The translations under genes and the position numbers were made by a program. From an uncultured Pseudomonadota bacterium (GTDB lineage: Bacteria; Pseudomonadota; Alphaproteobacteria; Rs-D84), in NCBI GenBank assembly GCA_902802115.1, contig CADCKW010000002.1:69744-133743 (forward strand): a stretch of DNA of 64,000 nt, read 5' to 3'. The notes beneath the pieces were generated by a model. It had not been told where the DNA came from. It ran no database searches and saw nothing but the letters and a program-made list of their open reading frames with translations. The stretch's first letter is position 1; the number at the start of each line of letters is the position of its first letter. Positions 1 to 64,000 of the stretch are shown here, piece after piece.

Positions 1-195
1 ATCGATGCCGATAAATTAACCCCAGATGCTTTGTTGGTTGAAGATTTGGATTTAGATTCAATTGATGCAGTAGATTTGGTTGTTAAATTACAACATATTA
101 TCGGTTGCAAGGTTGAACCTGATGATTTTAAACAAATTAAAACATTGCAAGATATGGTTGATGCCATTGAAAAAATCGTTAATAACAATCATTAA
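1..195 (+). CDS. acyl carrier protein (3' end, 5'-truncated by window edge)
   Basis: Frame 1 is open from the window start to TAA at 193-195; it translates ...EDLDLDSIDAVDLVVKLQ..., an ACP-like DSIDAVDL motif around the phosphopantetheine-attachment Ser. Confidence 0.6.
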   Translation: MDADKLTPDALLVEDLDLDSIDAVDLVVKLQHIIGCKVEPDDFKQIKTLQDMVDAIEKIVNNNH

Positions 196-718
196 AATTA
201 TTGGTATTGGATTTACAATTCTGTACCCTTTCGTTGTGTTTTTGGCATTGAAAAAGCACATGGCTGTTCGGTTTTTTGCTTTGTTATTATTGGTTGCCGC
301 GGGAATATCGTTTGTTCGCAATAAAAATATATGGATATTTTTGTGCGTATTATTATCTGGTGCGGGGTTAATCATTTTTAATGATGCAATATTTTTAAAA
401 TTATACCCTGTTTTAATGAACACATCTGTTTGTTTGATGTTTGCACTGTCCATGCGCAATGTCCCGTTAATTGAACAATTTGCAAAAAAAATAGGATATA
501 ATCTAGATGCAAAACAACAAGAATACACCAGGCGCGCAACATGCGCATGGGCAATATTTATGTTTTTATTGTCTGTTATTTCTTTGACAACTGTGTTTTT
601 ATCTAATGAAATATGGGTTATGTTTAACGGTTTGATTTCCTATATTTTGATTGCTATTATGATTGGTGCTGAATTTTTAGTTCGCAAAAGGTTATTAAAT
701 GTTCGCAGAAATAAATAA
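80..718 (+). CDS. polytopic membrane protein of lipid cluster (start uncertain; track ORF starts with TTG)
   Basis: ORF-track ORF; multiple hydrophobic helices (IIKIIGIGFTILYPFVVFLAL, LLLLVAAGISF, LSGAGLIIF...). The 5' end overlaps the ACP frame, so the true start is probably internal (ATG near 122/161). Confidence 0.5.
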   Translation: MLNYNILSVARLNLMILNKLKHCKIWLMPLKKSLITIIKIIGIGFTILYPFVVFLALKKHMAVRFFALLLLVAAGISFVRNKNIWIFLCVLLSGAGLIIFNDAIFLKLYPVLMNTSVCLMFALSMRNVPLIEQFAKKIGYNLDAKQQEYTRRATCAWAIFMFLLSVISLTTVFLSNEIWVMFNGLISYILIAIMIGAEFLVRKRLLNVRRNK

Positions 719-2396
719 ATTCTTTATCAGCAATATAAATCCAAATCACACCGTTTTTTATCGTGGTGATGACAGAGTGTCTTATGGTGAATTTTCTGGT
801 GATGTTGCGCGTATGGCAAATATATTTTCACGTGTCCGCGCAAAAACAGTGGTTTTATTTATTCCAACAGATATTTATTTGTTCCATGTCGCTTTTATGG
901 GATTGATGCAGGCAGGTAAAGATGTGATTTTACCTGCAATGATGACTGAACAAAATATCAATATTTTGCAAACCGAAACTGATACCATTGTGACAGACCA
1001 AAAACTCAATTTTCCAGATTTTACATTTGTTGATATTAACCAAGATTTTGGTAATAACTGGAATTTTTGCAACCCAAGTGACCGATTGATATATTTTTTC
1101 ACATCTGGCAGTACGGGCGCACCAAAAAAAATCCGTAAAACATTTCATAATCTGGCGGCAGAGGTTGCCATGCATAACAAAATGCAAAGCGACCTGTTTA
1201 ATAAGGCACCTGTGATGATTGCTTCTATTGCGCCATATCACATGTATGGGTTGTTGTGGCGTTTTTTAATTCCAATGTCCGCAGGTATCCCAATTGATAC
1301 AGATATGATTTTTACACCCGAAGAACTGCAAACCACACAACATAGATTTGATAAAGTTTTATTTGCAACAACACCTTCTTTCTTGGACGGTATAACAAAA
1401 TATCAAAACCAATATGAATTTCCTGATAATTGTGTTGGTATTTTTTCATCAGGCAGTTTATTAAACACCGAAACATCAACAAAAACATTTGAAATATTCG
1501 GTGTATCACCGTTCGAGGTTTTTGGCAGTACCGAAACCGGTGGTGTTGCATTTCGTCAGCAAAAAAACGGACCGTCTTGGACCGTTTTTGATGATGTAAA
1601 TGTGGGGCTGGACGAAAATAATTGTATAATTGCAGATTCCGCTTTTTGTTGTACGCGTCCGTTTCAAATGTCTGATATTGTTGAAATGCAAGGTGACAAA
1701 CACTTTTTATTAAAAACACGCGCGGACAGAATTATAAAAATCGCCGAAGAACGTATTTCTTTGCCAGAATATGAACAAAAATTATCTGGGCATGAATTTG
1801 TTGATAATTGTTATGTGACCGGTGTAAATCAAAATGGACGAATTGTTATAGGTTGCGTTTTGACTTTGACGGATATGGGTAAAGATTTCGTTATCCAGTA
1901 TGGAAAACAAATATTTATCAAAAATATTAAAAATTATTTATCTGCGTATTTTCCAAATGTGACATTGCCACGAAAAATTAGAATTGTTAATAAAATACCA
2001 ATGAACACCCAAGGCAAAATATTAAAACATGAAATTGTTGAAATTTTGCGTTCCAATGTACCAGAACCAATCGCAAAAAATTTAATACACACAAACACTT
2101 CGTTGTCTGGCGATTTTGTGTTTTTGGGAGATTCCGCATATTTCAAAGGTCATTTTGAAAACTGCCCTATTTTGCCAGGGGTGATGCAATTACATTTCGT
2201 AATCAAATTTATTCAAATATTTTTCCATAAAAAAGTTAATGTTTATGATATTGTAAAATTAAAATTTACTAATTTGATTTTGCCAAATACAACTGTGCAT
2301 TTCGAATTAAATAAATTAAGTGATAACGAATTTAGTTTCTGTTATGAAAATGGGGGTATAAAATACTCTGGTGGAAAAATTGTTATAAAGGAATAA
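699..2396 (+). CDS. acyl-AMP ligase (adenylate-forming) fused to C-terminal FabA/FabZ-like hotdog dehydratase domain
   Basis: FTSGSTGAPKKI AMP-binding motif; C-terminus FKGHFENCPILPGVMQLHFV is typical of thioester dehydrase hotdog domains; ATG at 699 overlaps the upstream gene by 20 nt. Confidence 0.8.
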   Translation: MFAEINKFFISNINPNHTVFYRGDDRVSYGEFSGDVARMANIFSRVRAKTVVLFIPTDIYLFHVAFMGLMQAGKDVILPAMMTEQNINILQTETDTIVTDQKLNFPDFTFVDINQDFGNNWNFCNPSDRLIYFFTSGSTGAPKKIRKTFHNLAAEVAMHNKMQSDLFNKAPVMIASIAPYHMYGLLWRFLIPMSAGIPIDTDMIFTPEELQTTQHRFDKVLFATTPSFLDGITKYQNQYEFPDNCVGIFSSGSLLNTETSTKTFEIFGVSPFEVFGSTETGGVAFRQQKNGPSWTVFDDVNVGLDENNCIIADSAFCCTRPFQMSDIVEMQGDKHFLLKTRADRIIKIAEERISLPEYEQKLSGHEFVDNCYVTGVNQNGRIVIGCVLTLTDMGKDFVIQYGKQIFIKNIKNYLSAYFPNVTLPRKIRIVNKIPMNTQGKILKHEIVEILRSNVPEPIAKNLIHTNTSLSGDFVFLGDSAYFKGHFENCPILPGVMQLHFVIKFIQIFFHKKVNVYDIVKLKFTNLILPNTTVHFELNKLSDNEFSFCYENGGIKYSGGKIVIKE

Positions 2397-2398
2397 AA

Positions 2399-3697
2399 AT
2401 GTTTAAACCTGTGATAATAATACCTTGTTTTAACCACGCAGATGCTTTTGTCGCCGTTGCAAAACGGATTTATGAACATAAATTGCCTGTGATTGTTATT
2501 GACGATGGCAGCGCACACCCCCAATCAAAAAAATTAAGACAAACATGTGATAAATATAATTATACATATATAAAACACGACAAAAATGCTGGCAAAGGTG
2601 CCGCTATGGTGACAGGATTTCGCAAAGCCATGGAATTGGGTTATACAAATGCAATTCAAATTGATGCAGATGGACAACATGACATTGATGATATTACAAA
2701 GTTTGTGAAAATTTCTAAACAAAACCCAAACGCATTGATTGTGGGACAACCTGTGTATGATTCTTCGGCACCAAAATCGCGTTTATTTGGACGTAAAATT
2801 ACTAATTTTTGGGTGGCAATCGAAACTTTGAACAGACGTATGCCCGATGCAATGTGTGGTTTTCGTATGTATCCTGTGGCGGAAACAAACCGGATATTAA
2901 CATCTTTGCGATTTATGCGCATGGGATTTGACATTGAAATTATTGTAAAATTATATCGTATGGGTGTTAAAATTATCACCACAGAAACACGCGTTATATA
3001 CCCAAAACATGGGGTGTCGCATTTTCGTGTTTGGCGCGATAATTTTTATATCAGTTTATTGCATACATATTTGGTTTGTGGGTTGCCATGGTGGTTATTA
3101 ACCAGATGTGTTAAAAAAATTCAAAATATGTTTTTAATTACTATGATGATTTGTGGAACGGCAAACGCACAAAATATTACAGAAATGCCAACCACATTAA
3201 AAAATTTTACAGATAATTTGGGTGTGGCATACGCTTCCTATACCCAATCAAAAACATTGCCAGAATCAACAAAAGTTTTTCGTGCGCGTGGCACCGTTTA
3301 TTTCGTCAAAGGTATTGGATTTAAATGGAAACAATTAGATCCAAAATCTTTTGATTTTACATCTACGTTGGATTCATATTGCGTAAATGGCAACAGAGAA
3401 GAATTGGCAACATTACCATATTTTTCACAAATACAATCTGTGATTCAAGATATGTTAAATGGCAATATGGACAGTTTTTTAACTGCATTTAATGCTGATT
3501 ATACCGAAAAAGGACAAAATTGGACTTTGTTGGCGACACCAAAAATATCCGCCATTGCAGATTTTTTAAAATCTATAACACTGGGTGGAAATGCCAAAGA
3601 TTTAAAGCAGATTATTATTAAATACACAAACAAGACAACAATTATTATTGATTTTAAACGCATGGAAACGGATTCAAACGATGAAATTAAATGTTAA
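2399..3697 (+). CDS. family-2 glycosyltransferase with fused C-terminal LolA-like lipoprotein-carrier-like domain
   Basis: IIIPCFNHA...VIVIDDGS GT2 motifs, then TM helices. From an internal ATG at 3128 the sequence MFLITMMICGTANAQ looks like a signal peptide followed by a beta-rich LolA-like domain; there is no in-frame stop between the two parts. Confidence 0.7.
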   Translation: MFKPVIIIPCFNHADAFVAVAKRIYEHKLPVIVIDDGSAHPQSKKLRQTCDKYNYTYIKHDKNAGKGAAMVTGFRKAMELGYTNAIQIDADGQHDIDDITKFVKISKQNPNALIVGQPVYDSSAPKSRLFGRKITNFWVAIETLNRRMPDAMCGFRMYPVAETNRILTSLRFMRMGFDIEIIVKLYRMGVKIITTETRVIYPKHGVSHFRVWRDNFYISLLHTYLVCGLPWWLLTRCVKKIQNMFLITMMICGTANAQNITEMPTTLKNFTDNLGVAYASYTQSKTLPESTKVFRARGTVYFVKGIGFKWKQLDPKSFDFTSTLDSYCVNGNREELATLPYFSQIQSVIQDMLNGNMDSFLTAFNADYTEKGQNWTLLATPKISAIADFLKSITLGGNAKDLKQIIIKYTNKTTIIIDFKRMETDSNDEIKC

Positions 3698-5822
3698 AAA
3701 ATTTTTATTTGGAATCGTATGTTTTATTGGTTTGATGTTGGTGTGCGTGTTCCGCATGCCGTTATCTGTGCAAACAAATCTTAATTCTTTGGTTGAAATA
3801 AATAATGCGGATTGGCCTGTTGATAAATTAACAAACAAATTTTCCAATGTGATTAATATTATTGTTGAATCAACAAACCTAAACAATGCAAAAAATGCCG
3901 CAAATAACATAAAAAATATACTGGGCACAGATGAATTCAAAAATATATCTGTTATAACTACTGATTTTGCTGTGGCGGATACAATTAACCAATTTAATAC
4001 ACACAGAAACTCTTTTTTAAGCACAGAATATCGCAATATTATAAAACAAGGAAATTTTTCACAAATCACAGACAATGCTGTTTCAACAGTGTCTTCGTCA
4101 ATGGCACCAACGGTTTTAAGTTTAAAAGATGACCCATTTTTATTGGCAACAAATTATATTGGCGAATTAAAATCTGCAAATGGAAAATGGAATATGCGCG
4201 ATGGTTTTTTATGGCAATATATCGCACCAAACCATTATATTTTGATATCTGCAAATATTATAAACAATGATTCCAATGAATTGACACAAACTATCAATTC
4301 TGTATCAACAATTATAAAAAAATATAATACCCCAGACACACATATATTTTTATCTGGAATCCCCGTTCATACGGCAAACATGACCCAAACAAGTAAATTG
4401 CAACTGACCGTATTTTCAATTATTGCGTTGGCCATGGCCATATTACTAAATTGGTTATTATTTCATAAAACTGCGACTTTATTGCCTGTGATATTGAGTT
4501 TAGGGTTGGGATTTATTGTTGGGGCTGGGGCCTTGGTTTTGTGTTTCCCAGAACCACATATTTTAACATTTGTGTTTGGTGTGACATTAATTGGATTAGG
4601 CATAGATTACTCGTTTCATTTTATTAGTGCGCTGATTAATAAAAACGATAAAAATATCCGCAGAAATATTTTTCATTCATTTTTAACTACGGTTGTATGC
4701 TTTATGCCTTTGTTTTTTTCTGGATTAGATTTATTACAGCAAATTTCTGTATTCACGATTGCTGGACTGACCGCTATTTATTTGGGGTGGCTGGTATTTA
4801 TGCCAACAAAAATAAACGCAAAAAACACATCAATAAAAATGCCACGTGCGGTTTTAAAAAAACATCGACCTGTTATAATTGGGCTGTTGATTATGGCAAT
4901 ATTGGCAACAATTCCATTTATGAAAACACAAAATAATATGGCACAACTCTACAGACCAACCCCAGAATTATTACAAGCAGAAGCATTAATGCAAAATTTG
5001 AACGGAATTGATAAGTCTAAATTTTTACTTATTCGTGAAAAAAATATTGATGATGCTTTGTTGGTTGCAGAAAAAATCAAAGATGAATCTGGGAATTTCT
5101 TTGATATAACAACCATAGTCCCATCACACGAAAGACAAATCGAAAACCAGAATTTAATTCGTCAATTATACAAATTTGAATCCAAAAAAATACAACATGA
5201 ATTGGGACTGCGCGCGGTTCCAAAATTTGTCGAAACACCGCTGATTCAAATCGCAGATATCCAAAATGATAAAACTTTTGGCGCGTTATTTGATAAATTT
5301 GTATTTGATGACGGAAAATATGTATATCTGGTGGCATATGTAGATGCAGATTTTACAACAACACAACCAAACACACTGGTAATTTCACCCGCACAACAAA
5401 TGCAAAATTTAATGGAACAATATTCTTATAAAACATACGGTTTATTAATGATATGTGGTATTGCGTTAATTGTGCTGTTGGTGGTTTTGTATGGTAAAAA
5501 GGCTTTTATTTATTTGGCACCATCGGCACTGGCGGTTGGTTTGACCGCCAGCATACTAACCTGGTTTAATCAGCCAATAACTTTTTTCCATTTATTGAGT
5601 TTGTTTATTGTTATTGGTTTAACTTTGGATTATTCTATTTTTCATATTAACGCGGTGGATAATCACGAAATAAAACCTGTATTATTTTCTTGTTTAACAA
5701 GTTTGATTGGATTTGGAATATTGGGATTTGCCAGTTTCTTTTTAATTAAATCAATGGGAATTACATTGGGATTGGGATTAACCATTGGATATTTGATTTC
5801 ATTGTTATTGTTTCGACGATAA
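3648..5822 (+). CDS. MMPL/RND-superfamily predicted lipid exporter
   Basis: 724 aa with two blocks of about 6 TM helices separated by large soluble loops; typical partner of ACP/ligase/GT clusters; alternative start at 3681 (MKLNVKK...). Confidence 0.75.
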   Translation: MILNAWKRIQTMKLNVKKFLFGIVCFIGLMLVCVFRMPLSVQTNLNSLVEINNADWPVDKLTNKFSNVINIIVESTNLNNAKNAANNIKNILGTDEFKNISVITTDFAVADTINQFNTHRNSFLSTEYRNIIKQGNFSQITDNAVSTVSSSMAPTVLSLKDDPFLLATNYIGELKSANGKWNMRDGFLWQYIAPNHYILISANIINNDSNELTQTINSVSTIIKKYNTPDTHIFLSGIPVHTANMTQTSKLQLTVFSIIALAMAILLNWLLFHKTATLLPVILSLGLGFIVGAGALVLCFPEPHILTFVFGVTLIGLGIDYSFHFISALINKNDKNIRRNIFHSFLTTVVCFMPLFFSGLDLLQQISVFTIAGLTAIYLGWLVFMPTKINAKNTSIKMPRAVLKKHRPVIIGLLIMAILATIPFMKTQNNMAQLYRPTPELLQAEALMQNLNGIDKSKFLLIREKNIDDALLVAEKIKDESGNFFDITTIVPSHERQIENQNLIRQLYKFESKKIQHELGLRAVPKFVETPLIQIADIQNDKTFGALFDKFVFDDGKYVYLVAYVDADFTTTQPNTLVISPAQQMQNLMEQYSYKTYGLLMICGIALIVLLVVLYGKKAFIYLAPSALAVGLTASILTWFNQPITFFHLLSLFIVIGLTLDYSIFHINAVDNHEIKPVLFSCLTSLIGFGILGFASFFLIKSMGITLGLGLTIGYLISLLLFRR

Positions 5823-6296
5823 AAAAGATTCTGGGTTAAATGTTTTTATATGTGGTTTTGCAAATTGACGATTTGCCGTAATACAAATTAAATATTCCCC
5901 ATATGTTATAAAATGTGTGCATGTGTGTTTTAACCCCAGTTTATAGGCAGCCTCGTATTCTGTAAAAGATTTATAAAAATCATTACAAGATTTTGGCACA
6001 GGAAAATTCATCAATTCGGCAATTGCATCAAAATCGCGTTTAACAGATGTGTTTTCTATATCAACACCAACAGGTCCGTTTTCTGCGGTTGCAACAATTA
6101 CCAATTTGTCTTTATGGGCAATAGATGTGTATTTTTTACCAATTTTATTCATCATAAAGTGACCCAATACAAACTGTATTTTTCGCGATTGTTTTTTAAA
6201 TTTCATTGCATGTGCATAATCCCCAGGCGACAAGGTTGCCATAAACATATCGGGGGTCTTGCTTATTGAATCAATATTTGCTATAAATACCTGCAT
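5805..6296 (-). CDS. 4'-phosphopantetheinyl transferase
   Basis: ENGPVGVDIE motif (GxDxE) characteristic of AcpS/Sfp-type PPTases; 163 aa. Confidence 0.6.
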   Translation of the reverse strand: MQVFIANIDSISKTPDMFMATLSPGDYAHAMKFKKQSRKIQFVLGHFMMNKIGKKYTSIAHKDKLVIVATAENGPVGVDIENTSVKRDFDAIAELMNFPVPKSCNDFYKSFTEYEAAYKLGLKHTCTHFITYGEYLICITANRQFAKPHIKTFNPESFLSSKQ

Positions 6297-6336
6297 AGGT
6301 TGATTATAAAAGAAAAAACAACAAAGGCAAGTCGCT

Positions 6337-7239
6337 TTGAATAAAGATAAATGGTATCAACAACATGAACGTGGGGCTGGCAATTTTCGCCTGAATATAT
6401 TGTTTTGGGTGTATAAAATTTTTGGAATACGTTTTACAAAATTTTGGGTTCGATTGGTTGCGCGCATAATTGGTGCGGGTGCAAAATCTGCCAAACAATT
6501 TTCTGGTGAATACAGGCAGATTTTAAACGAATATCAAATCGCAAACAATATCAAACCAACAGTTTTTTCACCCGCCCAACACATCAGTTTTTTTGCAGAT
6601 TCATTGGTCGATAAAATGATTGCAATGTGTTCTGGGAAAAATCGTATAAAATTTAATATACAAAATGATACTGACTGGCAAGAATTTCAAGAATTGATTA
6701 ATCAAAAACATGGTGTTTTTCTGGTTTGCAGTCATGTTGGAAATATCGAGGCCCTGGCTGCATTTCCAGATAATGCAAATATTAAAATCCATGCTTTTCA
6801 ACAAATCAGTCAAACAGGCATTTTTCATGAATTTATATCTCGACATTCTGTAAGAAAAAACACCAAAATTCACGCAATAGAAGATATGAATGTCGGGACC
6901 GCAACAGAAATGTTTGATTGTTTAAGTAATGGCGATTTAGTCATGATGGCGGGCGATAGAATATCTGCATTAAATCCTGAAAAAACAATAAATGCAAAAA
7001 TATTGGGGAACGATTGCAAATTACCCATAGGCGTATTCAAATTTGCCAAAGCAATGTCACACCCCATATTCGCAGTGGCATTATTAAATACTGGCCCAGA
7101 AACATATACTTTGATTGTAAAAAAATTAGATGCACAAAATGTAAATAATATGGCAACGGAATTCGCCAAATTTTTAGAGCAAAATATTTTGCGCGCACCA
7201 ATTCAATGGTTTAATTTTTATAATTTTTTCAATAAATAA
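6337..7239 (+). CDS. LpxL/HtrB-family (lipid A biosynthesis-type) acyltransferase
   Basis: N-terminal membrane anchor plus CSHVGNIE, resembling the HxGNWE catalytic motif of lauroyl/myristoyl acyltransferases. Confidence 0.6.
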   Translation: MNKDKWYQQHERGAGNFRLNILFWVYKIFGIRFTKFWVRLVARIIGAGAKSAKQFSGEYRQILNEYQIANNIKPTVFSPAQHISFFADSLVDKMIAMCSGKNRIKFNIQNDTDWQEFQELINQKHGVFLVCSHVGNIEALAAFPDNANIKIHAFQQISQTGIFHEFISRHSVRKNTKIHAIEDMNVGTATEMFDCLSNGDLVMMAGDRISALNPEKTINAKILGNDCKLPIGVFKFAKAMSHPIFAVALLNTGPETYTLIVKKLDAQNVNNMATEFAKFLEQNILRAPIQWFNFYNFFNK

Positions 7240-7245
7240 TATATT

Positions 7246-7965
7246 TTATTCAGCGCCCTGTTCTACAATGCAATTTACAACCGTTTTATCCCCTGTGCGA
7301 ATTGTAAATTTATTATCATCGCATTTGTATAATTCCAATTTATCACCTTGGAAAGTTTGATTTATATATCTTATTTCAAATGCACTGATTGGATATTCTG
7401 CATTAAATTGATTAATAACATATTGCACATATGCGATGTTATTCGTGTGATGATAAAAATCAATCGCAGATGCCCCAATACAAACACTATATACCAATTC
7501 AATGGGTTCAAAATTCGCATTATGAAATTCAATATCTATTTCTGGGTTTTCTATTTCCAATGTTTCATCAACCCCCGCCGTATTTGCGCGACGAACACGA
7601 CCAGTTTGACAATCAATCGCACATAATTCGGCACGTGACGCAACCGCAATTTTATCATGACATTTTATTAAGGTATCAACAATTAACTTTACACCACCAG
7701 CATTTGTAATTGCACATTCAACAGTATATTCGTCCAACCAATGTATCGGCGAACGCATTTCAATCCGGTTTTTTGCAAATATCCACATTGCGTTATATTT
7801 TGGCACGCATGTTTCACCGTCTAAATTTAAATTACCCATCATTTCAGTAATGGCATCTTCGACAATTTGAAACGCACCAATAACAGATAAATTTGCCGAT
7901 GTATTGGTTAAACTGTATCCTAATTTGCCTTGCTTTATCAATTTCATTGTTAATCCCCCAAACAT
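7246..7965 (-). CDS. acyl-ACP thioesterase (double hotdog)
   Basis: 239 aa two-hotdog layout with HTNNIAYVQY, resembling the HVNN motif of acyl-ACP thioesterases. Confidence 0.6.
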   Translation of the reverse strand: MFGGLTMKLIKQGKLGYSLTNTSANLSVIGAFQIVEDAITEMMGNLNLDGETCVPKYNAMWIFAKNRIEMRSPIHWLDEYTVECAITNAGGVKLIVDTLIKCHDKIAVASRAELCAIDCQTGRVRRANTAGVDETLEIENPEIDIEFHNANFEPIELVYSVCIGASAIDFYHHTNNIAYVQYVINQFNAEYPISAFEIRYINQTFQGDKLELYKCDDNKFTIRTGDKTVVNCIVEQGAE

Positions 7966-8123
7966 ATTACATTTATTAAATATATTAATAAAATTTTAAA
8001 CAGCGCGTCTATTTTTATAACTTTTTTCGTTTTAAGTCAAGACGATTCGACACCCAACAAAAAAACATCGGCAAATTCACAGATGCAACAGACAAATTTA
8101 TCAATAAAAATAATATTTCGGTT

Positions 8124-8903
8124 TTATATTTCTGGATATGGGGTTTGAATTTGTATTGGATAACGACCCGCATCGGCATACAATATATCGCCAAAAGGCA
8201 ACAGCCTTTGCGCCCCAGGTTCGCCTAATAACTGGACAGATTCTGCCGTTGTTCGTGTGTTAAATGCAACACGCGCCGGAAAACATGACAATATCGCATT
8301 AGACAAAACGTCCGCTGTCAGCATTTGTGTTGCAACCAACAAATGAATACCGGTGGCACGCGCCTTGGCACAAACCGTTTGGACAAAATTCGTTGTGTCA
8401 TTTGGGGCAAGACCCATAAAATCAGCAAATTCATCAATGATAACAACCATCATTGGCATATTATTGCCCAACGCATTATATTCACGAATATTATTAACAT
8501 TTGCCGCCGTAAATGTTTCATACCTGGAATCTATCATTTCCAGTATTTTATTAAACATCGGTATAATTTGGTCTGTATTTGTTATCACAGGGACAAACAT
8601 GTGTTTGTCAGTATTCCAATTTTTATAACCATAATTTTTGGTATCAAATATTATAAAACGGCATTGCTTTGGCGTTAATTTTGCCGACAGTGAATATAAC
8701 ACAGTTTGCAAAAACATCGTCTTGCCAGAACCAGTTTTTCCCCCAATCAATAAATGAGGAATTGTTGTTAAATCTTGGACCACAATATTTTTATTGGTAT
8801 CGCAACCAAAAATAATTGGCATTTCGGCATTTGTATTTTGAAATTCTTGGGAATTTATCAAATCTTGCAAATATATTATTTTGGGTTTTGGTGACACATA
8901 CAT
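8124..8903 (-). CDS. FtsK/SpoIIIE-family ATPase domain protein (motor domain only)
   Basis: Walker A LLIGGKTGSGKTMF, Walker B VVIIDEFADF and LLVATQ (FtsK TQ motif); only 259 aa, lacking the membrane and gamma domains. Confidence 0.6.
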   Translation of the reverse strand: MYVSPKPKIIYLQDLINSQEFQNTNAEMPIIFGCDTNKNIVVQDLTTIPHLLIGGKTGSGKTMFLQTVLYSLSAKLTPKQCRFIIFDTKNYGYKNWNTDKHMFVPVITNTDQIIPMFNKILEMIDSRYETFTAANVNNIREYNALGNNMPMMVVIIDEFADFMGLAPNDTTNFVQTVCAKARATGIHLLVATQMLTADVLSNAILSCFPARVAFNTRTTAESVQLLGEPGAQRLLPFGDILYADAGRYPIQIQTPYPEI

Positions 8904-9032
8904 AAACTCCTCCCTGGTGATGTTGTTATTTTAACAGGCTATAACAAAAAAATTGAATTGCAACAAAATCCTTGCAAAAAGACAATTAAAATGCTTACAA
9001 TCATAATATAAATTAACAAAAAGGAAGAAAAA

Positions 9033-9479
9033 ATGGCAGGTAGCATAAATAAAGTTATTTTGGTCGGTAATGTTGGTCAAGAACCACAAATTCGCACCAT
9101 GGGAAATGGTCAAAAGGTTGCAAGTTTTTCATTGGCAACATCTGACCGTTGGCGCGACAGAACATCTGGAGAACAAAAAGAACAAACCGAATGGCATCGC
9201 GTTGTCGTATTTCAACCAAACTTGGTTGATGTCGTTGAACGCATGTTGCAGAAAGGAACAAAATTATATATCGAAGGCTCTTTGCGCACACGCAAATGGC
9301 AAAATCAGCAAGGCACCGACCAATATACAACCGAAGTGACACTGAACCCGTTTGGTGGTCAAATGGTTATTTTGTCTGGGGCCAAGGCTATGGACGGCGC
9401 GGTGGCTGATTCCGTACAACCACAAAAACACGAAGAAATTTCTGTTGGCGATTTGGCTGGGGACGAAATTCCTTTCTAA
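9033..9479 (+). CDS. ssb: single-stranded DNA-binding protein
   Basis: OB-fold N-terminus [18 protein letters not shown], Gly/Gln-rich tail and acidic C-terminal DEIPF; terminator hairpin follows. Confidence 0.9.
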
Positions 9480-9498
9480 GACACTAATCAAAATTTTC

Positions 9499-9531
9499 GC
9501 CCCACTGGTGTTTTTATGTGGGGCTTTTTTA
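9499..9531 (+). terminator. rho-independent terminator after ssb
   Basis: GCCCCA...TGGGGC stem followed by a T-run. Confidence 0.6.
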
Positions 9532-9543
9532 TTGGAATTAGCG

Positions 9544-9900
9544 ATGAAACAATTAACAGATGCAGATATTGCAAAAATGGCAGGACAAGATTTTTCACCA
9601 TCGGGCGATGATGGTGCTGTTCGGCGCGAACTGCATTTATCAAAACGAATTCCAAGAAAACACCCCACCCCAGAACATATCGTTATTGATTTTCACACCC
9701 ATACAGAACAAGAAGCATGGGATATGATAATGGGCGCAATTGAATCTGGGGCACGCAGCGCAACAGTTATCACCGGTGCCAGCGGTATATTAAAAATCAA
9801 ATTTCAACAATGGGTTCGCGACAGTTTAATATCGTCACACATTATTGCATGCACGCCCGTCAATAACGGCAGTTTTGATGTAAAATTTAAAAAGAAATGA
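9544..9900 (+). CDS. Smr-domain protein
   Basis: C-terminal DFHTHTEQEAWDMIMGAIE...ITGASGILK matches the Smr domain pattern; ATG at 9544 after the ssb terminator. Confidence 0.6.
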   Translation: MKQLTDADIAKMAGQDFSPSGDDGAVRRELHLSKRIPRKHPTPEHIVIDFHTHTEQEAWDMIMGAIESGARSATVITGASGILKIKFQQWVRDSLISSHIIACTPVNNGSFDVKFKKK

Positions 9901-9902
9901 TT

Positions 9903-10928
9903 TTATTTACATTTTGCAATTTCATCTGGCAATCGTTGTGTTCGTGATGCCTCGTCCATACAATGCCCACTGTTTATACGCCAATCAACACGATGTTCTT
10001 TTTCACCACTGGCAAAACAATATTGATGATTTAACGCACTGTGATTACATGTGTATTGCGATGTACCAATGTTAGTATAAGAAGCAGACTTGGTATTACG
10101 ACGATATGAACTGGCGCAAGGACACAAAATATCAACAAATGCTTTTTCGCCATTATTTTTCCAATAAATTTGATAATGCAAGTGCGGACCATAACAATTA
10201 CCGGTGCAACCACTGGTCCCCACCAAGTCACCCGCACGCACAGTATCGCCAACACTAACATTTTGCGCCGTTAAATGCAAATATTGCGAATTCATACCGC
10301 CAACATGTTGAATTTCGACATATTTTCCACTGGTTTTATCTTGGGTGACACGTGTGACCGTTCCATCGCCAGTTGCATAAATCGGTGTGCCGTTTGGAAT
10401 ACCAATATCTATACCAGTGTGAAAATATTTTCCGCCTTGGTATTCGCGAAAACCAAAATCACTGGTGATAATAATATTTTTATTTTCCCCCAATGGCGAA
10501 CGCAATGGCAAAGAATTACGTGTGATGCGCGGTGGTTTTGTATTTGGTATTGATGGCAGAACCCCAGGATTTGAATTTGTCCCAGGTGTATTTGGTGTAT
10601 CTGGTGCGATTGGTTTATCGCCGGGCACAGTCGTATCAGGTGTATCAGCATTTGCAATCAAATCTGCAAAATACGCATTTGCATGTTCTGTATTTTCTTT
10701 ATCGCGTTCGATTGTCAAACCCGCATACGGACACCCAGAAATACATTTTCCATTTTCATCATATTGCCGGTCAAACACACCGTATCCTTCGGCCAAAACA
10801 GCCAACCGGTCAGCAAATGCGACATCTTTGAAAGTTTTTGGAAAACTGGTTGGTGTCAGCAAACTGTCTGCAAATGCACATGTTGCCGATACAGTTATGC
10901 CTATAAAAATCCACCCTGCTATTTTCAT
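9903..10928 (-). CDS. secreted M23 (LytM-type) peptidase with Pro-rich linker
   Basis: Signal peptide, Pro/Thr-rich linker, then HTGIDIGIPNGTPIYATGDGTV...GKYVEIQH M23 motifs; Cys-rich C-terminal region. Confidence 0.75.
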   Translation of the reverse strand: MKIAGWIFIGITVSATCAFADSLLTPTSFPKTFKDVAFADRLAVLAEGYGVFDRQYDENGKCISGCPYAGLTIERDKENTEHANAYFADLIANADTPDTTVPGDKPIAPDTPNTPGTNSNPGVLPSIPNTKPPRITRNSLPLRSPLGENKNIIITSDFGFREYQGGKYFHTGIDIGIPNGTPIYATGDGTVTRVTQDKTSGKYVEIQHVGGMNSQYLHLTAQNVSVGDTVRAGDLVGTSGCTGNCYGPHLHYQIYWKNNGEKAFVDILCPCASSYRRNTKSASYTNIGTSQYTCNHSALNHQYCFASGEKEHRVDWRINSGHCMDEASRTQRLPDEIAKCK

Positions 10929-11009
10929 TGTATTAAATTATATCATATTTTAAACTTTGTTGAAATGTATTTGTGCGTTTATTATAATGCAAAAAACAAA
11001 GGAATTATC

Positions 11010-11936
11010 ATGCACAAAGTAAAAACTGTATATGACCATATTCGCGAAAACAATATAAAAACAGCCGTTTTGGTTGCAATGTTTCCAATATCTTTTATCG
11101 CATTGGTGTTTTTATTTTGTTGGATAATTATGCCGGTTCAAGATGCATTAAATACAACCGTCCAGGTGGCAATCCCTACATTTGTTATATGTTTGGTGTG
11201 GATGATTATATCATGGGCATTTGGTGATTCTATGATGATGTCGGGTGCTGGGGCGCATGAAATTCACGATGACACACCTGAAAACAAAAAAATTTTCCGC
11301 ATGGTTGAAAATGTCGCACTGGCGGCAGGATTACCAACACCACGCGTATATATTATCCCCGACAATGGATTGAACGCATTTGCCACAGGACGCAGTCCCA
11401 ATGACGCATCGGTGGCATTAACACGCGGAATTATAAACAAATTGGACGACAATGAACTGCAAGGTGTGATTGCACATGAAATGTCACATATTGGCAATCG
11501 CGATATTCGACTGGACATGCTGTTGATTACCGGTGTTGGCGTGACGGTATTTGCCGCCGATATTTTGTTGCGTGTTGCATTGCAATCAAACAACAATCGT
11601 GACGAAAACGGCAAGGCAGGAACCGGGGCGGTATTATTGATGGTATGGTTGGCATTTACAGTGTTTAATGTTGTTATTTCGCCTTTGTTGCAGTTGGCCG
11701 TATCACGAAAACGCGAATTTGCCGCAGATGCGTGTGGCGCACAAATTACACGCAACCCACGTGCTTTGGCGGACGCATTGCGTAAAATCAGTGGCAATGC
11801 AACCGTAAAATCGTTAAGTGAAACAAAATCTATGGCGATTGCGTGTATTGCCGAACCAGGCAAATCATTTATGGGCGATTTATTTTCAACCCACCCCAGT
11901 ACAGAGGAAAGAATAAAACGGTTGGAAAATATGTAA
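11010..11936 (+). CDS. htpX: membrane protease HtpX (M48)
   Basis: Internal ATG at 11010 with RBS AAAGGA; 4 TM helices and HEMSH zinc motif (VIAHEMSHIGNRD). Confidence 0.85.
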   Translation: MHKVKTVYDHIRENNIKTAVLVAMFPISFIALVFLFCWIIMPVQDALNTTVQVAIPTFVICLVWMIISWAFGDSMMMSGAGAHEIHDDTPENKKIFRMVENVALAAGLPTPRVYIIPDNGLNAFATGRSPNDASVALTRGIINKLDDNELQGVIAHEMSHIGNRDIRLDMLLITGVGVTVFAADILLRVALQSNNNRDENGKAGTGAVLLMVWLAFTVFNVVISPLLQLAVSRKREFAADACGAQITRNPRALADALRKISGNATVKSLSETKSMAIACIAEPGKSFMGDLFSTHPSTEERIKRLENM

Positions 11937-11940
11937 GTGG

Positions 11941-12005
11941 CTACCCCCTCCACCTGCTTTCGCTAACGCTACAGCAAGGTTCCCCTCCCCACGTGGAAAA
12001 ACCAC
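11941..12005. repeat. GC-rich palindromic repeat (family member)
   Basis: CCCCCTCCACCTGCTTTCGCT..GCTACAGCAAGGTTCCCCTCCCCACGTGG, about 50 bp near-identical to 61050-61105; intergenic. Confidence 0.5.
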
Positions 12006-12081
12006 TTGGGGCGGAATTTTTTTCTTGCATTTGAAAAAAAATTATGTCAAAATTAGCCCCGAACTTGTTGAAAGTTTCAAT

Positions 12082-12158
12082 GGAACCATAGCTCAGCTGG
12101 CTAGAGCAACTGACTTTTAATCAGTGGGTCCAGGGTTCGAATCCCTGTGGTTCCACCA
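12082..12158 (+). tRNA. tRNA-Lys (anticodon UUU)
   Basis: Manual cloverleaf: acceptor GGAACCA/TGGTTCC, D-arm GCTC/GAGC, anticodon stem ACTGA/TCAGT with loop CTTTTAA, T-arm CAGGG TTCGAAT CCCTG, encoded CCA. Confidence 0.9.
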
Positions 12159-12168
12159 AAAATAAATA

Positions 12169-12190
12169 ACGCCCTTTTGGGCGTTTTTTT
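12169..12190 (+). terminator. rho-independent terminator after tRNA-Lys
   Basis: ACGCCC TTTT GGGCGT followed by a T-run. Confidence 0.6.
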
Positions 12191-12314
12191 GTTTTTGTGG
12201 AAACACATGATTGATTCAAAGCATTGTTTGCTATCGCGACAGACTTGATTTTATGGGCATTTTGCACTATAATTGCATAGAAAGATTGACGCACATTTCC
12301 CTAAGGAGACATCT

Positions 12315-14786
12315 ATGGCGGAACCGTTGGATTTTAGCAAAGTTAAAGATTTTATTGAATCATATGCTATACACAGACATTTGTATAACATGCCGCCTGA
12401 TGTGCGCAAGCGGTTCAGCAAAAAAATGGAATCCAAGGATTATTCCGGTCATCACAAATACTGGCCGGCATACCTGGAAAACGTTGATCAAGATCCACCA
12501 CAATTTCCGTACCTGACCAGTGAAAATTTATATGAAGAATTATATTCTATGTTCCAGGCCGCGTTCGAAAACATGTCCGAAAACAGATCGGATTTGGAAA
12601 AAGCCGGCAAGGAAGATACAACACTGGCATTTTTAGACAAATGGTATGGGGCCGGTAAATTATTTGATTCATCAAAACCTGTGTCGGGTTTGGAAGAAAG
12701 ATTAACACATTTTGCAGATTTTTTGGCCAGACACGCCAGTAAATTAAAATTAAAAATTTTAAGCAATGCATCTGGGTTGCCTGAAAAATTTGACTATAAC
12801 AATTTTATCAGCGATTTACGCAAACCCGATAAATATAATGATAAAGATTTTCGTGCCGCTTTGAACGCGGTGGCGGGTTATGTTCAAGCGAACTCTACCG
12901 ATGAAAACGCGGTTCATTATGGTGCATGGCCGACCGGTGTTCCGGCATACGATTTTACATCTTCACAATTTATAAATGAATCCGGGGTCACAGAAAATGT
13001 AAAAAAACTGAATGATACAGACCCAAACAAGTGGTTCACGCATGTATATAACCCGGCATTTAAACACAGATTGCCAGAACTGTTTGATAAATTGGTATCG
13101 TCGGGCACTGTATTCACAGATTTTACAACATACGACAGTTCCAGTCCCCACCCGAAAAGCGGAACCATCAGTAAGAAAATTCAGTCTGGTTTGGATTTTA
13201 CGGCATGGGACAAAACTGATAGTGATGATTATGTAAAACCAAAAGACGATGACGAGAAAAACATTTGGCAAAGATTTGAAAAAGCCAAAGAAGATTTTGT
13301 CGCCAATCATATTGACCCATGGACCGATATGTTGCGTGGGCGTCGCAGATTTTTCAGTCCATATGCACGCGCAATTATAGAGGCATGCGGCAAGGTAAAA
13401 ACCAAAGACGGCAAAAAAATAAAACCAACCGATGGTTTGCAGGGAATTTTAGATAACAAAGATGCAATTTTGAAAAAACTGGGGGACGACCCAAAGGGCA
13501 AGCCCGCCAGCCATTTTGATTGGATTACAAAAAAATTGTCTGTTTATGCCGATACATACCCAAAGGCTTTTGCGGGCGCATTTAAAAATCCACGTCAAAT
13601 GAAAAAAATTGTTTCGGCATTTATTATTGATGGCATCAAAGAAAGTAAAGTTGCACAAGTCAAAACCGCTTTGGAAATGTTGTCCGTTATGAAATACGGC
13701 ATGTTTTCCAGCAAAACAATGCAGGATTTAAAAAAGGCAGAATTTACATGGCTGTCCGACAAAGGATTATCTTGGAACAAATACGAAGCACCACAAATGT
13801 TTACAAAAGTTTTTGACACAACATTAAAATACGCTTCATTAGGTATTGGTTATGGTGTTGCCGCATTGCGCAATAAATGGTTCCGCGATAACACAAAATT
13901 CCGCGGCAAAACAAAATTCTTGGACAAAGCGCATGACAAATGGAAAAAAGATAATAAACAAGATGAGTTTGACGAAAAAGTTCGTGATACATTGGAATTG
14001 GATTTAAGAAATTCTATCGCTGAACGCAGAATATTGCATAGCAATTTGTATGCTGCGGGGGGACGCGCCGCAGTTGAGGCAAACATAAACAACCATCAAA
14101 CCCAAAAAGACACAATAGAAAATCGGCGCAACAACTTACAAAATACATTAAATATATTGAAACAACAATTGGACGAAAACCCAAATATTGTTGCGGATTT
14201 AACCAGTGAAATCACAAATTTAGACAATCAAATCACTGTAAAACAGGCCGAAATAAACGCAAAAATAAGAGCCGCCGCAACGCCACCAACCCCAGACCAA
14301 CAGGCAGAAATCGATACATTAAAATATGAATTATATGGCATACAAGCAGAGCGCAATGAAAAAATAAGAAACAAAAATCAACTGCAACTGGGGTATTTAT
14401 CCAGATTGGAAAATATTATATCTAATTGCGATACCAGAATAGATAGTCTGGATACCCAAATTGAAAACAATCAAAAACTGATAGACGACAATGATAAAGC
14501 CGACAACAATGTTCGTGGCTTAATCCATCAAGTTCGCGAAGTTCGTGGCATGTCCGAAGATTGGGAATCCAAACATGGCGACAATTATATGAAATTAATG
14601 GCATATTGGGATATGCTGGAAACATACGGCAAATCTCATCAAAATCCTTGGTTCCGTTCAATGAAAGATGTGCGTGATGAATTTACCGAAGGCTTTGACC
14701 AAGATAAAGATACCGCACCTGTATCCCAGGCAAAAATTGTCGAAGTTGAATTCTGGAACAAATACAAACAAAGACATGCGGCATAA
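12315..14786 (+). CDS. large hypothetical protein with C-terminal coiled-coil region (candidate secreted effector)
   Basis: ATG at 12315 preceded by RBS AAGGAG and a TATAAT-like -10; about 820 aa, no recognisable enzymatic motif; a 250-aa heptad-rich segment (ENRRNNLQNTLNILKQQLDEN...). Confidence 0.55.
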   Translation: MAEPLDFSKVKDFIESYAIHRHLYNMPPDVRKRFSKKMESKDYSGHHKYWPAYLENVDQDPPQFPYLTSENLYEELYSMFQAAFENMSENRSDLEKAGKEDTTLAFLDKWYGAGKLFDSSKPVSGLEERLTHFADFLARHASKLKLKILSNASGLPEKFDYNNFISDLRKPDKYNDKDFRAALNAVAGYVQANSTDENAVHYGAWPTGVPAYDFTSSQFINESGVTENVKKLNDTDPNKWFTHVYNPAFKHRLPELFDKLVSSGTVFTDFTTYDSSSPHPKSGTISKKIQSGLDFTAWDKTDSDDYVKPKDDDEKNIWQRFEKAKEDFVANHIDPWTDMLRGRRRFFSPYARAIIEACGKVKTKDGKKIKPTDGLQGILDNKDAILKKLGDDPKGKPASHFDWITKKLSVYADTYPKAFAGAFKNPRQMKKIVSAFIIDGIKESKVAQVKTALEMLSVMKYGMFSSKTMQDLKKAEFTWLSDKGLSWNKYEAPQMFTKVFDTTLKYASLGIGYGVAALRNKWFRDNTKFRGKTKFLDKAHDKWKKDNKQDEFDEKVRDTLELDLRNSIAERRILHSNLYAAGGRAAVEANINNHQTQKDTIENRRNNLQNTLNILKQQLDENPNIVADLTSEITNLDNQITVKQAEINAKIRAAATPPTPDQQAEIDTLKYELYGIQAERNEKIRNKNQLQLGYLSRLENIISNCDTRIDSLDTQIENNQKLIDDNDKADNNVRGLIHQVREVRGMSEDWESKHGDNYMKLMAYWDMLETYGKSHQNPWFRSMKDVRDEFTEGFDQDKDTAPVSQAKIVEVEFWNKYKQRHAA

Positions 14787-14813
14787 AAAAAAAGAGACAA
14801 ATGCCTCTTTTTT
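14787..14813. terminator. candidate bidirectional terminator between convergent genes
   Basis: A-run, short imperfect hairpin, T-run (AAAAAAAAAGAGACAAATGCCTCTTTTTTTT). Confidence 0.4.
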
Positions 14814-15782
14814 TTATTTTTTGTTGCCCAGTAATTTTTCTGCGGCTAATTTCTGTTGTAGTTGTTTTGTTTTGACCGCTATTTCATTTGGATTAAATGT
14901 ACCGTTTAATATTTGGCTACTCACATTTGATGTTGCAAATGTTGGCCAAACAACTTTATCCAATAATGCATCGATTTGTGGGGATATACCCGCAGCGGCA
15001 ACACCTCTACGAACATTATTGCCTATTTCGGCAATATCTTGGTCAAATTGATTGTTTGGACCAAAATGTGCATGTGGGACACGTGCTATATCCGCCATTT
15101 GTTTCCAACCCAATTTTGCAATAGCAGTGGCAATATCAAATTTCAATTCGTTTGTTTCATGCATTTTATCAGCAATTTGCATATAATACCCCAAATCTTG
15201 CATACGTGTTTGACGAACAAATTTGATTTTATTACCACCTAGTCTGGTGATGTCATTGGCGGCAATATATTTTTCTGGAAATTTTGTTAAATCGTTTGCA
15301 CTGCGTAAAGCGCGTGCCACAGAATATGTTAAATGCCAATCTGGATACAATACGTCCCAATTTTTAACTAATTTAAATTTATCGTCTATTTTATCAATTA
15401 CACGTGTCAAAATGTCGTATTGCAATTTCGCATCACCGATAAACTGCACAAATTCAATAATGTGTTTATAGTATTCAATTTCCGCAAATTCTTTGTGAGA
15501 ATCAAATTGGTCGTGACGCGCCATAATCGGCAACAATAAACGAACTGTTTTTAAATAAATTTTAACATCAGGGTCTGATTTGTATTCATAAAATTTCACA
15601 ACCAATTCGTTTAATTTGCGGTCAGCCAGATTATTCAAAGATAAAGATTTTTTTGTATTATTCACCCGTTCTTCTGTTAATTTGTTATGCGCCAAATTCA
15701 ACAAATTCCAATATGCCGGTGGCGTTGCACCGTTCAAATCAATCAATAATTTAACAAATGAATCAAATTCTTGTTGTGTCAT
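14814..15782 (-). CDS. hypothetical protein (alpha-helical, no recognised domain)
   Basis: ORF track; start moved to the ATG at 15782 preceded by GAGGTG RBS. Confidence 0.5.
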   Translation of the reverse strand: MTQQEFDSFVKLLIDLNGATPPAYWNLLNLAHNKLTEERVNNTKKSLSLNNLADRKLNELVVKFYEYKSDPDVKIYLKTVRLLLPIMARHDQFDSHKEFAEIEYYKHIIEFVQFIGDAKLQYDILTRVIDKIDDKFKLVKNWDVLYPDWHLTYSVARALRSANDLTKFPEKYIAANDITRLGGNKIKFVRQTRMQDLGYYMQIADKMHETNELKFDIATAIAKLGWKQMADIARVPHAHFGPNNQFDQDIAEIGNNVRRGVAAAGISPQIDALLDKVVWPTFATSNVSSQILNGTFNPNEIAVKTKQLQQKLAAEKLLGNKK

Positions 15783-15844
15783 TTTCACCTCTCTGTTCAA
15801 AGGTAATATAGCACAAAATTTTGACAAATCAAGAAAAAGTGTAA

Positions 15845-16927
15845 TTATTTTTTATGTCTGCGATGTTTATGGTGTTTGTGGTGCGGAATTTTATTTGCAA
15901 CAGAATCCGCGACATTGTGGGTGACGGTTTTGATTTTTTCCACAACCTCGGCACCTTTGTCATGCGCCATGGCGCGCCATTTACGGACACGCGCACGCAA
16001 CCAACGTTCATAAATAACAAATAATCCCCCCACCCCAATCAATGGCAAAACATAATAAATTATACGATATGCCAATAATGCACCAAATACAGTCGCCTTA
16101 TCCACATCATCAGGCAGCGCAAGCAAAAACACCGTTTCAAAAACACCTATGCCCCCGGGAACCTGACTGAATACCCCGGTTGTTTGCGCAATCACGAACA
16201 GTCCAATATATGTTCCAAACGATATATGCCAAAATGGTATCAGGCAAAAATACAATACCATACCCGCCAAAACACTGTCTGTGATTCCCAATACAGTTTG
16301 CAAAAATGCAGTTTTGGTTTGTGGAATTTTAAATATAATTTGACCTATTTTAATCTGTTTGTCGTGAAAAAACACCGTCATACCAAAATATGCCAATAAT
16401 ACACCCAAACAAAATACAAATAATGCCCCCAGGCCAACACCCGCCGATTGATTCAAAATATCGCGTGGAATCAAAAAGAAACCAATAATCACAATCGCTG
16501 TGCAGCCCAAAAAATATGTAAATCCAGAAAATGTCAGCATTTTTAATATATCGCCACCGGTAATGCGCCACCGCGTATAAAGACGATAACGAATTGCCCC
16601 CCCAGATACAACCGCATGACCGGCATTATTACTGATTGCAAAACCCAACATACCCGCCAACATCCATTTCCACCATGCGACCTTGGTCCCGGCACCAACA
16701 TAATTCAATGCCAAAAAATCATACAAAGCCAATGCCAAATATCCGGCAAAACACGCAACGCATGCCGCAATCAAATTACGTTTGGGTATCGAAAAAACCG
16801 CGTTCAAAATGTCGCCGAAACTGTAATTACGTAATTGATACCACAACATACCAGCCGCCAAGAAAAAAAAGAAAATCCCAGCATAACTGATTATTTTTTT
16901 AAAAAGCCTTTTTGCACGTGCAGACAT
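15845..16927 (-). CDS. YbhN/UPF0104-type (MprF flippase-like) integral membrane protein
   Basis: 8 or more TM helices, His/Lys-rich C-terminus; start taken at MSARAKR (16927). Confidence 0.5.
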   Translation of the reverse strand: MSARAKRLFKKIISYAGIFFFFLAAGMLWYQLRNYSFGDILNAVFSIPKRNLIAACVACFAGYLALALYDFLALNYVGAGTKVAWWKWMLAGMLGFAISNNAGHAVVSGGAIRYRLYTRWRITGGDILKMLTFSGFTYFLGCTAIVIIGFFLIPRDILNQSAGVGLGALFVFCLGVLLAYFGMTVFFHDKQIKIGQIIFKIPQTKTAFLQTVLGITDSVLAGMVLYFCLIPFWHISFGTYIGLFVIAQTTGVFSQVPGGIGVFETVFLLALPDDVDKATVFGALLAYRIIYYVLPLIGVGGLFVIYERWLRARVRKWRAMAHDKGAEVVEKIKTVTHNVADSVANKIPHHKHHKHRRHKK

Positions 16928-16973
16928 ATTTTCCCCTTTGGCAAAAAGGTATATTATCAACATATAAAATGAA

Positions 16974-19088
16974 ATGCAAATTTTAATTCACTTGCTTAAA
17001 AAAGCGAAATTTTATACTTTTATTATTATGAGACGAGAAATTGCCGAATTTTTAAATACAGATTTACAATTTATCAAAGGTGTTGGTCCGGTTCTGGCGG
17101 AAAGGTTTAATGATGTTTTGGGCGGACGGCGGGTCTTGGATTTTTTATTACATAAACCTGCGTATGTTCGTAATCGGGAAATAAATGAATCTGTGGCAAA
17201 TGTCGATGCGGGCGCAATTATTACTGTGCCTTTGTTGGTAAAATCACATAAAAGTCCGGGGAAATCTGCACCTTGGTTGCGACGCGCACGCGCAACACGC
17301 GTTTTATGTGTTGATAAGTTGGGATATCGGGTTGCAATTCAATTCTTTAATTCCAAATACACAGAATATTGGCTCAATAAATTGCCCGTCGGGCAATGGC
17401 GTATGGTTAGTGGCAAAATAGATGCTGGAAATCCGCCCGTTATGAATCACCCTGAATTTATCGAAACAATGGATGCCGCCGATAAAATTCCTTCTGCCCA
17501 GGCGATTTACCCCAGTGGCGAAGGTTTAACGCAAAAAATATTTACATCGGTACGTGACCAGATTTTTGCAAAACTGGATTCTGTTATATCGGGCGATGAT
17601 GATGAATTATTGGTCGAATTTTTTGACGCGTTGCGACATGTGCATTTTGCAAAATCGTCTGCGGATTTATTACCAAATTCAACATATGTTGCAAAATTGG
17701 CTTACTGTGAATTATTGGCACACCAAGTTGCCATCGCAATCAGTCGTCGCGCCAGAATTCAACAAAAAAATCAACGCGCGGTTCGTGTTAAAAAGTATGA
17801 TTACCTGAATAAATTTTATGACACATTGCCTTATAAATTAACCAATGCACAACAACGCGTGGTTGATGAAATCAAAACAGATATGGCGGCAACTGTGCCA
17901 ATGATGCGCCTGGTCCAAGGCGATGTTGGGTCGGGCAAAACAATCGTTGCGTTGATTGCTGCATTAAATATGGCGGAAAGTGGTGGGCAAACCGCTTTAT
18001 TGGCACCAACAGACACACTGGCACAACAACATTTCGCAAAAATAAAACCTATGTGCGACAAACTGGGAATCGTTGTTGATGTTTTAACTGGACGCGACAA
18101 AGGGGCTCCGCGTCGTGAAAAACTGATATCTTTGCGGTCTGGACGAACCAAGATAGTAATTGGGACGCATGCCCTGTTTTCAACCGATGTGGAATACAAA
18201 GATTTAGGCTTGGTTATTGTTGATGAACAGCATCGTTTTGGTGTCAATCAACGCGAGGCTTTACGCAACAAAGGTATTTTGGTCGATTTGTTGGCTTTGT
18301 CGGCAACACCAATACCGCGAACTTTGTCAATGACAATGTATGGCGATATGGACGTTTCAATCATAAATGAAAAACCCAGTGGCCGATTACCAATACGCAC
18401 AACCAAATTACCAATCGCACGCACAAATGACTTAATCACACGAATTAAACAACAAATTGACGATGGTGCCAAGGTATTCTGGATTTGCCCATTGGTCCAA
18501 GATGAAAACGGATTAGGCGTTGGTGCGGCGGTGGCGCGGCATGAAATGTTGAGCCAGATATTTAAAAATGTTGGATTGGTGCATGGTCAAATGTCAAAAG
18601 ATGCACGTGATAAAATTATGGCTGAATTTGCAGACAATAATTCCAGCATGTCTTTGTTGGTCGCAACCACTGTGATAGAGGTTGGAATTGATGTGCCGAA
18701 AGCCTCTATCATTGTGATTGAAAATGCCGAACAGTTTGGTTTGGCAACATTACATCAATTACGCGGACGTGTTGGACGCGGCAATATCCAATCTTTCTGT
18801 ATATTATTATATGGTATGAACATCAGTCCGGACGGATTAAAACGATTGGACGTGTTATGCGAAACAGACGATGGTTTCGTTATCGCCGAACAAGATTTAA
18901 TGATGCGTGGGGTCGGCGAATTGTTGGGAACACGACAAAGTGGTTGGATTCAATATCACTTTGCTGATTGGCGCGAACACAGGGATTTATTCAAATTGGC
19001 GGCACGCGCGGCGGCGGATAATAATGTGTCACAATGGACGCAAGATTTAATGAATATATTTAATTGTGTGGGTAATATAAATGCATAA
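16974..19088 (+). CDS. recG: ATP-dependent DNA helicase RecG
   Basis: N-terminal wedge domain, GDVGSGKT Walker A, DEQHRFGV, TATPIPRT helicase motifs; alternative start at 17028. Confidence 0.9.
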   Translation: MQILIHLLKKAKFYTFIIMRREIAEFLNTDLQFIKGVGPVLAERFNDVLGGRRVLDFLLHKPAYVRNREINESVANVDAGAIITVPLLVKSHKSPGKSAPWLRRARATRVLCVDKLGYRVAIQFFNSKYTEYWLNKLPVGQWRMVSGKIDAGNPPVMNHPEFIETMDAADKIPSAQAIYPSGEGLTQKIFTSVRDQIFAKLDSVISGDDDELLVEFFDALRHVHFAKSSADLLPNSTYVAKLAYCELLAHQVAIAISRRARIQQKNQRAVRVKKYDYLNKFYDTLPYKLTNAQQRVVDEIKTDMAATVPMMRLVQGDVGSGKTIVALIAALNMAESGGQTALLAPTDTLAQQHFAKIKPMCDKLGIVVDVLTGRDKGAPRREKLISLRSGRTKIVIGTHALFSTDVEYKDLGLVIVDEQHRFGVNQREALRNKGILVDLLALSATPIPRTLSMTMYGDMDVSIINEKPSGRLPIRTTKLPIARTNDLITRIKQQIDDGAKVFWICPLVQDENGLGVGAAVARHEMLSQIFKNVGLVHGQMSKDARDKIMAEFADNNSSMSLLVATTVIEVGIDVPKASIIVIENAEQFGLATLHQLRGRVGRGNIQSFCILLYGMNISPDGLKRLDVLCETDDGFVIAEQDLMMRGVGELLGTRQSGWIQYHFADWREHRDLFKLAARAAADNNVSQWTQDLMNIFNCVGNINA

Positions 19089-20373
19089 AATTTTGATGGT
19101 TTTATTTTTTATATTTGCAGTTATCCCAGCGCACGCGTTGTCTGTGATTACAGATACAGAAACTGAAAAATTATTACACAAAATAATTGCACCGGTGGCA
19201 ACGGCGGCGAACATTCCTGAATCCAGATTAAAAATACATATTGTAAATGATGCTGATTTTAACGCATTTGTGACCGGTGGCGAAGATGTCTATATATATA
19301 CTGGATTGTTAATGCGGATACATGATGTAAATGCATTACAGGCGGTTGTGGCACACGAATTAGGACACACCGTTGGGGGTCATATTCAACAAATGTCTGC
19401 CCGAATGGAAGCCGAAATGAAACGTGCATTGATGATTCAGGCATTGGGTATTGGATTAATGGTCGCAGGTGGCAATCCAACATTGGGTGCGGGTGTGTTG
19501 GCGGGTGCCGGCGGTGTTGCAAAACAATCTTTGTTATCTTTTTCACGTGACGAAGAACGAATTGCCGATGATTTGGCGGTGGATTTAATGGTGCGCGCAA
19601 ATATAAATCCGGCAGGATTACTGACCGTATTTAATCAAATGAACGATATGATGGGCGCAACAGAATCAAAAATCAGCAAACACAACACAAATCACCCTTT
19701 GACAAATGAACGATTAAAAAATACGCGTGAAAAGTTAAAAAACACCAAACATGATGGCGAATTCACAAAATATTCAAATGACGAATATGAATTGGTGCGT
19801 GCCAAGTTGATTGGATACCTGTATCCTGAACAAAGAATTTTGGATAAATACCCTTATCGTGACACAACCAGTCCTGCCATTTATGCACGTGCCATTGGAA
19901 ATATGCGACGGGGCGCATTGTCTGGGGCCGCCCAAGGCACACGAACACTGATTGGACGCGACCCGAAAAACCCTTATTTTTTTGAATTATTGGGCGACAT
20001 AGAATATCAATTTGGACATTATGACGACAGTGCAAGTGCATACGAAATGGCTTTGAAACTGGAACCAAATGCACCGCAAATCCAAACGGCATTGGCATTG
20101 GTTTTGGCGGAAAGAAAAAAGCCAAACGATAATGCGCGTGCCACAGAATTATGCAAAACCGCTTTGTTGCGTGAAAAAGCACCTTTGACATACTGGGTTT
20201 TAAGCAAACTGTATGATGATGGACGCGAATATTGGGCAATGGCTGAATTTTATAATATGAACGGAAATGCAAAAAAAGCCAAACAATTTGCAAAAAAAGC
20301 CCAATCTGTATTAAAACCTGATACCCCGGAATATATTAAATCAGGTGATATTTTGTCTGGCCCAGAAAAATAG
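19081..20373 (+). CDS. bepA: periplasmic M48 metalloprotease with TPR domain (BepA/YfgC-like)
   Basis: Signal peptide, HELGHTVGGH HExxH motif, C-terminal TPR-like repeats. Confidence 0.75.
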   Translation: MHKILMVLFFIFAVIPAHALSVITDTETEKLLHKIIAPVATAANIPESRLKIHIVNDADFNAFVTGGEDVYIYTGLLMRIHDVNALQAVVAHELGHTVGGHIQQMSARMEAEMKRALMIQALGIGLMVAGGNPTLGAGVLAGAGGVAKQSLLSFSRDEERIADDLAVDLMVRANINPAGLLTVFNQMNDMMGATESKISKHNTNHPLTNERLKNTREKLKNTKHDGEFTKYSNDEYELVRAKLIGYLYPEQRILDKYPYRDTTSPAIYARAIGNMRRGALSGAAQGTRTLIGRDPKNPYFFELLGDIEYQFGHYDDSASAYEMALKLEPNAPQIQTALALVLAERKKPNDNARATELCKTALLREKAPLTYWVLSKLYDDGREYWAMAEFYNMNGNAKKAKQFAKKAQSVLKPDTPEYIKSGDILSGPEK

Positions 20374-20449
20374 CATCTGTTTTTAATGATTTTATTTTGG
20401 ATATACTGATTTTTGTGGTATAATATACACAAAGTGAAAAGGAGTTATT

Positions 20450-20848
20450 ATGTTGAAAAACCTGCCTAAAACTAAATTGGGTGTCAAGGCGCACAAAGAA
20501 TTTACCGAAGGTAAATTGTTGGTTAAATTGTGTGCATTGGCCAGTAAAGAGGCAAACAAAATCGTTTTGGATACAAAAGTCAGTGGCGAAACCAAATATG
20601 CCGTTGTTGGCAAATCCGCCAAGGGTGGTCAGCGCACTTTTTATTCTGTAAAATATATTGAAGCATCTGATGCCTATGAAGTTTATGTAAAGGGTAAAAA
20701 GGTGTCTTTGGGACCAAAAAATTCCAAACGGTTGTTTAAATTTACAAAATCCCAGGACGATAACAGAAAGAATTTAGAAAATTCTTTGGTTGGTGAAAAT
20801 AAAAAATGGTCTTTGTTTGGCTGGTTAAAGGGTCGCGGTTCCAAATAA
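20450..20848 (+). CDS. small Lys-rich hypothetical protein
   Basis: ORF with TATAAT-like -10 at about 20410 and RBS AAAGGAG; terminator hairpin at 20869-20900. Confidence 0.4.
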   Translation: MLKNLPKTKLGVKAHKEFTEGKLLVKLCALASKEANKIVLDTKVSGETKYAVVGKSAKGGQRTFYSVKYIEASDAYEVYVKGKKVSLGPKNSKRLFKFTKSQDDNRKNLENSLVGENKKWSLFGWLKGRGSK

Positions 20849-20868
20849 AGCCAGATTTAGCAATTTAA

Positions 20869-20900
20869 CACCGCCAAAATGGGCGGATTCTTTTTTTATT
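20869..20900 (+). terminator. terminator hairpin CCGCCAAAATGGGCGG plus T-run
   Basis: Perfect 6-bp stem plus T-run; a near-identical hairpin recurs at 22024-22048. Confidence 0.55.
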
Positions 20901-21384
20901 TTTGTTTATCATGTCCGGCAATTGTGGTTATTTGCCATGGCAATTTAATAACACTTGGTTGTTTTTGTTTGGTTCCTTGGTTATCAATCAAACCAAACAA
21001 CGCCGACCGAAAGTTCGCGAAAGTACGGACGGCGTACGCACAGAGGAACGCGCCGACGTTCGCACTATGCCTCTTGAGGATTAACACCCAAGACACCGGT
21101 GTTATATCACGTGTCACAACACGACACCATGAGTTGTTCCCAGGTTTTGACGACGGTTCGCCCGATTTCGCATGTTCACCATTCGTTTCCGACGACATTA
21201 TGTGAAATTCGGTAATGTCTGGGTTTTGTTCCTGCATCCATGCAAAAACTTCTTTGATATAATCTATGTAATCTATTTTCTCACCACGATATGTTGTTGC
21301 CGATTTTCCACCAACGAAAACACCAACATCACCTTTTTCATCGCGTTTTACCGTAATATATTCTGTATCCGGTATATTTGTCAT
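20896..21384 (-). CDS. hypothetical protein, paralog 1 of tandem pair
   Basis: Shares the N-terminal 60 aa almost exactly (MTNIPDTEYITVKRD...VGVFVGG...FAWMQEQNP..EFHI) with the adjacent ORF. Confidence 0.5.
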   Translation of the reverse strand: MTNIPDTEYITVKRDEKGDVGVFVGGKSATTYRGEKIDYIDYIKEVFAWMQEQNPDITEFHIMSSETNGEHAKSGEPSSKPGNNSWCRVVTRDITPVSWVLILKRHSANVGAFLCAYAVRTFANFRSALFGLIDNQGTKQKQPSVIKLPWQITTIAGHDKQK

Positions 21385-21386
21385 AT

Positions 21387-21923
21387 TTACCCCCTGGTAT
21401 TTTGTCCAGATTTACGGACAACAATTTCATAAGCACCGATTTTATGTGTGCCAACAAATTTAGACAAATCTGTATCTTTTAACGCATTTGTTAATGCGTT
21501 TTGTTTTTTATTCGCCGCACCAAACACCGCCGAACGAAACGACGCGGAGACGCGGACGTAGCGCGCGCAGTAGTTCGCACAGTTGTGCGCACAATTGGCA
21601 GCCAAACTGGCCGTGTCGTAGAAGACCCAAGCACCCAATTTACCGTTTTTAAATTTTACCCGACACCATGCATTTGGACCAAACACACCATTCGGATTGC
21701 CCGGCTTTGCATGTTCGCCACGCGTTTTAAATGCGCCAATATGAAATTCCTCTATTTCTGGATTTTGTTCCTGCATCCATGCAAACATATTTTTAACATA
21801 TTGCATACCGCATATATCTTCACCATGATATGTTGTTGCCGGGTTTCCACCAACGAAAACACCAACCTGACCATCTTTGTCGCGTTTTACCGTAATATAT
21901 TCTGTATCCGGTATATTTGTCAT
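21387..21923 (-). CDS. hypothetical Cys-rich protein, paralog 2 of tandem pair
   Basis: Same conserved N-terminal region, divergent Cys-rich C-terminus (CAHNCANYCARY). Confidence 0.5.
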   Translation of the reverse strand: MTNIPDTEYITVKRDKDGQVGVFVGGNPATTYHGEDICGMQYVKNMFAWMQEQNPEIEEFHIGAFKTRGEHAKPGNPNGVFGPNAWCRVKFKNGKLGAWVFYDTASLAANCAHNCANYCARYVRVSASFRSAVFGAANKKQNALTNALKDTDLSKFVGTHKIGAYEIVVRKSGQNTRG

Positions 21924-22142
21924 ATTTTATCCTTTTTATATACACATATATAATATATTACAAAAAATTCATTTGTCAAGTTTAAAAAAGAAAAAATTTA
22001 TATATCACCCAATAAAGAACCAAACCGCCCAAATGGGCGGTGTTTTTGTTTAAAAATGCGCATAAAACCAATAAAAAAACTTGTAATTGTGGATTTTGTC
22101 GGTATAGTGATTAATAGACAAACACGCAACAGGTATATATTT

Positions 22143-22937
22143 ATGGCGGACAATTTACAATTATCTATTCCAATACAATATGATTGGCAAAAATTGTTTT
22201 TGCCGGATATAAAACGTCCAGAGATATTAAATACATCTTTTAAAATACCCAAAGATTTTAACGCGTCTGCACAAAAATTGCGAAACAGATTAAATGCAGA
22301 ATTACCACAATGTGATAATTTAATTCAGTTGGCTAATTTAATTATCCCATGTGCAAAAATGCAGTATTTACATAATCATTTTTCAATAATTGGTCATAAA
22401 AGCGAATTTATATATGATGCCGATACCGCTAATAAAATGATTGTTTTACTGTACGATATCGCCAGTCGCGATTTAAACCGCCACCCAATACAACAATATA
22501 TGGATTTGCATTTATACCAAGGTCCTGTTTTGAGCCTGGGTAATTATGGCAGTGCGGTTGCAGACCCAAAAAAATATACTTTTTATATCGTAAATAATCA
22601 TGTAAAAACGGTTCCTGTGTTCAATGGCAATGTAAATCCAGCAATAAAACAATCTGTCCAGGTGTTAGATTATATTATGTATAATTCTTTGACAGAATTG
22701 TATAAAACCCACCCCCAAGGTTATGTTGATGGTATAATTTTCCAGAATATCTGTCGGGATTCTTTTAATTATCCAGAAATGCAACAAATATTTAACAACA
22801 GAAAACAATATGCAATTAGTCATAAATCTGGGTTTAATAATTCCGGGTATGAAAAACTGATGGATTGGCATTTGGCAAAAATAAATCAATATTTACAAAT
22901 TGGTGTCACATTGGTTGCCAAGACCGGCGAGCGATAA
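22143..22937 (+). CDS. hypothetical protein
   Basis: Track ORF 22056-22937; a more plausible ATG at 22143 (MADNLQLS). No recognisable domain. Confidence 0.4.
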   Translation: MADNLQLSIPIQYDWQKLFLPDIKRPEILNTSFKIPKDFNASAQKLRNRLNAELPQCDNLIQLANLIIPCAKMQYLHNHFSIIGHKSEFIYDADTANKMIVLLYDIASRDLNRHPIQQYMDLHLYQGPVLSLGNYGSAVADPKKYTFYIVNNHVKTVPVFNGNVNPAIKQSVQVLDYIMYNSLTELYKTHPQGYVDGIIFQNICRDSFNYPEMQQIFNNRKQYAISHKSGFNNSGYEKLMDWHLAKINQYLQIGVTLVAKTGER

Positions 22938-23171
22938 ACCTTTAATTTTTATGCATTTTTTCCTTTTAACTTGCTTTTATAAACTATGTTTGATAATCTG
23001 GGTCGCGTCGCATATTGACGGGGTTAGTTTTATTGTTTTTAATTCTAATTTCTGCAATTCGCATGGCAATGTGTGGTATCGGTGGTTGCCTCCCTTGGCA
23101 TGGGCGGGATTGCCCCATGGGGACGGGTTGTATCCGTATATGTATGCGCATGAACGCAAAAGGATTTTTAT
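22938..23171 (+). promoter_or_regulatory. GC-rich structured leader upstream of rne (candidate autoregulatory 5'UTR)
   Basis: Locally GC-rich with complementary segments GGTTGCCTCCCTTGGCATGGGCGGGATTGCCCCATGGGGACGGG immediately upstream of the rne start. Confidence 0.35.
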
Positions 23172-24968
23172 ATGTCAAAAAAAATATACGTGGATGCTGT
23201 CCATCCGGAAGAAACACGCGTTGTTGTTGTTGATTCCGAAACCGGCCGCGTGTCTGATTTTGATGTAGAAACAACAACAAAACCCCAGATAAAAGGAAAC
23301 ATTTATCTGGCCAAGGTTATACGTGTTGAACCATCGCTTCAGGCCGCGTTCGTTGATTATGGAACTGGGAAAAACGGATTTTTGCCTTTTTCAGAAATCC
23401 ATCCTGATTATTACCAGGTGACCCCAGAACAAAAAAAGAAATTATTGGAATTGGCACATGCCAATATCGTTGATGACGATACAGACCCAGATGAAGAAAA
23501 TGACGAGGTTGCCGAATTCGATGACCAAAATTCTGGGGAAGATAATAAGGAATTTTTGAAACGCGCACGCGAATTCAAAATCCAAGACGTTATCAAACCA
23601 AAACAAATTTTATTGATTCAAGGTGTTAAAGAAGAACGTGGTTGCAAAGGCGCCTCGATGACAACATATTTGTCTTTGGCGGGTCGTTTTGCGGTTTTGA
23701 TGCCTAATTCACGCAAACGCAACAGTTATGGAATTTCTAAAAAGATTTCAGACAAGGCAGAGAGAGCCCGCTTGCGTGAAATATTACACAATTTAAAAAT
23801 TCCACGCGGTATGACCGTTGTTTTACGCACCGCTGCCGCGGGGGCATCTGCCGATGATATCGCCAAAGACTATGATTATTTGGTGAATCTGTGGAACGAT
23901 ATTCGTAAAACGACTTTGGAATCGGTCGCGCCGGTTATTATTCACGCCGAAGATTCCCTGCTCCGTCGTGTTGTGCGTGATTTTATCAGCGACAAAGATG
24001 ATTCTATGGTTATCCAAGGCGAAGAAGCGTTTGATGCCGCGAAAACCTATTTCCAGCAATTGTACGGACGCGCACCACGCAAACAAATCACACTGTATAA
24101 AGATGTCGCGTTGCCAATCATGGTCAAGGCCGGCGTCGAAAAACAGTTGGAAGGTTTGCATGGACCATATGTCGTTTTGCCATCTGGGGGGTCGATTGTT
24201 ATAAATCAAACCGAAGCCATGGTGACAATCGATGTTAATTCATCACGCGCAATCAAAGAAAAAGATATTGAACAAACCGCTTTGAATACCAACTTGGAAG
24301 CCGCCGAAGAAATTGCGTTGCAATTAAGACTGCGCGATTTGGCGGGGATTGTTGCAATTGACTTTATCGATATGGAAGAAGAACGCAATAATCGTAAATT
24401 GGAAATGAAAATGCGCGAGGTTATGAAACGTGACCGCGCACGCACCCAGGTTGCAAAAATCAATGCGTTTGGTGTGATGATGTTGTCGCGCCAACGTATG
24501 CGCAGCAGTTTCATTGAATCTTCGTATGTTGCATGTCCGCACTGTATGGGTGCCGGGGTCGTGCCAAGTATTCAAACGGCTTCGATTATATTATTCCGTC
24601 ATTTGCAAGAAAAACTGTTGGCAAAATCTGCCCAGAAAATTATTATGACGGTTCCAACCGATGTCGCAATTTATTTGTTAAATCAAAAACGTGCAGAATT
24701 ATCGGCAATGGAAAATGAATTCGAAACAGAAATCGTTATCGTTGGTGATGACAGTTTGATGAATATTGACCAATATTCTATTCAACGCGTCGCCCCAGAA
24801 CAAGTTAAAACAGATGATGTTTTGGCGGCTCATACCCCATCAACCGATGCGAAAAAGAAAAATGCACAACATGTCGAGGCAAAGCGCACAACAACAACTG
24901 CGCCACGCAGACATGCAAAAAAGAAACAACCACAAAAGAAATCCATTTGGAGAAAATTGGTTGGTTAA
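23172..24968 (+). CDS. rne: ribonuclease E/G family endoribonuclease (short RNase E)
   Basis: N-terminal S1/catalytic region MSKKIYVDAVHPEETRVVVVD...GNIYLAKVIRVEPSLQAAFVDYG; acidic insertion; basic C-terminal tail. Confidence 0.85.
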   Translation: MSKKIYVDAVHPEETRVVVVDSETGRVSDFDVETTTKPQIKGNIYLAKVIRVEPSLQAAFVDYGTGKNGFLPFSEIHPDYYQVTPEQKKKLLELAHANIVDDDTDPDEENDEVAEFDDQNSGEDNKEFLKRAREFKIQDVIKPKQILLIQGVKEERGCKGASMTTYLSLAGRFAVLMPNSRKRNSYGISKKISDKAERARLREILHNLKIPRGMTVVLRTAAAGASADDIAKDYDYLVNLWNDIRKTTLESVAPVIIHAEDSLLRRVVRDFISDKDDSMVIQGEEAFDAAKTYFQQLYGRAPRKQITLYKDVALPIMVKAGVEKQLEGLHGPYVVLPSGGSIVINQTEAMVTIDVNSSRAIKEKDIEQTALNTNLEAAEEIALQLRLRDLAGIVAIDFIDMEEERNNRKLEMKMREVMKRDRARTQVAKINAFGVMMLSRQRMRSSFIESSYVACPHCMGAGVVPSIQTASIILFRHLQEKLLAKSAQKIIMTVPTDVAIYLLNQKRAELSAMENEFETEIVIVGDDSLMNIDQYSIQRVAPEQVKTDDVLAAHTPSTDAKKKNAQHVEAKRTTTTAPRRHAKKKQPQKKSIWRKLVG

Positions 24969-24970
24969 AA
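24935..24970 (+). repeat. direct repeat 1: rne 3' coding end
   Basis: AAAGAAATCCATTTGGAGAAAATTGGTTGGTTAAAA; a second copy with one mismatch lies at 26841-26876. Confidence 0.6.
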
Positions 24971-24974
24971 AGTT

Positions 24975-25008
24975 CGCCCGGTATTCAAAAAGCCGGGCGT
25001 TTTTTTTA
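24975..25008. terminator. bidirectional terminator between rne and the convergent glycosylase gene
   Basis: CGCCCGGT...CCGGGCG hairpin flanked by A- and T-runs. Confidence 0.6.
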
Positions 25009-25752
25009 TCTGGTATGTGGGGATTTGCAAACATTGGCCTTTTTGGGTCCCAAAGGGCAATCTTGGCAATGTGGCACCCCGCGTTTTTTACAATAATTCT
25101 TGCCTATATAAAAACAAGGATAATCCAATTTGTATGGAGCAGTTGGATTTAATGCGCGTGCCATATATACAATTATATCTGTATTGTTTTTGTGTTCATT
25201 ATCAACAAAGCCCAGCTTGTTAAAAATCTGTTTTACATGTGTATCTGGGGATATATCCATAAAATGTTCGTCTAAAAAATTGTCACCAACATTGGCATAG
25301 CGGTGCAACATATTCGCCGCCATGGTTGCAATTTTTTTACCAACACCTTGGAATTCCAAAAATTTCACAATTATTTCGGCAAAAGATTTGGATTCTGTCC
25401 AAATTTTATCAGCATGACCGTCGTATTTTTCACGCATATGACGTATCGCTAAAACATATTCTTTGGACACCTTGATTGACCGATTATAGCCCGCGTGTGT
25501 TAATATTTCTTGCCATTGTTGGTCTGTGATTTTTTCTAATTCGGCAAATGAATCGTATGGAACCAGGTCTGGAATTTTCCATGCAATACTGGCATCTACA
25601 TTTTTATCTGCAACACAACACAATACAAAAAACGCAGGGTTGCGTTTAATTATTGCCCTGATTAATTTACCTTCGGTGCTTTCATATACCAATTTATTTC
25701 CATATTCCAACAACATTTTTACTGCTGGGGTGAATTGAGAAAAATCTGTCAC
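25006..25752 (-). CDS. HhH-GPD family DNA glycosylase with C-terminal Fe-S cluster loop (Nth-like)
   Basis: Helix-hairpin-helix GVGKKIATMAAN and C-terminal Cys spacing CQDCPLGPKKANVC; 248 aa. Confidence 0.55.
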   Translation of the reverse strand: MTDFSQFTPAVKMLLEYGNKLVYESTEGKLIRAIIKRNPAFFVLCCVADKNVDASIAWKIPDLVPYDSFAELEKITDQQWQEILTHAGYNRSIKVSKEYVLAIRHMREKYDGHADKIWTESKSFAEIIVKFLEFQGVGKKIATMAANMLHRYANVGDNFLDEHFMDISPDTHVKQIFNKLGFVDNEHKNNTDIIVYMARALNPTAPYKLDYPCFYIGKNYCKKRGVPHCQDCPLGPKKANVCKSPHTR

Positions 25753-25764
25753 TTTTTTTATCCT

Positions 25765-26775
25765 TTACATCATATAAATATAATCCAACAACATTTTGTC
25801 GGCACTGAACCGCGCATATTTTTTTGCCGTCGCAGTATCCATTTTCAAAACCGTTATATAATATTTTTCCAATGTTGTTTTCATTTTTTCATAACCGCGT
25901 TTGGCGTGTGAATTTGCCAATATTTTTGATTCTAAATCTGTGGCGGTAATATGAACATCTTTGTCGTCACAATCGGCATCATCTGTTTCCCAATCGCAAT
26001 ATGCGGTGCGTTCGACATAAATATCGTCCAAATTATCTGTTTTAAAAAAGTGCGTTGGATATGTCATCATGTAAATAAAATCATGATAATTTGATGTTCT
26101 GTATCCAAAACGTATTGTGCCATCAATCGCGCCAAATGAATTTAAAGACAACAAATATTCCAAACCGTCCGCATCAAAGAAATCATCAAAATCTATGAAT
26201 TTTCCATTTAATTCATATTCGCAAACAGACGGAATCGATAAATCACGCGTTGAACCAAACCATGCATCTATCAATTTTAACGCATCTTCATTTTCGCGTA
26301 TCATATCCATATAAACGCATGGCATAGACATTTGATACACAAACATTGCATCATCAATTGTGTTGATTGGTGTTGGTGTTATTGTATATGTCATTTTATT
26401 AAAATCATAATAGGGATAACAATAATTATCATATTTTTCCAAAGTATCGCCATTGATTTTGGCATATTGACATTTTTGCAACATTGATTTTGTTGCCGTA
26501 TTTAACATTTTTATTGCCAAATCCCAATCATAATGCGATTTATCCGTTAAATAAATGTATGATAAATATAACATGGAATCTATTTTAGATTCAGGCAAAG
26601 ACACCAATTTATCATCAGGCAAATCAACCGCATCACCAATACAGTCCTGGTATATTTTAATCGCAGAATCACGATTTTCCCAATTTACATTTTTGATTTT
26701 TTTGCACTGTGGCGCGTCATTTTGACCGCATGCCGCCAACAATAACGCAATTAAAAAATATGTTATTTTTTTCAT
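25765..26775 (-). CDS. hypothetical lipoprotein
   Basis: Signal plus lipobox LLAACGQ; no recognised domain. Confidence 0.5.
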   Translation of the reverse strand: MKKITYFLIALLLAACGQNDAPQCKKIKNVNWENRDSAIKIYQDCIGDAVDLPDDKLVSLPESKIDSMLYLSYIYLTDKSHYDWDLAIKMLNTATKSMLQKCQYAKINGDTLEKYDNYCYPYYDFNKMTYTITPTPINTIDDAMFVYQMSMPCVYMDMIRENEDALKLIDAWFGSTRDLSIPSVCEYELNGKFIDFDDFFDADGLEYLLSLNSFGAIDGTIRFGYRTSNYHDFIYMMTYPTHFFKTDNLDDIYVERTAYCDWETDDADCDDKDVHITATDLESKILANSHAKRGYEKMKTTLEKYYITVLKMDTATAKKYARFSADKMLLDYIYMM

Positions 26776-26840
26776 AATTACATAATACCGCTTTTTGCAA
26801 TTTTAGTCAATAAAAGTTGTGTAAAGCGTGATAAAAAAAC

Positions 26841-26876
26841 AAAGGAATCCATTTGGAGAAAATTGGTTGGTTAAAA
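26841..26876 (+). repeat. direct repeat 2: non-coding copy of the rne 3' end
   Basis: AAAGGAATCCATTTGGAGAAAATTGGTTGGTTAAAA, followed by a terminator-like hairpin CGCCCGAAGATATCGGGCG plus T-run. Confidence 0.6.
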
Positions 26877-27450
26877 TTAAAACGCCCGAAGATATCGGGC
26901 GTTTTGTTTTATTTAAAAAACTTATAAATAAAAAAGGATCGCGCGGTCCATTTTTATTTGTTGCATTGCGTTGATCTATACAGAATTGTATTAGTAGGAT
27001 TTAATCGTGCCTTGTTCTTTTCAAAAGATATTTCCTTGGTATTGTTTGTCGAATCAGAGGTCAACACATTGTCACAAACACCAAAAATTAGAAATATACA
27101 CAGTGCCCCGGCACAACAACCATAAGTAAAAATCTGTAATGGGAGTATTGGATTATTCTTGAGTTTTTCCTCACGCATAAGTTGTTTGTACAAATTATTT
27201 TTTTTATTCATAATTTACCTCTTATACCAAGATTATTCGTAGGCAAATGTAGCACAAAAAAATTACACTGTCAAACATTTTACCTAAAACTCAATATTGT
27301 GTCCAAGATGTTATGCGACCGGGGTGCTGCGCCAATATTGAAACATTTGCTGACGCAAATCGGCATACTCTCGTCTGCCTTTCACCTGCGGTTCGAACGG
27401 ATTGTTCGCCGGCTCGAACCAAATTATATTCACACAATAAATAAAAAAAA

Positions 27451-27478
27451 CACCCCTGACGGGGTATTTTTTTTATTT
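27451..27478. terminator. terminator hairpin downstream of the tRNA-Ala/tRNA-His unit
   Basis: ACCCCTGACGGGGT followed by a T-run. Confidence 0.5.
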
Positions 27479-27479
27479 A

Positions 27480-27557
27480 TGGGGCGGATGACCGGATTCG
27501 AACCGGCGACATTCGGTACCACAAACCGACGCTCTAACCAGCTGAGCTACATCCGCC
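27480..27557 (-). tRNA. tRNA-His (anticodon GUG) with encoded G-1 and CCA
   Basis: Reverse complement reads G-GCGGATG TA GCTC AGCTGGTTA GAGC G TCGGT TTGTGGT ACCGA ... GCCGG TTCGAAT CCGGT CATCCGC C CCA; the extra 5' G is typical of tRNA-His. Confidence 0.85.
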
Positions 27558-27666
27558 ATGAAACTTTTACAATGGTTTTATGTTTTACATGTCCGCCTAC
27601 GCCAAAGGCTACGGCGGGACACTGAATTTTCTTAATTGTGCGCCTTGCGCGCAATAACGAAAATTC

Positions 27667-27742
27667 GTGGTGGAGCTGATCAGACTCGAACTGACGACCC
27701 CTTGCATGCCATGCAAGTGCTCTACCAACTGAGCTACAACCC
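27667..27742 (-). tRNA. tRNA-Ala (anticodon GGC) with G3:U70
   Basis: Reverse complement GGGGTTG TA GCTC...GAGC A CTTGC ATGGCAT GCAAG ... TTCGAGT ... CAGCTCC A CCA; the acceptor stem carries the G3-U70 alanine identity pair. Confidence 0.85.
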
Positions 27743-27827
27743 CACAAAGCAAAACATATTCTATATTTCTTCTTGCTAAATGTCAAATATTTTTGCTACT
27801 CTCCTTTTGACATCTAAGGAGAACTAT

Positions 27828-28388
27828 ATGGATTATCAAACTTTAAAAAATGAAGTCGAACAAAAAACAGCCCAAACATTAGAAGTTTTGCAAAATGAAT
27901 TTGCTGGATTACGCACTGGACGTGCATCTGTGCATTTGTTGGACGGCGTGCGTGTGCCGGTTTATGGTTCCGATATGCCATTAAATCAAGTTGCAACTGT
28001 TTCAACACCTGATAACCAAACATTAAATGTGACTGTTTGGGACATGAATAATGTGGGTCCGGTGGAAAAAGCAATTCGTGATTCTGGATTGGGATTAAAC
28101 CCTATGTCTGCGGGTGCGGTTATTCGTTTGAATATGCCACCACTTACCGAAGAACGCCGCAAGGAATTAACCAAGGTTGCTGGCAAATATGCCGAAGAAG
28201 CCAAGATTTCTATGCGTAATATTCGCCAAGATGCAATGTCCAAGATTAAACGCGCCGTCACAGACAAAGAAATCAGCGAAGATGATCAACGCAAATACGA
28301 AGACGATATACAAAAGGTTTTCGATGCGCGCGGCACCGAGGTCGATGCCATGGCAAAGAAAAAAGAAGCAGATATTATGGCTGTGTAA
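27828..28388 (+). CDS. frr: ribosome recycling factor
   Basis: ATG at 27828 with GGAG RBS; MDYQTLKNEVEQKTAQTLEVLQNEFAGLRTGRAS is a typical Frr N-terminus. Confidence 0.9.
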   Translation: MDYQTLKNEVEQKTAQTLEVLQNEFAGLRTGRASVHLLDGVRVPVYGSDMPLNQVATVSTPDNQTLNVTVWDMNNVGPVEKAIRDSGLGLNPMSAGAVIRLNMPPLTEERRKELTKVAGKYAEEAKISMRNIRQDAMSKIKRAVTDKEISEDDQRKYEDDIQKVFDARGTEVDAMAKKKEADIMAV

Positions 28389-28443
28389 TTTCATAAATCA
28401 AAAAATATAAAACTTAACATTTTATATAGGAAAGGTGACGAAT

Positions 28444-29202
28444 ATGTTTAAATTTTTCAAAAAAACAAAATCTGTTAATCCAACAAAAATTCCACAGCAC
28501 ATTGCTTTTATTTGCGATGGCAATCGTCGTTGGGCGGAAAACCGCGGTTTGCCACCATTGATGGGACACCAGGCTGGCATTGCCAACTTTGAAAAAATGG
28601 CAGAATGGTTTATGAACCGCGGTGTGACAACATTAACTTTCTTTATTTTTTCCACAGAAAACTGGGACCGCAGTGAAGAAGAAGTAAATTTCTTGATGAA
28701 TTTGTTTTGCGATGTAATGGAAAAAAATAAGGATTATGCTTTAAAACAAAATATTCGTTATCGTGTTATTGGGTCGCGCGATAAGTTGCCCAAAAAATTG
28801 GCAAAATTGTGTGATGAACTGGAAGAAAAATCTGCAGAAAACACCGGTGGGACGATTGTATTCGCGTTGAATTATGGTGGTCAAGACGAGATTGTTCGTG
28901 CGGCAAACATGGCAATTGAAAATGGCGAGCCTGTCACACGCGAAACATTTGAAACATTTATGGATTCAGGGGATTTGTTGCCGATTGATTTAATGGTTCG
29001 AACCAGCAACGAGTGCAGAATTTCTAACTTTATGTTATGGAAATTGGCGTATGCTGAATTGTTATTTGTTCCAGAACATTGGCCTGATTTGGTTCGCAGT
29101 GAAAAATTATGGCAACATGTTTTGGACGAATTTGCCACACGCAATCGCAGATTTGGTGGCGGAAAAAAGAAAGATTATTCAGGTAAAGCAAAGGGTAAAT
29201 AA
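28444..29202 (+). CDS. uppS: undecaprenyl diphosphate synthase
   Basis: HIAFICDGNRRWA and downstream UPPS motifs; ATG at 28444 (track ORF starts at a GTG at 28435). Confidence 0.9.
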   Translation: MFKFFKKTKSVNPTKIPQHIAFICDGNRRWAENRGLPPLMGHQAGIANFEKMAEWFMNRGVTTLTFFIFSTENWDRSEEEVNFLMNLFCDVMEKNKDYALKQNIRYRVIGSRDKLPKKLAKLCDELEEKSAENTGGTIVFALNYGGQDEIVRAANMAIENGEPVTRETFETFMDSGDLLPIDLMVRTSNECRISNFMLWKLAYAELLFVPEHWPDLVRSEKLWQHVLDEFATRNRRFGGGKKKDYSGKAKGK

Positions 29203-29204
29203 TT

Positions 29205-29849
29205 ATGTCTGAAACAATGAAACGTGTGTTGGTGTCGTTCGTAATGCTGGGCATCGTTTGTGTTGCCACGGTATTGGAACATTTTCATATTCCTGCGGTG
29301 CGGTGGTTGTCTGTATTGGTTGCATCTGGCATGGTTTATGAAATGGCAAATCGCCTGTTTAATACAGAACGCGAAAATATCGCGCAACATGGTTTATTGT
29401 TTTTCGTGTTCTTGGCATGGTTGGTTATGTTGATTGCGGCGGCATATTATGTTGGTGCAAATGCGCGCAATATGGTTTTATTGTTGGCTGTTATTTGTGC
29501 TGCTGATATTGGTGCATGGTTTTTTGGAAAAATGTTCGGTGGCGATAAAATGTGGGAACGAATTTCTGCACACAAAACATGGACTGGACAAATCGCAGGC
29601 ATCATTTGTGGCGCATTGGTATCGTTGGCTTTTGGACCGTTGGTTGTTGGAAATTATCAACCTGAATTATTATGGATTGGTATATCGGTTGCATTGTTAT
29701 CTCAATACGGTGATTTAACCGCCAGTTTTATAAAGCGCAATTTGGGCATCAAAGATTTCGGGACAATTTTACCTGGTCATGGCGGATTGCTGGATAGGTT
29801 TGATGGCTGGATTTATGTGTTGCCGATTGTGTGGTGGATTTTGGGTTAA
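29205..29849 (+). CDS. cdsA: phosphatidate cytidylyltransferase
   Basis: Polytopic, C-terminal signature GHGGLLDRFD. Confidence 0.85.
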   Translation: MSETMKRVLVSFVMLGIVCVATVLEHFHIPAVRWLSVLVASGMVYEMANRLFNTERENIAQHGLLFFVFLAWLVMLIAAAYYVGANARNMVLLLAVICAADIGAWFFGKMFGGDKMWERISAHKTWTGQIAGIICGALVSLAFGPLVVGNYQPELLWIGISVALLSQYGDLTASFIKRNLGIKDFGTILPGHGGLLDRFDGWIYVLPIVWWILG

Positions 29850-29885
29850 AATAAATTTGGATTTAACTGGGGAGGATTTATAAAA

Positions 29886-30944
29886 ATGCATATCGTGATG
29901 ACTGTTGTTGCGTTGTTGATTGTTTTAGGTGTCGTGGTCGTTATTCACGAATTAGGGCATTTTTTGGCGGCACGTTGGGCGGGTGTCCGCGTTGATAAAT
30001 TTTCTATTGGATTTGGACCTGCATTAATTAAATGGCATGACAAGCATGGAACCCAGTGGCAGTTGGCATGTTTGCCGTTGGGTGGTTATGTTTCTATATA
30101 CGGTCAAGAAGATATGTTCGACCGCAAAAAATACGATGATTTAAGCGATGAAAAAAAAGTTGGACATTACCTGTCGGTGGCGCGTTGGAAACAATTTATA
30201 ATCATTGGCGCGGGTGTATTTATGAACTTTATGTTGGCTTGGTTTATTTATTCGGCGGCATTTATGTTTCACCCACGCGAAATTCAATTACCGGTGGTTG
30301 GTCAGGTTATACAGCAAAGTGTTGCATTTAAAGCGGGTGTAAAACCGGGCGATGTTATTGTAAAAATTGATGGAAAAAAGGTTTCTAATTGGGGTGAAAT
30401 TATTTTGGCCAAAGAATTGGCGGCGCAACACGATGCAAATGTTGAACTGATGCGTGGCGAAAAATTTATTGATGTCACTTTGGCACCTGCGGAACGGTGG
30501 GGTTTGGTTGCAGACGGTTCCAAAACAGAATTACGCAAAAAAGGTTTTATTGACGGCATGTATTGGGGCGCACGTGAAACATACAACCAATCAAAAACTT
30601 TATTGACCGTATTAAAACAGATTATTACCGGCGAACGTTCATCTAAACAACTGGGGTCGTTCATCACAATTGCCCAGGTTTCTGGCCAGGCTTTATCCAT
30701 TGGATTTTGGGCGTTTTTATCAATTATCGCATTATTATCTGTTAATTTAGGTGTGGTGAATTTATTACCTTTGCCGGTGTTGGACGGTGGATTTTTGTTG
30801 ATATTGATAATTGAATTTATCACGCGTCGCCGTTTGCAAGGCAAAGCCATGGAATATGCTTTTGCGGTGGGTTGGATATTGATTATTGGTTTAATGTTGC
30901 TGACCATGTGGAACGATATAGCTAGGGTTTTTGGATTGAATTAA
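29886..30944 (+). CDS. rseP: RIP metalloprotease RseP (site-2 protease)
   Basis: HELGHF zinc motif in TM1, PDZ region, C-terminal LDGG motif. Confidence 0.9.
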   Translation: MHIVMTVVALLIVLGVVVVIHELGHFLAARWAGVRVDKFSIGFGPALIKWHDKHGTQWQLACLPLGGYVSIYGQEDMFDRKKYDDLSDEKKVGHYLSVARWKQFIIIGAGVFMNFMLAWFIYSAAFMFHPREIQLPVVGQVIQQSVAFKAGVKPGDVIVKIDGKKVSNWGEIILAKELAAQHDANVELMRGEKFIDVTLAPAERWGLVADGSKTELRKKGFIDGMYWGARETYNQSKTLLTVLKQIITGERSSKQLGSFITIAQVSGQALSIGFWAFLSIIALLSVNLGVVNLLPLPVLDGGFLLILIIEFITRRRLQGKAMEYAFAVGWILIIGLMLLTMWNDIARVFGLN

Positions 30945-30945
30945 A

Positions 30946-33213
30946 ATGAATAGAAAAAATATTATTTCTTTGATTGGGACAATGTGCGTTGTTGGCACAG
31001 CGGGTGCGGCAACGATTTCACGCATTGATGTTTCGGGAACAAAACGTATGGACGCGGAATCTGTGCGGATTTTGTCTGGGGTCAAGGTTGGCGATAACAT
31101 TGGGTCTGCAACGACAAATGAAATCGCAAAAAGATTACAAGACAGTGGTTATTTTTCCAGTATCAATGTCACAAGTGATGGCGGTGTAATTAAAATAAAA
31201 CTGACTGAATCACCTGTGGTGTCCCAGGTGACTGTCGAAGGTAATGACGAGGTTTCGACAGATGATTTAAAAAAAGAAATTAAATTGGCGGAACGCGCGG
31301 CATACGATGAAACGGTTATTGGTGCCGATGTGCAAAGGTTGCTGACTATATATCAACGCAAGGGATTTTTTGGAACAAAAATAAATCCAAAAAAAATCGA
31401 ATTGGATAACAACCGCGTCAATGTTGTATATGAAATTACCGAAGGTCACCCAACATATATTTCCAATATTGATTTTTCTGGTAATGAACATTTCAGCGAC
31501 AGGACTTTGCGTGGTGAAATATTGTCGCGCGAACATGCGTGGTGGCGTTTTATGACTCAATTTGATGTGTTTGACGAAGACAGAATTCAATACGATGCAC
31601 AAATGTTGCGCCAATTTTATCTGCGCAATGGTTATGTTGATGCAAATGTCGTAAATACGACTGGGAAATTTACAGAAACGCGCGAATATTATTCTGTTAA
31701 TTTTGAAATTAACGAAGGTGAAAAATATAAATTCGGCGAATTGAAAATTGATAATCCGTTCCCAGATGTGCCAGATGAAAAATTATACGATGTTATAAAA
31801 ATGGAAACAGGTGACACATATGATATAGACAAGGTTGATGCGACAATATCTGCGTTGCGTGGCGCGGTGGCGGACGCCGGATATGCGTTTATTACGGTGG
31901 AACCTGTCCCGGTCAAAGACGATAAAAAACGTACTGTGTCGTTGGAATTTAAAATTCAAAAAACCAATCGTATTTATTTAAATTCTATTAACATTTTGGG
32001 AAATGTGAGAACGTTTGACAGTGTGATTGAACAATCTTTGCCGATGCGTGCGGGCGACCCGTTTTCATTACAAACAATCGAAGAAGCACGTCAAAATTTA
32101 ATGCACACACGTTATTTCAAAGATGTGCAAATGGTGCCAACACGAATTGCCGATGCAAATATGATGAATCTGGACGTGCGTGTTGCCGAACAGCCCACAG
32201 GCGAATTGTCGGGTGGTGTTGGTTGGTCTAATATCAATGGATTTATGGTTGATGCGGGTATTACCGAAAATAATTTTATGGGACGCGGTCAAATTGTCCA
32301 AATCAAAGGCTCGCTGGCGCAATATCAAAAACAGGCCTTGTTCAGTTTTACCGAACCATATTTGTTTGGTCGCGCATTATCGGCGGGATTTGATGTCGCA
32401 TACACAATGTATGATTATCGGGGACTCACCGGATTTGATTACGACCGCGACTCGCTTAGTGTGTCGGGACGATTGGGTTGGAAATTAACAGACCATTGGT
32501 CACAAAGTATGCGTTTGTCTGCGGCATTTGATCAAAACACTGATCCGCAACAGGCCGCCGGCATGGTGCATGCGCGTTTATATTCGTTGGGAACAACACT
32601 GCGGTATTATAATTTGGATACGAATTTTGAACAAAACACTCATACCGGATTGGTTGGTAATTTTGGTGTGACATATACCGGTTTTGGTGGCACGACAACA
32701 TATATGCGTTATTCAGGTGATATGACCGCAATGGTTAAATTCTGGGACGACCGGTGGCAATTAAAAACTGCATTAGAAGGCGGATATATTGCCCCCATTG
32801 GCGACAGTTATGTTCCACGTGTGTATCGGTATTTCTTGGGTGGTGAATCATTGCGTGGATTTGATGTTGCGGGTGTTGGTCGTATCAGCAAGAATTCTTA
32901 TTCGTTGGGTGGATTATGGAAGGTTAATGGCACAACACAGTTGAATTTCCCTGTATTTATACCTGATGAATACCAGGTCAAAGGTTTTGTATTTACCGAT
33001 TATGGATACCTGGGCGACCCAGATGTGCCGGCGGGTCAAGAAAACGCGGCATATTTGAACGAGATTGGTTCAGGTTGGCGCACATCGGCGGGATTTGGTG
33101 TGTATTGGAATACCCCAATGGGTCCAATGAATTTCAGTTGGGGCTGGCCGTTGCGCATTGATAAAAACGATAAAGAACGCAGATTTTTATTATCATTTGA
33201 AACACAATTTTAA
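30946..33213 (+). CDS. bamA: outer membrane protein assembly factor BamA
   Basis: Signal peptide, POTRA repeats, C-terminal beta-barrel ending ...FSFETQF; conserved position after rseP. Confidence 0.9.
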   Translation: MNRKNIISLIGTMCVVGTAGAATISRIDVSGTKRMDAESVRILSGVKVGDNIGSATTNEIAKRLQDSGYFSSINVTSDGGVIKIKLTESPVVSQVTVEGNDEVSTDDLKKEIKLAERAAYDETVIGADVQRLLTIYQRKGFFGTKINPKKIELDNNRVNVVYEITEGHPTYISNIDFSGNEHFSDRTLRGEILSREHAWWRFMTQFDVFDEDRIQYDAQMLRQFYLRNGYVDANVVNTTGKFTETREYYSVNFEINEGEKYKFGELKIDNPFPDVPDEKLYDVIKMETGDTYDIDKVDATISALRGAVADAGYAFITVEPVPVKDDKKRTVSLEFKIQKTNRIYLNSINILGNVRTFDSVIEQSLPMRAGDPFSLQTIEEARQNLMHTRYFKDVQMVPTRIADANMMNLDVRVAEQPTGELSGGVGWSNINGFMVDAGITENNFMGRGQIVQIKGSLAQYQKQALFSFTEPYLFGRALSAGFDVAYTMYDYRGLTGFDYDRDSLSVSGRLGWKLTDHWSQSMRLSAAFDQNTDPQQAAGMVHARLYSLGTTLRYYNLDTNFEQNTHTGLVGNFGVTYTGFGGTTTYMRYSGDMTAMVKFWDDRWQLKTALEGGYIAPIGDSYVPRVYRYFLGGESLRGFDVAGVGRISKNSYSLGGLWKVNGTTQLNFPVFIPDEYQVKGFVFTDYGYLGDPDVPAGQENAAYLNEIGSGWRTSAGFGVYWNTPMGPMNFSWGWPLRIDKNDKERRFLLSFETQF

Positions 33214-33236
33214 TATAAATATTTATAACCCGCGGA

Positions 33237-33260
33237 ATTCGCGGGTTTTGTTTGATTATT
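33237..33260 (+). terminator. terminator after bamA
   Basis: AACCCGCGGAATTCGCGGGTTTTG. Confidence 0.6.
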
Positions 33261-33314
33261 TTTGTAATCATAAAAATTATTGCAATAAAACACAAAAATG
33301 TTTTATCATGTTTT

Positions 33315-33696
33315 ACAGAATATAACGGGAGTTATATTCGGGGCTGTCGAAAGCCTGGCTTACCCGGTGCAAAAAATTGTATCGTTATTCCGAATCGCTG
33401 GGATATTTTGTCCCATGAGTTTTTGATATAACATTTTCAGTTTTTTGCGCCGACATATATGAATATTTGTCGGCGTAATTTTTATGCGACAATTGTTTGT
33501 ATATAAAATCCAACTGATTTAAACCCTAAACCAATGTGTTGGTCAGGGTGCCGCATATACGAAAGATATGCGGAGTCACTTGGTATAGCTGATTTTCGAA
33601 CACCCCGACCGCTTCTCTCGTTAGCGGTATTTTTATTTTTTTGCATCGCAAAAAATAAAAATCACGCCACATACCAAAAACCAAAGGGGAGAACAA
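33315..33696 (+). promoter_or_regulatory. conserved leader (about 380 bp) of the variable secreted-protein family, copy A
   Basis: Aligns with the leaders of copies B (48326-48710, minus strand) and C (58902-59295). It begins ACAGAATA(C/T)AACGGGA.TT.T.TTCGGGG and ends with the AT-rich IR TTTTTATTTTTTTGC-ATC-GCAAAAAATAAAAA (about 33630-33662), 35 bp before the ATG. Confidence 0.6.
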
Positions 33697-34605
33697 ATGA
33701 AAAAGATATTATGCGCATTGTTGGGAATGTTGCTTGCCGGGACATCGTGGTCGGCCACCCTGCCCGCCGGTTATACACAACTTGAATATATTGAATCAAC
33801 AGGGGCACAGTATATTGATACAGGGATTTCTGGGTTTAACACTGGGGATTGGGAAATTTATGCCAAATGGATGACGACTGTTTCAACCCAACCGGCCAGT
33901 TATGGTTTCATTTTTGGTGTGTATACAGATGAATCGCACAATTCGTACAGGTTGATTTTTAATCAAACAAATTCTGGGAAGTATTTTATTAGCGCAAATT
34001 CAAGAGCTGGTGGTGGCAGTATAGCTGTTTCAGCAAGTACAAATGCGATTCATAACGTAGTGGTCAAAAATGGTTCTTTTGTATTAGATGGACAAAATTA
34101 TCAAGCACCTAATGCTGGAACAGCATTGCCGGCGGATTCTAAATTGGGAATATTTAGATGCGATGAAAATGGTTCATATGCGTCAAAAGGTGTCGCCAGA
34201 CTTTATTCTATGAGTGTGAAAAAAGATGGTGTTTTGATTGGTGATTTTGTTCCTGCAAAAAATTCGTCTGGCGTAATTGGTATGTATGATACGGTTGGTA
34301 ATCGTTTTTATACAAATCAGGGTACTGGGGAATTTATTGCCGGTCCAGAGGTTTCTATCCGCATTGCGACGACGGCGTATAACAGCGCGCGGTTTAGCCC
34401 AGTGGTGACTGAATTGAACGACACGATTGCAACGATACGAAATGTCGTGACGAACACTATTAACCAAACCAAAGCCATTGCGGATTTGCAGGCAACCAAA
34501 CAAACCCGCCCAGACGAGAACTGCCCCGCCGGTAAAAAATGCCTGCTGGTTGAAGACGATGCCGGCGTGCCGCATTGGTATGAGATTATCGAAAACGCAG
34601 ATTGA
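33697..34605 (+). CDS. variable secreted protein family, copy A (type-I N-terminus, conserved C-terminal module)
   Basis: Signal peptide MKKILCALLGMLLAGTSWSA; N-terminal TLPAGYTQLEYIESTGAQYIDTG shared with 51490 and 52307; C-terminal 90 aa (IRIATTAYNSARFSPVVTELNDTIATIRNVVTNTINQTKAIADLQATKQTRPDENCPAGKKCLLVEDDAGVPHWYEIIENAD) over 90% identical to copies B and C. Confidence 0.7.
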   Translation: MKKILCALLGMLLAGTSWSATLPAGYTQLEYIESTGAQYIDTGISGFNTGDWEIYAKWMTTVSTQPASYGFIFGVYTDESHNSYRLIFNQTNSGKYFISANSRAGGGSIAVSASTNAIHNVVVKNGSFVLDGQNYQAPNAGTALPADSKLGIFRCDENGSYASKGVARLYSMSVKKDGVLIGDFVPAKNSSGVIGMYDTVGNRFYTNQGTGEFIAGPEVSIRIATTAYNSARFSPVVTELNDTIATIRNVVTNTINQTKAIADLQATKQTRPDENCPAGKKCLLVEDDAGVPHWYEIIENAD

Positions 34606-34684
34606 CAGTTTTGATTTTGTTTGGTCAAGGCCCTGAATTCAACTCCCATTAAAAAAAGTAAGGCTGCCAGACAGAGTCAAGAAG

Positions 34685-34710
34685 CACCTGATGAAAATCA
34701 GGTGTTTTTT
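34685..34710 (+). terminator. family 3' hairpin terminator (CACCTGATGAAAATCAGGTG plus T-run)
   Basis: Perfect 8-bp stem plus T-run; an identical hairpin recurs at 34838-34865 and on the minus strand at 47421-47450. Confidence 0.6.
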
Positions 34711-34837
34711 GTTGGCCCCGAACAACTCGCTCGGTTCGCTGTCGCTTTCCTGCGCGGCACTCGTGACAAATCGCCTGACGGCTCTTTTACTCGTAGTCCC
34801 ATTAAAAAACAAGAGGCTTTTGTTTCTAAATCAAGAA

Positions 34838-34865
34838 ACACCTGATGAAAATCAGGTGTTTTTAT
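34838..34865 (+). terminator. second copy of the family 3' hairpin terminator
   Basis: ACACCTGATGAAAATCAGGTGTTTTT, preceded by a 45-bp stretch identical to the copy-B 3'UTR. Confidence 0.5.
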
Positions 34866-34937
34866 GTAAAAATAAATTTCCATTTATAAAAAATCCCCGG
34901 CAATGCCGGGGGATTATCGAGTATTGTTTTATATGCT

Positions 34938-35195
34938 TTATTTTATAACGGCGGATTTGATTAATGTGACATCTTCTTTGATGCCGTCTATTTTTAATTG
35001 CAATTGTCCCAGTCCGGTTTCCAATATTGTTGTGCGATTTTCCAATGCGGTAATGCGACTGTCGGCGCGTTCCAATTCCGCAACCGATGAATCTTGGCGT
35101 GCAACCCAATATACCGCACCAAATGCAAATGCCAGTAAAAACCAACTGTTTCGCAATATTTCCAATATATTCATAAAATCTGTTTTTTTTGGCAT
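34938..35195 (-). CDS. small membrane-anchored coiled-coil protein (phage-associated, function unknown)
   Basis: One TM helix then a heptad region; ends the portal-side phage-like block. Confidence 0.35.
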   Translation of the reverse strand: MPKKTDFMNILEILRNSWFLLAFAFGAVYWVARQDSSVAELERADSRITALENRTTILETGLGQLQLKIDGIKEDVTLIKSAVIK

Positions 35196-35198
35196 GAT

Positions 35199-35399
35199 TT
35201 AACTCCCTGCTTTGCCACGCGATATCATTTGTTCGATTTGTCGCACAAATGCCCGGTTCGATTCAGCCCAACGCAATTCGTTGTCTGTCGCGTTTGGTCC
35301 CAATGTGCGTTCCAATGTAATTTTACGCATGTGTTCCAATACCGCACGACCCGCAGGTGTCCCAAATGCACGCGCATATTGTTTTTCTATTTCTGTCAT
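35199..35399 (-). CDS. small phage-associated protein downstream of portal
   Basis: 66 aa, translationally coupled to the portal gene; its position matches the small conserved gene after the portal in GTA/HK97-type clusters. Confidence 0.4.
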   Translation of the reverse strand: MTEIEKQYARAFGTPAGRAVLEHMRKITLERTLGPNATDNELRWAESNRAFVRQIEQMISRGKAGS

Positions 35400-35409
35400 T
35401 TTTTATCCT

Positions 35410-36633
35410 TTATATTCCCATGTCACGCGTCGCAATCGCAATTGGTGCCAGATATTTTAATTCCGCATCACTGTGTAATGATATCGGTTCTATAACACCA
35501 CGACGCGATAAAATCTGTAATCCGCGTTCGCATAATGGACGTATGAATTCATGCAATACGCGACCATATGTCGCACCCAAAATACGCATCATGTCTGCAT
35601 TGCGTGCCAAAACCTCGGTCGCGGTCATTTCGCGTTCCGCCAACAAACTTAATCTGTCCGCCAATAATGTATGACGAATACGGTCGCGCAAATCGTTTAA
35701 TATCAATTGCGACACATCAAAATCGGCGCCACTGTGTAATGGTGTTAAACCAGAACTGCCCACCGCTTTTGGTATTATCGCCCCAGGTGTCAGATTGATG
35801 TTTTGCAAATTTATAACACCATCATCGTCGGCCTGCCATATACCACTGACGGCGATGGTCGCATTTTTCAAAACCAATTCTACAACTTTGTTCGCCGTTT
35901 TGATGTCTGGCAATGCACGCAAAATTGGACTGCGACCGTATAATTCGCCACTTTGCACAGACCAACGAAAGATTAAATACGGATTCGTTTCAAATGTACC
36001 TGTGGCGACGATATTGTTTTCAATGTCGCCACCAACGTCCAACCATGCAACAAATTCCTTATCAATCAATGATTGAATCATACGTATCGGGGTGTCTGGA
36101 TTTTTTTCAAATTTATTGCGCAAATTCGATGGCGCGTTCCATGTTGGATATCGCAATAAAACATCACCAAATGTTATTGTCGTGGTGTGAAAAATCGCGT
36201 TAGGTAAAATGGCTAAATCTGTGACGGGAATCGCAGTAAATGAAAACGCAGATGCCGCCCCAATTGGATTTTCCGCCATAAACATACATGCAGTACCATA
36301 TATACATAAATCCATATATGCCTGATGCACAGTCGTATAAAAATTTGAATCATTTAAATTTGCACGCAACGCAGTTGTTGCAATTTCTGGGTCTGGGGAC
36401 ATATCACTTTCACGCACCAAATTTATCCATAATGATTCAGGTGGTGTTAAAAGTGTGTATATCGATGCCGCTAAATTATCAACTGCATCGGCAGCGGTGC
36501 CATCAAACAATGTCGCCGTTTCATTATCTGCAATTGGAACAGTATAACGGCGCGCTTCGTCCCAACGGTGCAACCATGGTTCGCGCAATGTTATCGCTTT
36601 GTTATACATTTTGGTTAAGTTTTGAATATTCAT
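35410..36633 (-). CDS. phage portal protein (HK97/GTA-type)
   Basis: 407 aa, a typical size for GTA/HK97-type portals (inference); immediately downstream of the terminase nuclease-domain fragment in the GTA order terminase-portal. Confidence 0.55.
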   Translation of the reverse strand: MNIQNLTKMYNKAITLREPWLHRWDEARRYTVPIADNETATLFDGTAADAVDNLAASIYTLLTPPESLWINLVRESDMSPDPEIATTALRANLNDSNFYTTVHQAYMDLCIYGTACMFMAENPIGAASAFSFTAIPVTDLAILPNAIFHTTTITFGDVLLRYPTWNAPSNLRNKFEKNPDTPIRMIQSLIDKEFVAWLDVGGDIENNIVATGTFETNPYLIFRWSVQSGELYGRSPILRALPDIKTANKVVELVLKNATIAVSGIWQADDDGVINLQNINLTPGAIIPKAVGSSGLTPLHSGADFDVSQLILNDLRDRIRHTLLADRLSLLAEREMTATEVLARNADMMRILGATYGRVLHEFIRPLCERGLQILSRRGVIEPISLHSDAELKYLAPIAIATRDMGI

Positions 36634-36653
36634 TTTTATTCCTTTTTTTATTT

Positions 36654-37700
36654 TTATACTTTGAAATTTGTGTTCGCATTATATGTGCGACATGTTTGTC
36701 CCAATGGGCGTATCGGTGTCGGTGTTATATTTATCGCCCCAGATACCGCGTCCAAACCATCATCATGATAAGAACTGCCAATTGGTGACCAACCTAACAT
36801 TTCAGCCATAAATGGTGTTCGCGTTATTCGTGTGTGCGCAAACATACGCGCCGCCCCCAGTAATGGTTCAAATGTGTTTAAAATTCTTGTTTCTTTTTTT
36901 GTATTATTTGTGATTTTTTGGACATATATTCCGCCACCACGTGATGCAATTTTGTCACCTAATATTTCTGGCAACGCATTTCCCAGCCCATTTGTTTCAA
37001 CCGTCACACGATGCATGTTATATCGTTCCAAGAAATTCAATACTAAATCGCATTGGTATGTCAAAGGCTGGGGATGGTCAGGTGGTGTCACCATATATTG
37101 TATGTCGTGCAAAAATATCCTGTGTGTTTTATCGTCACGAAAAATCAGTGCAATAACACTGGAATCTGTTTTTTTGTGTCCCAATGACGGGTCCCAATAT
37201 ACAGATGCACCTGTGATTTTTTCTGTGCCGATTTGACCTGTTAAATTATTAAATTCTGTGTCATATATTTGTATCATGCCAGGGTCCAAACGGACACGTT
37301 CCAATGGCATGAATTCCAGCATCATTTGCGCCATAAAATGATGTTCGCCCACAGATTTCCTTAATTCATTTATTTTTTCTGGGGTAAAAACATCTGGCCA
37401 GGCAGAGTTTCCGGCACTGTCCAAAATCGGCAGAAAAAATTTTTGAAATCCTGATAAAAAAGGCGTTGAAAATTGAAATTTTTTATTTACTATAACAGAC
37501 ATGGACTTTACCCCTAAGACTTTACCGACAAATCTCGAAGCCGAACAGGCTGTGTTGGCGGCTGTGTTGATGAATAATCGCGCATTGGAACGCGTTTCCG
37601 ATTTTTTAAAACCTGAACATTTTTCACACCCAGCGCACCAAGAAATGTATCGTTTGGCATTGCGTAAGTTTTCCATAGCCGAAGAATTCGATATCATCAC
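36654..37700 (-). pseudogene. terminase large subunit, C-terminal nuclease-domain fragment
   Basis: RNase-H-like nuclease signature (VYWDPSLGHKKTDSSVIALIF...), no Walker ATPase region; the ORF's 5' end overlaps the dnaB start by about 200 nt. Confidence 0.55.
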
Positions 37701-39075
37701 AATTAAAAATTACCTGCAACAACAAGGCATTTTGGATTCTGTCGGCGGTATCGATTATTTGACCGAGTTGTCCCGCGCCGGCGCAACAGTTGTTAATGTC
37801 GAACAATACGGACGCATCGTTTATGAAAATGCTATGCGACGCCAGTTAATTGAACTGGGGCAATCCATTATTGACGATGCATATATCGAAGATTTGGATA
37901 AACCTGTGGCACGTCAATTAGAGGTCGCAGAACAAAAGTTGTTCGAAATGGCGTCCAGTGGTGTCGCAGAACACGAACCAACAACGATTGGAAATGCTTT
38001 GCAATCCGCATTGGAAGAAGCACAAATCGCGTACCAGGCAGATGGAACATTGTCTGGTTTGACAACAGGATTAACCGAATTGGACAAGTCTATTAGTGGT
38101 CTGCACCATTCCGATTTAATTATTATTGCGGGACGTCCCGCCATGGGTAAAACAACACTGGCAATGAATATCGCATTCAATGCGGCAAATGCAATATTAA
38201 CAGGACGCGCAAATTCACATTACAAAGGTGCGGTTGCATTTTTCTCGCTTGAAATGTCTGCGCCCCAGTTGGCGACACGTGTTTTGTCATCACAAACAAA
38301 AATTCCGGCGACATCTATGCGTGAAGGTTCGCTGACCGATGAAGAATTTTTGAAAATGACCCAATATTCCAAGGCTATTTCACAAACACCGTTGGTTATC
38401 GATGATACCGCCGGTATGTCTGTGCCAATGATTCGAACACGCGCACGCAGATTGGCACGCAAATACGGTGGAATCGCGTTGATTGTAATTGACTATTTAC
38501 AGTTGATGATGTCGCCTGGCGGAAAACGCAGCGAAAATCGCGTGCAAGAATTGTCTGAAATTACCCGCGGATTAAAAATGCTGGCCAAAGAATTAGATGT
38601 GCCGGTTATCGCCCTGTCCCAGTTGTCACGCAGTGTCGAAATGCGCGATGATAAACGACCACAATTGGCAGACTTGCGTGAATCTGGTTCTATTGAACAG
38701 GACGCCGATATTGTTATGTTCACATATCGTGAAGAATACTATTTGGATAATCGTGACCCGTCACAAAGAATTTCAACAACAACATCACAAAATAGTGTCG
38801 AAACATGGCAAAAACGTCTGGAACGCGCACGCGGCAAGGCAGATATTATCATCGGCAAAAACCGTCATGGCCGTCCAGAAACTGTGCATTTGGCTTTCTT
38901 GGGCGATTATTGTTTGTTCGATAATTTGGACGAAATGGCGGCGCGGACAATGGACGCACCTTTGCCGGGTGATTTTGGAACAAACACACAAAATAATGTT
39001 GATTCTGGGCCGGCACCAACAGATGATAATGCGGGTGTTGATGTTTCGGCAATTCCTGATGATATTGCACTGTAA
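37501..39075 (+). CDS. dnaB: replicative DNA helicase DnaB (with about 50 aa C-terminal extension)
   Basis: N-terminal primase-interaction region LPTNLEAEQAVLAAVLMNN, Walker A GRPAMGKTT, typical DnaB motifs. Confidence 0.85.
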   Translation: MDFTPKTLPTNLEAEQAVLAAVLMNNRALERVSDFLKPEHFSHPAHQEMYRLALRKFSIAEEFDIITIKNYLQQQGILDSVGGIDYLTELSRAGATVVNVEQYGRIVYENAMRRQLIELGQSIIDDAYIEDLDKPVARQLEVAEQKLFEMASSGVAEHEPTTIGNALQSALEEAQIAYQADGTLSGLTTGLTELDKSISGLHHSDLIIIAGRPAMGKTTLAMNIAFNAANAILTGRANSHYKGAVAFFSLEMSAPQLATRVLSSQTKIPATSMREGSLTDEEFLKMTQYSKAISQTPLVIDDTAGMSVPMIRTRARRLARKYGGIALIVIDYLQLMMSPGGKRSENRVQELSEITRGLKMLAKELDVPVIALSQLSRSVEMRDDKRPQLADLRESGSIEQDADIVMFTYREEYYLDNRDPSQRISTTTSQNSVETWQKRLERARGKADIIIGKNRHGRPETVHLAFLGDYCLFDNLDEMAARTMDAPLPGDFGTNTQNNVDSGPAPTDDNAGVDVSAIPDDIAL

Positions 39076-39153
39076 TTTTTAATGCAGATTTTACTTGCCA
39101 AATATTTAAAAATTGACTAGACTTTTGTCAAGTATTTAACAGGAGTACCAATC

Positions 39154-40161
39154 ATGGCCCAAGAAGAAATCATTTTTCCTAATAATATTAGAACTATCCG
39201 TTTGAATAACGGTATGAAGATGACGGAATTGGCACGCAGAACAGGATTAAGTCTGTCGGCGGTGTCCAAAATCGAAAAAGGCGTGCGTCGTTTAAACCAA
39301 AAACAGTTGCTGAATATATGCAATATTTTGGGTTGCAAACTCTCTGATATTTTCATCAAAGAATCCGATGCAGTTGCAGGTAAATGGCAAACAGAAATCA
39401 AACGCCGTTTAAATGATAATGAACATGGTGGTTTAAAGGTGTTTGGTTCGGGTCTGCGTAAAATCCGTCAAATCAAAGGAAAAACTATTGCCCAGGCGGC
39501 ACGCGATGCAGGTATGACTTTGTCTGTGTATCACAAAATCGAAATCGGCCAACGCGAAATTTATAAAAACGAAGTTGAACCTTTGGCTAAATCTTTTGCG
39601 ATGTCGGCAAATGAAATGTTTGATAAAATCGCAAATTTATATAAATCTGGCGAATTGACCAAACAAATCAACAAGGTCAAAGAACGCGTTAAATCTGTAT
39701 TGATTCCTGACAATCCTGTATCTGGGATTGATATGCACGACGGTTTGTATGGTGCAAAATTGTATGACAGTGCGCGTCGTAAATTGGTTCCGGTGTTTGG
39801 CTCACCTGCGGGCAAATCAATTTCTTTCAAGAAAAACGACAAAATTATGATTGTCGCACCAGCTTCATTGGAAGGTCGCAAATCTATTTATGCGGTTATA
39901 CCAAATTCAAAACGCAGTGGTGGATTTATTCCGGAAAAATCATATGTGTTCGTTGATGCGGCACAACCTGCAAATGTTGGCGATTTGGCATTGTGTATGA
40001 ATGCGGATTTTTCAAAGTTAAATCCTGATGATGTTGTTGATGCACATATTGCGGTGGTTCATAGTGATTCCAAGGGCAAAATGTATGGCGCATTGGTTGA
40101 TCCCCAAGAAAAAATCAGCGCAACAACTATGCACAAAGTCGTTTTGATTTTGACCGAATAA
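39154..40161 (+). CDS. XRE-family transcriptional regulator with two helix-turn-helix domains
   Basis: Two Cro/CI-type HTH repeats (IRTIRLNNGMKMTELARRTGLSLSAVSKIEKG and LRKIRQIKGKTIAQAARDAGMTLSVYHKIEIG) plus a C-terminal domain. Confidence 0.6.
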   Translation: MAQEEIIFPNNIRTIRLNNGMKMTELARRTGLSLSAVSKIEKGVRRLNQKQLLNICNILGCKLSDIFIKESDAVAGKWQTEIKRRLNDNEHGGLKVFGSGLRKIRQIKGKTIAQAARDAGMTLSVYHKIEIGQREIYKNEVEPLAKSFAMSANEMFDKIANLYKSGELTKQINKVKERVKSVLIPDNPVSGIDMHDGLYGAKLYDSARRKLVPVFGSPAGKSISFKKNDKIMIVAPASLEGRKSIYAVIPNSKRSGGFIPEKSYVFVDAAQPANVGDLALCMNADFSKLNPDDVVDAHIAVVHSDSKGKMYGALVDPQEKISATTMHKVVLILTE

Positions 40162-40181
40162 TTTTTATACGGAGAGAGAAT

Positions 40182-40841
40182 ATGAAACCAAAAGCAAATC
40201 TGGTCGCACAAAGATTGGTTAATCTGTATCGCCAAGAGCATGTTATATTGGGTGGCTGGGCCGCGTTAAATCCGGTATTTGTCCAAGAAGCCACAGACGA
40301 TGTTTTGGACGAAATGGCAGATTTGCCGACTGGTAAATTATTGGTTCAACATATTAAAAATCTGCGCAGTGGTAAAACACCAATGGATTCAATCGAACGC
40401 GATTTGTTGCCATACGGTGGTTTAATGGGCGAATCTGGTGTATCAACCCCAATGTCAAACGAACAATGGCACGAATTAAGTGATGCATTGAATAATTTTG
40501 TTCCAAACCAACAAGGTCTTGAAAATCTACAAAAATTAGATGTTGTAAAAAAATTCGGTGACGAGTGGTTGGTTGGAATTAAAAACATGCTGTCTGGGGA
40601 CACAGAATTGGCTGAAAAATGGAAGGTTGTTATGCAAACTTGGCGCGCATATCATTTGTGGGATATGGCAACCCAGATAATCAACCAACCATTAACAGAA
40701 CGTATGCGCGCACAAATCCAAGCCGATATGCCAGAATACGAAACTTTCTTGCCAATGTTTGCAGAACCCGGCAATCAGTTGTTGGCAAAATTGCGTTCTT
40801 TTATGAGTGATAAAAAACGCCCAAGTTCAACCGATAATTAA
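40182..40841 (+). CDS. hypothetical protein
   Basis: ORF track only; RBS GGAGAGAG upstream. Confidence 0.4.
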   Translation: MKPKANLVAQRLVNLYRQEHVILGGWAALNPVFVQEATDDVLDEMADLPTGKLLVQHIKNLRSGKTPMDSIERDLLPYGGLMGESGVSTPMSNEQWHELSDALNNFVPNQQGLENLQKLDVVKKFGDEWLVGIKNMLSGDTELAEKWKVVMQTWRAYHLWDMATQIINQPLTERMRAQIQADMPEYETFLPMFAEPGNQLLAKLRSFMSDKKRPSSTDN

Positions 40842-40843
40842 CA

Positions 40844-41455
40844 TTATTCGCCCTGCTCTGTATTTTCTGTGCGATATATTGTATCGGTGGTGTGTGGTGT
40901 GCCGATATATATTATTGTGCCATGGGGCGACAAAATAAAATCTAATTCACGCAGTCTTTCACGCAGTGCCTCGCGTTTTTGTGGGGTATTGCATGTATTT
41001 GGAACCTCTACGTCATCACATATTATTAAATCTGCACGCATACCTGTTATATTACCATGGATTCCTTGGCATACAACAGACGGTTCGCGAATACCAATTG
41101 GACGATTTATTGTTATTTTATCTGCCGACCATTCTTTTTTCGATTTTGGAATTAAATCTGTGCAAAACGGGTGGTTTTCCAATATATTTTTTATATGTGC
41201 CACCATGCGTGATGCCAATGCGGTGTGTGCAGATAAAACCAAAATTCTGGTTTCTGGGTGTAAATATAAAACACATGCCGCAAAAATTCCAACAACTGTT
41301 GATTTGCCAGAATGACGAAATGCCATCAGCAAACCTTTACGATTATTAGATTCCAATACACCAAATAAAAATTTTAACATTTCGTAATGATGATGCGGTG
41401 TTTGGTATCCTAAAATTTTGTTCCATTGGTCTGCAAATTGTAATACAGGATTCAT
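40844..41455 (-). pseudogene. terminase large subunit, N-terminal ATPase-domain fragment
   Basis: Walker A AFRHSGKSTV, Walker B ADLIICDDVE; ends where the plus-strand insert begins; same strand and order as the nuclease fragment at 36654-37700. Confidence 0.6.
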
Positions 41456-41460
41456 CGATT

Positions 41461-41808
41461 TTATCCAACAATTTTATTAACACGCGACAACCAAGATTTT
41501 AATAAATTTGGTTTTTTGGCGGATGTGGTGGCTATTTTTGCCAAATTAGAATTCTTTTTTTCATTATATGGTTCGGCAATTTCATCACGCAATCTATTTA
41601 ATACCGCGCCAGATGTGGTGCTGGACGCACTGACGCCGGATGCGCCATATTTTGCGCGTTGTGTTGCCAAGGCTTTTTTTATTAAATTTGTTTTTGCGCG
41701 TTCGTCTTTGGCAATTTGTTGTAAAATTTCTTGCCGTTTATTGTTTGATGATTTTTTGTTTTTTTGATAATTCAAAACATCTGTGACATCTGATACAAGT
41801 TGTCCCAT
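41461..41808 (-). CDS. small phage protein upstream of terminase (possible small terminase subunit)
   Basis: Basic, helical; start taken at ATG 41808 with AAGGAG RBS. Confidence 0.3.
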   Translation of the reverse strand: MGQLVSDVTDVLNYQKNKKSSNNKRQEILQQIAKDERAKTNLIKKALATQRAKYGASGVSASSTTSGAVLNRLRDEIAEPYNEKKNSNLAKIATTSAKKPNLLKSWLSRVNKIVG

Positions 41809-41824
41809 TTTAAACTCCTTTGGA

Positions 41825-43537
41825 TTAAATTTCATATTGTCCGTAAATTGTGACAGATAACACCGTAATTGGTTCAGGTTCATTACCACTGATTTGCCAT
41901 GGTGATATCGATACATCAATTTGCGAACCTAAAAAATTCATAGATATATCGCCAGAAAAACCACTGGACGACGCATCATAAATTTCGTTTGGTAATTCCA
42001 GGCGCATATTGTTTATAAATGCCCCTTTGGTTTCCACCAGCCGTAAATTGACTTTGCGTAATCTTAAATGTTTTGGTCTGTGTCCTGAAAAAGACAAAGG
42101 TAATCCAGATGCGCAAAATTCTATATCATGCGTTCCAGAATCTGTCAATGCGGTGCCAGAAAACTTTGCTAATTTATATGTGCCTGTGTTTTCCAATACA
42201 ACATACGTTGTGTTTCCTATGACCACAACAGATTTAAATTTTGCATACGAACTGTATCGCGACCATGCAGAAATACCCAAACCAACATTTTGATTTAATA
42301 CCGCCATGGTGCCATCTGCATTTACCAAATATAATTGTTTTAACTCTTTGTTATACGTAATATCCACAGGCGAATTTAACATATGTTTTGAAAACAAACA
42401 TAAATCATCAGCATTATACCTTTCGCCAAGTGTATCCAATGACAATTTGCGAATATCACGCAGTGTGCTGGATACAAACACTGTATCACCTTCGATTTTT
42501 TGTGGTGGTAAATTACATATGGTTGGGCTGCCAACGGTGGTGTGTTGAACTATATTCATACTGGACGGTGTGACCGGTTGATTTGCGATTGCCCATTCAC
42601 CCGCAGATGTTAAAACCTGTAATTTATCACTGCTGATTAAACTGCAAACTTGCTGGCGTTCTTTGGATAACAAAGTTGTTGAAATTGCCTCGTCATCTAA
42701 GCCAGAGCCCGCATCAAAATTATGATAATCACCAACATGCGACATCCATATTCCCCCAGGTGTTGCGCGTGTTCCACCAAAAACTAATCTGTCTTGGTGA
42801 AATGTGATTGCAATTGGCCAACCATGTTTATCATCAAATGCACTTTCCAACCAATCTGTCACAGGGGCAGCCGGCAAAGAATATTCAATTGTGCTGGTGG
42901 CATAAACGACTGTGGGACTTATATATTCTGTAATTTGCCAATTTTGGTTATTAAAACGCAATATTGTGCCAATATTATCGGGTGTCCAATAATTTTTAGA
43001 TGCAGTTAATATTGCAGATTGTACGCCATGAATTCCGGCTGTGACAGATATGTTGATACCATACATGTCATCATATTTCATAAATGGCATACGCGGATAT
43101 ACACCTGTGGTGTCGTAAAAATTAAATTTATCCAGAGTAAAATCATTTCCTGATTTTTTAAATACATACGGACAATAATCAGGTTGAACAAAAACCAACG
43201 AATCACTGAAACCGGCGCATTGTAAATGTGTAAGTGCAGATTCTGGCCATGGGGAACTTATTATTTTCAACAATGTATCATTTGAATATACGGATACTGT
43301 ATTATTTGAAAACACCAAAATATAATGTTCTGTATTTGAAATATCATATGAAAAAATACGCGAAAAACCTGGCAATATGGCGACATCAACCAAACCGGCG
43401 CGACGCGTTAATCCCCCACCAGACAATACGTCCATATTTTCCAAACGTGACAGACCATAAATATCTTTGTTCAAATAAAATTCTGGCGCAATTTCACCAT
43501 GCGCAAATGAATTTTGCGTGTGTATAAATTCTGTCAT
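41825..43537 (-). CDS. phage tail protein (possibly T7 gp12-like tail tubular protein B)
   Basis: 570 aa, beta-rich; segment ITFHQDRLVFGGT...NF resembles a recalled conserved gp12 motif (inference). Confidence 0.35.
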   Translation of the reverse strand: MTEFIHTQNSFAHGEIAPEFYLNKDIYGLSRLENMDVLSGGGLTRRAGLVDVAILPGFSRIFSYDISNTEHYILVFSNNTVSVYSNDTLLKIISSPWPESALTHLQCAGFSDSLVFVQPDYCPYVFKKSGNDFTLDKFNFYDTTGVYPRMPFMKYDDMYGINISVTAGIHGVQSAILTASKNYWTPDNIGTILRFNNQNWQITEYISPTVVYATSTIEYSLPAAPVTDWLESAFDDKHGWPIAITFHQDRLVFGGTRATPGGIWMSHVGDYHNFDAGSGLDDEAISTTLLSKERQQVCSLISSDKLQVLTSAGEWAIANQPVTPSSMNIVQHTTVGSPTICNLPPQKIEGDTVFVSSTLRDIRKLSLDTLGERYNADDLCLFSKHMLNSPVDITYNKELKQLYLVNADGTMAVLNQNVGLGISAWSRYSSYAKFKSVVVIGNTTYVVLENTGTYKLAKFSGTALTDSGTHDIEFCASGLPLSFSGHRPKHLRLRKVNLRLVETKGAFINNMRLELPNEIYDASSSGFSGDISMNFLGSQIDVSISPWQISGNEPEPITVLSVTIYGQYEI

Positions 43538-43559
43538 TTCATTTCCTTTTTTTAAATAT

Positions 43560-44078
43560 TTAAAATCGTGCGTCTATCAAAGAAAATTGCCTGACCCCGG
43601 TATTAATATCTGTGGTGGAATCAATAAATTTCGCGTTTTGATATTCTGCGTCGTATAAGTTAATTAATATCCGCAACATCTGTTGATTGCCGGTCAAAGG
43701 CACACAAAATTCTATTGCCAATTTTGTTGCCGCCAATGATACAAAATAACTGGGGAAAAATTCTGGTTCAACACGTTGCAAAGCCAATATTTTTACACTT
43801 TGTGATTTCGATATAATTTTATTACCAATAATATGTCCATCACAACGCAATATACGCAAAACATTTGATGGTATTATAAATTCATCATTTTCATTTTTTT
43901 CAATTTCAAAATTTTTTGATGCAAAATGCCAAGGGTGTGTTGATATCAACGAATCAATCGTTGTGTCGTATAATGTTCGCGCCAATTGCGCAGATGCGGT
44001 ATCTGCATTTATCGATGTTAATGGTTGTTCGCCTAATTTTAATAATGCCATAGAACATAAATCTTGTTTAGTGACCAT
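43560..44078 (-). CDS. phage structural protein (possibly gp11-like tail adaptor)
   Basis: 172 aa between the capsid and the large tail protein; by position only. Confidence 0.3.
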   Translation of the reverse strand: MVTKQDLCSMALLKLGEQPLTSINADTASAQLARTLYDTTIDSLISTHPWHFASKNFEIEKNENDEFIIPSNVLRILRCDGHIIGNKIISKSQSVKILALQRVEPEFFPSYFVSLAATKLAIEFCVPLTGNQQMLRILINLYDAEYQNAKFIDSTTDINTGVRQFSLIDARF

Positions 44079-44159
44079 ATTGAAATCCTTTATAAAAAAA
44101 TAAAAAAAAGGGGCGCAAACAATCGCGCCCCAAATGGTTGGATTATATATTATTTATTT

Positions 44160-44390
44160 TTAAGCCAACGCACCAACAGATACCGCCGATGCCGAAACAG
44201 TAATTTTCTTGATTGCTGTGCTGTCCGATGCATTGATAATGATAATATCGCCAGTATTCATCAATGTAATAACATTATTGAAATAACCACTGGTGCTAAT
44301 CGCCGTCATTGTTTCGTCTGCGACATAGTGCCACAAAGTGAAACCATTTGCATACGCAATCACAGATAATTTTTTATTTTGAAATGCCAT
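44160..44390 (-). CDS. small phage structural protein
   Basis: 76 aa ORF between capsid and tail genes. Confidence 0.25.
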   Translation of the reverse strand: MAFQNKKLSVIAYANGFTLWHYVADETMTAISTSGYFNNVITLMNTGDIIIINASDSTAIKKITVSASAVSVGALA

Positions 44391-44428
44391 CTGTTTTTCC
44401 TTTTGGTTGTTTTGTTAAAGCGTTAAAT

Positions 44429-45253
44429 TTATGCATTATCTTTGCATTTGACACGAACGATACCGTCTTGGTCAATCAATACGGCACCTTGGGACATGCT
44501 GTTGCTGATAAAGTGCGCTGCACGATCACCATGCCAAGAAATATCTGTTTTGACCTCTTGACCACATGCATGACCGATACTGGACGCATGATATATAAAG
44601 CAACTGCGTTGTGTTGTGCTGGCAAGTGGCAAATCATTGTGCAAAATCCATGTAATGCCCATCCATTTGCGAGCCTCGTATCCGTTTATCATTGGATATG
44701 AATCACCAACATAATCAGCAGATACAAATTCATTTATGCCCAATAATTCGTTCCATTGATGCACACCAACCACAGCAAATCTGCGACCGTCATCAGGAAC
44801 ATCTTTTTCATTTAATTTTTCAATGGCTTCCAAAATCAATGATTTGGTTAAACCTGTTGAAAAATCTCCAACATACGCAGTGGCATTATCCATGGCGCTA
44901 ATAATCAATTCATCAGTTTTACGACCCAATGCATATGCACCCGCAGATGCAACAACACGACGTTCATCGACATTGGTTTTTAATTCGTCCAAAGAATCGA
45001 CCCAATCACCTGCATAATAATCTTGCAAAACACATTCCACAGGTTGATGATTCAAATTCATAACTGGGACAATACCATGTCTGGATTTTGTGCTGGCGGT
45101 GCCACGACCGATTGTTTGAAAAGTGGTTGATTGTCCAACAACACCGGTTTTGCTGCGAACGGTTGGACGCAATTTTGTGCCCATTTGCTGATATGCAAGA
45201 TGAACATCTGCTTCGAATTGTTTCACAAAAACTTGATCTATGGAAACAGACAT
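44429..45253 (-). CDS. phage major capsid protein (podovirus/T7 gp10-like)
   Basis: 274 aa; C-terminal FIYHASSIGHACG...AHFISNSMSQGAVLID resembles T7 gp10 FMHRSAVGTVK...AKYAMGHGG; follows a scaffold-like gene. Confidence 0.45.
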   Translation of the reverse strand: MSVSIDQVFVKQFEADVHLAYQQMGTKLRPTVRSKTGVVGQSTTFQTIGRGTASTKSRHGIVPVMNLNHQPVECVLQDYYAGDWVDSLDELKTNVDERRVVASAGAYALGRKTDELIISAMDNATAYVGDFSTGLTKSLILEAIEKLNEKDVPDDGRRFAVVGVHQWNELLGINEFVSADYVGDSYPMINGYEARKWMGITWILHNDLPLASTTQRSCFIYHASSIGHACGQEVKTDISWHGDRAAHFISNSMSQGAVLIDQDGIVRVKCKDNA

Positions 45254-45395
45254 ATTTATTCCTTTTTGTTAAAAATTAAATTCATGTGCAAAAATGCACG
45301 ACAATAAAAAAAGATTTTGTTTTTTTGATTATGCAAATGAAATATTTGCGTCATATAACAAAAATGCGGGGTCAAACGGTGATTATCCTGCAACA

Positions 45396-45430
45396 GTTTT
45401 AGTTAGACTTTTTTTCATCTAACTAAAATT
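45396..45430. promoter_or_regulatory. 11-bp perfect inverted repeat in the capsid-gene upstream region
   Basis: TTTTAGTTAGA-N10-TCTAACTAAAA between the histone-like gene terminator and the capsid start. Confidence 0.35.
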
Positions 45431-45439
45431 ATTACAAAA

Positions 45440-45466
45440 AAACCGCAACGAATTGCGGTTTTTTTA
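45440..45466. terminator. bidirectional terminator hairpin
   Basis: AAAAAAACCGCAACGAATTGCGGTTTTTTT. Confidence 0.55.
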
Positions 45467-45485
45467 AATCACTTTAAAAGAAAAA

Positions 45486-45842
45486 TTATTTTCTTTTAGC
45501 AGCTGGTTTTTTGCATGCGCATTTTTTTGCCGCTGGTTTTGCAGCAACTTTTTTTGCAACAGGCTTTTTAGCAGCAACTTTTTTCACAGCGACTTTTTTA
45601 GCAGCTGGTTTTTTCGCAGCAACTTTTTTAGCCGCTGGTTTTTTTGCAGCAACTTTTTTCACTGCTGGTTTTTTCGCAGCAACTTTTTTTACAGCTGGTT
45701 TTTTTGCAGCAACTTTTTTCACTGCTGTTTTTTTTGCAGCTGGCTTTTTAGCAGCAGCTGGTTTTTTAGCGGCAACTTTTTTTGCAGCAGGTTTTGCAGC
45801 TGCAGGTTTTGTTGCTTTCTTTGCCAAGAATGAAAATGCCAT
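45486..45842 (-). CDS. histone H1-like Lys/Ala-repeat DNA-binding protein
   Basis: 118 aa of (AAKKPA/VKKV) repeats, resembling Hc1/BpH1/AlgP-type proteins; encoded by about 30-bp tandem DNA repeats. Confidence 0.6.
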   Translation of the reverse strand: MAFSFLAKKATKPAAAKPAAKKVAAKKPAAAKKPAAKKTAVKKVAAKKPAVKKVAAKKPAVKKVAAKKPAAKKVAAKKPAAKKVAVKKVAAKKPVAKKVAAKPAAKKCACKKPAAKRK

Positions 45843-45969
45843 TCTTCTCTCCTTTTTATGTTTTGGTTAGAACAAAACTTTTTTTGTTCTTGATTCTATT
45901 TTAACTTAAACAAAAAAAATAGTAAAGAAGAATTTGATTTTTTATGAAATGTTTTTTCATTTTTTTATT

Positions 45970-46626
45970 TTATGAATACAATTTTTTAAAACCATTTTCA
46001 ATTTTTCTAACATATTCTGGATCTGCATCTCGCCAATATTTTGGGTCACGCATCATGCGTCGCAATTCATCATCTGTTAAATTTTCTGTCGCACCATTTT
46101 CCATTTCAACACGTGGTTCCATTGATTGCATCATTTGATATATGCCTTGGATTCCCTGGGCGCTGGCGCACAAAGATTCAAATGCATCATGTGGTAAAAA
46201 TTTTTCACCAAATGTATTTATCGCATTTAATGCATCGTTCATTTTTTCTTTGCCACCAAAAAATTTTTCCAATTTTAAAATTTCATTTGTTTCATTTTTT
46301 GCACTCATCAATTCATTTATCACAGGTGATAAAAATTTTTCTGCCAAACCATAAATTTGTTCAACTTGATTTTTTGTTAATCCAATATCATGAAATTTTT
46401 GTTTAATCGATTCGTCATCGAACAACGCATTTGATGGATAATCATTTGCATTTTCTGGCACACCAATTGCACGATTAAATTTTTCACGCGTGGCATCATC
46501 GGCATTATCATTTGGCACAGATACCATCGTTCCAATTTTCTTTTCCAATTCTGTATATGATTTTACCAACGCATCAACATTAACCGAACCGTCAGTGTTT
46601 TGAAATTTTTCTGGGATTTTTTGCAT
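45970..46626 (-). CDS. phage scaffolding/capsid-assembly-like protein
   Basis: Acidic helical protein directly upstream of the capsid; start at MQKIPEKF (46626) with AAGGA RBS. Confidence 0.4.
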   Translation of the reverse strand: MQKIPEKFQNTDGSVNVDALVKSYTELEKKIGTMVSVPNDNADDATREKFNRAIGVPENANDYPSNALFDDESIKQKFHDIGLTKNQVEQIYGLAEKFLSPVINELMSAKNETNEILKLEKFFGGKEKMNDALNAINTFGEKFLPHDAFESLCASAQGIQGIYQMMQSMEPRVEMENGATENLTDDELRRMMRDPKYWRDADPEYVRKIENGFKKLYS

Positions 46627-46822
46627 TGTTATTCCTTTTTGTTTCTGTTGATTTGCGCAGAAAATAAATTCCGCCAAGTGTAAATATCGATTGCAGTGTT
46701 ATAAACAAATCTGTATCACCAACCAAATAAGATGCGACGGCAGACAAAATTCCCACAGATGATATTATATATGTTCTGTGTCCTGCCAATGCGCCACCGC
46801 GAATAATTTTTTGCATTTTCAT
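46592..46822 (-). CDS. small two-TM protein (holin-like)
   Basis: 76 aa, two hydrophobic helices, basic C-terminus; adjacent to the cell-wall hydrolase. Confidence 0.3.
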   Translation of the reverse strand: MKMQKIIRGGALAGHRTYIISSVGILSAVASYLVGDTDLFITLQSIFTLGGIYFLRKSTETKRNNNAKNPRKISKH

Positions 46823-46835
46823 TTTTTATATTCCG

Positions 46836-47246
46836 TTATCGATAGAAAAACAAACCGTCCATTTCCAAAATATAACCACGTGCGATTGACCATGATGGAT
46901 TAAATTCATTGCGATGAAATTTGGTTGCACCAAAACAACAATCTGGTAAATTGTTTTTTAACATTCTGTCGCAGACACGCAAACACATTTGAAATGCTTT
47001 GGCATTTGGATTTACATTTAATAAATCATGATGCGTTGATTTTTTATCCAGACTTTCAAATAATCCAGACTGTGTAATAAAATCAGTTGGTGAAATTCCA
47101 TTAACACGCGCACCATTTGCAATCATCGAAGCCAAGGCTTCAACAACACGCAGTGATTGCCCACATGTTTCTGCATATATTACACGTGCAATTTTATAAA
47201 CATCGCGTGCAAAATCGTTTTGATGTTTAATCAGTGTTAATTGCAT
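46836..47246 (-). CDS. SleB-type cell wall hydrolase
   Basis: IARVIYAETCGQS...VEALASMIANGAR matches the Hydrolase_2/SleB family common in alphaproteobacterial phage and GTA clusters. Confidence 0.6.
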   Translation of the reverse strand: MQLTLIKHQNDFARDVYKIARVIYAETCGQSLRVVEALASMIANGARVNGISPTDFITQSGLFESLDKKSTHHDLLNVNPNAKAFQMCLRVCDRMLKNNLPDCCFGATKFHRNEFNPSWSIARGYILEMDGLFFYR

Positions 47247-47420
47247 TGTGGTATCCTTTGGTTAAAATAAAAAAGGCCACGAAAAATCGTGACCAAAAAA
47301 TATGAGTAAAAAAAATCACGCCAAATGTGACGCGTATAATTTCTGCTCTTGATGGTTTGTATTATATCACAAATCGAGTTGCAAGTCAAGAATATTTCAA
47401 AATACATCGGTGCATTATAA

Positions 47421-47450
47421 AAAAACACCTGATTTTCATCAGGTGTTTCT
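47421..47450 (-). terminator. family 3' hairpin terminator (copy B)
   Basis: Reverse complement AACACCTGATGAAAATCAGGTGTTTTTTT, identical to the stems at 34685 and 34838. Confidence 0.6.
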
Positions 47451-47518
47451 TGATTTAGAAACAAAAGCCTCTTGTTTTTTAATGGGAGTTGAATTCGGGG
47501 CTTTCTAAATCAAAACTG

Positions 47519-48325
47519 TCAATCTGCGCTTTCGATAATCTCGTACCAATGGGGTTGGCCAGCATCGTCTTCAACCAGCAGGCATTTTTTGCCGGCGGGG
47601 CAGGTTTCATCTGGTCGGGTTTGTTTGGTTGCCTGCAAATCCGCAATGGCTTTTGTCTGGTTAATTGTATTTGTGACAACCGACCGTATCGTTGCAATCG
47701 TATCGTTCAATTCCGTCACCACCGGACTAAACCGCGCGGTGTTATACGCGGTTGTTGCAATGCGGATTGGATTAGTGTTGGTGCATTGAGGAATATTTGT
47801 ATTTGGTATTGCTTCGCCTTCAACCATTATAATTTTATCTTGTGTTGTTATTGAAATATCTGATCCAGAATTCCAGTTGGTTATTGATACAACAACGTAT
47901 TCTGTATCATCTGTGGTTGTAAAAGTTGTCTGTTTGGGTTGGACACCGGAGCCCAAAGAAAATGTGCTTTTATAATTTACTTGCTTATCTGGTACAATAG
48001 CATCAGCTTCGGTTCGATATCCCGCAACTTCAAAACCGCATTTATCTGCGCCAGACGGAACTGTGATATCTGTATATAGTGTGTATTTTGTATTTGGATT
48101 TACTTTGACTAATTTTACTGGAACATTTTGATATCCGCCTCCTGCCGTGGCATGAGTAATAGTTATTGGGAAACTAAAATTACGCTGGGTTGTATATAAA
48201 CTTGGTATCCAATTTGCTGTTCCGCCATTAGACCAAGTATCCATAGCGGGCAACATATTACACAGTTCTGCCCAACCAGGCACAGCGAACAATAACCCAA
48301 TTAACCCCAATAATATCTTTTTCAT
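47519..48325 (-). CDS. variable secreted protein family, copy B (type-II N-terminus, conserved C-terminal module)
   Basis: Signal peptide MKKILLGLIGLLFAVPGWA; C-terminal IRIATTAYNTARFSPVVTELNDTIATIRSVVTNTINQTKAIADLQATKQTRPDETCPAGKKCLLVEDDAGQPHWYEIIESAD; lies directly upstream of, and on the same strand as, the phage-like block. Confidence 0.7.
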   Translation of the reverse strand: MKKILLGLIGLLFAVPGWAELCNMLPAMDTWSNGGTANWIPSLYTTQRNFSFPITITHATAGGGYQNVPVKLVKVNPNTKYTLYTDITVPSGADKCGFEVAGYRTEADAIVPDKQVNYKSTFSLGSGVQPKQTTFTTTDDTEYVVVSITNWNSGSDISITTQDKIIMVEGEAIPNTNIPQCTNTNPIRIATTAYNTARFSPVVTELNDTIATIRSVVTNTINQTKAIADLQATKQTRPDETCPAGKKCLLVEDDAGQPHWYEIIESAD

Positions 48326-48710
48326 GTTTTCTCCCCTTTTGGTTTTTTGGTATGTGACGTGATTTTTATTTTTTGCAATGCAAAAAATAAAAATACCGCT
48401 AACGAGAGAAGCGGTCGGGGTGTTAGAAAAATCAAAATACTACAATGATCCCGCATATATTGCCATATGCAGCCACCCCGCCACAAAAACCAGCGAGGAT
48501 TTACAAATCATTGGGAATATAATTCACATAATATGACACAAAAAAATTTTGCATCGATGCGAATTAATATCGATGCAAAACCAATTTCCGTTATAACAAT
48601 ACAAGAAACACGATTAACGAATCGTTTTCTGTTTTGGGATAACGATGCAGGTCTTGCATCGGTAGTATTTTGGGCTTTTCTAGGGCCCCGAAAACAATTC
48701 CCGTTGTTTT
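48326..48710 (-). promoter_or_regulatory. conserved family leader, copy B
   Basis: Reverse complement aligns with leaders A and C, including the AT-rich IR about 35 bp upstream of the ATG. Confidence 0.6.
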
Positions 48711-48759
48711 CGCATGTTATATTAAAATAATAAATCTGGAATTTGCAATATAAAAAATT

Positions 48760-49440
48760 TTAAAACATTATTTCATCGCCGTATGCCAAAACATAACGCG
48801 TTCCACATCGTAAAACCAGCGCACCATTTTCATTTATACCAATTAATTCGGCGGTCGCACCACGATATTTAACCATCGTATTTAATCCGTTCGCCATTGA
48901 CATCCAACGTTCGCGAATCGTTGTAAAATCTGTGCGCAGGCATTTATCTATGTTTTTCATCAGGCGCGACAATACATCAGCAACCGAAACATCTGTGTAT
49001 TTTTGAAGCTTTGTTGTTTTATATTCTGGAACAGTTGGATTTGTTGCAACATTTATACCAATACCGACAATTACAAATCGACCATAATATTCAATTAAAA
49101 TCCCAGATATTTTTTTCCCATCAACCAATATATCGTTTGGCCATTTAATACTGGGGCTGACACCGAAATTTATTAATGTGTCCGCCACAGCAATCGCCAT
49201 TGCATAAGAAATTTTTGCATCGCGTTCAGGCGCAAAAAATATAAAACTGGCATATAAATTTCCATGATGCGACACCCATTTGCGTCTAAAACGACCGCGA
49301 CCATCACTTTGCGCATTTGCCACAACAACACAATGGTCTTTGGCACGACCACACGCAATTAAATCAATCGCAGTTGTCTGCGTACTGGGGATTTTATCGT
49401 ATGAAAAAACATTATATTGTGCCAAGTTTATAAACCCCAT
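48760..49440 (-). CDS. birA: biotin--protein ligase, catalytic domain (group I, no HTH)
   Basis: DGRGRFRRKWVSHHGNLYAS (GRGRRGR-type motif); 226 aa. Confidence 0.8.
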   Translation of the reverse strand: MGFINLAQYNVFSYDKIPSTQTTAIDLIACGRAKDHCVVVANAQSDGRGRFRRKWVSHHGNLYASFIFFAPERDAKISYAMAIAVADTLINFGVSPSIKWPNDILVDGKKISGILIEYYGRFVIVGIGINVATNPTVPEYKTTKLQKYTDVSVADVLSRLMKNIDKCLRTDFTTIRERWMSMANGLNTMVKYRGATAELIGINENGALVLRCGTRYVLAYGDEIMF

Positions 49441-49888
49441 TTTCCAATATTATGAAATCACGACCACATAATTTGCGTAATGTATAAATTGCTGTATCAA
49501 TCGGGTGTGTCGCGACCCCAGGCATAAAACCCAATGCATGTTTTAATTCCGCCCCAGACATACCACCGGTGCGCCACAGGGACACAATTATATTTTTTTG
49601 CACATTTGACAGTTGTGGAACATTGTCATGAAACAACGCAGATAAAATATTCGTGTTGTCAGCATAATTCAAAATCAAAGATTTTAACTCTGTCACCGTC
49701 AATGGCGAATCAGGCATAATTTCATCAAAATTAACCCCTAAAACATTTGGGCTGTCTGTCACCGTTGCACCCAGTTCATTAAAAATATGGCGCCATATCG
49801 ATTGCGATGAATAAATCTTGATTCCATTTAACATATTTTTAGCATAGCAAAAAATAATATTGTGTCCATAAAAAACGCAATACAACAC
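49412..49888 (-). CDS. hypothetical protein
   Basis: ORF track only; its end overlaps the birA start by 29 nt. Confidence 0.3.
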   Translation of the reverse strand: MLYCVFYGHNIIFCYAKNMLNGIKIYSSQSIWRHIFNELGATVTDSPNVLGVNFDEIMPDSPLTVTELKSLILNYADNTNILSALFHDNVPQLSNVQKNIIVSLWRTGGMSGAELKHALGFMPGVATHPIDTAIYTLRKLCGRDFIILENGVYKLGTI

Positions 49889-49953
49889 CGTTGATTTTTT
49901 GAAAATTTGGTGTTATGCTGGGGCCATATAAAAACCAACAAAAAGGATAGAAA

Positions 49954-51195
49954 ATGTATATACTTGCTTTGAATTGTGGTTCTTCATCATTAAAATATCA
50001 GGTTTTTGATGCCGATACAAAAAAACCTTTGGTCAGTGGTAATGTTGAAAAAATTGGATTGCCAGATTCTTTTGTCACACAAAAATATCCAGATGGCGAA
50101 AAGGTTCGCAAAGATGTTTATATGGCCGATCACAACCAGGCTTTGAATGTCGTTATTGGTTTATTGCGCGAGGCATCTATTGACATCAGCAAAATTGCCG
50201 GTGTGGGTCATCGTGTTGTGTTGGGCGGTGAAAAATTCGCTAATTCTGTTGAAATCACAGATGAAGTTATTAAAAAAATCGATGAATTATCTATGATTGC
50301 GCCATTACATAATCCGGCGGCTTTGGTTGGTATTATGGCAGCAAAACAGTTATTACCAAACGCGACCCAGGTTGCTGTATTTGATACCGCGTTTTATAAT
50401 ACTTTGCCAGAATACGCATATCGTTATGCGGTGCCGGCGGCATGGTATCGTGAATTAGGTGTGCGCCGTTATGGTTTCCATGGAACATCACATTTGTATG
50501 TTTCAAAACGCGCCGCGGCAATTTTAGGCAAACCTGCAAAAGACTGTAATTTAATCACTTTGCATATTGGGTCAGGCGCATCGGCGGCGGCAATTCGCGG
50601 GGGTGTTGCGGTTGATACTTCGTTGGGTATGACACCGGTCGCAGGATTGGTTATGGGCACACGTCCAGGTGATTTGGATTCTGGGGTTGTATTATATGTA
50701 ATGCAACGGTTGGGATTAACACCTGAACAAATGCAAAAACATTTGAATAAAGATTCTGGATTATTGGGTGTCACCGAATGTTTCGCCGACAGACGCGATG
50801 TTGAGGCAAACAAAGATGTAAAACCTGAATGCAAATTGGCAATCGAAATGGAGGCACATGCCGTCCGCAAATATATTGGTGCGTTCTTGGCGGAATTGGG
50901 GCATGTCGATGCAATCGTATTTACCGCCGGTGTTGGCGAAAATGACGATTATTTGCGCGCACAATTCTGCAAAGGTTTGGAACCATTGGGAATCAAATTG
51001 GACCCAGAAAAAAATGCGGCGGCATTGGCACGCAAAGGTGTTGAATCTGCAATTATCAGCACAGACGACAGCCCAATTAAAATTATCATGATTGCAACAA
51101 ATGAAGAATTAGTTATCGTCGAAGATACTATCGCAATTATGAACGGAACATATAATCCAGACCATTTGAAGATGGATTATTCGTTTGCAAAATAA
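49954..51195 (+). CDS. ackA: acetate (propionate) kinase
   Basis: MYILALNCGSSSLKYQVFD N-terminal ASKHA motif; 413 aa. Confidence 0.85.
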   Translation: MYILALNCGSSSLKYQVFDADTKKPLVSGNVEKIGLPDSFVTQKYPDGEKVRKDVYMADHNQALNVVIGLLREASIDISKIAGVGHRVVLGGEKFANSVEITDEVIKKIDELSMIAPLHNPAALVGIMAAKQLLPNATQVAVFDTAFYNTLPEYAYRYAVPAAWYRELGVRRYGFHGTSHLYVSKRAAAILGKPAKDCNLITLHIGSGASAAAIRGGVAVDTSLGMTPVAGLVMGTRPGDLDSGVVLYVMQRLGLTPEQMQKHLNKDSGLLGVTECFADRRDVEANKDVKPECKLAIEMEAHAVRKYIGAFLAELGHVDAIVFTAGVGENDDYLRAQFCKGLEPLGIKLDPEKNAAALARKGVESAIISTDDSPIKIIMIATNEELVIVEDTIAIMNGTYNPDHLKMDYSFAK

Positions 51196-51215
51196 TAAAT
51201 ACTTTAAAAAAAACA

Positions 51216-51250
51216 AAAATACCCAACAATTTAAGTTGGGTATTTTTTTA
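51216..51250 (+). terminator. terminator after ackA
   Basis: ATACCCAACAATTTAAGTTGGGTAT plus T-run. Confidence 0.6.
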
Positions 51251-51293
51251 TAACTGATTAAATATAGCATGTTTTTGTTGCCTAAACCGGTCT

Positions 51294-51429
51294 AAAAAAA
51301 ACCTAGGTTTAAAAGCAACAACTTTTTTCAAAAATTTTAAAATTTGCTTTTTTCGTAAAAACAATGCGTTATTCAAAATCGCAATTTGCCAGAGGTGGTG
51401 TCGAAAAAAACCTAGGTTTTTTGTATAAT
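51294..51429 (+). promoter_or_regulatory. promoter region with two AAACCTAGGTTT palindromes and an extended -10 (TGTATAAT)
   Basis: The perfect 12-bp palindrome AAACCTAGGTTT occurs at about 51297-51308 and 51407-51418, the second abutting TTTTTGTATAAT. Confidence 0.5.
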
Positions 51430-51489
51430 TTCAATATAGTGAAAAACCGCGGATTTCCGCCAGTTTATAAAATCGAGAGAGTTGCGAAA

Positions 51490-52365
51490 ATGTCTGTAAA
51501 ACGTGCATTTTTTAGTGTTTTTCAAAAAATCATGGTGGTTTGCTGTGCCATATTTTTTGGTTTTGCCAACGCATTTTCTGCAAATTTACCAAGCGGATAT
51601 ACAGAGTTAGAATATATCCAATCCAGTGGATCACAGTATATTGATACGAGGATTAAACCAGACAGTAATTTCTCTTATGAAATAAAGTTTAGTGGGTATA
51701 CGGTTCCAACTAGTGGTAGTGCAGAACATATTATGTTCGGCGAAACAGCTGCCGGTTGGAATGATATGATTGGTATTAACCAATCAAGAGCAGGTAGTCG
51801 TTCTAATGTTATTCCATATATAAAATATGATGGTGTTGCGTGTAGTTTAGCACAACAAACCAATGGTATATTAAAATTGACGCCTGTTGGATTGTATTTT
51901 AATGGCAATTTAGTGTATTCAAAAACCCCAAGTAGTTTTGGTACAGAAACTTATTCAATATATTTATTTGCTGCGAATCGTCAAGGCACTGCTTCTTACT
52001 TTACACAATATCGTCTTGAAAACTTTAAAATGTGGAACAATGACGTGTTGGTTGGTAATTTTATACCAACCAAAGATTCAAACAATGTGGTTGGTATGTA
52101 TGACACGGTTAGTGGTCAGTTCTTTACGAACGCGGGCACAGGTGAATTTATTGCCGGTCCAGAGGTTTCAATCCGCATTGCCACAACCGCATATAATGCG
52201 GCGCGGTTTAACCCAGTTAAAACAGATTTAAATAGCGCGGTGGCGACGATACGTGAAATCGTCACAAAAACGATAAATCAAACCGCCGCAAGAAAATATT
52301 TATGGATTGCCAGCCGGATACACCCCGTTGGAATATATCCAATCCAGTGGATCACAGTATATTGA
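51490..52365 (+). CDS. variable secreted protein family, copy D1 (type-I N-terminus; C-terminal module truncated and frame-fused into next cassette)
   Basis: Distinct signal peptide MSVKRAFFSVFQKIMVVCCAIFFGFANA then LPSGYTELEYIQSSGSQYIDT; the conserved C-terminal module runs only to ...TINQTAA before the frame reads into the next cassette. Confidence 0.55.
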   Translation: MSVKRAFFSVFQKIMVVCCAIFFGFANAFSANLPSGYTELEYIQSSGSQYIDTRIKPDSNFSYEIKFSGYTVPTSGSAEHIMFGETAAGWNDMIGINQSRAGSRSNVIPYIKYDGVACSLAQQTNGILKLTPVGLYFNGNLVYSKTPSSFGTETYSIYLFAANRQGTASYFTQYRLENFKMWNNDVLVGNFIPTKDSNNVVGMYDTVSGQFFTNAGTGEFIAGPEVSIRIATTAYNAARFNPVKTDLNSAVATIREIVTKTINQTAARKYLWIASRIHPVGIYPIQWITVY

Positions 52366-52885
52366 TACAGGCTTTGCTCCAACTGCGAACTATAAGCACA
52401 CGATTGTGTTCGAAACACTTTCTAGTGGTACTTGTTATTTGTGTGGTACAGGGTCTGCTGGGCAACGTTCTGGTAATGTTAAACTTACTGGCAATAATAT
52501 TCTTGATATTTATAATAACGATTCGGGAACTGGTTCCGCTGCTATATTGGGAAATGTACAATTAGCCCAAGGAAAAAATACATTGGTGCTGGACTTGCGT
52601 AACGCGAGCAAGAGTTATGTATCATTAAATGGGGTAGATTTGGAAACAACAAATACGAAAACATACATAACATCATCTTTATCTGTGACTCTATTTAGTA
52701 GTGGTGGTGCGAGTTCTTTGCCATTGAGAATATATGAATCTATAATTGAGCAAAATGGTGTTGTTATTGCACATTTCGTCCCAGCAAAAAATTCATCTGG
52801 TGTGGTTGGTATGTATGACACCGTCAATAATCGGTTTTATCAAAATGCGGGTACTGGGGAATTTACCGCGGGTCCAGAAATGTAA
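52307..52885 (+). pseudogene. variable secreted protein family, cassette D2 (no leader or signal peptide, no C-terminal module)
   Basis: Begins in-frame at (L)PAGYTPLEYIQSSGSQYIDTG without ATG, RBS or signal peptide and ends ...GTGEFTAGPEM; overlaps D1 out of frame. Confidence 0.5.
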
Positions 52886-52886
52886 T

Positions 52887-52927
52887 ACCACCACCCATGG
52901 CCTTTGGCGATGGGTGGTTTTGTTTTG
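52887..52927 (+). terminator. terminator after cassette D2
   Basis: ACCACCCATGGCCTTTGGCGATGGGTGGTTTTGTTTT. Confidence 0.55.
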
Positions 52928-53050
52928 AACAAAAAAAAGATAAAAATTTATTTATTATTTTTTCAAATTTTGAACTGATGTTCTTATTTTCACTTGACCG
53001 GGTTTGTTGGATTTTTTTATACTGAAATCGTATGAATTGGGGGAAAGATT

Positions 53051-53197
53051 ATGAAGAAAATTTTACTCGGTTTTTTCGTTGCTTTGGTACTGGCTGGTTG
53101 TGGTCAGGTTTATGATCGCGAACCGGTTGGTGTTGGTTTTGACAATAACGAATTAAAATTGTCGCCATGCGCATGTATCATGGTGTATCAGGCATAA
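53051..53197 (+). CDS. small lipoprotein (48 aa), VirB7-like by position
   Basis: Not in the ORF track (under 60 aa). MKKILLGFFVALVLAGC lipobox, GGGAAAG RBS, TTGACC-N18-TATACT promoter; directly upstream of a VirB8-like gene. Confidence 0.45.
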   Translation: MKKILLGFFVALVLAGCGQVYDREPVGVGFDNNELKLSPCACIMVYQA

Positions 53198-53220
53198 ATT
53201 AAAACATACGGGGGCAATAT

Positions 53221-53916
53221 TTGAAATACCCAGATGATTTTAATACACCTGCCTTTCCTGCGGGAAGGTTTGTCGCGGTATCTCGGTTTATGGGAACGGC
53301 GGTGATGTGTGTGTTTTTTCTTATCATCTGTGTATGTGGAATTATTTTGTGGGTCAAACGAACCCAAGATGTCACCCCGTTTTTAATTTCTATCAATCCA
53401 AACGGCGAACGTTGGACTGTTGTGGCGCATGACAATCATAAAACTACTATCCCGGCATATTATGTTTTACAGGAATCTTTGTTGAATAAATTTGTGCGAA
53501 ATTGGTTTTCTGTATCCAGTGATGCAAATGAAAATAATGCCCGTTGGGCAAAATGCAATCGCGATTCGCCGGCATGTACCCAAGACATCGGTAATGACGA
53601 TATAACTTGTGCAATTTATTGTCCAAGTGACGATGCTGTATGGGATACATTTGAACATGTTGTGTTGCCGACTTTGACCCAGATTGCAACCGTTGATGGT
53701 GATGTGTGGGCGGTAAAATCATTGTCTATGAAACCTGTGGATTCTGTGGAATCTATAACGGCAAATGGTGGTTTTTGGAAGTTAAATATCGCGGTCCAAA
53801 CAAATACAGATACTTTGTATTTTACCGGATTTGCGCGCGTTGGGTATGATATTCAGGCATATCCAAAAACCATGGGGTATTATGTCGCAGAGTTTTACAC
53901 GTACAGGATGAATTGA
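53221..53916 (+). CDS. VirB8-like type IV secretion inner-membrane protein
   Basis: Short cytoplasmic N-terminus, one TM helix, about 170-aa periplasmic domain; follows the small lipoprotein. Confidence 0.5.
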   Translation: MKYPDDFNTPAFPAGRFVAVSRFMGTAVMCVFFLIICVCGIILWVKRTQDVTPFLISINPNGERWTVVAHDNHKTTIPAYYVLQESLLNKFVRNWFSVSSDANENNARWAKCNRDSPACTQDIGNDDITCAIYCPSDDAVWDTFEHVVLPTLTQIATVDGDVWAVKSLSMKPVDSVESITANGGFWKLNIAVQTNTDTLYFTGFARVGYDIQAYPKTMGYYVAEFYTYRMN

Positions 53917-54572
53917 TGTTGAGAAAGTTGTTTTTGTTCTTAATCGGTTTATTGATGTTGGCATCTATGCTGGGGCTGTTGTTTTTTGCGGGTGCGATTT
54001 ATGATTCCCAAGAAAAACATACCATTGAAACATTTTTTTGGGAACCAAATTCACAATCTAAAAATCGTGTATCGACACCGGTTTCTGCCGATGATACACC
54101 TGATAAATTTTTACGCGACAGTTTGATTGCCCGGTTTATGAACGAATATTTTTATGTAATACCAGATACAAACAATGCAAATGCACGCGCAGAATTTGTA
54201 AATACTGATGGAACTTTGACCGCATTGTATGGTTTGTCGCAAAAATCTGTGTCGTCAAAATGGCGCAATACCGTCGCACCTGAAATCCAAGATATGGCGG
54301 CGCGTGGCGCCATGCGCCAGGTCGAAGTATTGGAAATCGCCGATGCAGAAACAGGACATTTGGTTGTAAATTACCGTTTAAAAACTTGGAACGAACCGAA
54401 TAATCTTTTTGCCATGCCTGATATCACATATGGCAGTATATATTTAAATGTCACGCGCGACCCAATACACGTCAATCAAACAAAAGAGGTTTTGGATTTA
54501 CTGCGTGATGGAACCGATCCTGCGGCGGCGTTTGCAGATACTTTTCAAATTTTGGACGTGCCACAACAATAA
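53913..54572 (+). CDS. membrane-anchored periplasmic protein (possible second VirB8-like paralog)
   Basis: N-terminal TM anchor then soluble domain; overlaps the upstream gene by 4 nt. Confidence 0.3.
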   Translation: MMLRKLFLFLIGLLMLASMLGLLFFAGAIYDSQEKHTIETFFWEPNSQSKNRVSTPVSADDTPDKFLRDSLIARFMNEYFYVIPDTNNANARAEFVNTDGTLTALYGLSQKSVSSKWRNTVAPEIQDMAARGAMRQVEVLEIADAETGHLVVNYRLKTWNEPNNLFAMPDITYGSIYLNVTRDPIHVNQTKEVLDLLRDGTDPAAAFADTFQILDVPQQ

Positions 54573-54581
54573 AGGTTTAAT

Positions 54582-55415
54582 ATGCTGAATACTTTGAGGA
54601 ATATTTTAATAGGTTTTGTTTTGTCTGTGCCGATGTGTATGAATTATGCCTGGGCCGATGATGATTTTGATTTGTTGGGCGATGAAGAAGACGCATTTGT
54701 AGATGGGACAAATCCTGACATTATGTATGAAGATTCGGGTGACGATGATTCGTTATCGGGTGGTGGTAATATTACTTTGAATGACGGTGCCGGTGTTGTA
54801 AATGTCGGTGGTTTTGATATTGCGGGCATTATGTTGGGTATGTCTTTTGAAGATGTTTATAATTTATATCACAATCAAAGCAATCTGTATTCGCCACGCA
54901 AACGCAACAGTTTGGTTTATACTATTCCAACAGATTGGAAATATAATTTGGATTATGAATGTCGGCAATCTGGTGTGATTCAACCAAATAAATTAGACAA
55001 ATGTATTCGCGGTCTGGCACGCAGTCGTGGTTTATTATATGTATCCGAAATTCATTTGGAAAGGTCCAGAACCGGCGAAACAATCGATGTATATTTGACC
55101 AGTAATGCCACCGACAATGTTGTTTATAGAATTGTTTATAACAATGATGTCGAAAAATTAGAAAGTCAAAATCCTAAATTCATAGACCAACGCGAAAAAC
55201 GTCGTTTGGCTTTTTGGAAAAATGTCGTTGAAAAATATGGCGAACCAAATGCGGGTATCGATACATGGGCAACATCAACAAATGCGTATGACCCAAAAAT
55301 GACTGCGTATTATGATTCACTGGATTTAATTGATGAAGGTCGTCGCGCCATGGACGCGGCAAATTCTGCACAACAATCGCGCGAAAATTTCCGCGCCAAA
55401 CCATATGCTTTTTAA
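54582..55415 (+). CDS. secreted hypothetical protein with acidic N-terminal region
   Basis: Signal peptide (NYAWADDD), Asp/Gly-rich low-complexity stretch; no recognised domain. Confidence 0.4.
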   Translation: MLNTLRNILIGFVLSVPMCMNYAWADDDFDLLGDEEDAFVDGTNPDIMYEDSGDDDSLSGGGNITLNDGAGVVNVGGFDIAGIMLGMSFEDVYNLYHNQSNLYSPRKRNSLVYTIPTDWKYNLDYECRQSGVIQPNKLDKCIRGLARSRGLLYVSEIHLERSRTGETIDVYLTSNATDNVVYRIVYNNDVEKLESQNPKFIDQREKRRLAFWKNVVEKYGEPNAGIDTWATSTNAYDPKMTAYYDSLDLIDEGRRAMDAANSAQQSRENFRAKPYAF

Positions 55416-55417
55416 AC

Positions 55418-55759
55418 ATGAATACATATCGCAAGGGACTTTTCAGTGAATGGTATGCCAGACAGTTTCTGCGTTTGCATGGGTTCAGTATTTTAAAAAC
55501 GCGTTATGTGACGGGGCGCAATACAAACCGCGCGGAAATTGATATAATCGCAAAAAAACACAATACTATCGTTTTCATAGAGGTTAAATATCGCCCAGAT
55601 TTATTATCTGCATGGGACGCAATCACACCAACACAAATTCGGCGATTGCGCGATGCCGCAGATACATATCTGGCAAAAAAGAAATGGATTGGCGATGCCA
55701 GATTTGATGTGATTGCGGTTTGTGGTTGGAAAATTTATTGGGCAAAAAACGCATTTTGA
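55418..55759 (+). CDS. yraN: YraN/UPF0102-family endonuclease-like protein
   Basis: 113 aa with ...DIIAKKHNTIVFIEVKYR..., the conserved core of UPF0102. Confidence 0.65.
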   Translation: MNTYRKGLFSEWYARQFLRLHGFSILKTRYVTGRNTNRAEIDIIAKKHNTIVFIEVKYRPDLLSAWDAITPTQIRRLRDAADTYLAKKKWIGDARFDVIAVCGWKIYWAKNAF

Positions 55760-55819
55760 TAATTGAAAAAATTCCTAATATGTTTTAGTATTTACACATA
55801 CTTTGCAAAGGAGTAAATT

Positions 55820-55969
55820 ATGAAAAAAGTATTATTGGCATTGTTTGCCGTATTAACATTGGCGGCATGCACAGGTTCATATAAATCTGGCAACTGCGAA
55901 TATGATTTCTTGTTGCACAAAGACATTTCCATTTCTAAATGGATTGGTAATGCGACTGGGGGTTGCTAG
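55820..55969 (+). CDS. small lipoprotein (49 aa)
   Basis: Not in the ORF track; AAGGAG RBS; MKKVLLALFAVLTLAACTGS lipobox. Confidence 0.4.
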   Translation: MKKVLLALFAVLTLAACTGSYKSGNCEYDFLLHKDISISKWIGNATGGC

Positions 55970-56027
55970 ATTTATATTCGTAAAAAAAATGGGGCAAATT
56001 GCCCCATCTTTTGTATTCGTACCAAAT

Positions 56028-56585
56028 TTATTTGCAAACCACCACCATTGCAGGACGCAAAACCGTATCGCCATACATGTATCCAGACTGCATTTCTGCA
56101 AAGATTGTGTTTGGTGCATGTTCATCGTCCGCCGGCGCAGTTGATACTGCACTGTGAAATTGAGGGTTTAACGGTTGTCCCAAACTTTCGATTTTCACAA
56201 TTCCAATTTGCGCAAATGCGGAATTCAAAGCCATCGCCAAAGATTTTATACCCTCGTCTTCTGGGGTTTGTTTTAATGCCGCATCTAACGCGTCCATCAC
56301 CGGCAAGAATTTTTTTGCAATTCCCATGCCAACGGTGCGCGCCGCAGATTCCGCATCACGCACACTGCGACGGCGTGTATTTTCCAATTCGGCGGCAACA
56401 CGCATATATTTATCGGTCATGTCTGCGACCTGGGTCTGTAAATCTGCGACCAATTTATCGGTTTCGTTTTCAGTTGCCGTTTCATTTGTATTATCTGGGG
56501 TTCCAGATTTTTCGTTCTTTTCCGCATCGTTCAAAGATACAGATTCAACATCTACTTCTTTTTTAATATCTTTATCGTTTTCCAT
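56028..56585 (-). CDS. grpE: nucleotide exchange factor GrpE
   Basis: Acidic N-terminus, coiled coil, C-terminal GrpE beta-domain (GDTVLRPAMVVV). Confidence 0.85.
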   Translation of the reverse strand: MENDKDIKKEVDVESVSLNDAEKNEKSGTPDNTNETATENETDKLVADLQTQVADMTDKYMRVAAELENTRRRSVRDAESAARTVGMGIAKKFLPVMDALDAALKQTPEDEGIKSLAMALNSAFAQIGIVKIESLGQPLNPQFHSAVSTAPADDEHAPNTIFAEMQSGYMYGDTVLRPAMVVVCK

Positions 56586-56615
56586 ATCAACCTGCCATGT
56601 ATAAATTATTGTATA

Positions 56616-57323
56616 TTATTCAGCATTTTTAATTATAGGTATAAAATCATCTAATTTCAAGGACGCACCACCAACCAAAACACCATCAACATTTGGCACA
56701 GACATAATTTCATGTGCATTTGCCCCCGTCACAGACGCGCCATATAAAATTGGTGTATCTGTAAATCCCATATCATTTAATGTTTCGCGAATAATTTTAT
56801 GGACCGCACCAATTTGTTGTGTCGTTGGGGTAATACCTGCGCCAATTGCCCAACGCGGTTCATACGCAATAATAAATCCGCCGTCGGTCGCATTATCAGG
56901 CACAGATTCCCGCACACCGTTTTCAACAACACGAATCGTCAATCCCATATCGCGTTCTGTGGCGGTTTCACCAATGCAAATAATAGGAATTAAATCGTTT
57001 AAAATCGCCATTTTTGCGCGTTCGGCGACATCTGTGTTCGTATCATGCAACGCGTCGCGACATTCGCTGTGTCCAACCAAAGTCACCACCGCACCAGTAT
57101 CACGCACCATTTTTGCAGAAATTTCGCTGGTATGGGCACCTGATTCAAATTTACTGACATTTTGTGCGCCAATCATCACGACATCGTTTCCCGCCCGCAA
57201 CATAGTATATGGAACACATAAAATCACCCTGGATTCAGTATCTATCCCGGACAAATCATTTATCATATTGTCCAAAGATTTTACATCACCGTTCATTTTC
57301 CAATTTCCAGCAATTATTTTCAT
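56616..57323 (-). CDS. tpiA: triosephosphate isomerase
   Basis: MKIIAGNWKMNG start, catalytic IAYEPRWAIG and GGASL motifs; track ORF extends to 57356. Confidence 0.85.
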   Translation of the reverse strand: MKIIAGNWKMNGDVKSLDNMINDLSGIDTESRVILCVPYTMLRAGNDVVMIGAQNVSKFESGAHTSEISAKMVRDTGAVVTLVGHSECRDALHDTNTDVAERAKMAILNDLIPIICIGETATERDMGLTIRVVENGVRESVPDNATDGGFIIAYEPRWAIGAGITPTTQQIGAVHKIIRETLNDMGFTDTPILYGASVTGANAHEIMSVPNVDGVLVGGASLKLDDFIPIIKNAE

Positions 57324-57393
57324 GTGTTTTCCCCTATTTTTTTCGTTGCAATTCAAATATCACCTTTGCTATGGTAATGCAAAAGGAAAAAAA

Positions 57394-58806
57394 ATGCTAG
57401 AATATTTACGTAATGCGTCTGAAAAGCCATTGGCCAAGATTTTAATTGCCATTTTGGCGTTTTCATTTATTGGTTGGGGCGTTGCCGAATGGATTTTTGG
57501 CGGTGCCACTGGGGATACAACATTGGTTCGCGTTGGCGATGCTGAAATTTCTGTCAATCAGTTCAGCAACCAAAAATCACAAACTTTGGCAAATATGTCG
57601 CGTGACCAACAACGTGCAATTTATACAGATGCCAATGCAACAAAGTCTTTCAACCGTTATATTTTGGGCGAATTAACCAGTCAGCAAATGGTGCAAAATC
57701 GCGTGGCTGATTTGGGATTTGTGGTTTCCGACCATCGCATTGCAAAGCAAATTAGTGATATGCCGGTATTCAAACGCGACGGCAAATTTGATACAGAATT
57801 GTTCGATAACGCACTGGCGGCAAACGGTTTAACCGAAGACAGATTGGCAACTGTTTTGCGGACCGATATTGCGCGTTCTATGTTGTTGGGGCCAATGGGC
57901 GAACGGGTCAGTGTTCCAGAATTCGCGGTTGATGCGGCATACAACGCGCGTTATGCAACACGCAATATTGAATACAAGGTTGTGAATTTTAATGATTTCA
58001 AAGTCGCCGCACCCACAGATGATGCGTTGCAGACATATTATGCACAAAATCCAAAAACTTTACCGGAAACACGTCGCGTGTCTTATGCTTTTGTTCCGGC
58101 GGATATGTCAAAACCTGACGAATATGATGCGGGCATGACACGCATAACACATGTCGAAGATGAAATTATCGGTGGCGAAACATTGGCAAATGCGGCAAAA
58201 AAGCATGGTGCAAAATTTGTGCAACTGCGTGAATTTGCGCGTAATGGTGCGGCAAACGATGCGAATATAACACCACAGATTGTGGCGGAAATATTCGGTA
58301 TGGCCCCCAACAGCGACAGTCAAATCATAGAGGCAAAAAAAGGATTTATGATTATACATATTGATAAAATAAATCCTGCACACAGTGCTGAGTTTGCCGA
58401 TGTAAAGCGTGAATTGGTGCCACAATGGACACGCGCCGAAAAACGTAAATCCGCATATGCGCGCGCAAATGAAATATTGGTGGATTTGAATACAAATAAT
58501 AAGTTTGATGGTGCAATAAAAAAGACCATCACACGTGGCAACGGTTTGCCGGTGGCGGTGTTGAGTGATGCATTTAACAACGCAGTTGGCACAAATAAAA
58601 TTGTTGAAACACCTGATGCGTTTTATGTGTTATCGATAAAATCTGTCCAGGCACCAGTCGCTGACGCAAAAAAGAAGGCTGATTTGCGTCGTGAAATGGA
58701 ACAAATGATGCAATATCAAATCCAGGCAGATTATAATAAATTTTTGCAACGCAAATACCCAATCAAGATGAACGATAAAGTGTATGAACGTTTTATCGAA
58801 AAATAA
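57394..58806 (+). CDS. ppiD: PpiD/SurA-family periplasmic chaperone (membrane-anchored)
   Basis: ATG at 57394 with AAAGGA RBS; N-terminal TM anchor then SurA-N-like and parvulin-like regions. Confidence 0.7.
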   Translation: MLEYLRNASEKPLAKILIAILAFSFIGWGVAEWIFGGATGDTTLVRVGDAEISVNQFSNQKSQTLANMSRDQQRAIYTDANATKSFNRYILGELTSQQMVQNRVADLGFVVSDHRIAKQISDMPVFKRDGKFDTELFDNALAANGLTEDRLATVLRTDIARSMLLGPMGERVSVPEFAVDAAYNARYATRNIEYKVVNFNDFKVAAPTDDALQTYYAQNPKTLPETRRVSYAFVPADMSKPDEYDAGMTRITHVEDEIIGGETLANAAKKHGAKFVQLREFARNGAANDANITPQIVAEIFGMAPNSDSQIIEAKKGFMIIHIDKINPAHSAEFADVKRELVPQWTRAEKRKSAYARANEILVDLNTNNKFDGAIKKTITRGNGLPVAVLSDAFNNAVGTNKIVETPDAFYVLSIKSVQAPVADAKKKADLRREMEQMMQYQIQADYNKFLQRKYPIKMNDKVYERFIEK

Positions 58807-58811
58807 TACAA

Positions 58812-58835
58812 CACCGCGGGAAACCGCGGTTTTTA
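58812..58835 (+). terminator. terminator after ppiD
   Basis: CACCGCGGGAAACCGCGGTTTTT. Confidence 0.6.
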
Positions 58836-58901
58836 TTATACTGTTTATTTGCAAAAGTTTTTTCCCTTGCAATACGCGATTAAATTATTTTACCATAATC
58901 C

Positions 58902-59295
58902 ACAGAATACAACGGGAATTGTATTCGGGGCCTCGAAAAAGCCCAACGTCTGACCAGTGCAAGATTTGCATTGTTATCCCAACAAGAAAACGATTCGTAT
59001 CGTATTCTTGTGCTTTTGATAACTTGTAAAATTTTGCACTGACGTGTATAAAACTCGGTCAGTGTTTTTTTATATAAAAACACATTGATAGAAATTTTAT
59101 ACACGCAATAACCAATGATTTTACCCCCTGCGATTTTGGCGGGGTGTCTGCGCTTAGCGATATGCGCGGGATCATTGTCAGACTTGATTTTTTCGAACAC
59201 CCCGACCGCTTCTTGTTGCAAGGCGGTATTTTTATTTTTCGCACCGTAAAAAAATAAAAATCACGCAAACACCACAAACCAAAAGGGGAGAAAAC
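58902..59295 (+). promoter_or_regulatory. conserved family leader, copy C
   Basis: Aligns with leaders A and B over about 390 bp, including the AT-rich IR at about 59229-59261. Confidence 0.6.
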
Positions 59296-60192
59296 ATGAG
59301 AAAGTTATTATTGGGGTTAATCGGGCTGTTGTTCGCGATACCGAGTTTCGCCACGTGTCCAACCGGACAAATCGAACAAACATATACATCGGCAACCGGA
59401 ACAGTCACACAAAACGGCACGCCAACACCAACAAACCCCGTTGAACCGATATTTTATCAACAAGGCGATATGATATTACGCAAAGTCGGCGATGTCGCGG
59501 ATTCATACGATGCAACCACCGGTAAAATCACCCGAAAAATTGGGGTTAAGATTTTTAATGGAACAGAATCACTTACAATGTTTAATTATGATGCGTATAT
59601 TAAACCTGATGCCTCCAATGTCGCTTTTTTATTAGATTCAAACAGAACAGCGGCTAGCAATGGTATATCTAATCATCTGGAGTACACTAGAGACAGTATC
59701 TGGCACAAGACAGGGGTTCCAAATAAATGGACTTTAAATTCAGGAACTCAACTTCATATGAATTTTGCGAACGATGTTCTAGGCATCACAGATTATACCC
59801 AAGAAACACAAAATTCTGTTATGGGAAAAGCAAAAGCTTATTTAAAATCACAATTTGAGGCAGGAACCCCATACGCATTTTATTATGTACTGGCCACGCC
59901 GTTTGAAGAAGATTGGAACGAAACCACTTATTGCGCACCGGATATCAAAATTGCCACGACTGCATACAATACGGCGCGGTTTAGCCCAGTGGTGACGGAA
60001 TTAAACGACACTATTGCGACGATACGGTCGGTCGTCACGAACACAATTAACCAAACCAAAGCGATTGCGGATTTGCAGGCAACCAAACAAACCCGCCCAG
60101 ACGAAACCTGCCCCGCCGGTAAAAAATGCTTACTCGTTGAAGACGATGCCGGCCAACCCCATTGGTACGAGATTATCGAAAACGCAGATTGA
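59296..60192 (+). CDS. variable secreted protein family, copy C (type-II N-terminus, conserved C-terminal module)
   Basis: Signal peptide MRKLLLGLIGLLFAIPSFA (near-identical to copy B); unique Thr/Pro-rich core; C-terminal 90 aa about 98% identical to copy B. Confidence 0.7.
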   Translation: MRKLLLGLIGLLFAIPSFATCPTGQIEQTYTSATGTVTQNGTPTPTNPVEPIFYQQGDMILRKVGDVADSYDATTGKITRKIGVKIFNGTESLTMFNYDAYIKPDASNVAFLLDSNRTAASNGISNHLEYTRDSIWHKTGVPNKWTLNSGTQLHMNFANDVLGITDYTQETQNSVMGKAKAYLKSQFEAGTPYAFYYVLATPFEEDWNETTYCAPDIKIATTAYNTARFSPVVTELNDTIATIRSVVTNTINQTKAIADLQATKQTRPDETCPAGKKCLLVEDDAGQPHWYEIIENAD

Positions 60193-60261
60193 CAGTTTTA
60201 TTTGGAATTGGCCCCGAATTCAACTCCCATTAAACTTAAAAAGGCTTGGTTCCAAATAAAT

Positions 60262-60289
60262 GACACCCAGAATTTTCTGGGTGTTTTTT
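60262..60289 (+). terminator. terminator after copy C
   Basis: ACACCCAGAATTTTCTGGGTGTTTTTT; different stem sequence, same architecture as the other family terminators. Confidence 0.55.
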
Positions 60290-60299
60290 ATGCAGAACA

Positions 60300-60470
60300 G
60301 CCCTGGTGGCAAATGGTGCCAAAATTCCCCTCCGGCGGAGGGGGGAACCACGAAGTGGTGGGGAGGGTCCCTGATACCCCCGCCACCACTCGCCAAGACG
60401 GCTCCGTGGTCCCCCTCCCCGATGGGGCGGAATTAAAGGGTTGTGCTGGTGGGAAATTAAAGGGGCAATT
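60300..60470. repeat. GC-rich compound palindromic element
   Basis: About 65% GC in a 35% GC genome; nested hairpins CCCCTCC-GGC-GGAGGGG, CCACCA-CGAA-GTGGTGG, TCCCCCTCCCCGATGGGGCGG; related to 11941-12005 and 61050-61105. Confidence 0.5.
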
Positions 60471-60619
60471 GATGCCAGATTAACAAAAACGCGGGCGCGT
60501 TTTTGTGGAATGCCAAACCTGGATCCGTTCGACTTCGCTCAGGATGACACCTGACGGTGTCCGGTTTGGCAAATAAAAAATACCGCGTTGCGCGGTATTT
60601 TTTAGTTAATGATATTACA

Positions 60620-60997
60620 TTACTTTATCTCTTTGATTGTCACTTTGAAAACAACTTCGTGACCAGCCAATTGTGTTGCAGGGTAATTATTTGGGAAACG
60701 GACATTAACATCACGTTGTTCACCGATTTTTGCACCAACCAATTGATCTTCGAATCCAGGAATAAATGCGCCACTGCCCAATATTAATGGATAATTTTCC
60801 GCGGTGCCACCAGCAAACTGAACACCATTATCAAAACCCGCAAAATCAATTACAACAATATCACCTTTTTTTGCTACAACAGTATCATCCATTTTTTCTA
60901 CAACAGTATTCTCTAATTCTGTGGTACGTGCGTTTGAACAACATGCGGTTAATGTAAATGCACCAATTATTCCCAATACAGAAGCCAATTTTTTCAT
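60620..60997 (-). CDS. FKBP-type peptidyl-prolyl isomerase lipoprotein
   Basis: Lipobox LTACCS; FKBP core (VVIDFAGF...[20 protein letters not shown]). Confidence 0.8.
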
Positions 60998-61049
60998 TTT
61001 TTATCCTTTTTTGTTAATCGATTAAAAAATTCGTGCTTTTTATAGCACC

Positions 61050-61105
61050 CCCTCCACCTGCTTTCACTTCGCTACAGCAAGGTCCCCCTCCCCAATGGGG
61101 AGGAA
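61050..61105. repeat. GC-rich palindromic repeat (family member)
   Basis: CCCCCTCCACCTGCTTTCACTTCGCTACAGCAAGGTCCCCCTCCCCAATGGGGAGG between convergent lipoprotein genes. Confidence 0.5.
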
Positions 61106-61116
61106 TTGCAGAGGAA

Positions 61117-61677
61117 TTATTTTTTTGTTTTGTTATATACGCAACGAAATCCGTATTCGCGCATTGTGGGGCCTTGGGCCTCTACCCTGTAATCAAAGAA
61201 TGGGGTTGGGCGCATAACCTCGAACGATGGTTCATCATACACAATCACAATGTTTTCAACATTGCGACCGCATACACGTTTCATTTCGTAATCTGCAACA
61301 TGTGCCAATACAGTGCGCGCATCGCCATCAATATCCATACCATCGGCACTTTGCATCATACGCAGACGCATTTCGCGCAATTCACTGTCGCCCAATAAAA
61401 TTTGAATTCGAACCATTGCACCACGATATTCTTGCCACCGGGTTTCCATACGCGATGAATTCCACCGTTTGTGCGATGCATCTTTTTCCGCATCACTGCG
61501 CGGACGCATCGAATCGATTTCGCCATATTCGTTATTTGCGTCCATAAATGTCGATGTCCGTTCGTTGTAATATGGCGCTTTATCGCCACCGTCGGCATAA
61601 TCGTCCGCATTATAACCAGATGTACATGCCGCAAATATCGGCGCCAAAACAATTGCAAAAATCAGTGATTTTTTCAT
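61117..61677 (-). CDS. hypothetical lipoprotein
   Basis: Lipobox IFAACTSG; no recognised domain. Confidence 0.45.
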   Translation of the reverse strand: MKKSLIFAIVLAPIFAACTSGYNADDYADGGDKAPYYNERTSTFMDANNEYGEIDSMRPRSDAEKDASHKRWNSSRMETRWQEYRGAMVRIQILLGDSELREMRLRMMQSADGMDIDGDARTVLAHVADYEMKRVCGRNVENIVIVYDEPSFEVMRPTPFFDYRVEAQGPTMREYGFRCVYNKTKK

Positions 61678-61737
61678 TTTTTCTCTTCCTTTTTTTTGAT
61701 TCTAGCAAATAAACTATTTTGATTCAAGGGTCGATTT

Positions 61738-62715
61738 GTGGTAAAATTAAATAAAATGGTAAATGTTGTTTTAGAATCTTTGTTAAAACCGTTGGCGGAA
61801 TTTTATCGGCCTGACTTTGTCGAAGAAATCGCCATAAATCACGAGGGTCAGGTGTGGATGCGTCTGCATGGCGCACGCGTTCCATGGGTGTCTTATTCGG
61901 CACCACAATTAACCAAACAATATCTGGTGGATTTAATTCATACGGTGGCAAATGTTTATGAACAACCGTTCGATCCATACCATGGTGTGCCGGTCGTTTA
62001 TGCTTCGTTGCCAGGGAATCACAGATTTTCTGCTATTGCGGGTCCAAATGTGCAATATGACGATAATGACCTGACGGGTGGTGTCGCAATGAGTATTCGT
62101 GGTGGCGGTGCCAAAGATACCAGTTTTGAAAACTACCATTTGGAAAAAGGAAAACAATTATTGAAAATTAAACCACGCGAAAAAGTACGGCCTGATGACC
62201 CGTATGATAGGTTGATGTCTGCGATAAATGATGGTAGCCCCATTTTAATCAGTGGTGCAACCGCCACAGGTAAAACAACTTTTTTAAATCACATGCTGAC
62301 ATTGATTGATAAAAACGCACGTATTATTACCGTCGAAGACGCACGTGAAATCCAGGTCACCCAAGAAAATCGCGTTCATTTTATATTGTCCAGAACCGAA
62401 CAAAATAACGATTTTGATTATGCGCGCTTGCTGGATTTGGTTGTTCGTATGACCCCAGATGTTATTATCGGTGGTGAAATTTCAACCAGTAATGCGTCTG
62501 TATTATGGGAAATGTTGGGCACCGGACACGACCATTTTTATACCACCATACATGCAGAATCTGCCGAGGCCGCATACGCCGCATTTGCAGACAGAATTTT
62601 ACATACCCAACCCGCATATAATCGGTCTGATTTAATCCAAGAGATGAAGAAAAAAATCCGCGTTGTTCAATTATCGCGCGATGGCGGGCTGCGCGCAGTG
62701 ACCGAGGTTGTATAA
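61738..62715 (+). CDS. virB11: type IV secretion ATPase VirB11
   Basis: 325 aa; Walker A ILISGATATGKTTFLNHML, Asp box and His box consistent with VirB11/TrbB ATPases. Confidence 0.75.
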   Translation: MVKLNKMVNVVLESLLKPLAEFYRPDFVEEIAINHEGQVWMRLHGARVPWVSYSAPQLTKQYLVDLIHTVANVYEQPFDPYHGVPVVYASLPGNHRFSAIAGPNVQYDDNDLTGGVAMSIRGGGAKDTSFENYHLEKGKQLLKIKPREKVRPDDPYDRLMSAINDGSPILISGATATGKTTFLNHMLTLIDKNARIITVEDAREIQVTQENRVHFILSRTEQNNDFDYARLLDLVVRMTPDVIIGGEISTSNASVLWEMLGTGHDHFYTTIHAESAEAAYAAFADRILHTQPAYNRSDLIQEMKKKIRVVQLSRDGGLRAVTEVV

Positions 62716-62746
62716 AGTTAAAAACCGCCGTATTTGGCGGTTTTAT

Positions 62747-63616
62747 TTAATGTATATATTGTTTTGCAACATATTGGTCACGCATATTTTTTATTTCACG
62801 AAATGCGACGGCCAAATCTTTGTAATTACAGATATCGAACACGCATTCTTCGGTATGATCTTTGTTATCTGGGTTATAGTTAATTTTTTTGATAAATCCC
62901 CATGGTTTCGAATATTGCATGATAACCATATAGTAAGTTTTTGGTCCAACTTTGAATATAATTTGGGTATCTTTGCCTTTTCGGACCTTGGGATTTGGAT
63001 AAAAGAACCGATTGGCGGTATGACTGCTTATGGTGTCAAAGTTCATTTGCTGAATCAATTTAAAAGCAATTCTGTCACCCAGGTTTTCAATTCTGGACTT
63101 GCCATCAGTAATATTGCGTGGGCGACAGGTCAGTTTTCCATGATTTCCCTGTTCTATTCTTTTTGGAACCAGACCCGTAAGGGTAAATAAAGGATTGAAA
63201 AACAATGGTTCTGAAACCCGTAGTGGCTTATCCGTATGTGCATAATCGATTTGTTCGGGGACCTCTGGCTTATCCCAAAATGTGATTGCGTTTTCACCAG
63301 ATTTTTCATCTATTTTGGATGTGATAAAAAAATCGTCCAATGCCAAACAATAATCCGCCTGGGCTATCGCATCAAAACAAACAAACGGCCCAGAACAAAA
63401 ATATGTGAATCTGGCCATTGTTCCAGGAATCATTTTATATGCCTGGGACCAATCATACACAGGCGTGTTATAAAAAGAATACGGTTGTTTAGAAAAATTC
63501 ATAAATGGTGGGATTAAATTATCGCCCTGTGGCTTATAATGTTTATACATATCCAATCCTTGTACTTTGTATCCTACATTTGTCCAAATTTTAGTCAAAA
63601 AAAACCATTTTTGCAA
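62747..63616 (-). CDS. hypothetical protein
   Basis: ORF track only; no motif recognised. Confidence 0.35.
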   Translation of the reverse strand: MQKWFFLTKIWTNVGYKVQGLDMYKHYKPQGDNLIPPFMNFSKQPYSFYNTPVYDWSQAYKMIPGTMARFTYFCSGPFVCFDAIAQADYCLALDDFFITSKIDEKSGENAITFWDKPEVPEQIDYAHTDKPLRVSEPLFFNPLFTLTGLVPKRIEQGNHGKLTCRPRNITDGKSRIENLGDRIAFKLIQQMNFDTISSHTANRFFYPNPKVRKGKDTQIIFKVGPKTYYMVIMQYSKPWGFIKKINYNPDNKDHTEECVFDICNYKDLAVAFREIKNMRDQYVAKQYIH

Positions 63617-63705
63617 TGATTATTTAGCCCTGATATTAAACATTGACTAATTCAAAATTTGCGGTATCTTTGTTGTATCAAAAATAATATTTGGGGGTAT
63701 TTAAT

Positions 63706-64000
63706 ATGGCAAAAAAACATACAGAAATGACAGATAAACAAACCGCTATTAAAACATATATGCGCAATCAATTATTATTACAAAATGTTATTGATGGCGA
63801 TGGTAATATTTTGGATTTAAACCGTTTTCACGATACTGTTGCCAAAGAAATCCGCCAATGCGAAAAAGAAATGGCTGAAAACGAAACCGAAAATGGTGTT
63901 GTCAAAGACCAAATGCTGCAATCTGTGTTAATCGGTGATTTAGAATATTTGAAATCTTTGGAAAAACACAAAAAAAGCATCGATCCTTGGGTGGAATTCC
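63706..64000 (+). CDS. hypothetical protein (3'-truncated at window end)
   Basis: ATG at about 63706 after GGGGGT RBS; MAKKHTEMTDKQTAIKTYMRN...; open to the window end. Confidence 0.3.
   Translation, partial: MAKKHTEMTDKQTAIKTYMRNQLLLQNVIDGDGNILDLNRFHDTVAKEIRQCEKEMAENETENGVVKDQMLQSVLIGDLEYLKSLEKHKKSIDPWVEF

Follow-up and report, generated by a model that had tools for sequence, protein, structure and literature searches.

The window analysed here, a 64,000-nt stretch of DNA, carries a phage-derived unit of 12.5 kb on its minus strand (47389 to 34895). This raises the question of whether the unit is a prophage, the remains of one, or a particle-making device that the host has made its own. 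The genes named in the preliminary description are real minus-strand ORFs lying between 34 and 47 kb, as judged from Pfam and PHROG profiles and from their translations. The range that it gave (41461-47246) misses about half of the unit, which runs on through an 85-aa gene to a closing terminator. In the direction of transcription of the phage-derived genes, the features are as follows.

47361-47389, minus: putative late-operon promoter (TTGACT, 17 nt, TGnTATAAT; 11/12 matches, extended -10)
47275-47334, minus: leader between promoter and first gene, two tandem intrinsic-terminator hairpins with a T-run after each
46836-47246, minus: endolysin, SleB/cell-wall-hydrolase-like, 136 aa (phrog_938, E 1.9e-7)
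46592-46822, minus: holin-like small membrane protein, 76 aa, position conserved across loci
45970-46626, minus: scaffolding protein, T7 gp9 family (PF05396, E 7e-12)
45486-45842, minus: Lys/Ala-repeat histone H1/Hc2-like protein, 118 aa (Pfam HC2, 50.3 bits)
45435-45466, minus: terminator after the histone-like gene
about 45326-45428, minus: conserved three-stem-loop RNA-like element upstream of the capsid gene
44429-45253, minus: major capsid protein, 274 aa (PF19821, E 9e-73; phrog_3437)
44160-44390, minus: p76, small conserved virion-module protein, 76 aa (phrog_18004, E 3e-12)
44110-44131, minus: strong intrinsic terminator between capsid module and tail genes
43560-44078, minus: head-to-tail adaptor, tail tubular protein A/gp11-like, 172 aa (phrog_394, E 9e-28)
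41825-43537, minus: tail nozzle, tail tubular protein B/gp12-like, 570 aa (phrog_376, E 4e-79)
41461-41808, minus: p152, basic protein, 115 aa (start at M38 of a 152-aa ORF)
40844-41455, minus: terN, N-terminal half of TerL, 203 aa (phrog_38, E 4e-44, profile positions 283-459)
40182-40841, plus: p219, conserved all-alpha protein, last gene of the inserted operon (AF2 pLDDT 80)
39154-40161, plus: HTH regulator, 335 aa, two XRE-type HTH domains (PF01381 twice)
37501-39075, plus: dnaB, cellular-type replicative helicase (NCBIfam NF006606, 599 bits, cutoff 540; TIGR00665)
36654-37502, minus: terC, C-terminal half of TerL, 282 aa (phrog_38 positions 483-710; PF22530)
35410-36633, minus: portal, T7-type head-to-tail connecting protein, 407 aa (PF12236, E 2.6e-77)
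35199-35399, minus: Bbp19-like small phage protein, 66 aa (PF25181, E 1e-9)
34938-35195, minus: p85, last gene of the operon, 85 aa (weak matches to PHROGs of unknown function)
34895-34911, minus: operon-closing terminator

Profile matches assign the portal, terminase, scaffold, capsid, adaptor and nozzle uniformly to the T7 type. A mosaic with a GTA/HK97-type terminase and portal had been proposed, which does not hold: the portal belongs to PF12236 and the terminase is T7 gp19-like by PF22530 and by PDB 4BIJ/8DGC (E 1e-24 to 4e-27). The suspected structural ORFs at 44429-45253, 41825-43537 and 43560-44078 do match phage capsid, nozzle and adaptor profiles, respectively. The nozzle profile matches the "Tail Nozzle" chain 8CK1_A (E 3.7e-67), and the adaptor profile finds 9EFK orf17 (E 1.6e-15) and the connector protein 8CK1_E (E 3e-14), with weaker matches to chains labelled adaptor or tail tubular protein A. 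Homologues of p76 are also encoded by the phage relatives L149, L165 and Hodr. The scaffold start was placed at M18 of the listed ORF from stops in orthologues. The gene earlier listed as encoding a 152-aa protein is real, with the length revised by its M38 start; its product shows weak similarity to a 149-aa protein of L149, itself matching a PHROG internal virion protein family, and is possibly an internal virion protein. As read from their sequences, the holin-like protein, which has no family match in Pfam or PHROG, contains two hydrophobic segments and a charged C-terminus, and p85, conserved in at least 50 loci, combines an N-terminal hydrophobic segment with a coiled-coil-like C-terminus, as a spanin or holin might. 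The endolysin gene is conserved in 67 loci.

Pfam and PHROG profile searches and a repeat search found no integrase, excisionase, att repeats, replication initiator or phage replication genes in the cluster, in agreement with the earlier reading as to integrase and replication genes. The same profiles recognised neither a small terminase nor internal core/ejection proteins of the gp14-16 class. A gene for a 181-aa T7 tail-fibre N-domain lies between p152 and terN in about 35 related genomes and is missing from the window, as noted before, and from about 41 of 76 related genomes.

A close relative of the capsid is encoded on 496 stretches of species-representative genomes. The 80 loci with the best capsid matches were compared, a choice that inflates capsid conservation (81-100% identity in 80 genomes) relative to that of the other genes. 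The order birA-lys-holin-scaffold-K/A-capsid-p76-adaptor-nozzle-p152-terN-[p219, HTH, dnaB]-terC-portal-bbp19-p85 is found in all 80, and the far flank is a frr-uppS-cdsA-rseP-bamA block, seen in the window and in L162-L164. In every related genome examined, the cluster thus occupies one chromosomal site, from birA to the frr-bamA block. Its G+C content is 0.34-0.37, vs 0.40-0.43 in the flanks. The hosts, Candidatus Enterousia and its relatives, are uncultured, tiny-genome gut Alphaproteobacteria of the order Rs-D84 and number at least 80 species. Genomes of the Enterousia type are streamlined (about 0.9 Mb, about 90% coding density), and these organisms, which lack many biosynthetic pathways, were proposed to be partner-dependent (PMC12306168).

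Only two mid-gene stops occur in about 1,400 gene instances from the 80 species. dN/dS ranges from 0.08 to 0.35 across the cluster (portal 0.084, capsid 0.088, HTH regulator 0.11, terN 0.115, adaptor and nozzle 0.19-0.22, terC 0.21), and every gene, both terminase halves included, is under purifying selection. Synonymous sites are saturated between species (pS about 0.7); pN is 0.10 for the capsid, 0.145 for the portal and 0.175 for terN, vs 0.157 for dnaB. Moreover, structural-gene distances follow those of dnaB and birA (Mantel r = 0.86, a value reached in none of 2000 permutations). The common site, the intact ORFs, the low dN/dS and the co-divergence together support domestication and argue strongly against a decaying or a mobile prophage.

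The large terminase is encoded by two ORFs, divided at a single point. TerN, closed by a stop codon, corresponds to the ATPase core with Walker A, Walker B and motif III and aligns to T7 gp19 residues 48-222; terC comprises the rest of the ATPase domain and a T7-type RNaseH-like nuclease. Between them, on the opposite strand, sits the three-gene dnaB-HTH-p219 operon (37501-40841), butt-joined to both halves with zero intergenic space: 69 of 71 loci show a CATG in which the start codons of dnaB and terC overlap, and the stop of p219 is 2 nt from that of terN. TerL is unsplit in the phage relatives L149 and L136. A distant AT-rich relative, L133, shares the split point without the dnaB insertion, by which the split is judged to be ancient and kept. 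A promoter-like site (37466-37493) abuts the dnaB ATG, so that the dnaB mRNA is probably leaderless. The helicase is of the cellular type: the cellular equivalog passes its cutoff, and the phage_DnaB model scores under its own. The HTH regulator shares 69-92% identity with its counterparts in related genomes and has a C-terminal domain without assignment. None of the 1,088 homologues of p219 is annotated, and comparison of its AF2 model with the PDB gave no fold match and no Q-like fold.

How such an operon could be expressed is suggested by its leader. All 67 related loci have TTGAC[TA] ahead of lys, with no variation of the -35 hexamer in the alignment, and 66 of them have an extended -10. 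At least one terminator-like site follows in each of 65 loci, and the leader stems covary (compensatory changes in 10 of 11 predicted pairs). A promoter followed by two tandem terminators implies antitermination control. It can be proposed that the near-consensus sigma-70 promoter fires constitutively and that the leader terminators halt the transcripts, until an antitermination factor or signal lets RNA polymerase pass them as well as those inside the operon, which follow the histone-like gene, precede the capsid gene and close the capsid module; the spacer between capsid module and tail genes holds a terminator-like site in 59 of 80 loci. The resulting transcript would yield endolysin, holin, scaffold, capsid, adaptor, nozzle, both TerL chains, portal and the small proteins, and would reach terC and portal by running antisense through the dnaB-HTH-p219 operon. 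No candidate antiterminator was identified: the analysis found neither a Q-family gene nor a defined Q-binding or pause element, and p219 does not have a Q-like fold.

Two further elements lie between the scaffold and capsid genes. The histone-like gene, earlier credited with about nine 30-bp repeats and a tendency to vary in length, indeed has a 30-nt period (TRF, 8.1 copies), and a K/A-rich ORF of 81 to 164 aa occupies its position in 67 of 69 loci. It is preceded by its own promoter-like site (45898-45926) and then a palindrome, AAGAACAAA..TTTGTTCT, elements conserved across loci. Because this promoter-like site and the terminator are its own, the protein may just as well be a nucleoid protein of the cell that has come to lie in the cluster as a packaged one. 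The three-stem-loop element shows compensatory changes in 26 of 32 pairs, and pairs 107-113 and 115-116 of its stem-loop A are never broken (RNAalifold); it matched no Rfam family.

These data argue that the cluster was domesticated long ago and has become a fixed part of the chromosome in Candidatus Enterousia and its relatives. It is probable that this T7-like podovirus structural, packaging and lysis module makes tailed, DNA-filled, lysis-released particles, and hence is GTA-like. The preliminary description, a domesticated or decaying particle locus rather than a functional prophage, is borne out as to domestication and the lack of integrase, phage replication genes and, in the window, a fibre gene; "decaying" is contradicted by the rarity of stops and the low dN/dS. 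TerL would work as an enzyme of two polypeptides, one carrying the ATPase core and the other the rest of the ATPase domain and the nuclease, and would fill procapsids with DNA. Host DNA is the probable cargo, since the cluster revealed neither a small terminase nor an integrase nor any phage replication function. The missing small terminase and gp14-16-class proteins also count against a GTA-like particle, and the lack of ejection proteins and, in the window and about half of the related genomes, of the fibre domain leaves adsorption and DNA delivery unaccounted for. By the classical criterion, a GTA particle is too small to hold its own genes. With a capacity of about 35-40 kb, a T=7 capsid of the T7-like type would have room for the whole 12.5-kb cluster, and the particle may thus depart from a classical GTA in this respect. 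If the GTA-like reading is true, a device of this kind was previously undescribed; the literature searched held no description of the element.

The same gaps make it conceivable, though rather unlikely, that the particle is domesticated for something other than transfer: lysis-linked release of DNA or of cell contents to the benefit of kin or a partner organism, killing or competition, or DNA storage and dispersal. Capsid, portal and terminase would then be kept without delivery into recipients being selected. The loss of the fibre stub, the missing ejection proteins, the conserved lysis cassette and the proposed partner dependence and missing pathways of the hosts (PMC12306168) agree with this. 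However, purifying selection acts on adaptor and nozzle, which together make the DNA exit channel, and there would be little reason to retain the portal and the two parts of the terminase if DNA were not packaged and let out via the tail. A still-mobile prophage or satellite, site-specific next to birA in many species and perhaps dependent on a helper phage, is very improbable. IMG/VR pipelines do label the region a provirus, with 181 hits on contigs of 10-13 kb from many metagenomes, and it has relatives among real phages, namely L149, which carries a fibre and a CI/S24 repressor, and the virome contig MT838907; but mobility genes and att repeats are missing, the host-gene junctions are identical in all species, structural genes co-diverge with dnaB and birA, the element contains a cell-type dnaB, and the insertion predates species divergence, given the saturated synonymous sites. 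Least credible of all is a functionless remnant persisting only through a trapped essential dnaB, which would fit the interrupted terminase, the missing fibre, core proteins and recognisable small terminase and the low G+C, but dnaB would shield itself alone, useless DNA should be lost from such streamlined genomes (PMC12306168), all 15 phage-derived ORFs are intact despite synonymous saturation, conservation, with compensatory changes, extends to promoter, terminators and RNA stems, and an assembly artefact of MAGs is an unlikely source of intact ORFs across 80 independent assemblies.

The T7-like podoviruses of the HTVC010P/pelagiphage Hodr type and their uncultured gut or environmental relatives (MT838907 and the IMG/VR contig L149) have homologues of portal, scaffold, capsid, p76, adaptor, nozzle and TerL; the capsid shares 33-42% identity with that of pelagiphages and about 60% with those of L149 and MT838907. 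These phages have the order portal-Bbp19-scaffold-...-nozzle-small proteins-intact TerL and also carry fibres, large internal proteins, a repressor, and replication and other early genes, whereas the Enterousia locus is immobile, has a split TerL and keeps only about 9 kb of the phage gene set. The permuted order noticed earlier is real: portal and Bbp19 follow terL here and precede the scaffold in L149 and MT838907. T7 has a terminator, T-phi, after gene 10, the same position as that of the terminator at 44110-44131. In lambdoid late control (PR' - tR' - Q), a strong promoter is immediately followed by one or more terminators and read-through needs antitermination. The Enterousia operon resembles this arrangement and likewise opens with lysis and then head genes, but it has two tandem terminators, and more terminators and structured RNA within the operon.

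Among known GTAs, FpGTA of Faecalibacterium prausnitzii is a gut-microbiome element of inferred podovirus-like morphology; its host is a Firmicute, its two loci include baseplate, fibre and receptor-binding genes, and encapsidated DNA was shown experimentally (PMC12946183). The Enterousia element, by contrast, is a single T7-type cluster of Alphaproteobacteria, without fibre or baseplate; the two are compared here by their descriptions. Clusters of the RcGTA type (Rhodobacter capsulatus; Caulobacter CcGTA) are likewise chromosomal, vertically inherited, phage-derived head-tail-packaging clusters under purifying selection, without replication or integration genes, and are released by lysis, as proposed for Enterousia from its genes. 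RcGTA is siphovirus-like, the type that had been assumed for the portal and terminase. It is not homologous to the Enterousia cluster, which is T7/podovirus-type in every part, has a split TerL and holds dnaB inside. No GafA/GafYZ-type regulator was found for the latter; CcGTA expression combines activation and anti-termination (PMC11150451). BaGTA of Bartonella is also a domesticated phage module of a host-associated alphaproteobacterium, but of other phage ancestry; BaGTA is coupled to a run-off replication module, of which none is seen here. A processive Q21-like antiterminator, BrrG, switches on its capsid operon, whose leader is long and attenuating (bioRxiv 10.1101/2024.11.20.624540), whereas no Q-like protein was identified for Enterousia. 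Two known alphaproteobacterial GTAs are thus governed by processive antitermination (PMC11150451; bioRxiv 10.1101/2024.11.20.624540), the mode of control to which the Enterousia leader points.

The cluster of T7-like particle genes occupies 12.5 kb of the minus strand (47389 to 34895), between birA and the frr-bamA block. ORF listing and family scans identify the following genes.

46836-47246, minus strand, endolysin-like gene
46592-46822, minus strand, holin-like gene with two TM segments
45970-46626, minus strand, T7-type scaffold (PF05396)
45486-45842, minus strand, Lys/Ala-repeat Hc2-like (histone-like) protein
44429-45253, minus strand, capsid (PF19821, E 9e-73)
44160-44390, minus strand, 76-aa protein, p76 (phrog_18004)
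43560-44078, minus strand, 172-aa tail protein (adaptor)
41825-43537, minus strand, 570-aa tail protein (nozzle)
41461-41808, minus strand, small basic protein (p152)
40844-41455, minus strand, ATPase half of the large terminase (terN, TerL-N, 203 aa)
40182-40841, plus strand, 219-aa protein, p219
39154-40161, plus strand, double-HTH regulator
37501-39075, plus strand, dnaB
36654-37502, minus strand, nuclease half of the large terminase (terC, TerL-C, 282 aa)
35410-36633, minus strand, portal (PF12236)
35199-35399, minus strand, Bbp19-like 66-aa protein
34938-35195, minus strand, 85-aa TM/coiled-coil protein

The gene inventory of the preliminary description stands, though its coordinates took in only half of the cluster. 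Several of its ORF starts also lay too far 5', as stops in orthologues mark later starts: M67 of the listed ORF for terC, M38 for the "152-aa" protein and M18 for the scaffold.

All parts come from a single T7-like podovirus lineage, because the matches of portal, terminase, nozzle and adaptor agree. The portal is a T7-type head-to-tail connector (E 3e-77), the nuclease half contains the T7 terminase RNaseH-like domain PF22530, and the fused terminase halves align with the T7 gp19 structures 4BIJ and 8DGC (residues 48-222, E 1e-24 to 4e-27). The profile of the 570-aa protein matches a podovirus "Tail Nozzle" of known structure (8CK1_A, E 4e-67). That of the 172-aa protein matches connector/adaptor chains (9EFK orf17, E 1.6e-15; 8CK1_E, E 3e-14), with weaker matches to chains called tail tubular protein A or adaptor. 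The T7-like virion set is complete, with portal (gp8 family), scaffold (gp9 family), capsid, adaptor (gp11) and nozzle (gp12). Thus the capsid, 570-aa and 172-aa ORFs do encode phage structural proteins, as first proposed. The mosaic that combined them with a GTA/HK97-type portal and terminase has to be abandoned, since Pfam families, the gp19 alignment and structure-profile matches assign every part to T7-like podoviruses; the capsid family likewise differs from the HK97-type capsid of RcGTA-like GTAs.

The nearest cultured phages are pelagiphages (capsid identity 33-42%). Closer uncultured relatives, with capsid identity of ~60%, are found among IMG/VR contigs such as L149 and in the human-gut virome contig MT838907. 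These contigs share the canonical order portal-Bbp19-scaffold-capsid-p76-adaptor-nozzle-small proteins-intact TerL, and L149 additionally encodes a collagen-like fibre and a CI/S24 repressor. Relative to these contigs, the order in the window is indeed permuted, because portal-Bbp19 comes after TerL. IMG/VR carries the locus itself as proviruses of 10-13 kb, a label that would misassign host DNA as viral.

A scan for capsid relatives, with one genome per species, gave 496 stretches encoding a close relative. The best 80 of these (capsid identity 81-100%) all belong to uncultured gut or rumen Alphaproteobacteria, many of them labelled Candidatus Enterousia, a member of Rs-D84, an order with genomes of ~0.75-1.0 Mb that lack most biosynthetic pathways (PMC12306168). 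Gene order is identical in every sufficiently long locus, including the split terminase and the opposite-strand p219-HTH-dnaB operon. In related loci, birA lies directly upstream of the endolysin gene, and the housekeeping genes frr-uppS-cdsA-rseP-bamA occupy the opposite side, in the window as well as in the more distant loci L162-L164. This block is inverted in the lineage of the window compared with more distant Enterousia (window 27780-33213 versus L163 1-4195).

Only two mid-gene stops were found among ~1,400 gene instances. Between species, synonymous sites are saturated (pS ~0.7) and non-synonymous divergence is low (capsid 0.10, portal 0.145 and terN 0.175, against 0.157 for dnaB), in a comparison among genes that favours the capsid, since the 80 loci were picked by capsid similarity. 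Every gene has a dN/dS of 0.08-0.35 in pairs that are not saturated. Moreover, structural-gene distances follow those of dnaB and birA (Mantel r = 0.86, reached by 0 of 2000 permutations). As expected of a GTA, the same locus and order in 80 species, the dN/dS values and the Mantel correlation indicate vertical inheritance under purifying selection. Even allowing for the capsid-based choice of loci, intactness, selection and co-divergence rule out a mobile prophage as well as a decaying remnant. Of the earlier view of a "domesticated or decaying" locus rather than a functional prophage, the first term is therefore the one to keep, and domestication is so well supported that we regard it as close to certain.

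The family scans of the cluster recognised no integrase, excisionase, phage replication genes, large internal core proteins or small terminase, and no att repeats were found at the cluster. A cellular chromosome thus contains structural, packaging and lysis genes of phage origin but neither replication nor integration functions of a phage, another GTA hallmark. As already reported for the window, a tail-fibre gene (gp17) is also missing; so is the T7 internal core (gp14-16), and the 115-aa product of p152 is the only candidate internal protein. About 35 of 76 Enterousia loci have, between p152 and terN, a gene for a 181-aa T7 tail-fibre N-terminal domain. It is absent from the remaining ones, including the window, with a gap of at most 87 nt in its place. 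In L133, a distant AT-rich relative (capsid identity 68%), the fibre domain protein has 237 aa (PF03906). With no fibre gene in the cluster, the particle of the window would have no fibre, barring a gene at another place in the genome. The flanking secreted-protein paralogues were considered as fibres and rejected: their N-termini resemble signal peptides, neither PHROG nor Pfam gave a match, and most species lack them at this place.

Instead of the single polypeptide of T7-like terminases, the gp19 homologue consists of two ORFs, split after motif III in all 70-75 loci covering it. TerL-N ends about ten residues past this motif, and TerL-C begins with the segment that follows the corresponding helix in T7 gp19. 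L133 has the split at the same point, with a 335-nt spacer alone between the halves and no dnaB, which indicates that the split predates the dnaB insertion; TerL is intact in the phage relatives L149 and L136. The L133 spacer (9058-9391) contains several hairpins and a terminator-like stem, no gene, and no matching Rfam family; two prepilin-like genes lie between terC and portal in this locus (10341-11267). Both halves have been kept under selection since the split, which suggests a working two-chain enzyme. Programmed excision fusing terN and terC was discarded, as there is no recombinase and the terN stop codon would stay; the only word common to both junctions is a 10-nt A-rich match, equalled by 2% of shuffles. 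A split intein was also rejected, the new termini reaching only ~10-12 residues beyond homology, which is too short. A paper on Arthrobacter cluster AN, considered as a precedent for a large terminase encoded by two genes, concerns lysis genes, not the terminase.

The embedded dnaB passes the equivalogs of cellular replicative helicases (NF006606, 599 bits for a cutoff of 540; TIGR00665, NCBIfam) and fails the phage_DnaB model. Its start codon overlaps that of terC as CATG in 69 of 71 genomes (window 37466-37503), and an SD-like GGGAG or AGGGG for terC lies within dnaB codons 3-5. At the other junction, the stop codons of terN and p219 overlap or are at most 7 nt apart in nearly all genomes. 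A promoter-like site abuts the dnaB ATG inside the first terC codons; dnaB appears leaderless, because only 8 nt separate the -10 of this site from the ATG. The first 30 terC codons, which share sequence with the dnaB promoter, show a strong drop in third-position variability. Within dnaB, inspected for an internal terC promoter, third-position entropy is reduced only in the first 15 codons. Neither terminase half is separated by a gap from the opposite-strand operon, so a late transcript has to cross p219-HTH-dnaB in antisense to include terC and portal, unless some internal promoter escaped detection.

The sole near-consensus promoter of the region (TTGACT-17-TGnTATAAT, 47389-47361) stands upstream of the endolysin gene. 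In related genomes its -35 is invariant and the extended -10 is kept in 66 of 67. Between this promoter and the first RBS, ahead of any lysis or structural gene, are two intrinsic-terminator hairpins with T-runs; both are kept in related genomes, with differing sequences and compensatory changes. Further terminators follow the Lys/Ala gene and the last gene, and another lies just 5' of the capsid RBS. In 59 of 80 loci a terminator follows the capsid-p76 module, at the position of T7 T-phi. Judged from this layout, the late operon would be under antitermination control. Late operons of lambdoid phages are controlled by antitermination. The same was described for the alphaproteobacterial CcGTA (PMC11150451) and BaGTA (bioRxiv 10.1101/2024.11.20.624540).

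No antiterminator of the cluster, whether a Q-, BrrG- or GafZ-like protein or a put/EAR-like RNA, was recognised. The p219 model is a confident all-alpha fold (pLDDT 80) with no fold match in the PDB. A LexA/CI-type S24 repressor was dismissed for the HTH protein, in which the HTH domains alone match. Downstream of the leader terminators, between the terminator of the histone-like gene and the capsid gene, lies a three-stem-loop element of ~100 nt (45326-45428, minus strand), with compensatory changes at 26 of 32 pairs in 40 species; it may represent a new small RNA or cis-regulatory RNA. No Rfam family reached the gathering threshold for the leader or this element, and an E-value search gave only sub-threshold, terminator-driven matches.

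A conserved 158-aa protein without family match (window 49412-49888) is encoded upstream of and overlapping birA in all related loci; its C-terminal half resembles, by eye, a winged-helix DNA-binding domain, and it could regulate the adjacent late promoter.

The gapless antisense placement of the dnaB-HTH-p219 operon between the terminase halves could be a commitment switch rather than an accident, tying activation of a podovirus-derived GTA to host replication arrest, a proposal that we put forward as improbable. In ordinary cells, convergent transcription of the dnaB operon would stop leaky read-through before TerL-C and portal. In a self-sacrificing producer, antiterminated late transcription running antisense through dnaB would cut the supply of replicative helicase and, at the same time, complete the packaging machinery, after which TerL would act as a natural two-subunit motor-nuclease. 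Were this true, such a GTA might be the main recombination route of an obligately partner-dependent lineage with a genome below 1 Mb.

The scaffold-capsid spacer of essentially all Enterousia loci contains a K/A-rich ORF (the longest ORF in 67 of 69), whose product of 81-164 aa has a conserved MAFTFLK N-terminus and a Cys-containing C-terminus. Its repeat-built nature, already recognised, was recovered by TRF (period 30 nt, 8.1 copies), and its Pfam HC2 score of 50.3 bits (cutoff 40) is composition-driven. The gene has its own conserved promoter-like site, palindrome and terminator. The palindrome, AAGAACAAA-N4-6-TTTGTTCT (45898-45870, minus strand), lies immediately downstream of the promoter-like site, is kept across species and may act as an operator or as a hairpin that stabilises the 5' end. 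The gene is missing from L133 and the phage relatives. The protein may condense packaged DNA, as first proposed, or might just as well be a nucleoid protein of the cell that, like dnaB, came to settle in the cluster.

A family of at least five paralogous proteins is encoded in the window (33593-34869 and 47415-48430, also 51364-52885 and 59249-60246), with signal-peptide-like N-termini, a conserved LPxGYTxLEYI motif, a common C-terminal domain of ~85 aa and no Pfam or PHROG match. Most other species lack the member located between birA and the endolysin gene, which is therefore a lineage-specific insertion. Two copies, one on each side of the cluster, form inverted repeats (261 nt at 88% identity, 73 nt at 97%) that could allow the whole cluster to invert. 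Near further copies, a weak VirB8-like protein and a T2SSE/T4SS-type ATPase (window 53221-55415 and 61738-62715) may belong to a secretion or pilus system. In L162 (2851-4195, on a 958.6-kb contig), two extra genes lie between the last cluster gene and frr; one encodes a GH108 lysozyme with a PG_binding_3 domain and a weak Mu F-like region, and would add a second lysin, of phage type, to the edge of the cluster.

As to the function of the particles, a GTA-like one, in which DNA-filled particles would move host DNA, is the best-supported mechanism and somewhat probable. For delivery to recipients, the window has neither fibre nor ejection proteins; the missing fibre speaks most strongly against a simple GTA model and leaves room for a function other than transfer. 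The 12.5-kb locus would be smaller than the capacity of a T=7 capsid from this family, so that packaged DNA pieces may not be too small for the whole encoding locus, as GTA pieces are expected to be. The cluster takes up >1% of a ~0.9-Mb genome that has lost most biosynthesis, and spending this share of a minimal genome implies a strong selective benefit; gene exchange countering genome decay is one candidate, as a speculation. The locus lends itself to experiments, with a large terminase divided in two by nature, a late operon in which an essential replication gene is embedded antisense, and a cleanly conserved promoter/tandem-terminator switch.

Neither this cluster nor any GTA is connected with Enterousia, Rs-D84 or RF32 in the literature searched. 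To our knowledge, only a handful of independent phage-to-GTA domestications exist, nearly all siphovirus-like. We regard the cluster as a putative domestication in its own right, derived from a T7-like phage and unusual in its split terminase and embedded dnaB. The only podovirus-like GTA in the literature searched is FpGTA of Faecalibacterium prausnitzii (2026, PMC12946183). The host of FpGTA is a Firmicute, whereas the cluster described here is alphaproteobacterial and would represent a separate domestication of a T7-like phage.
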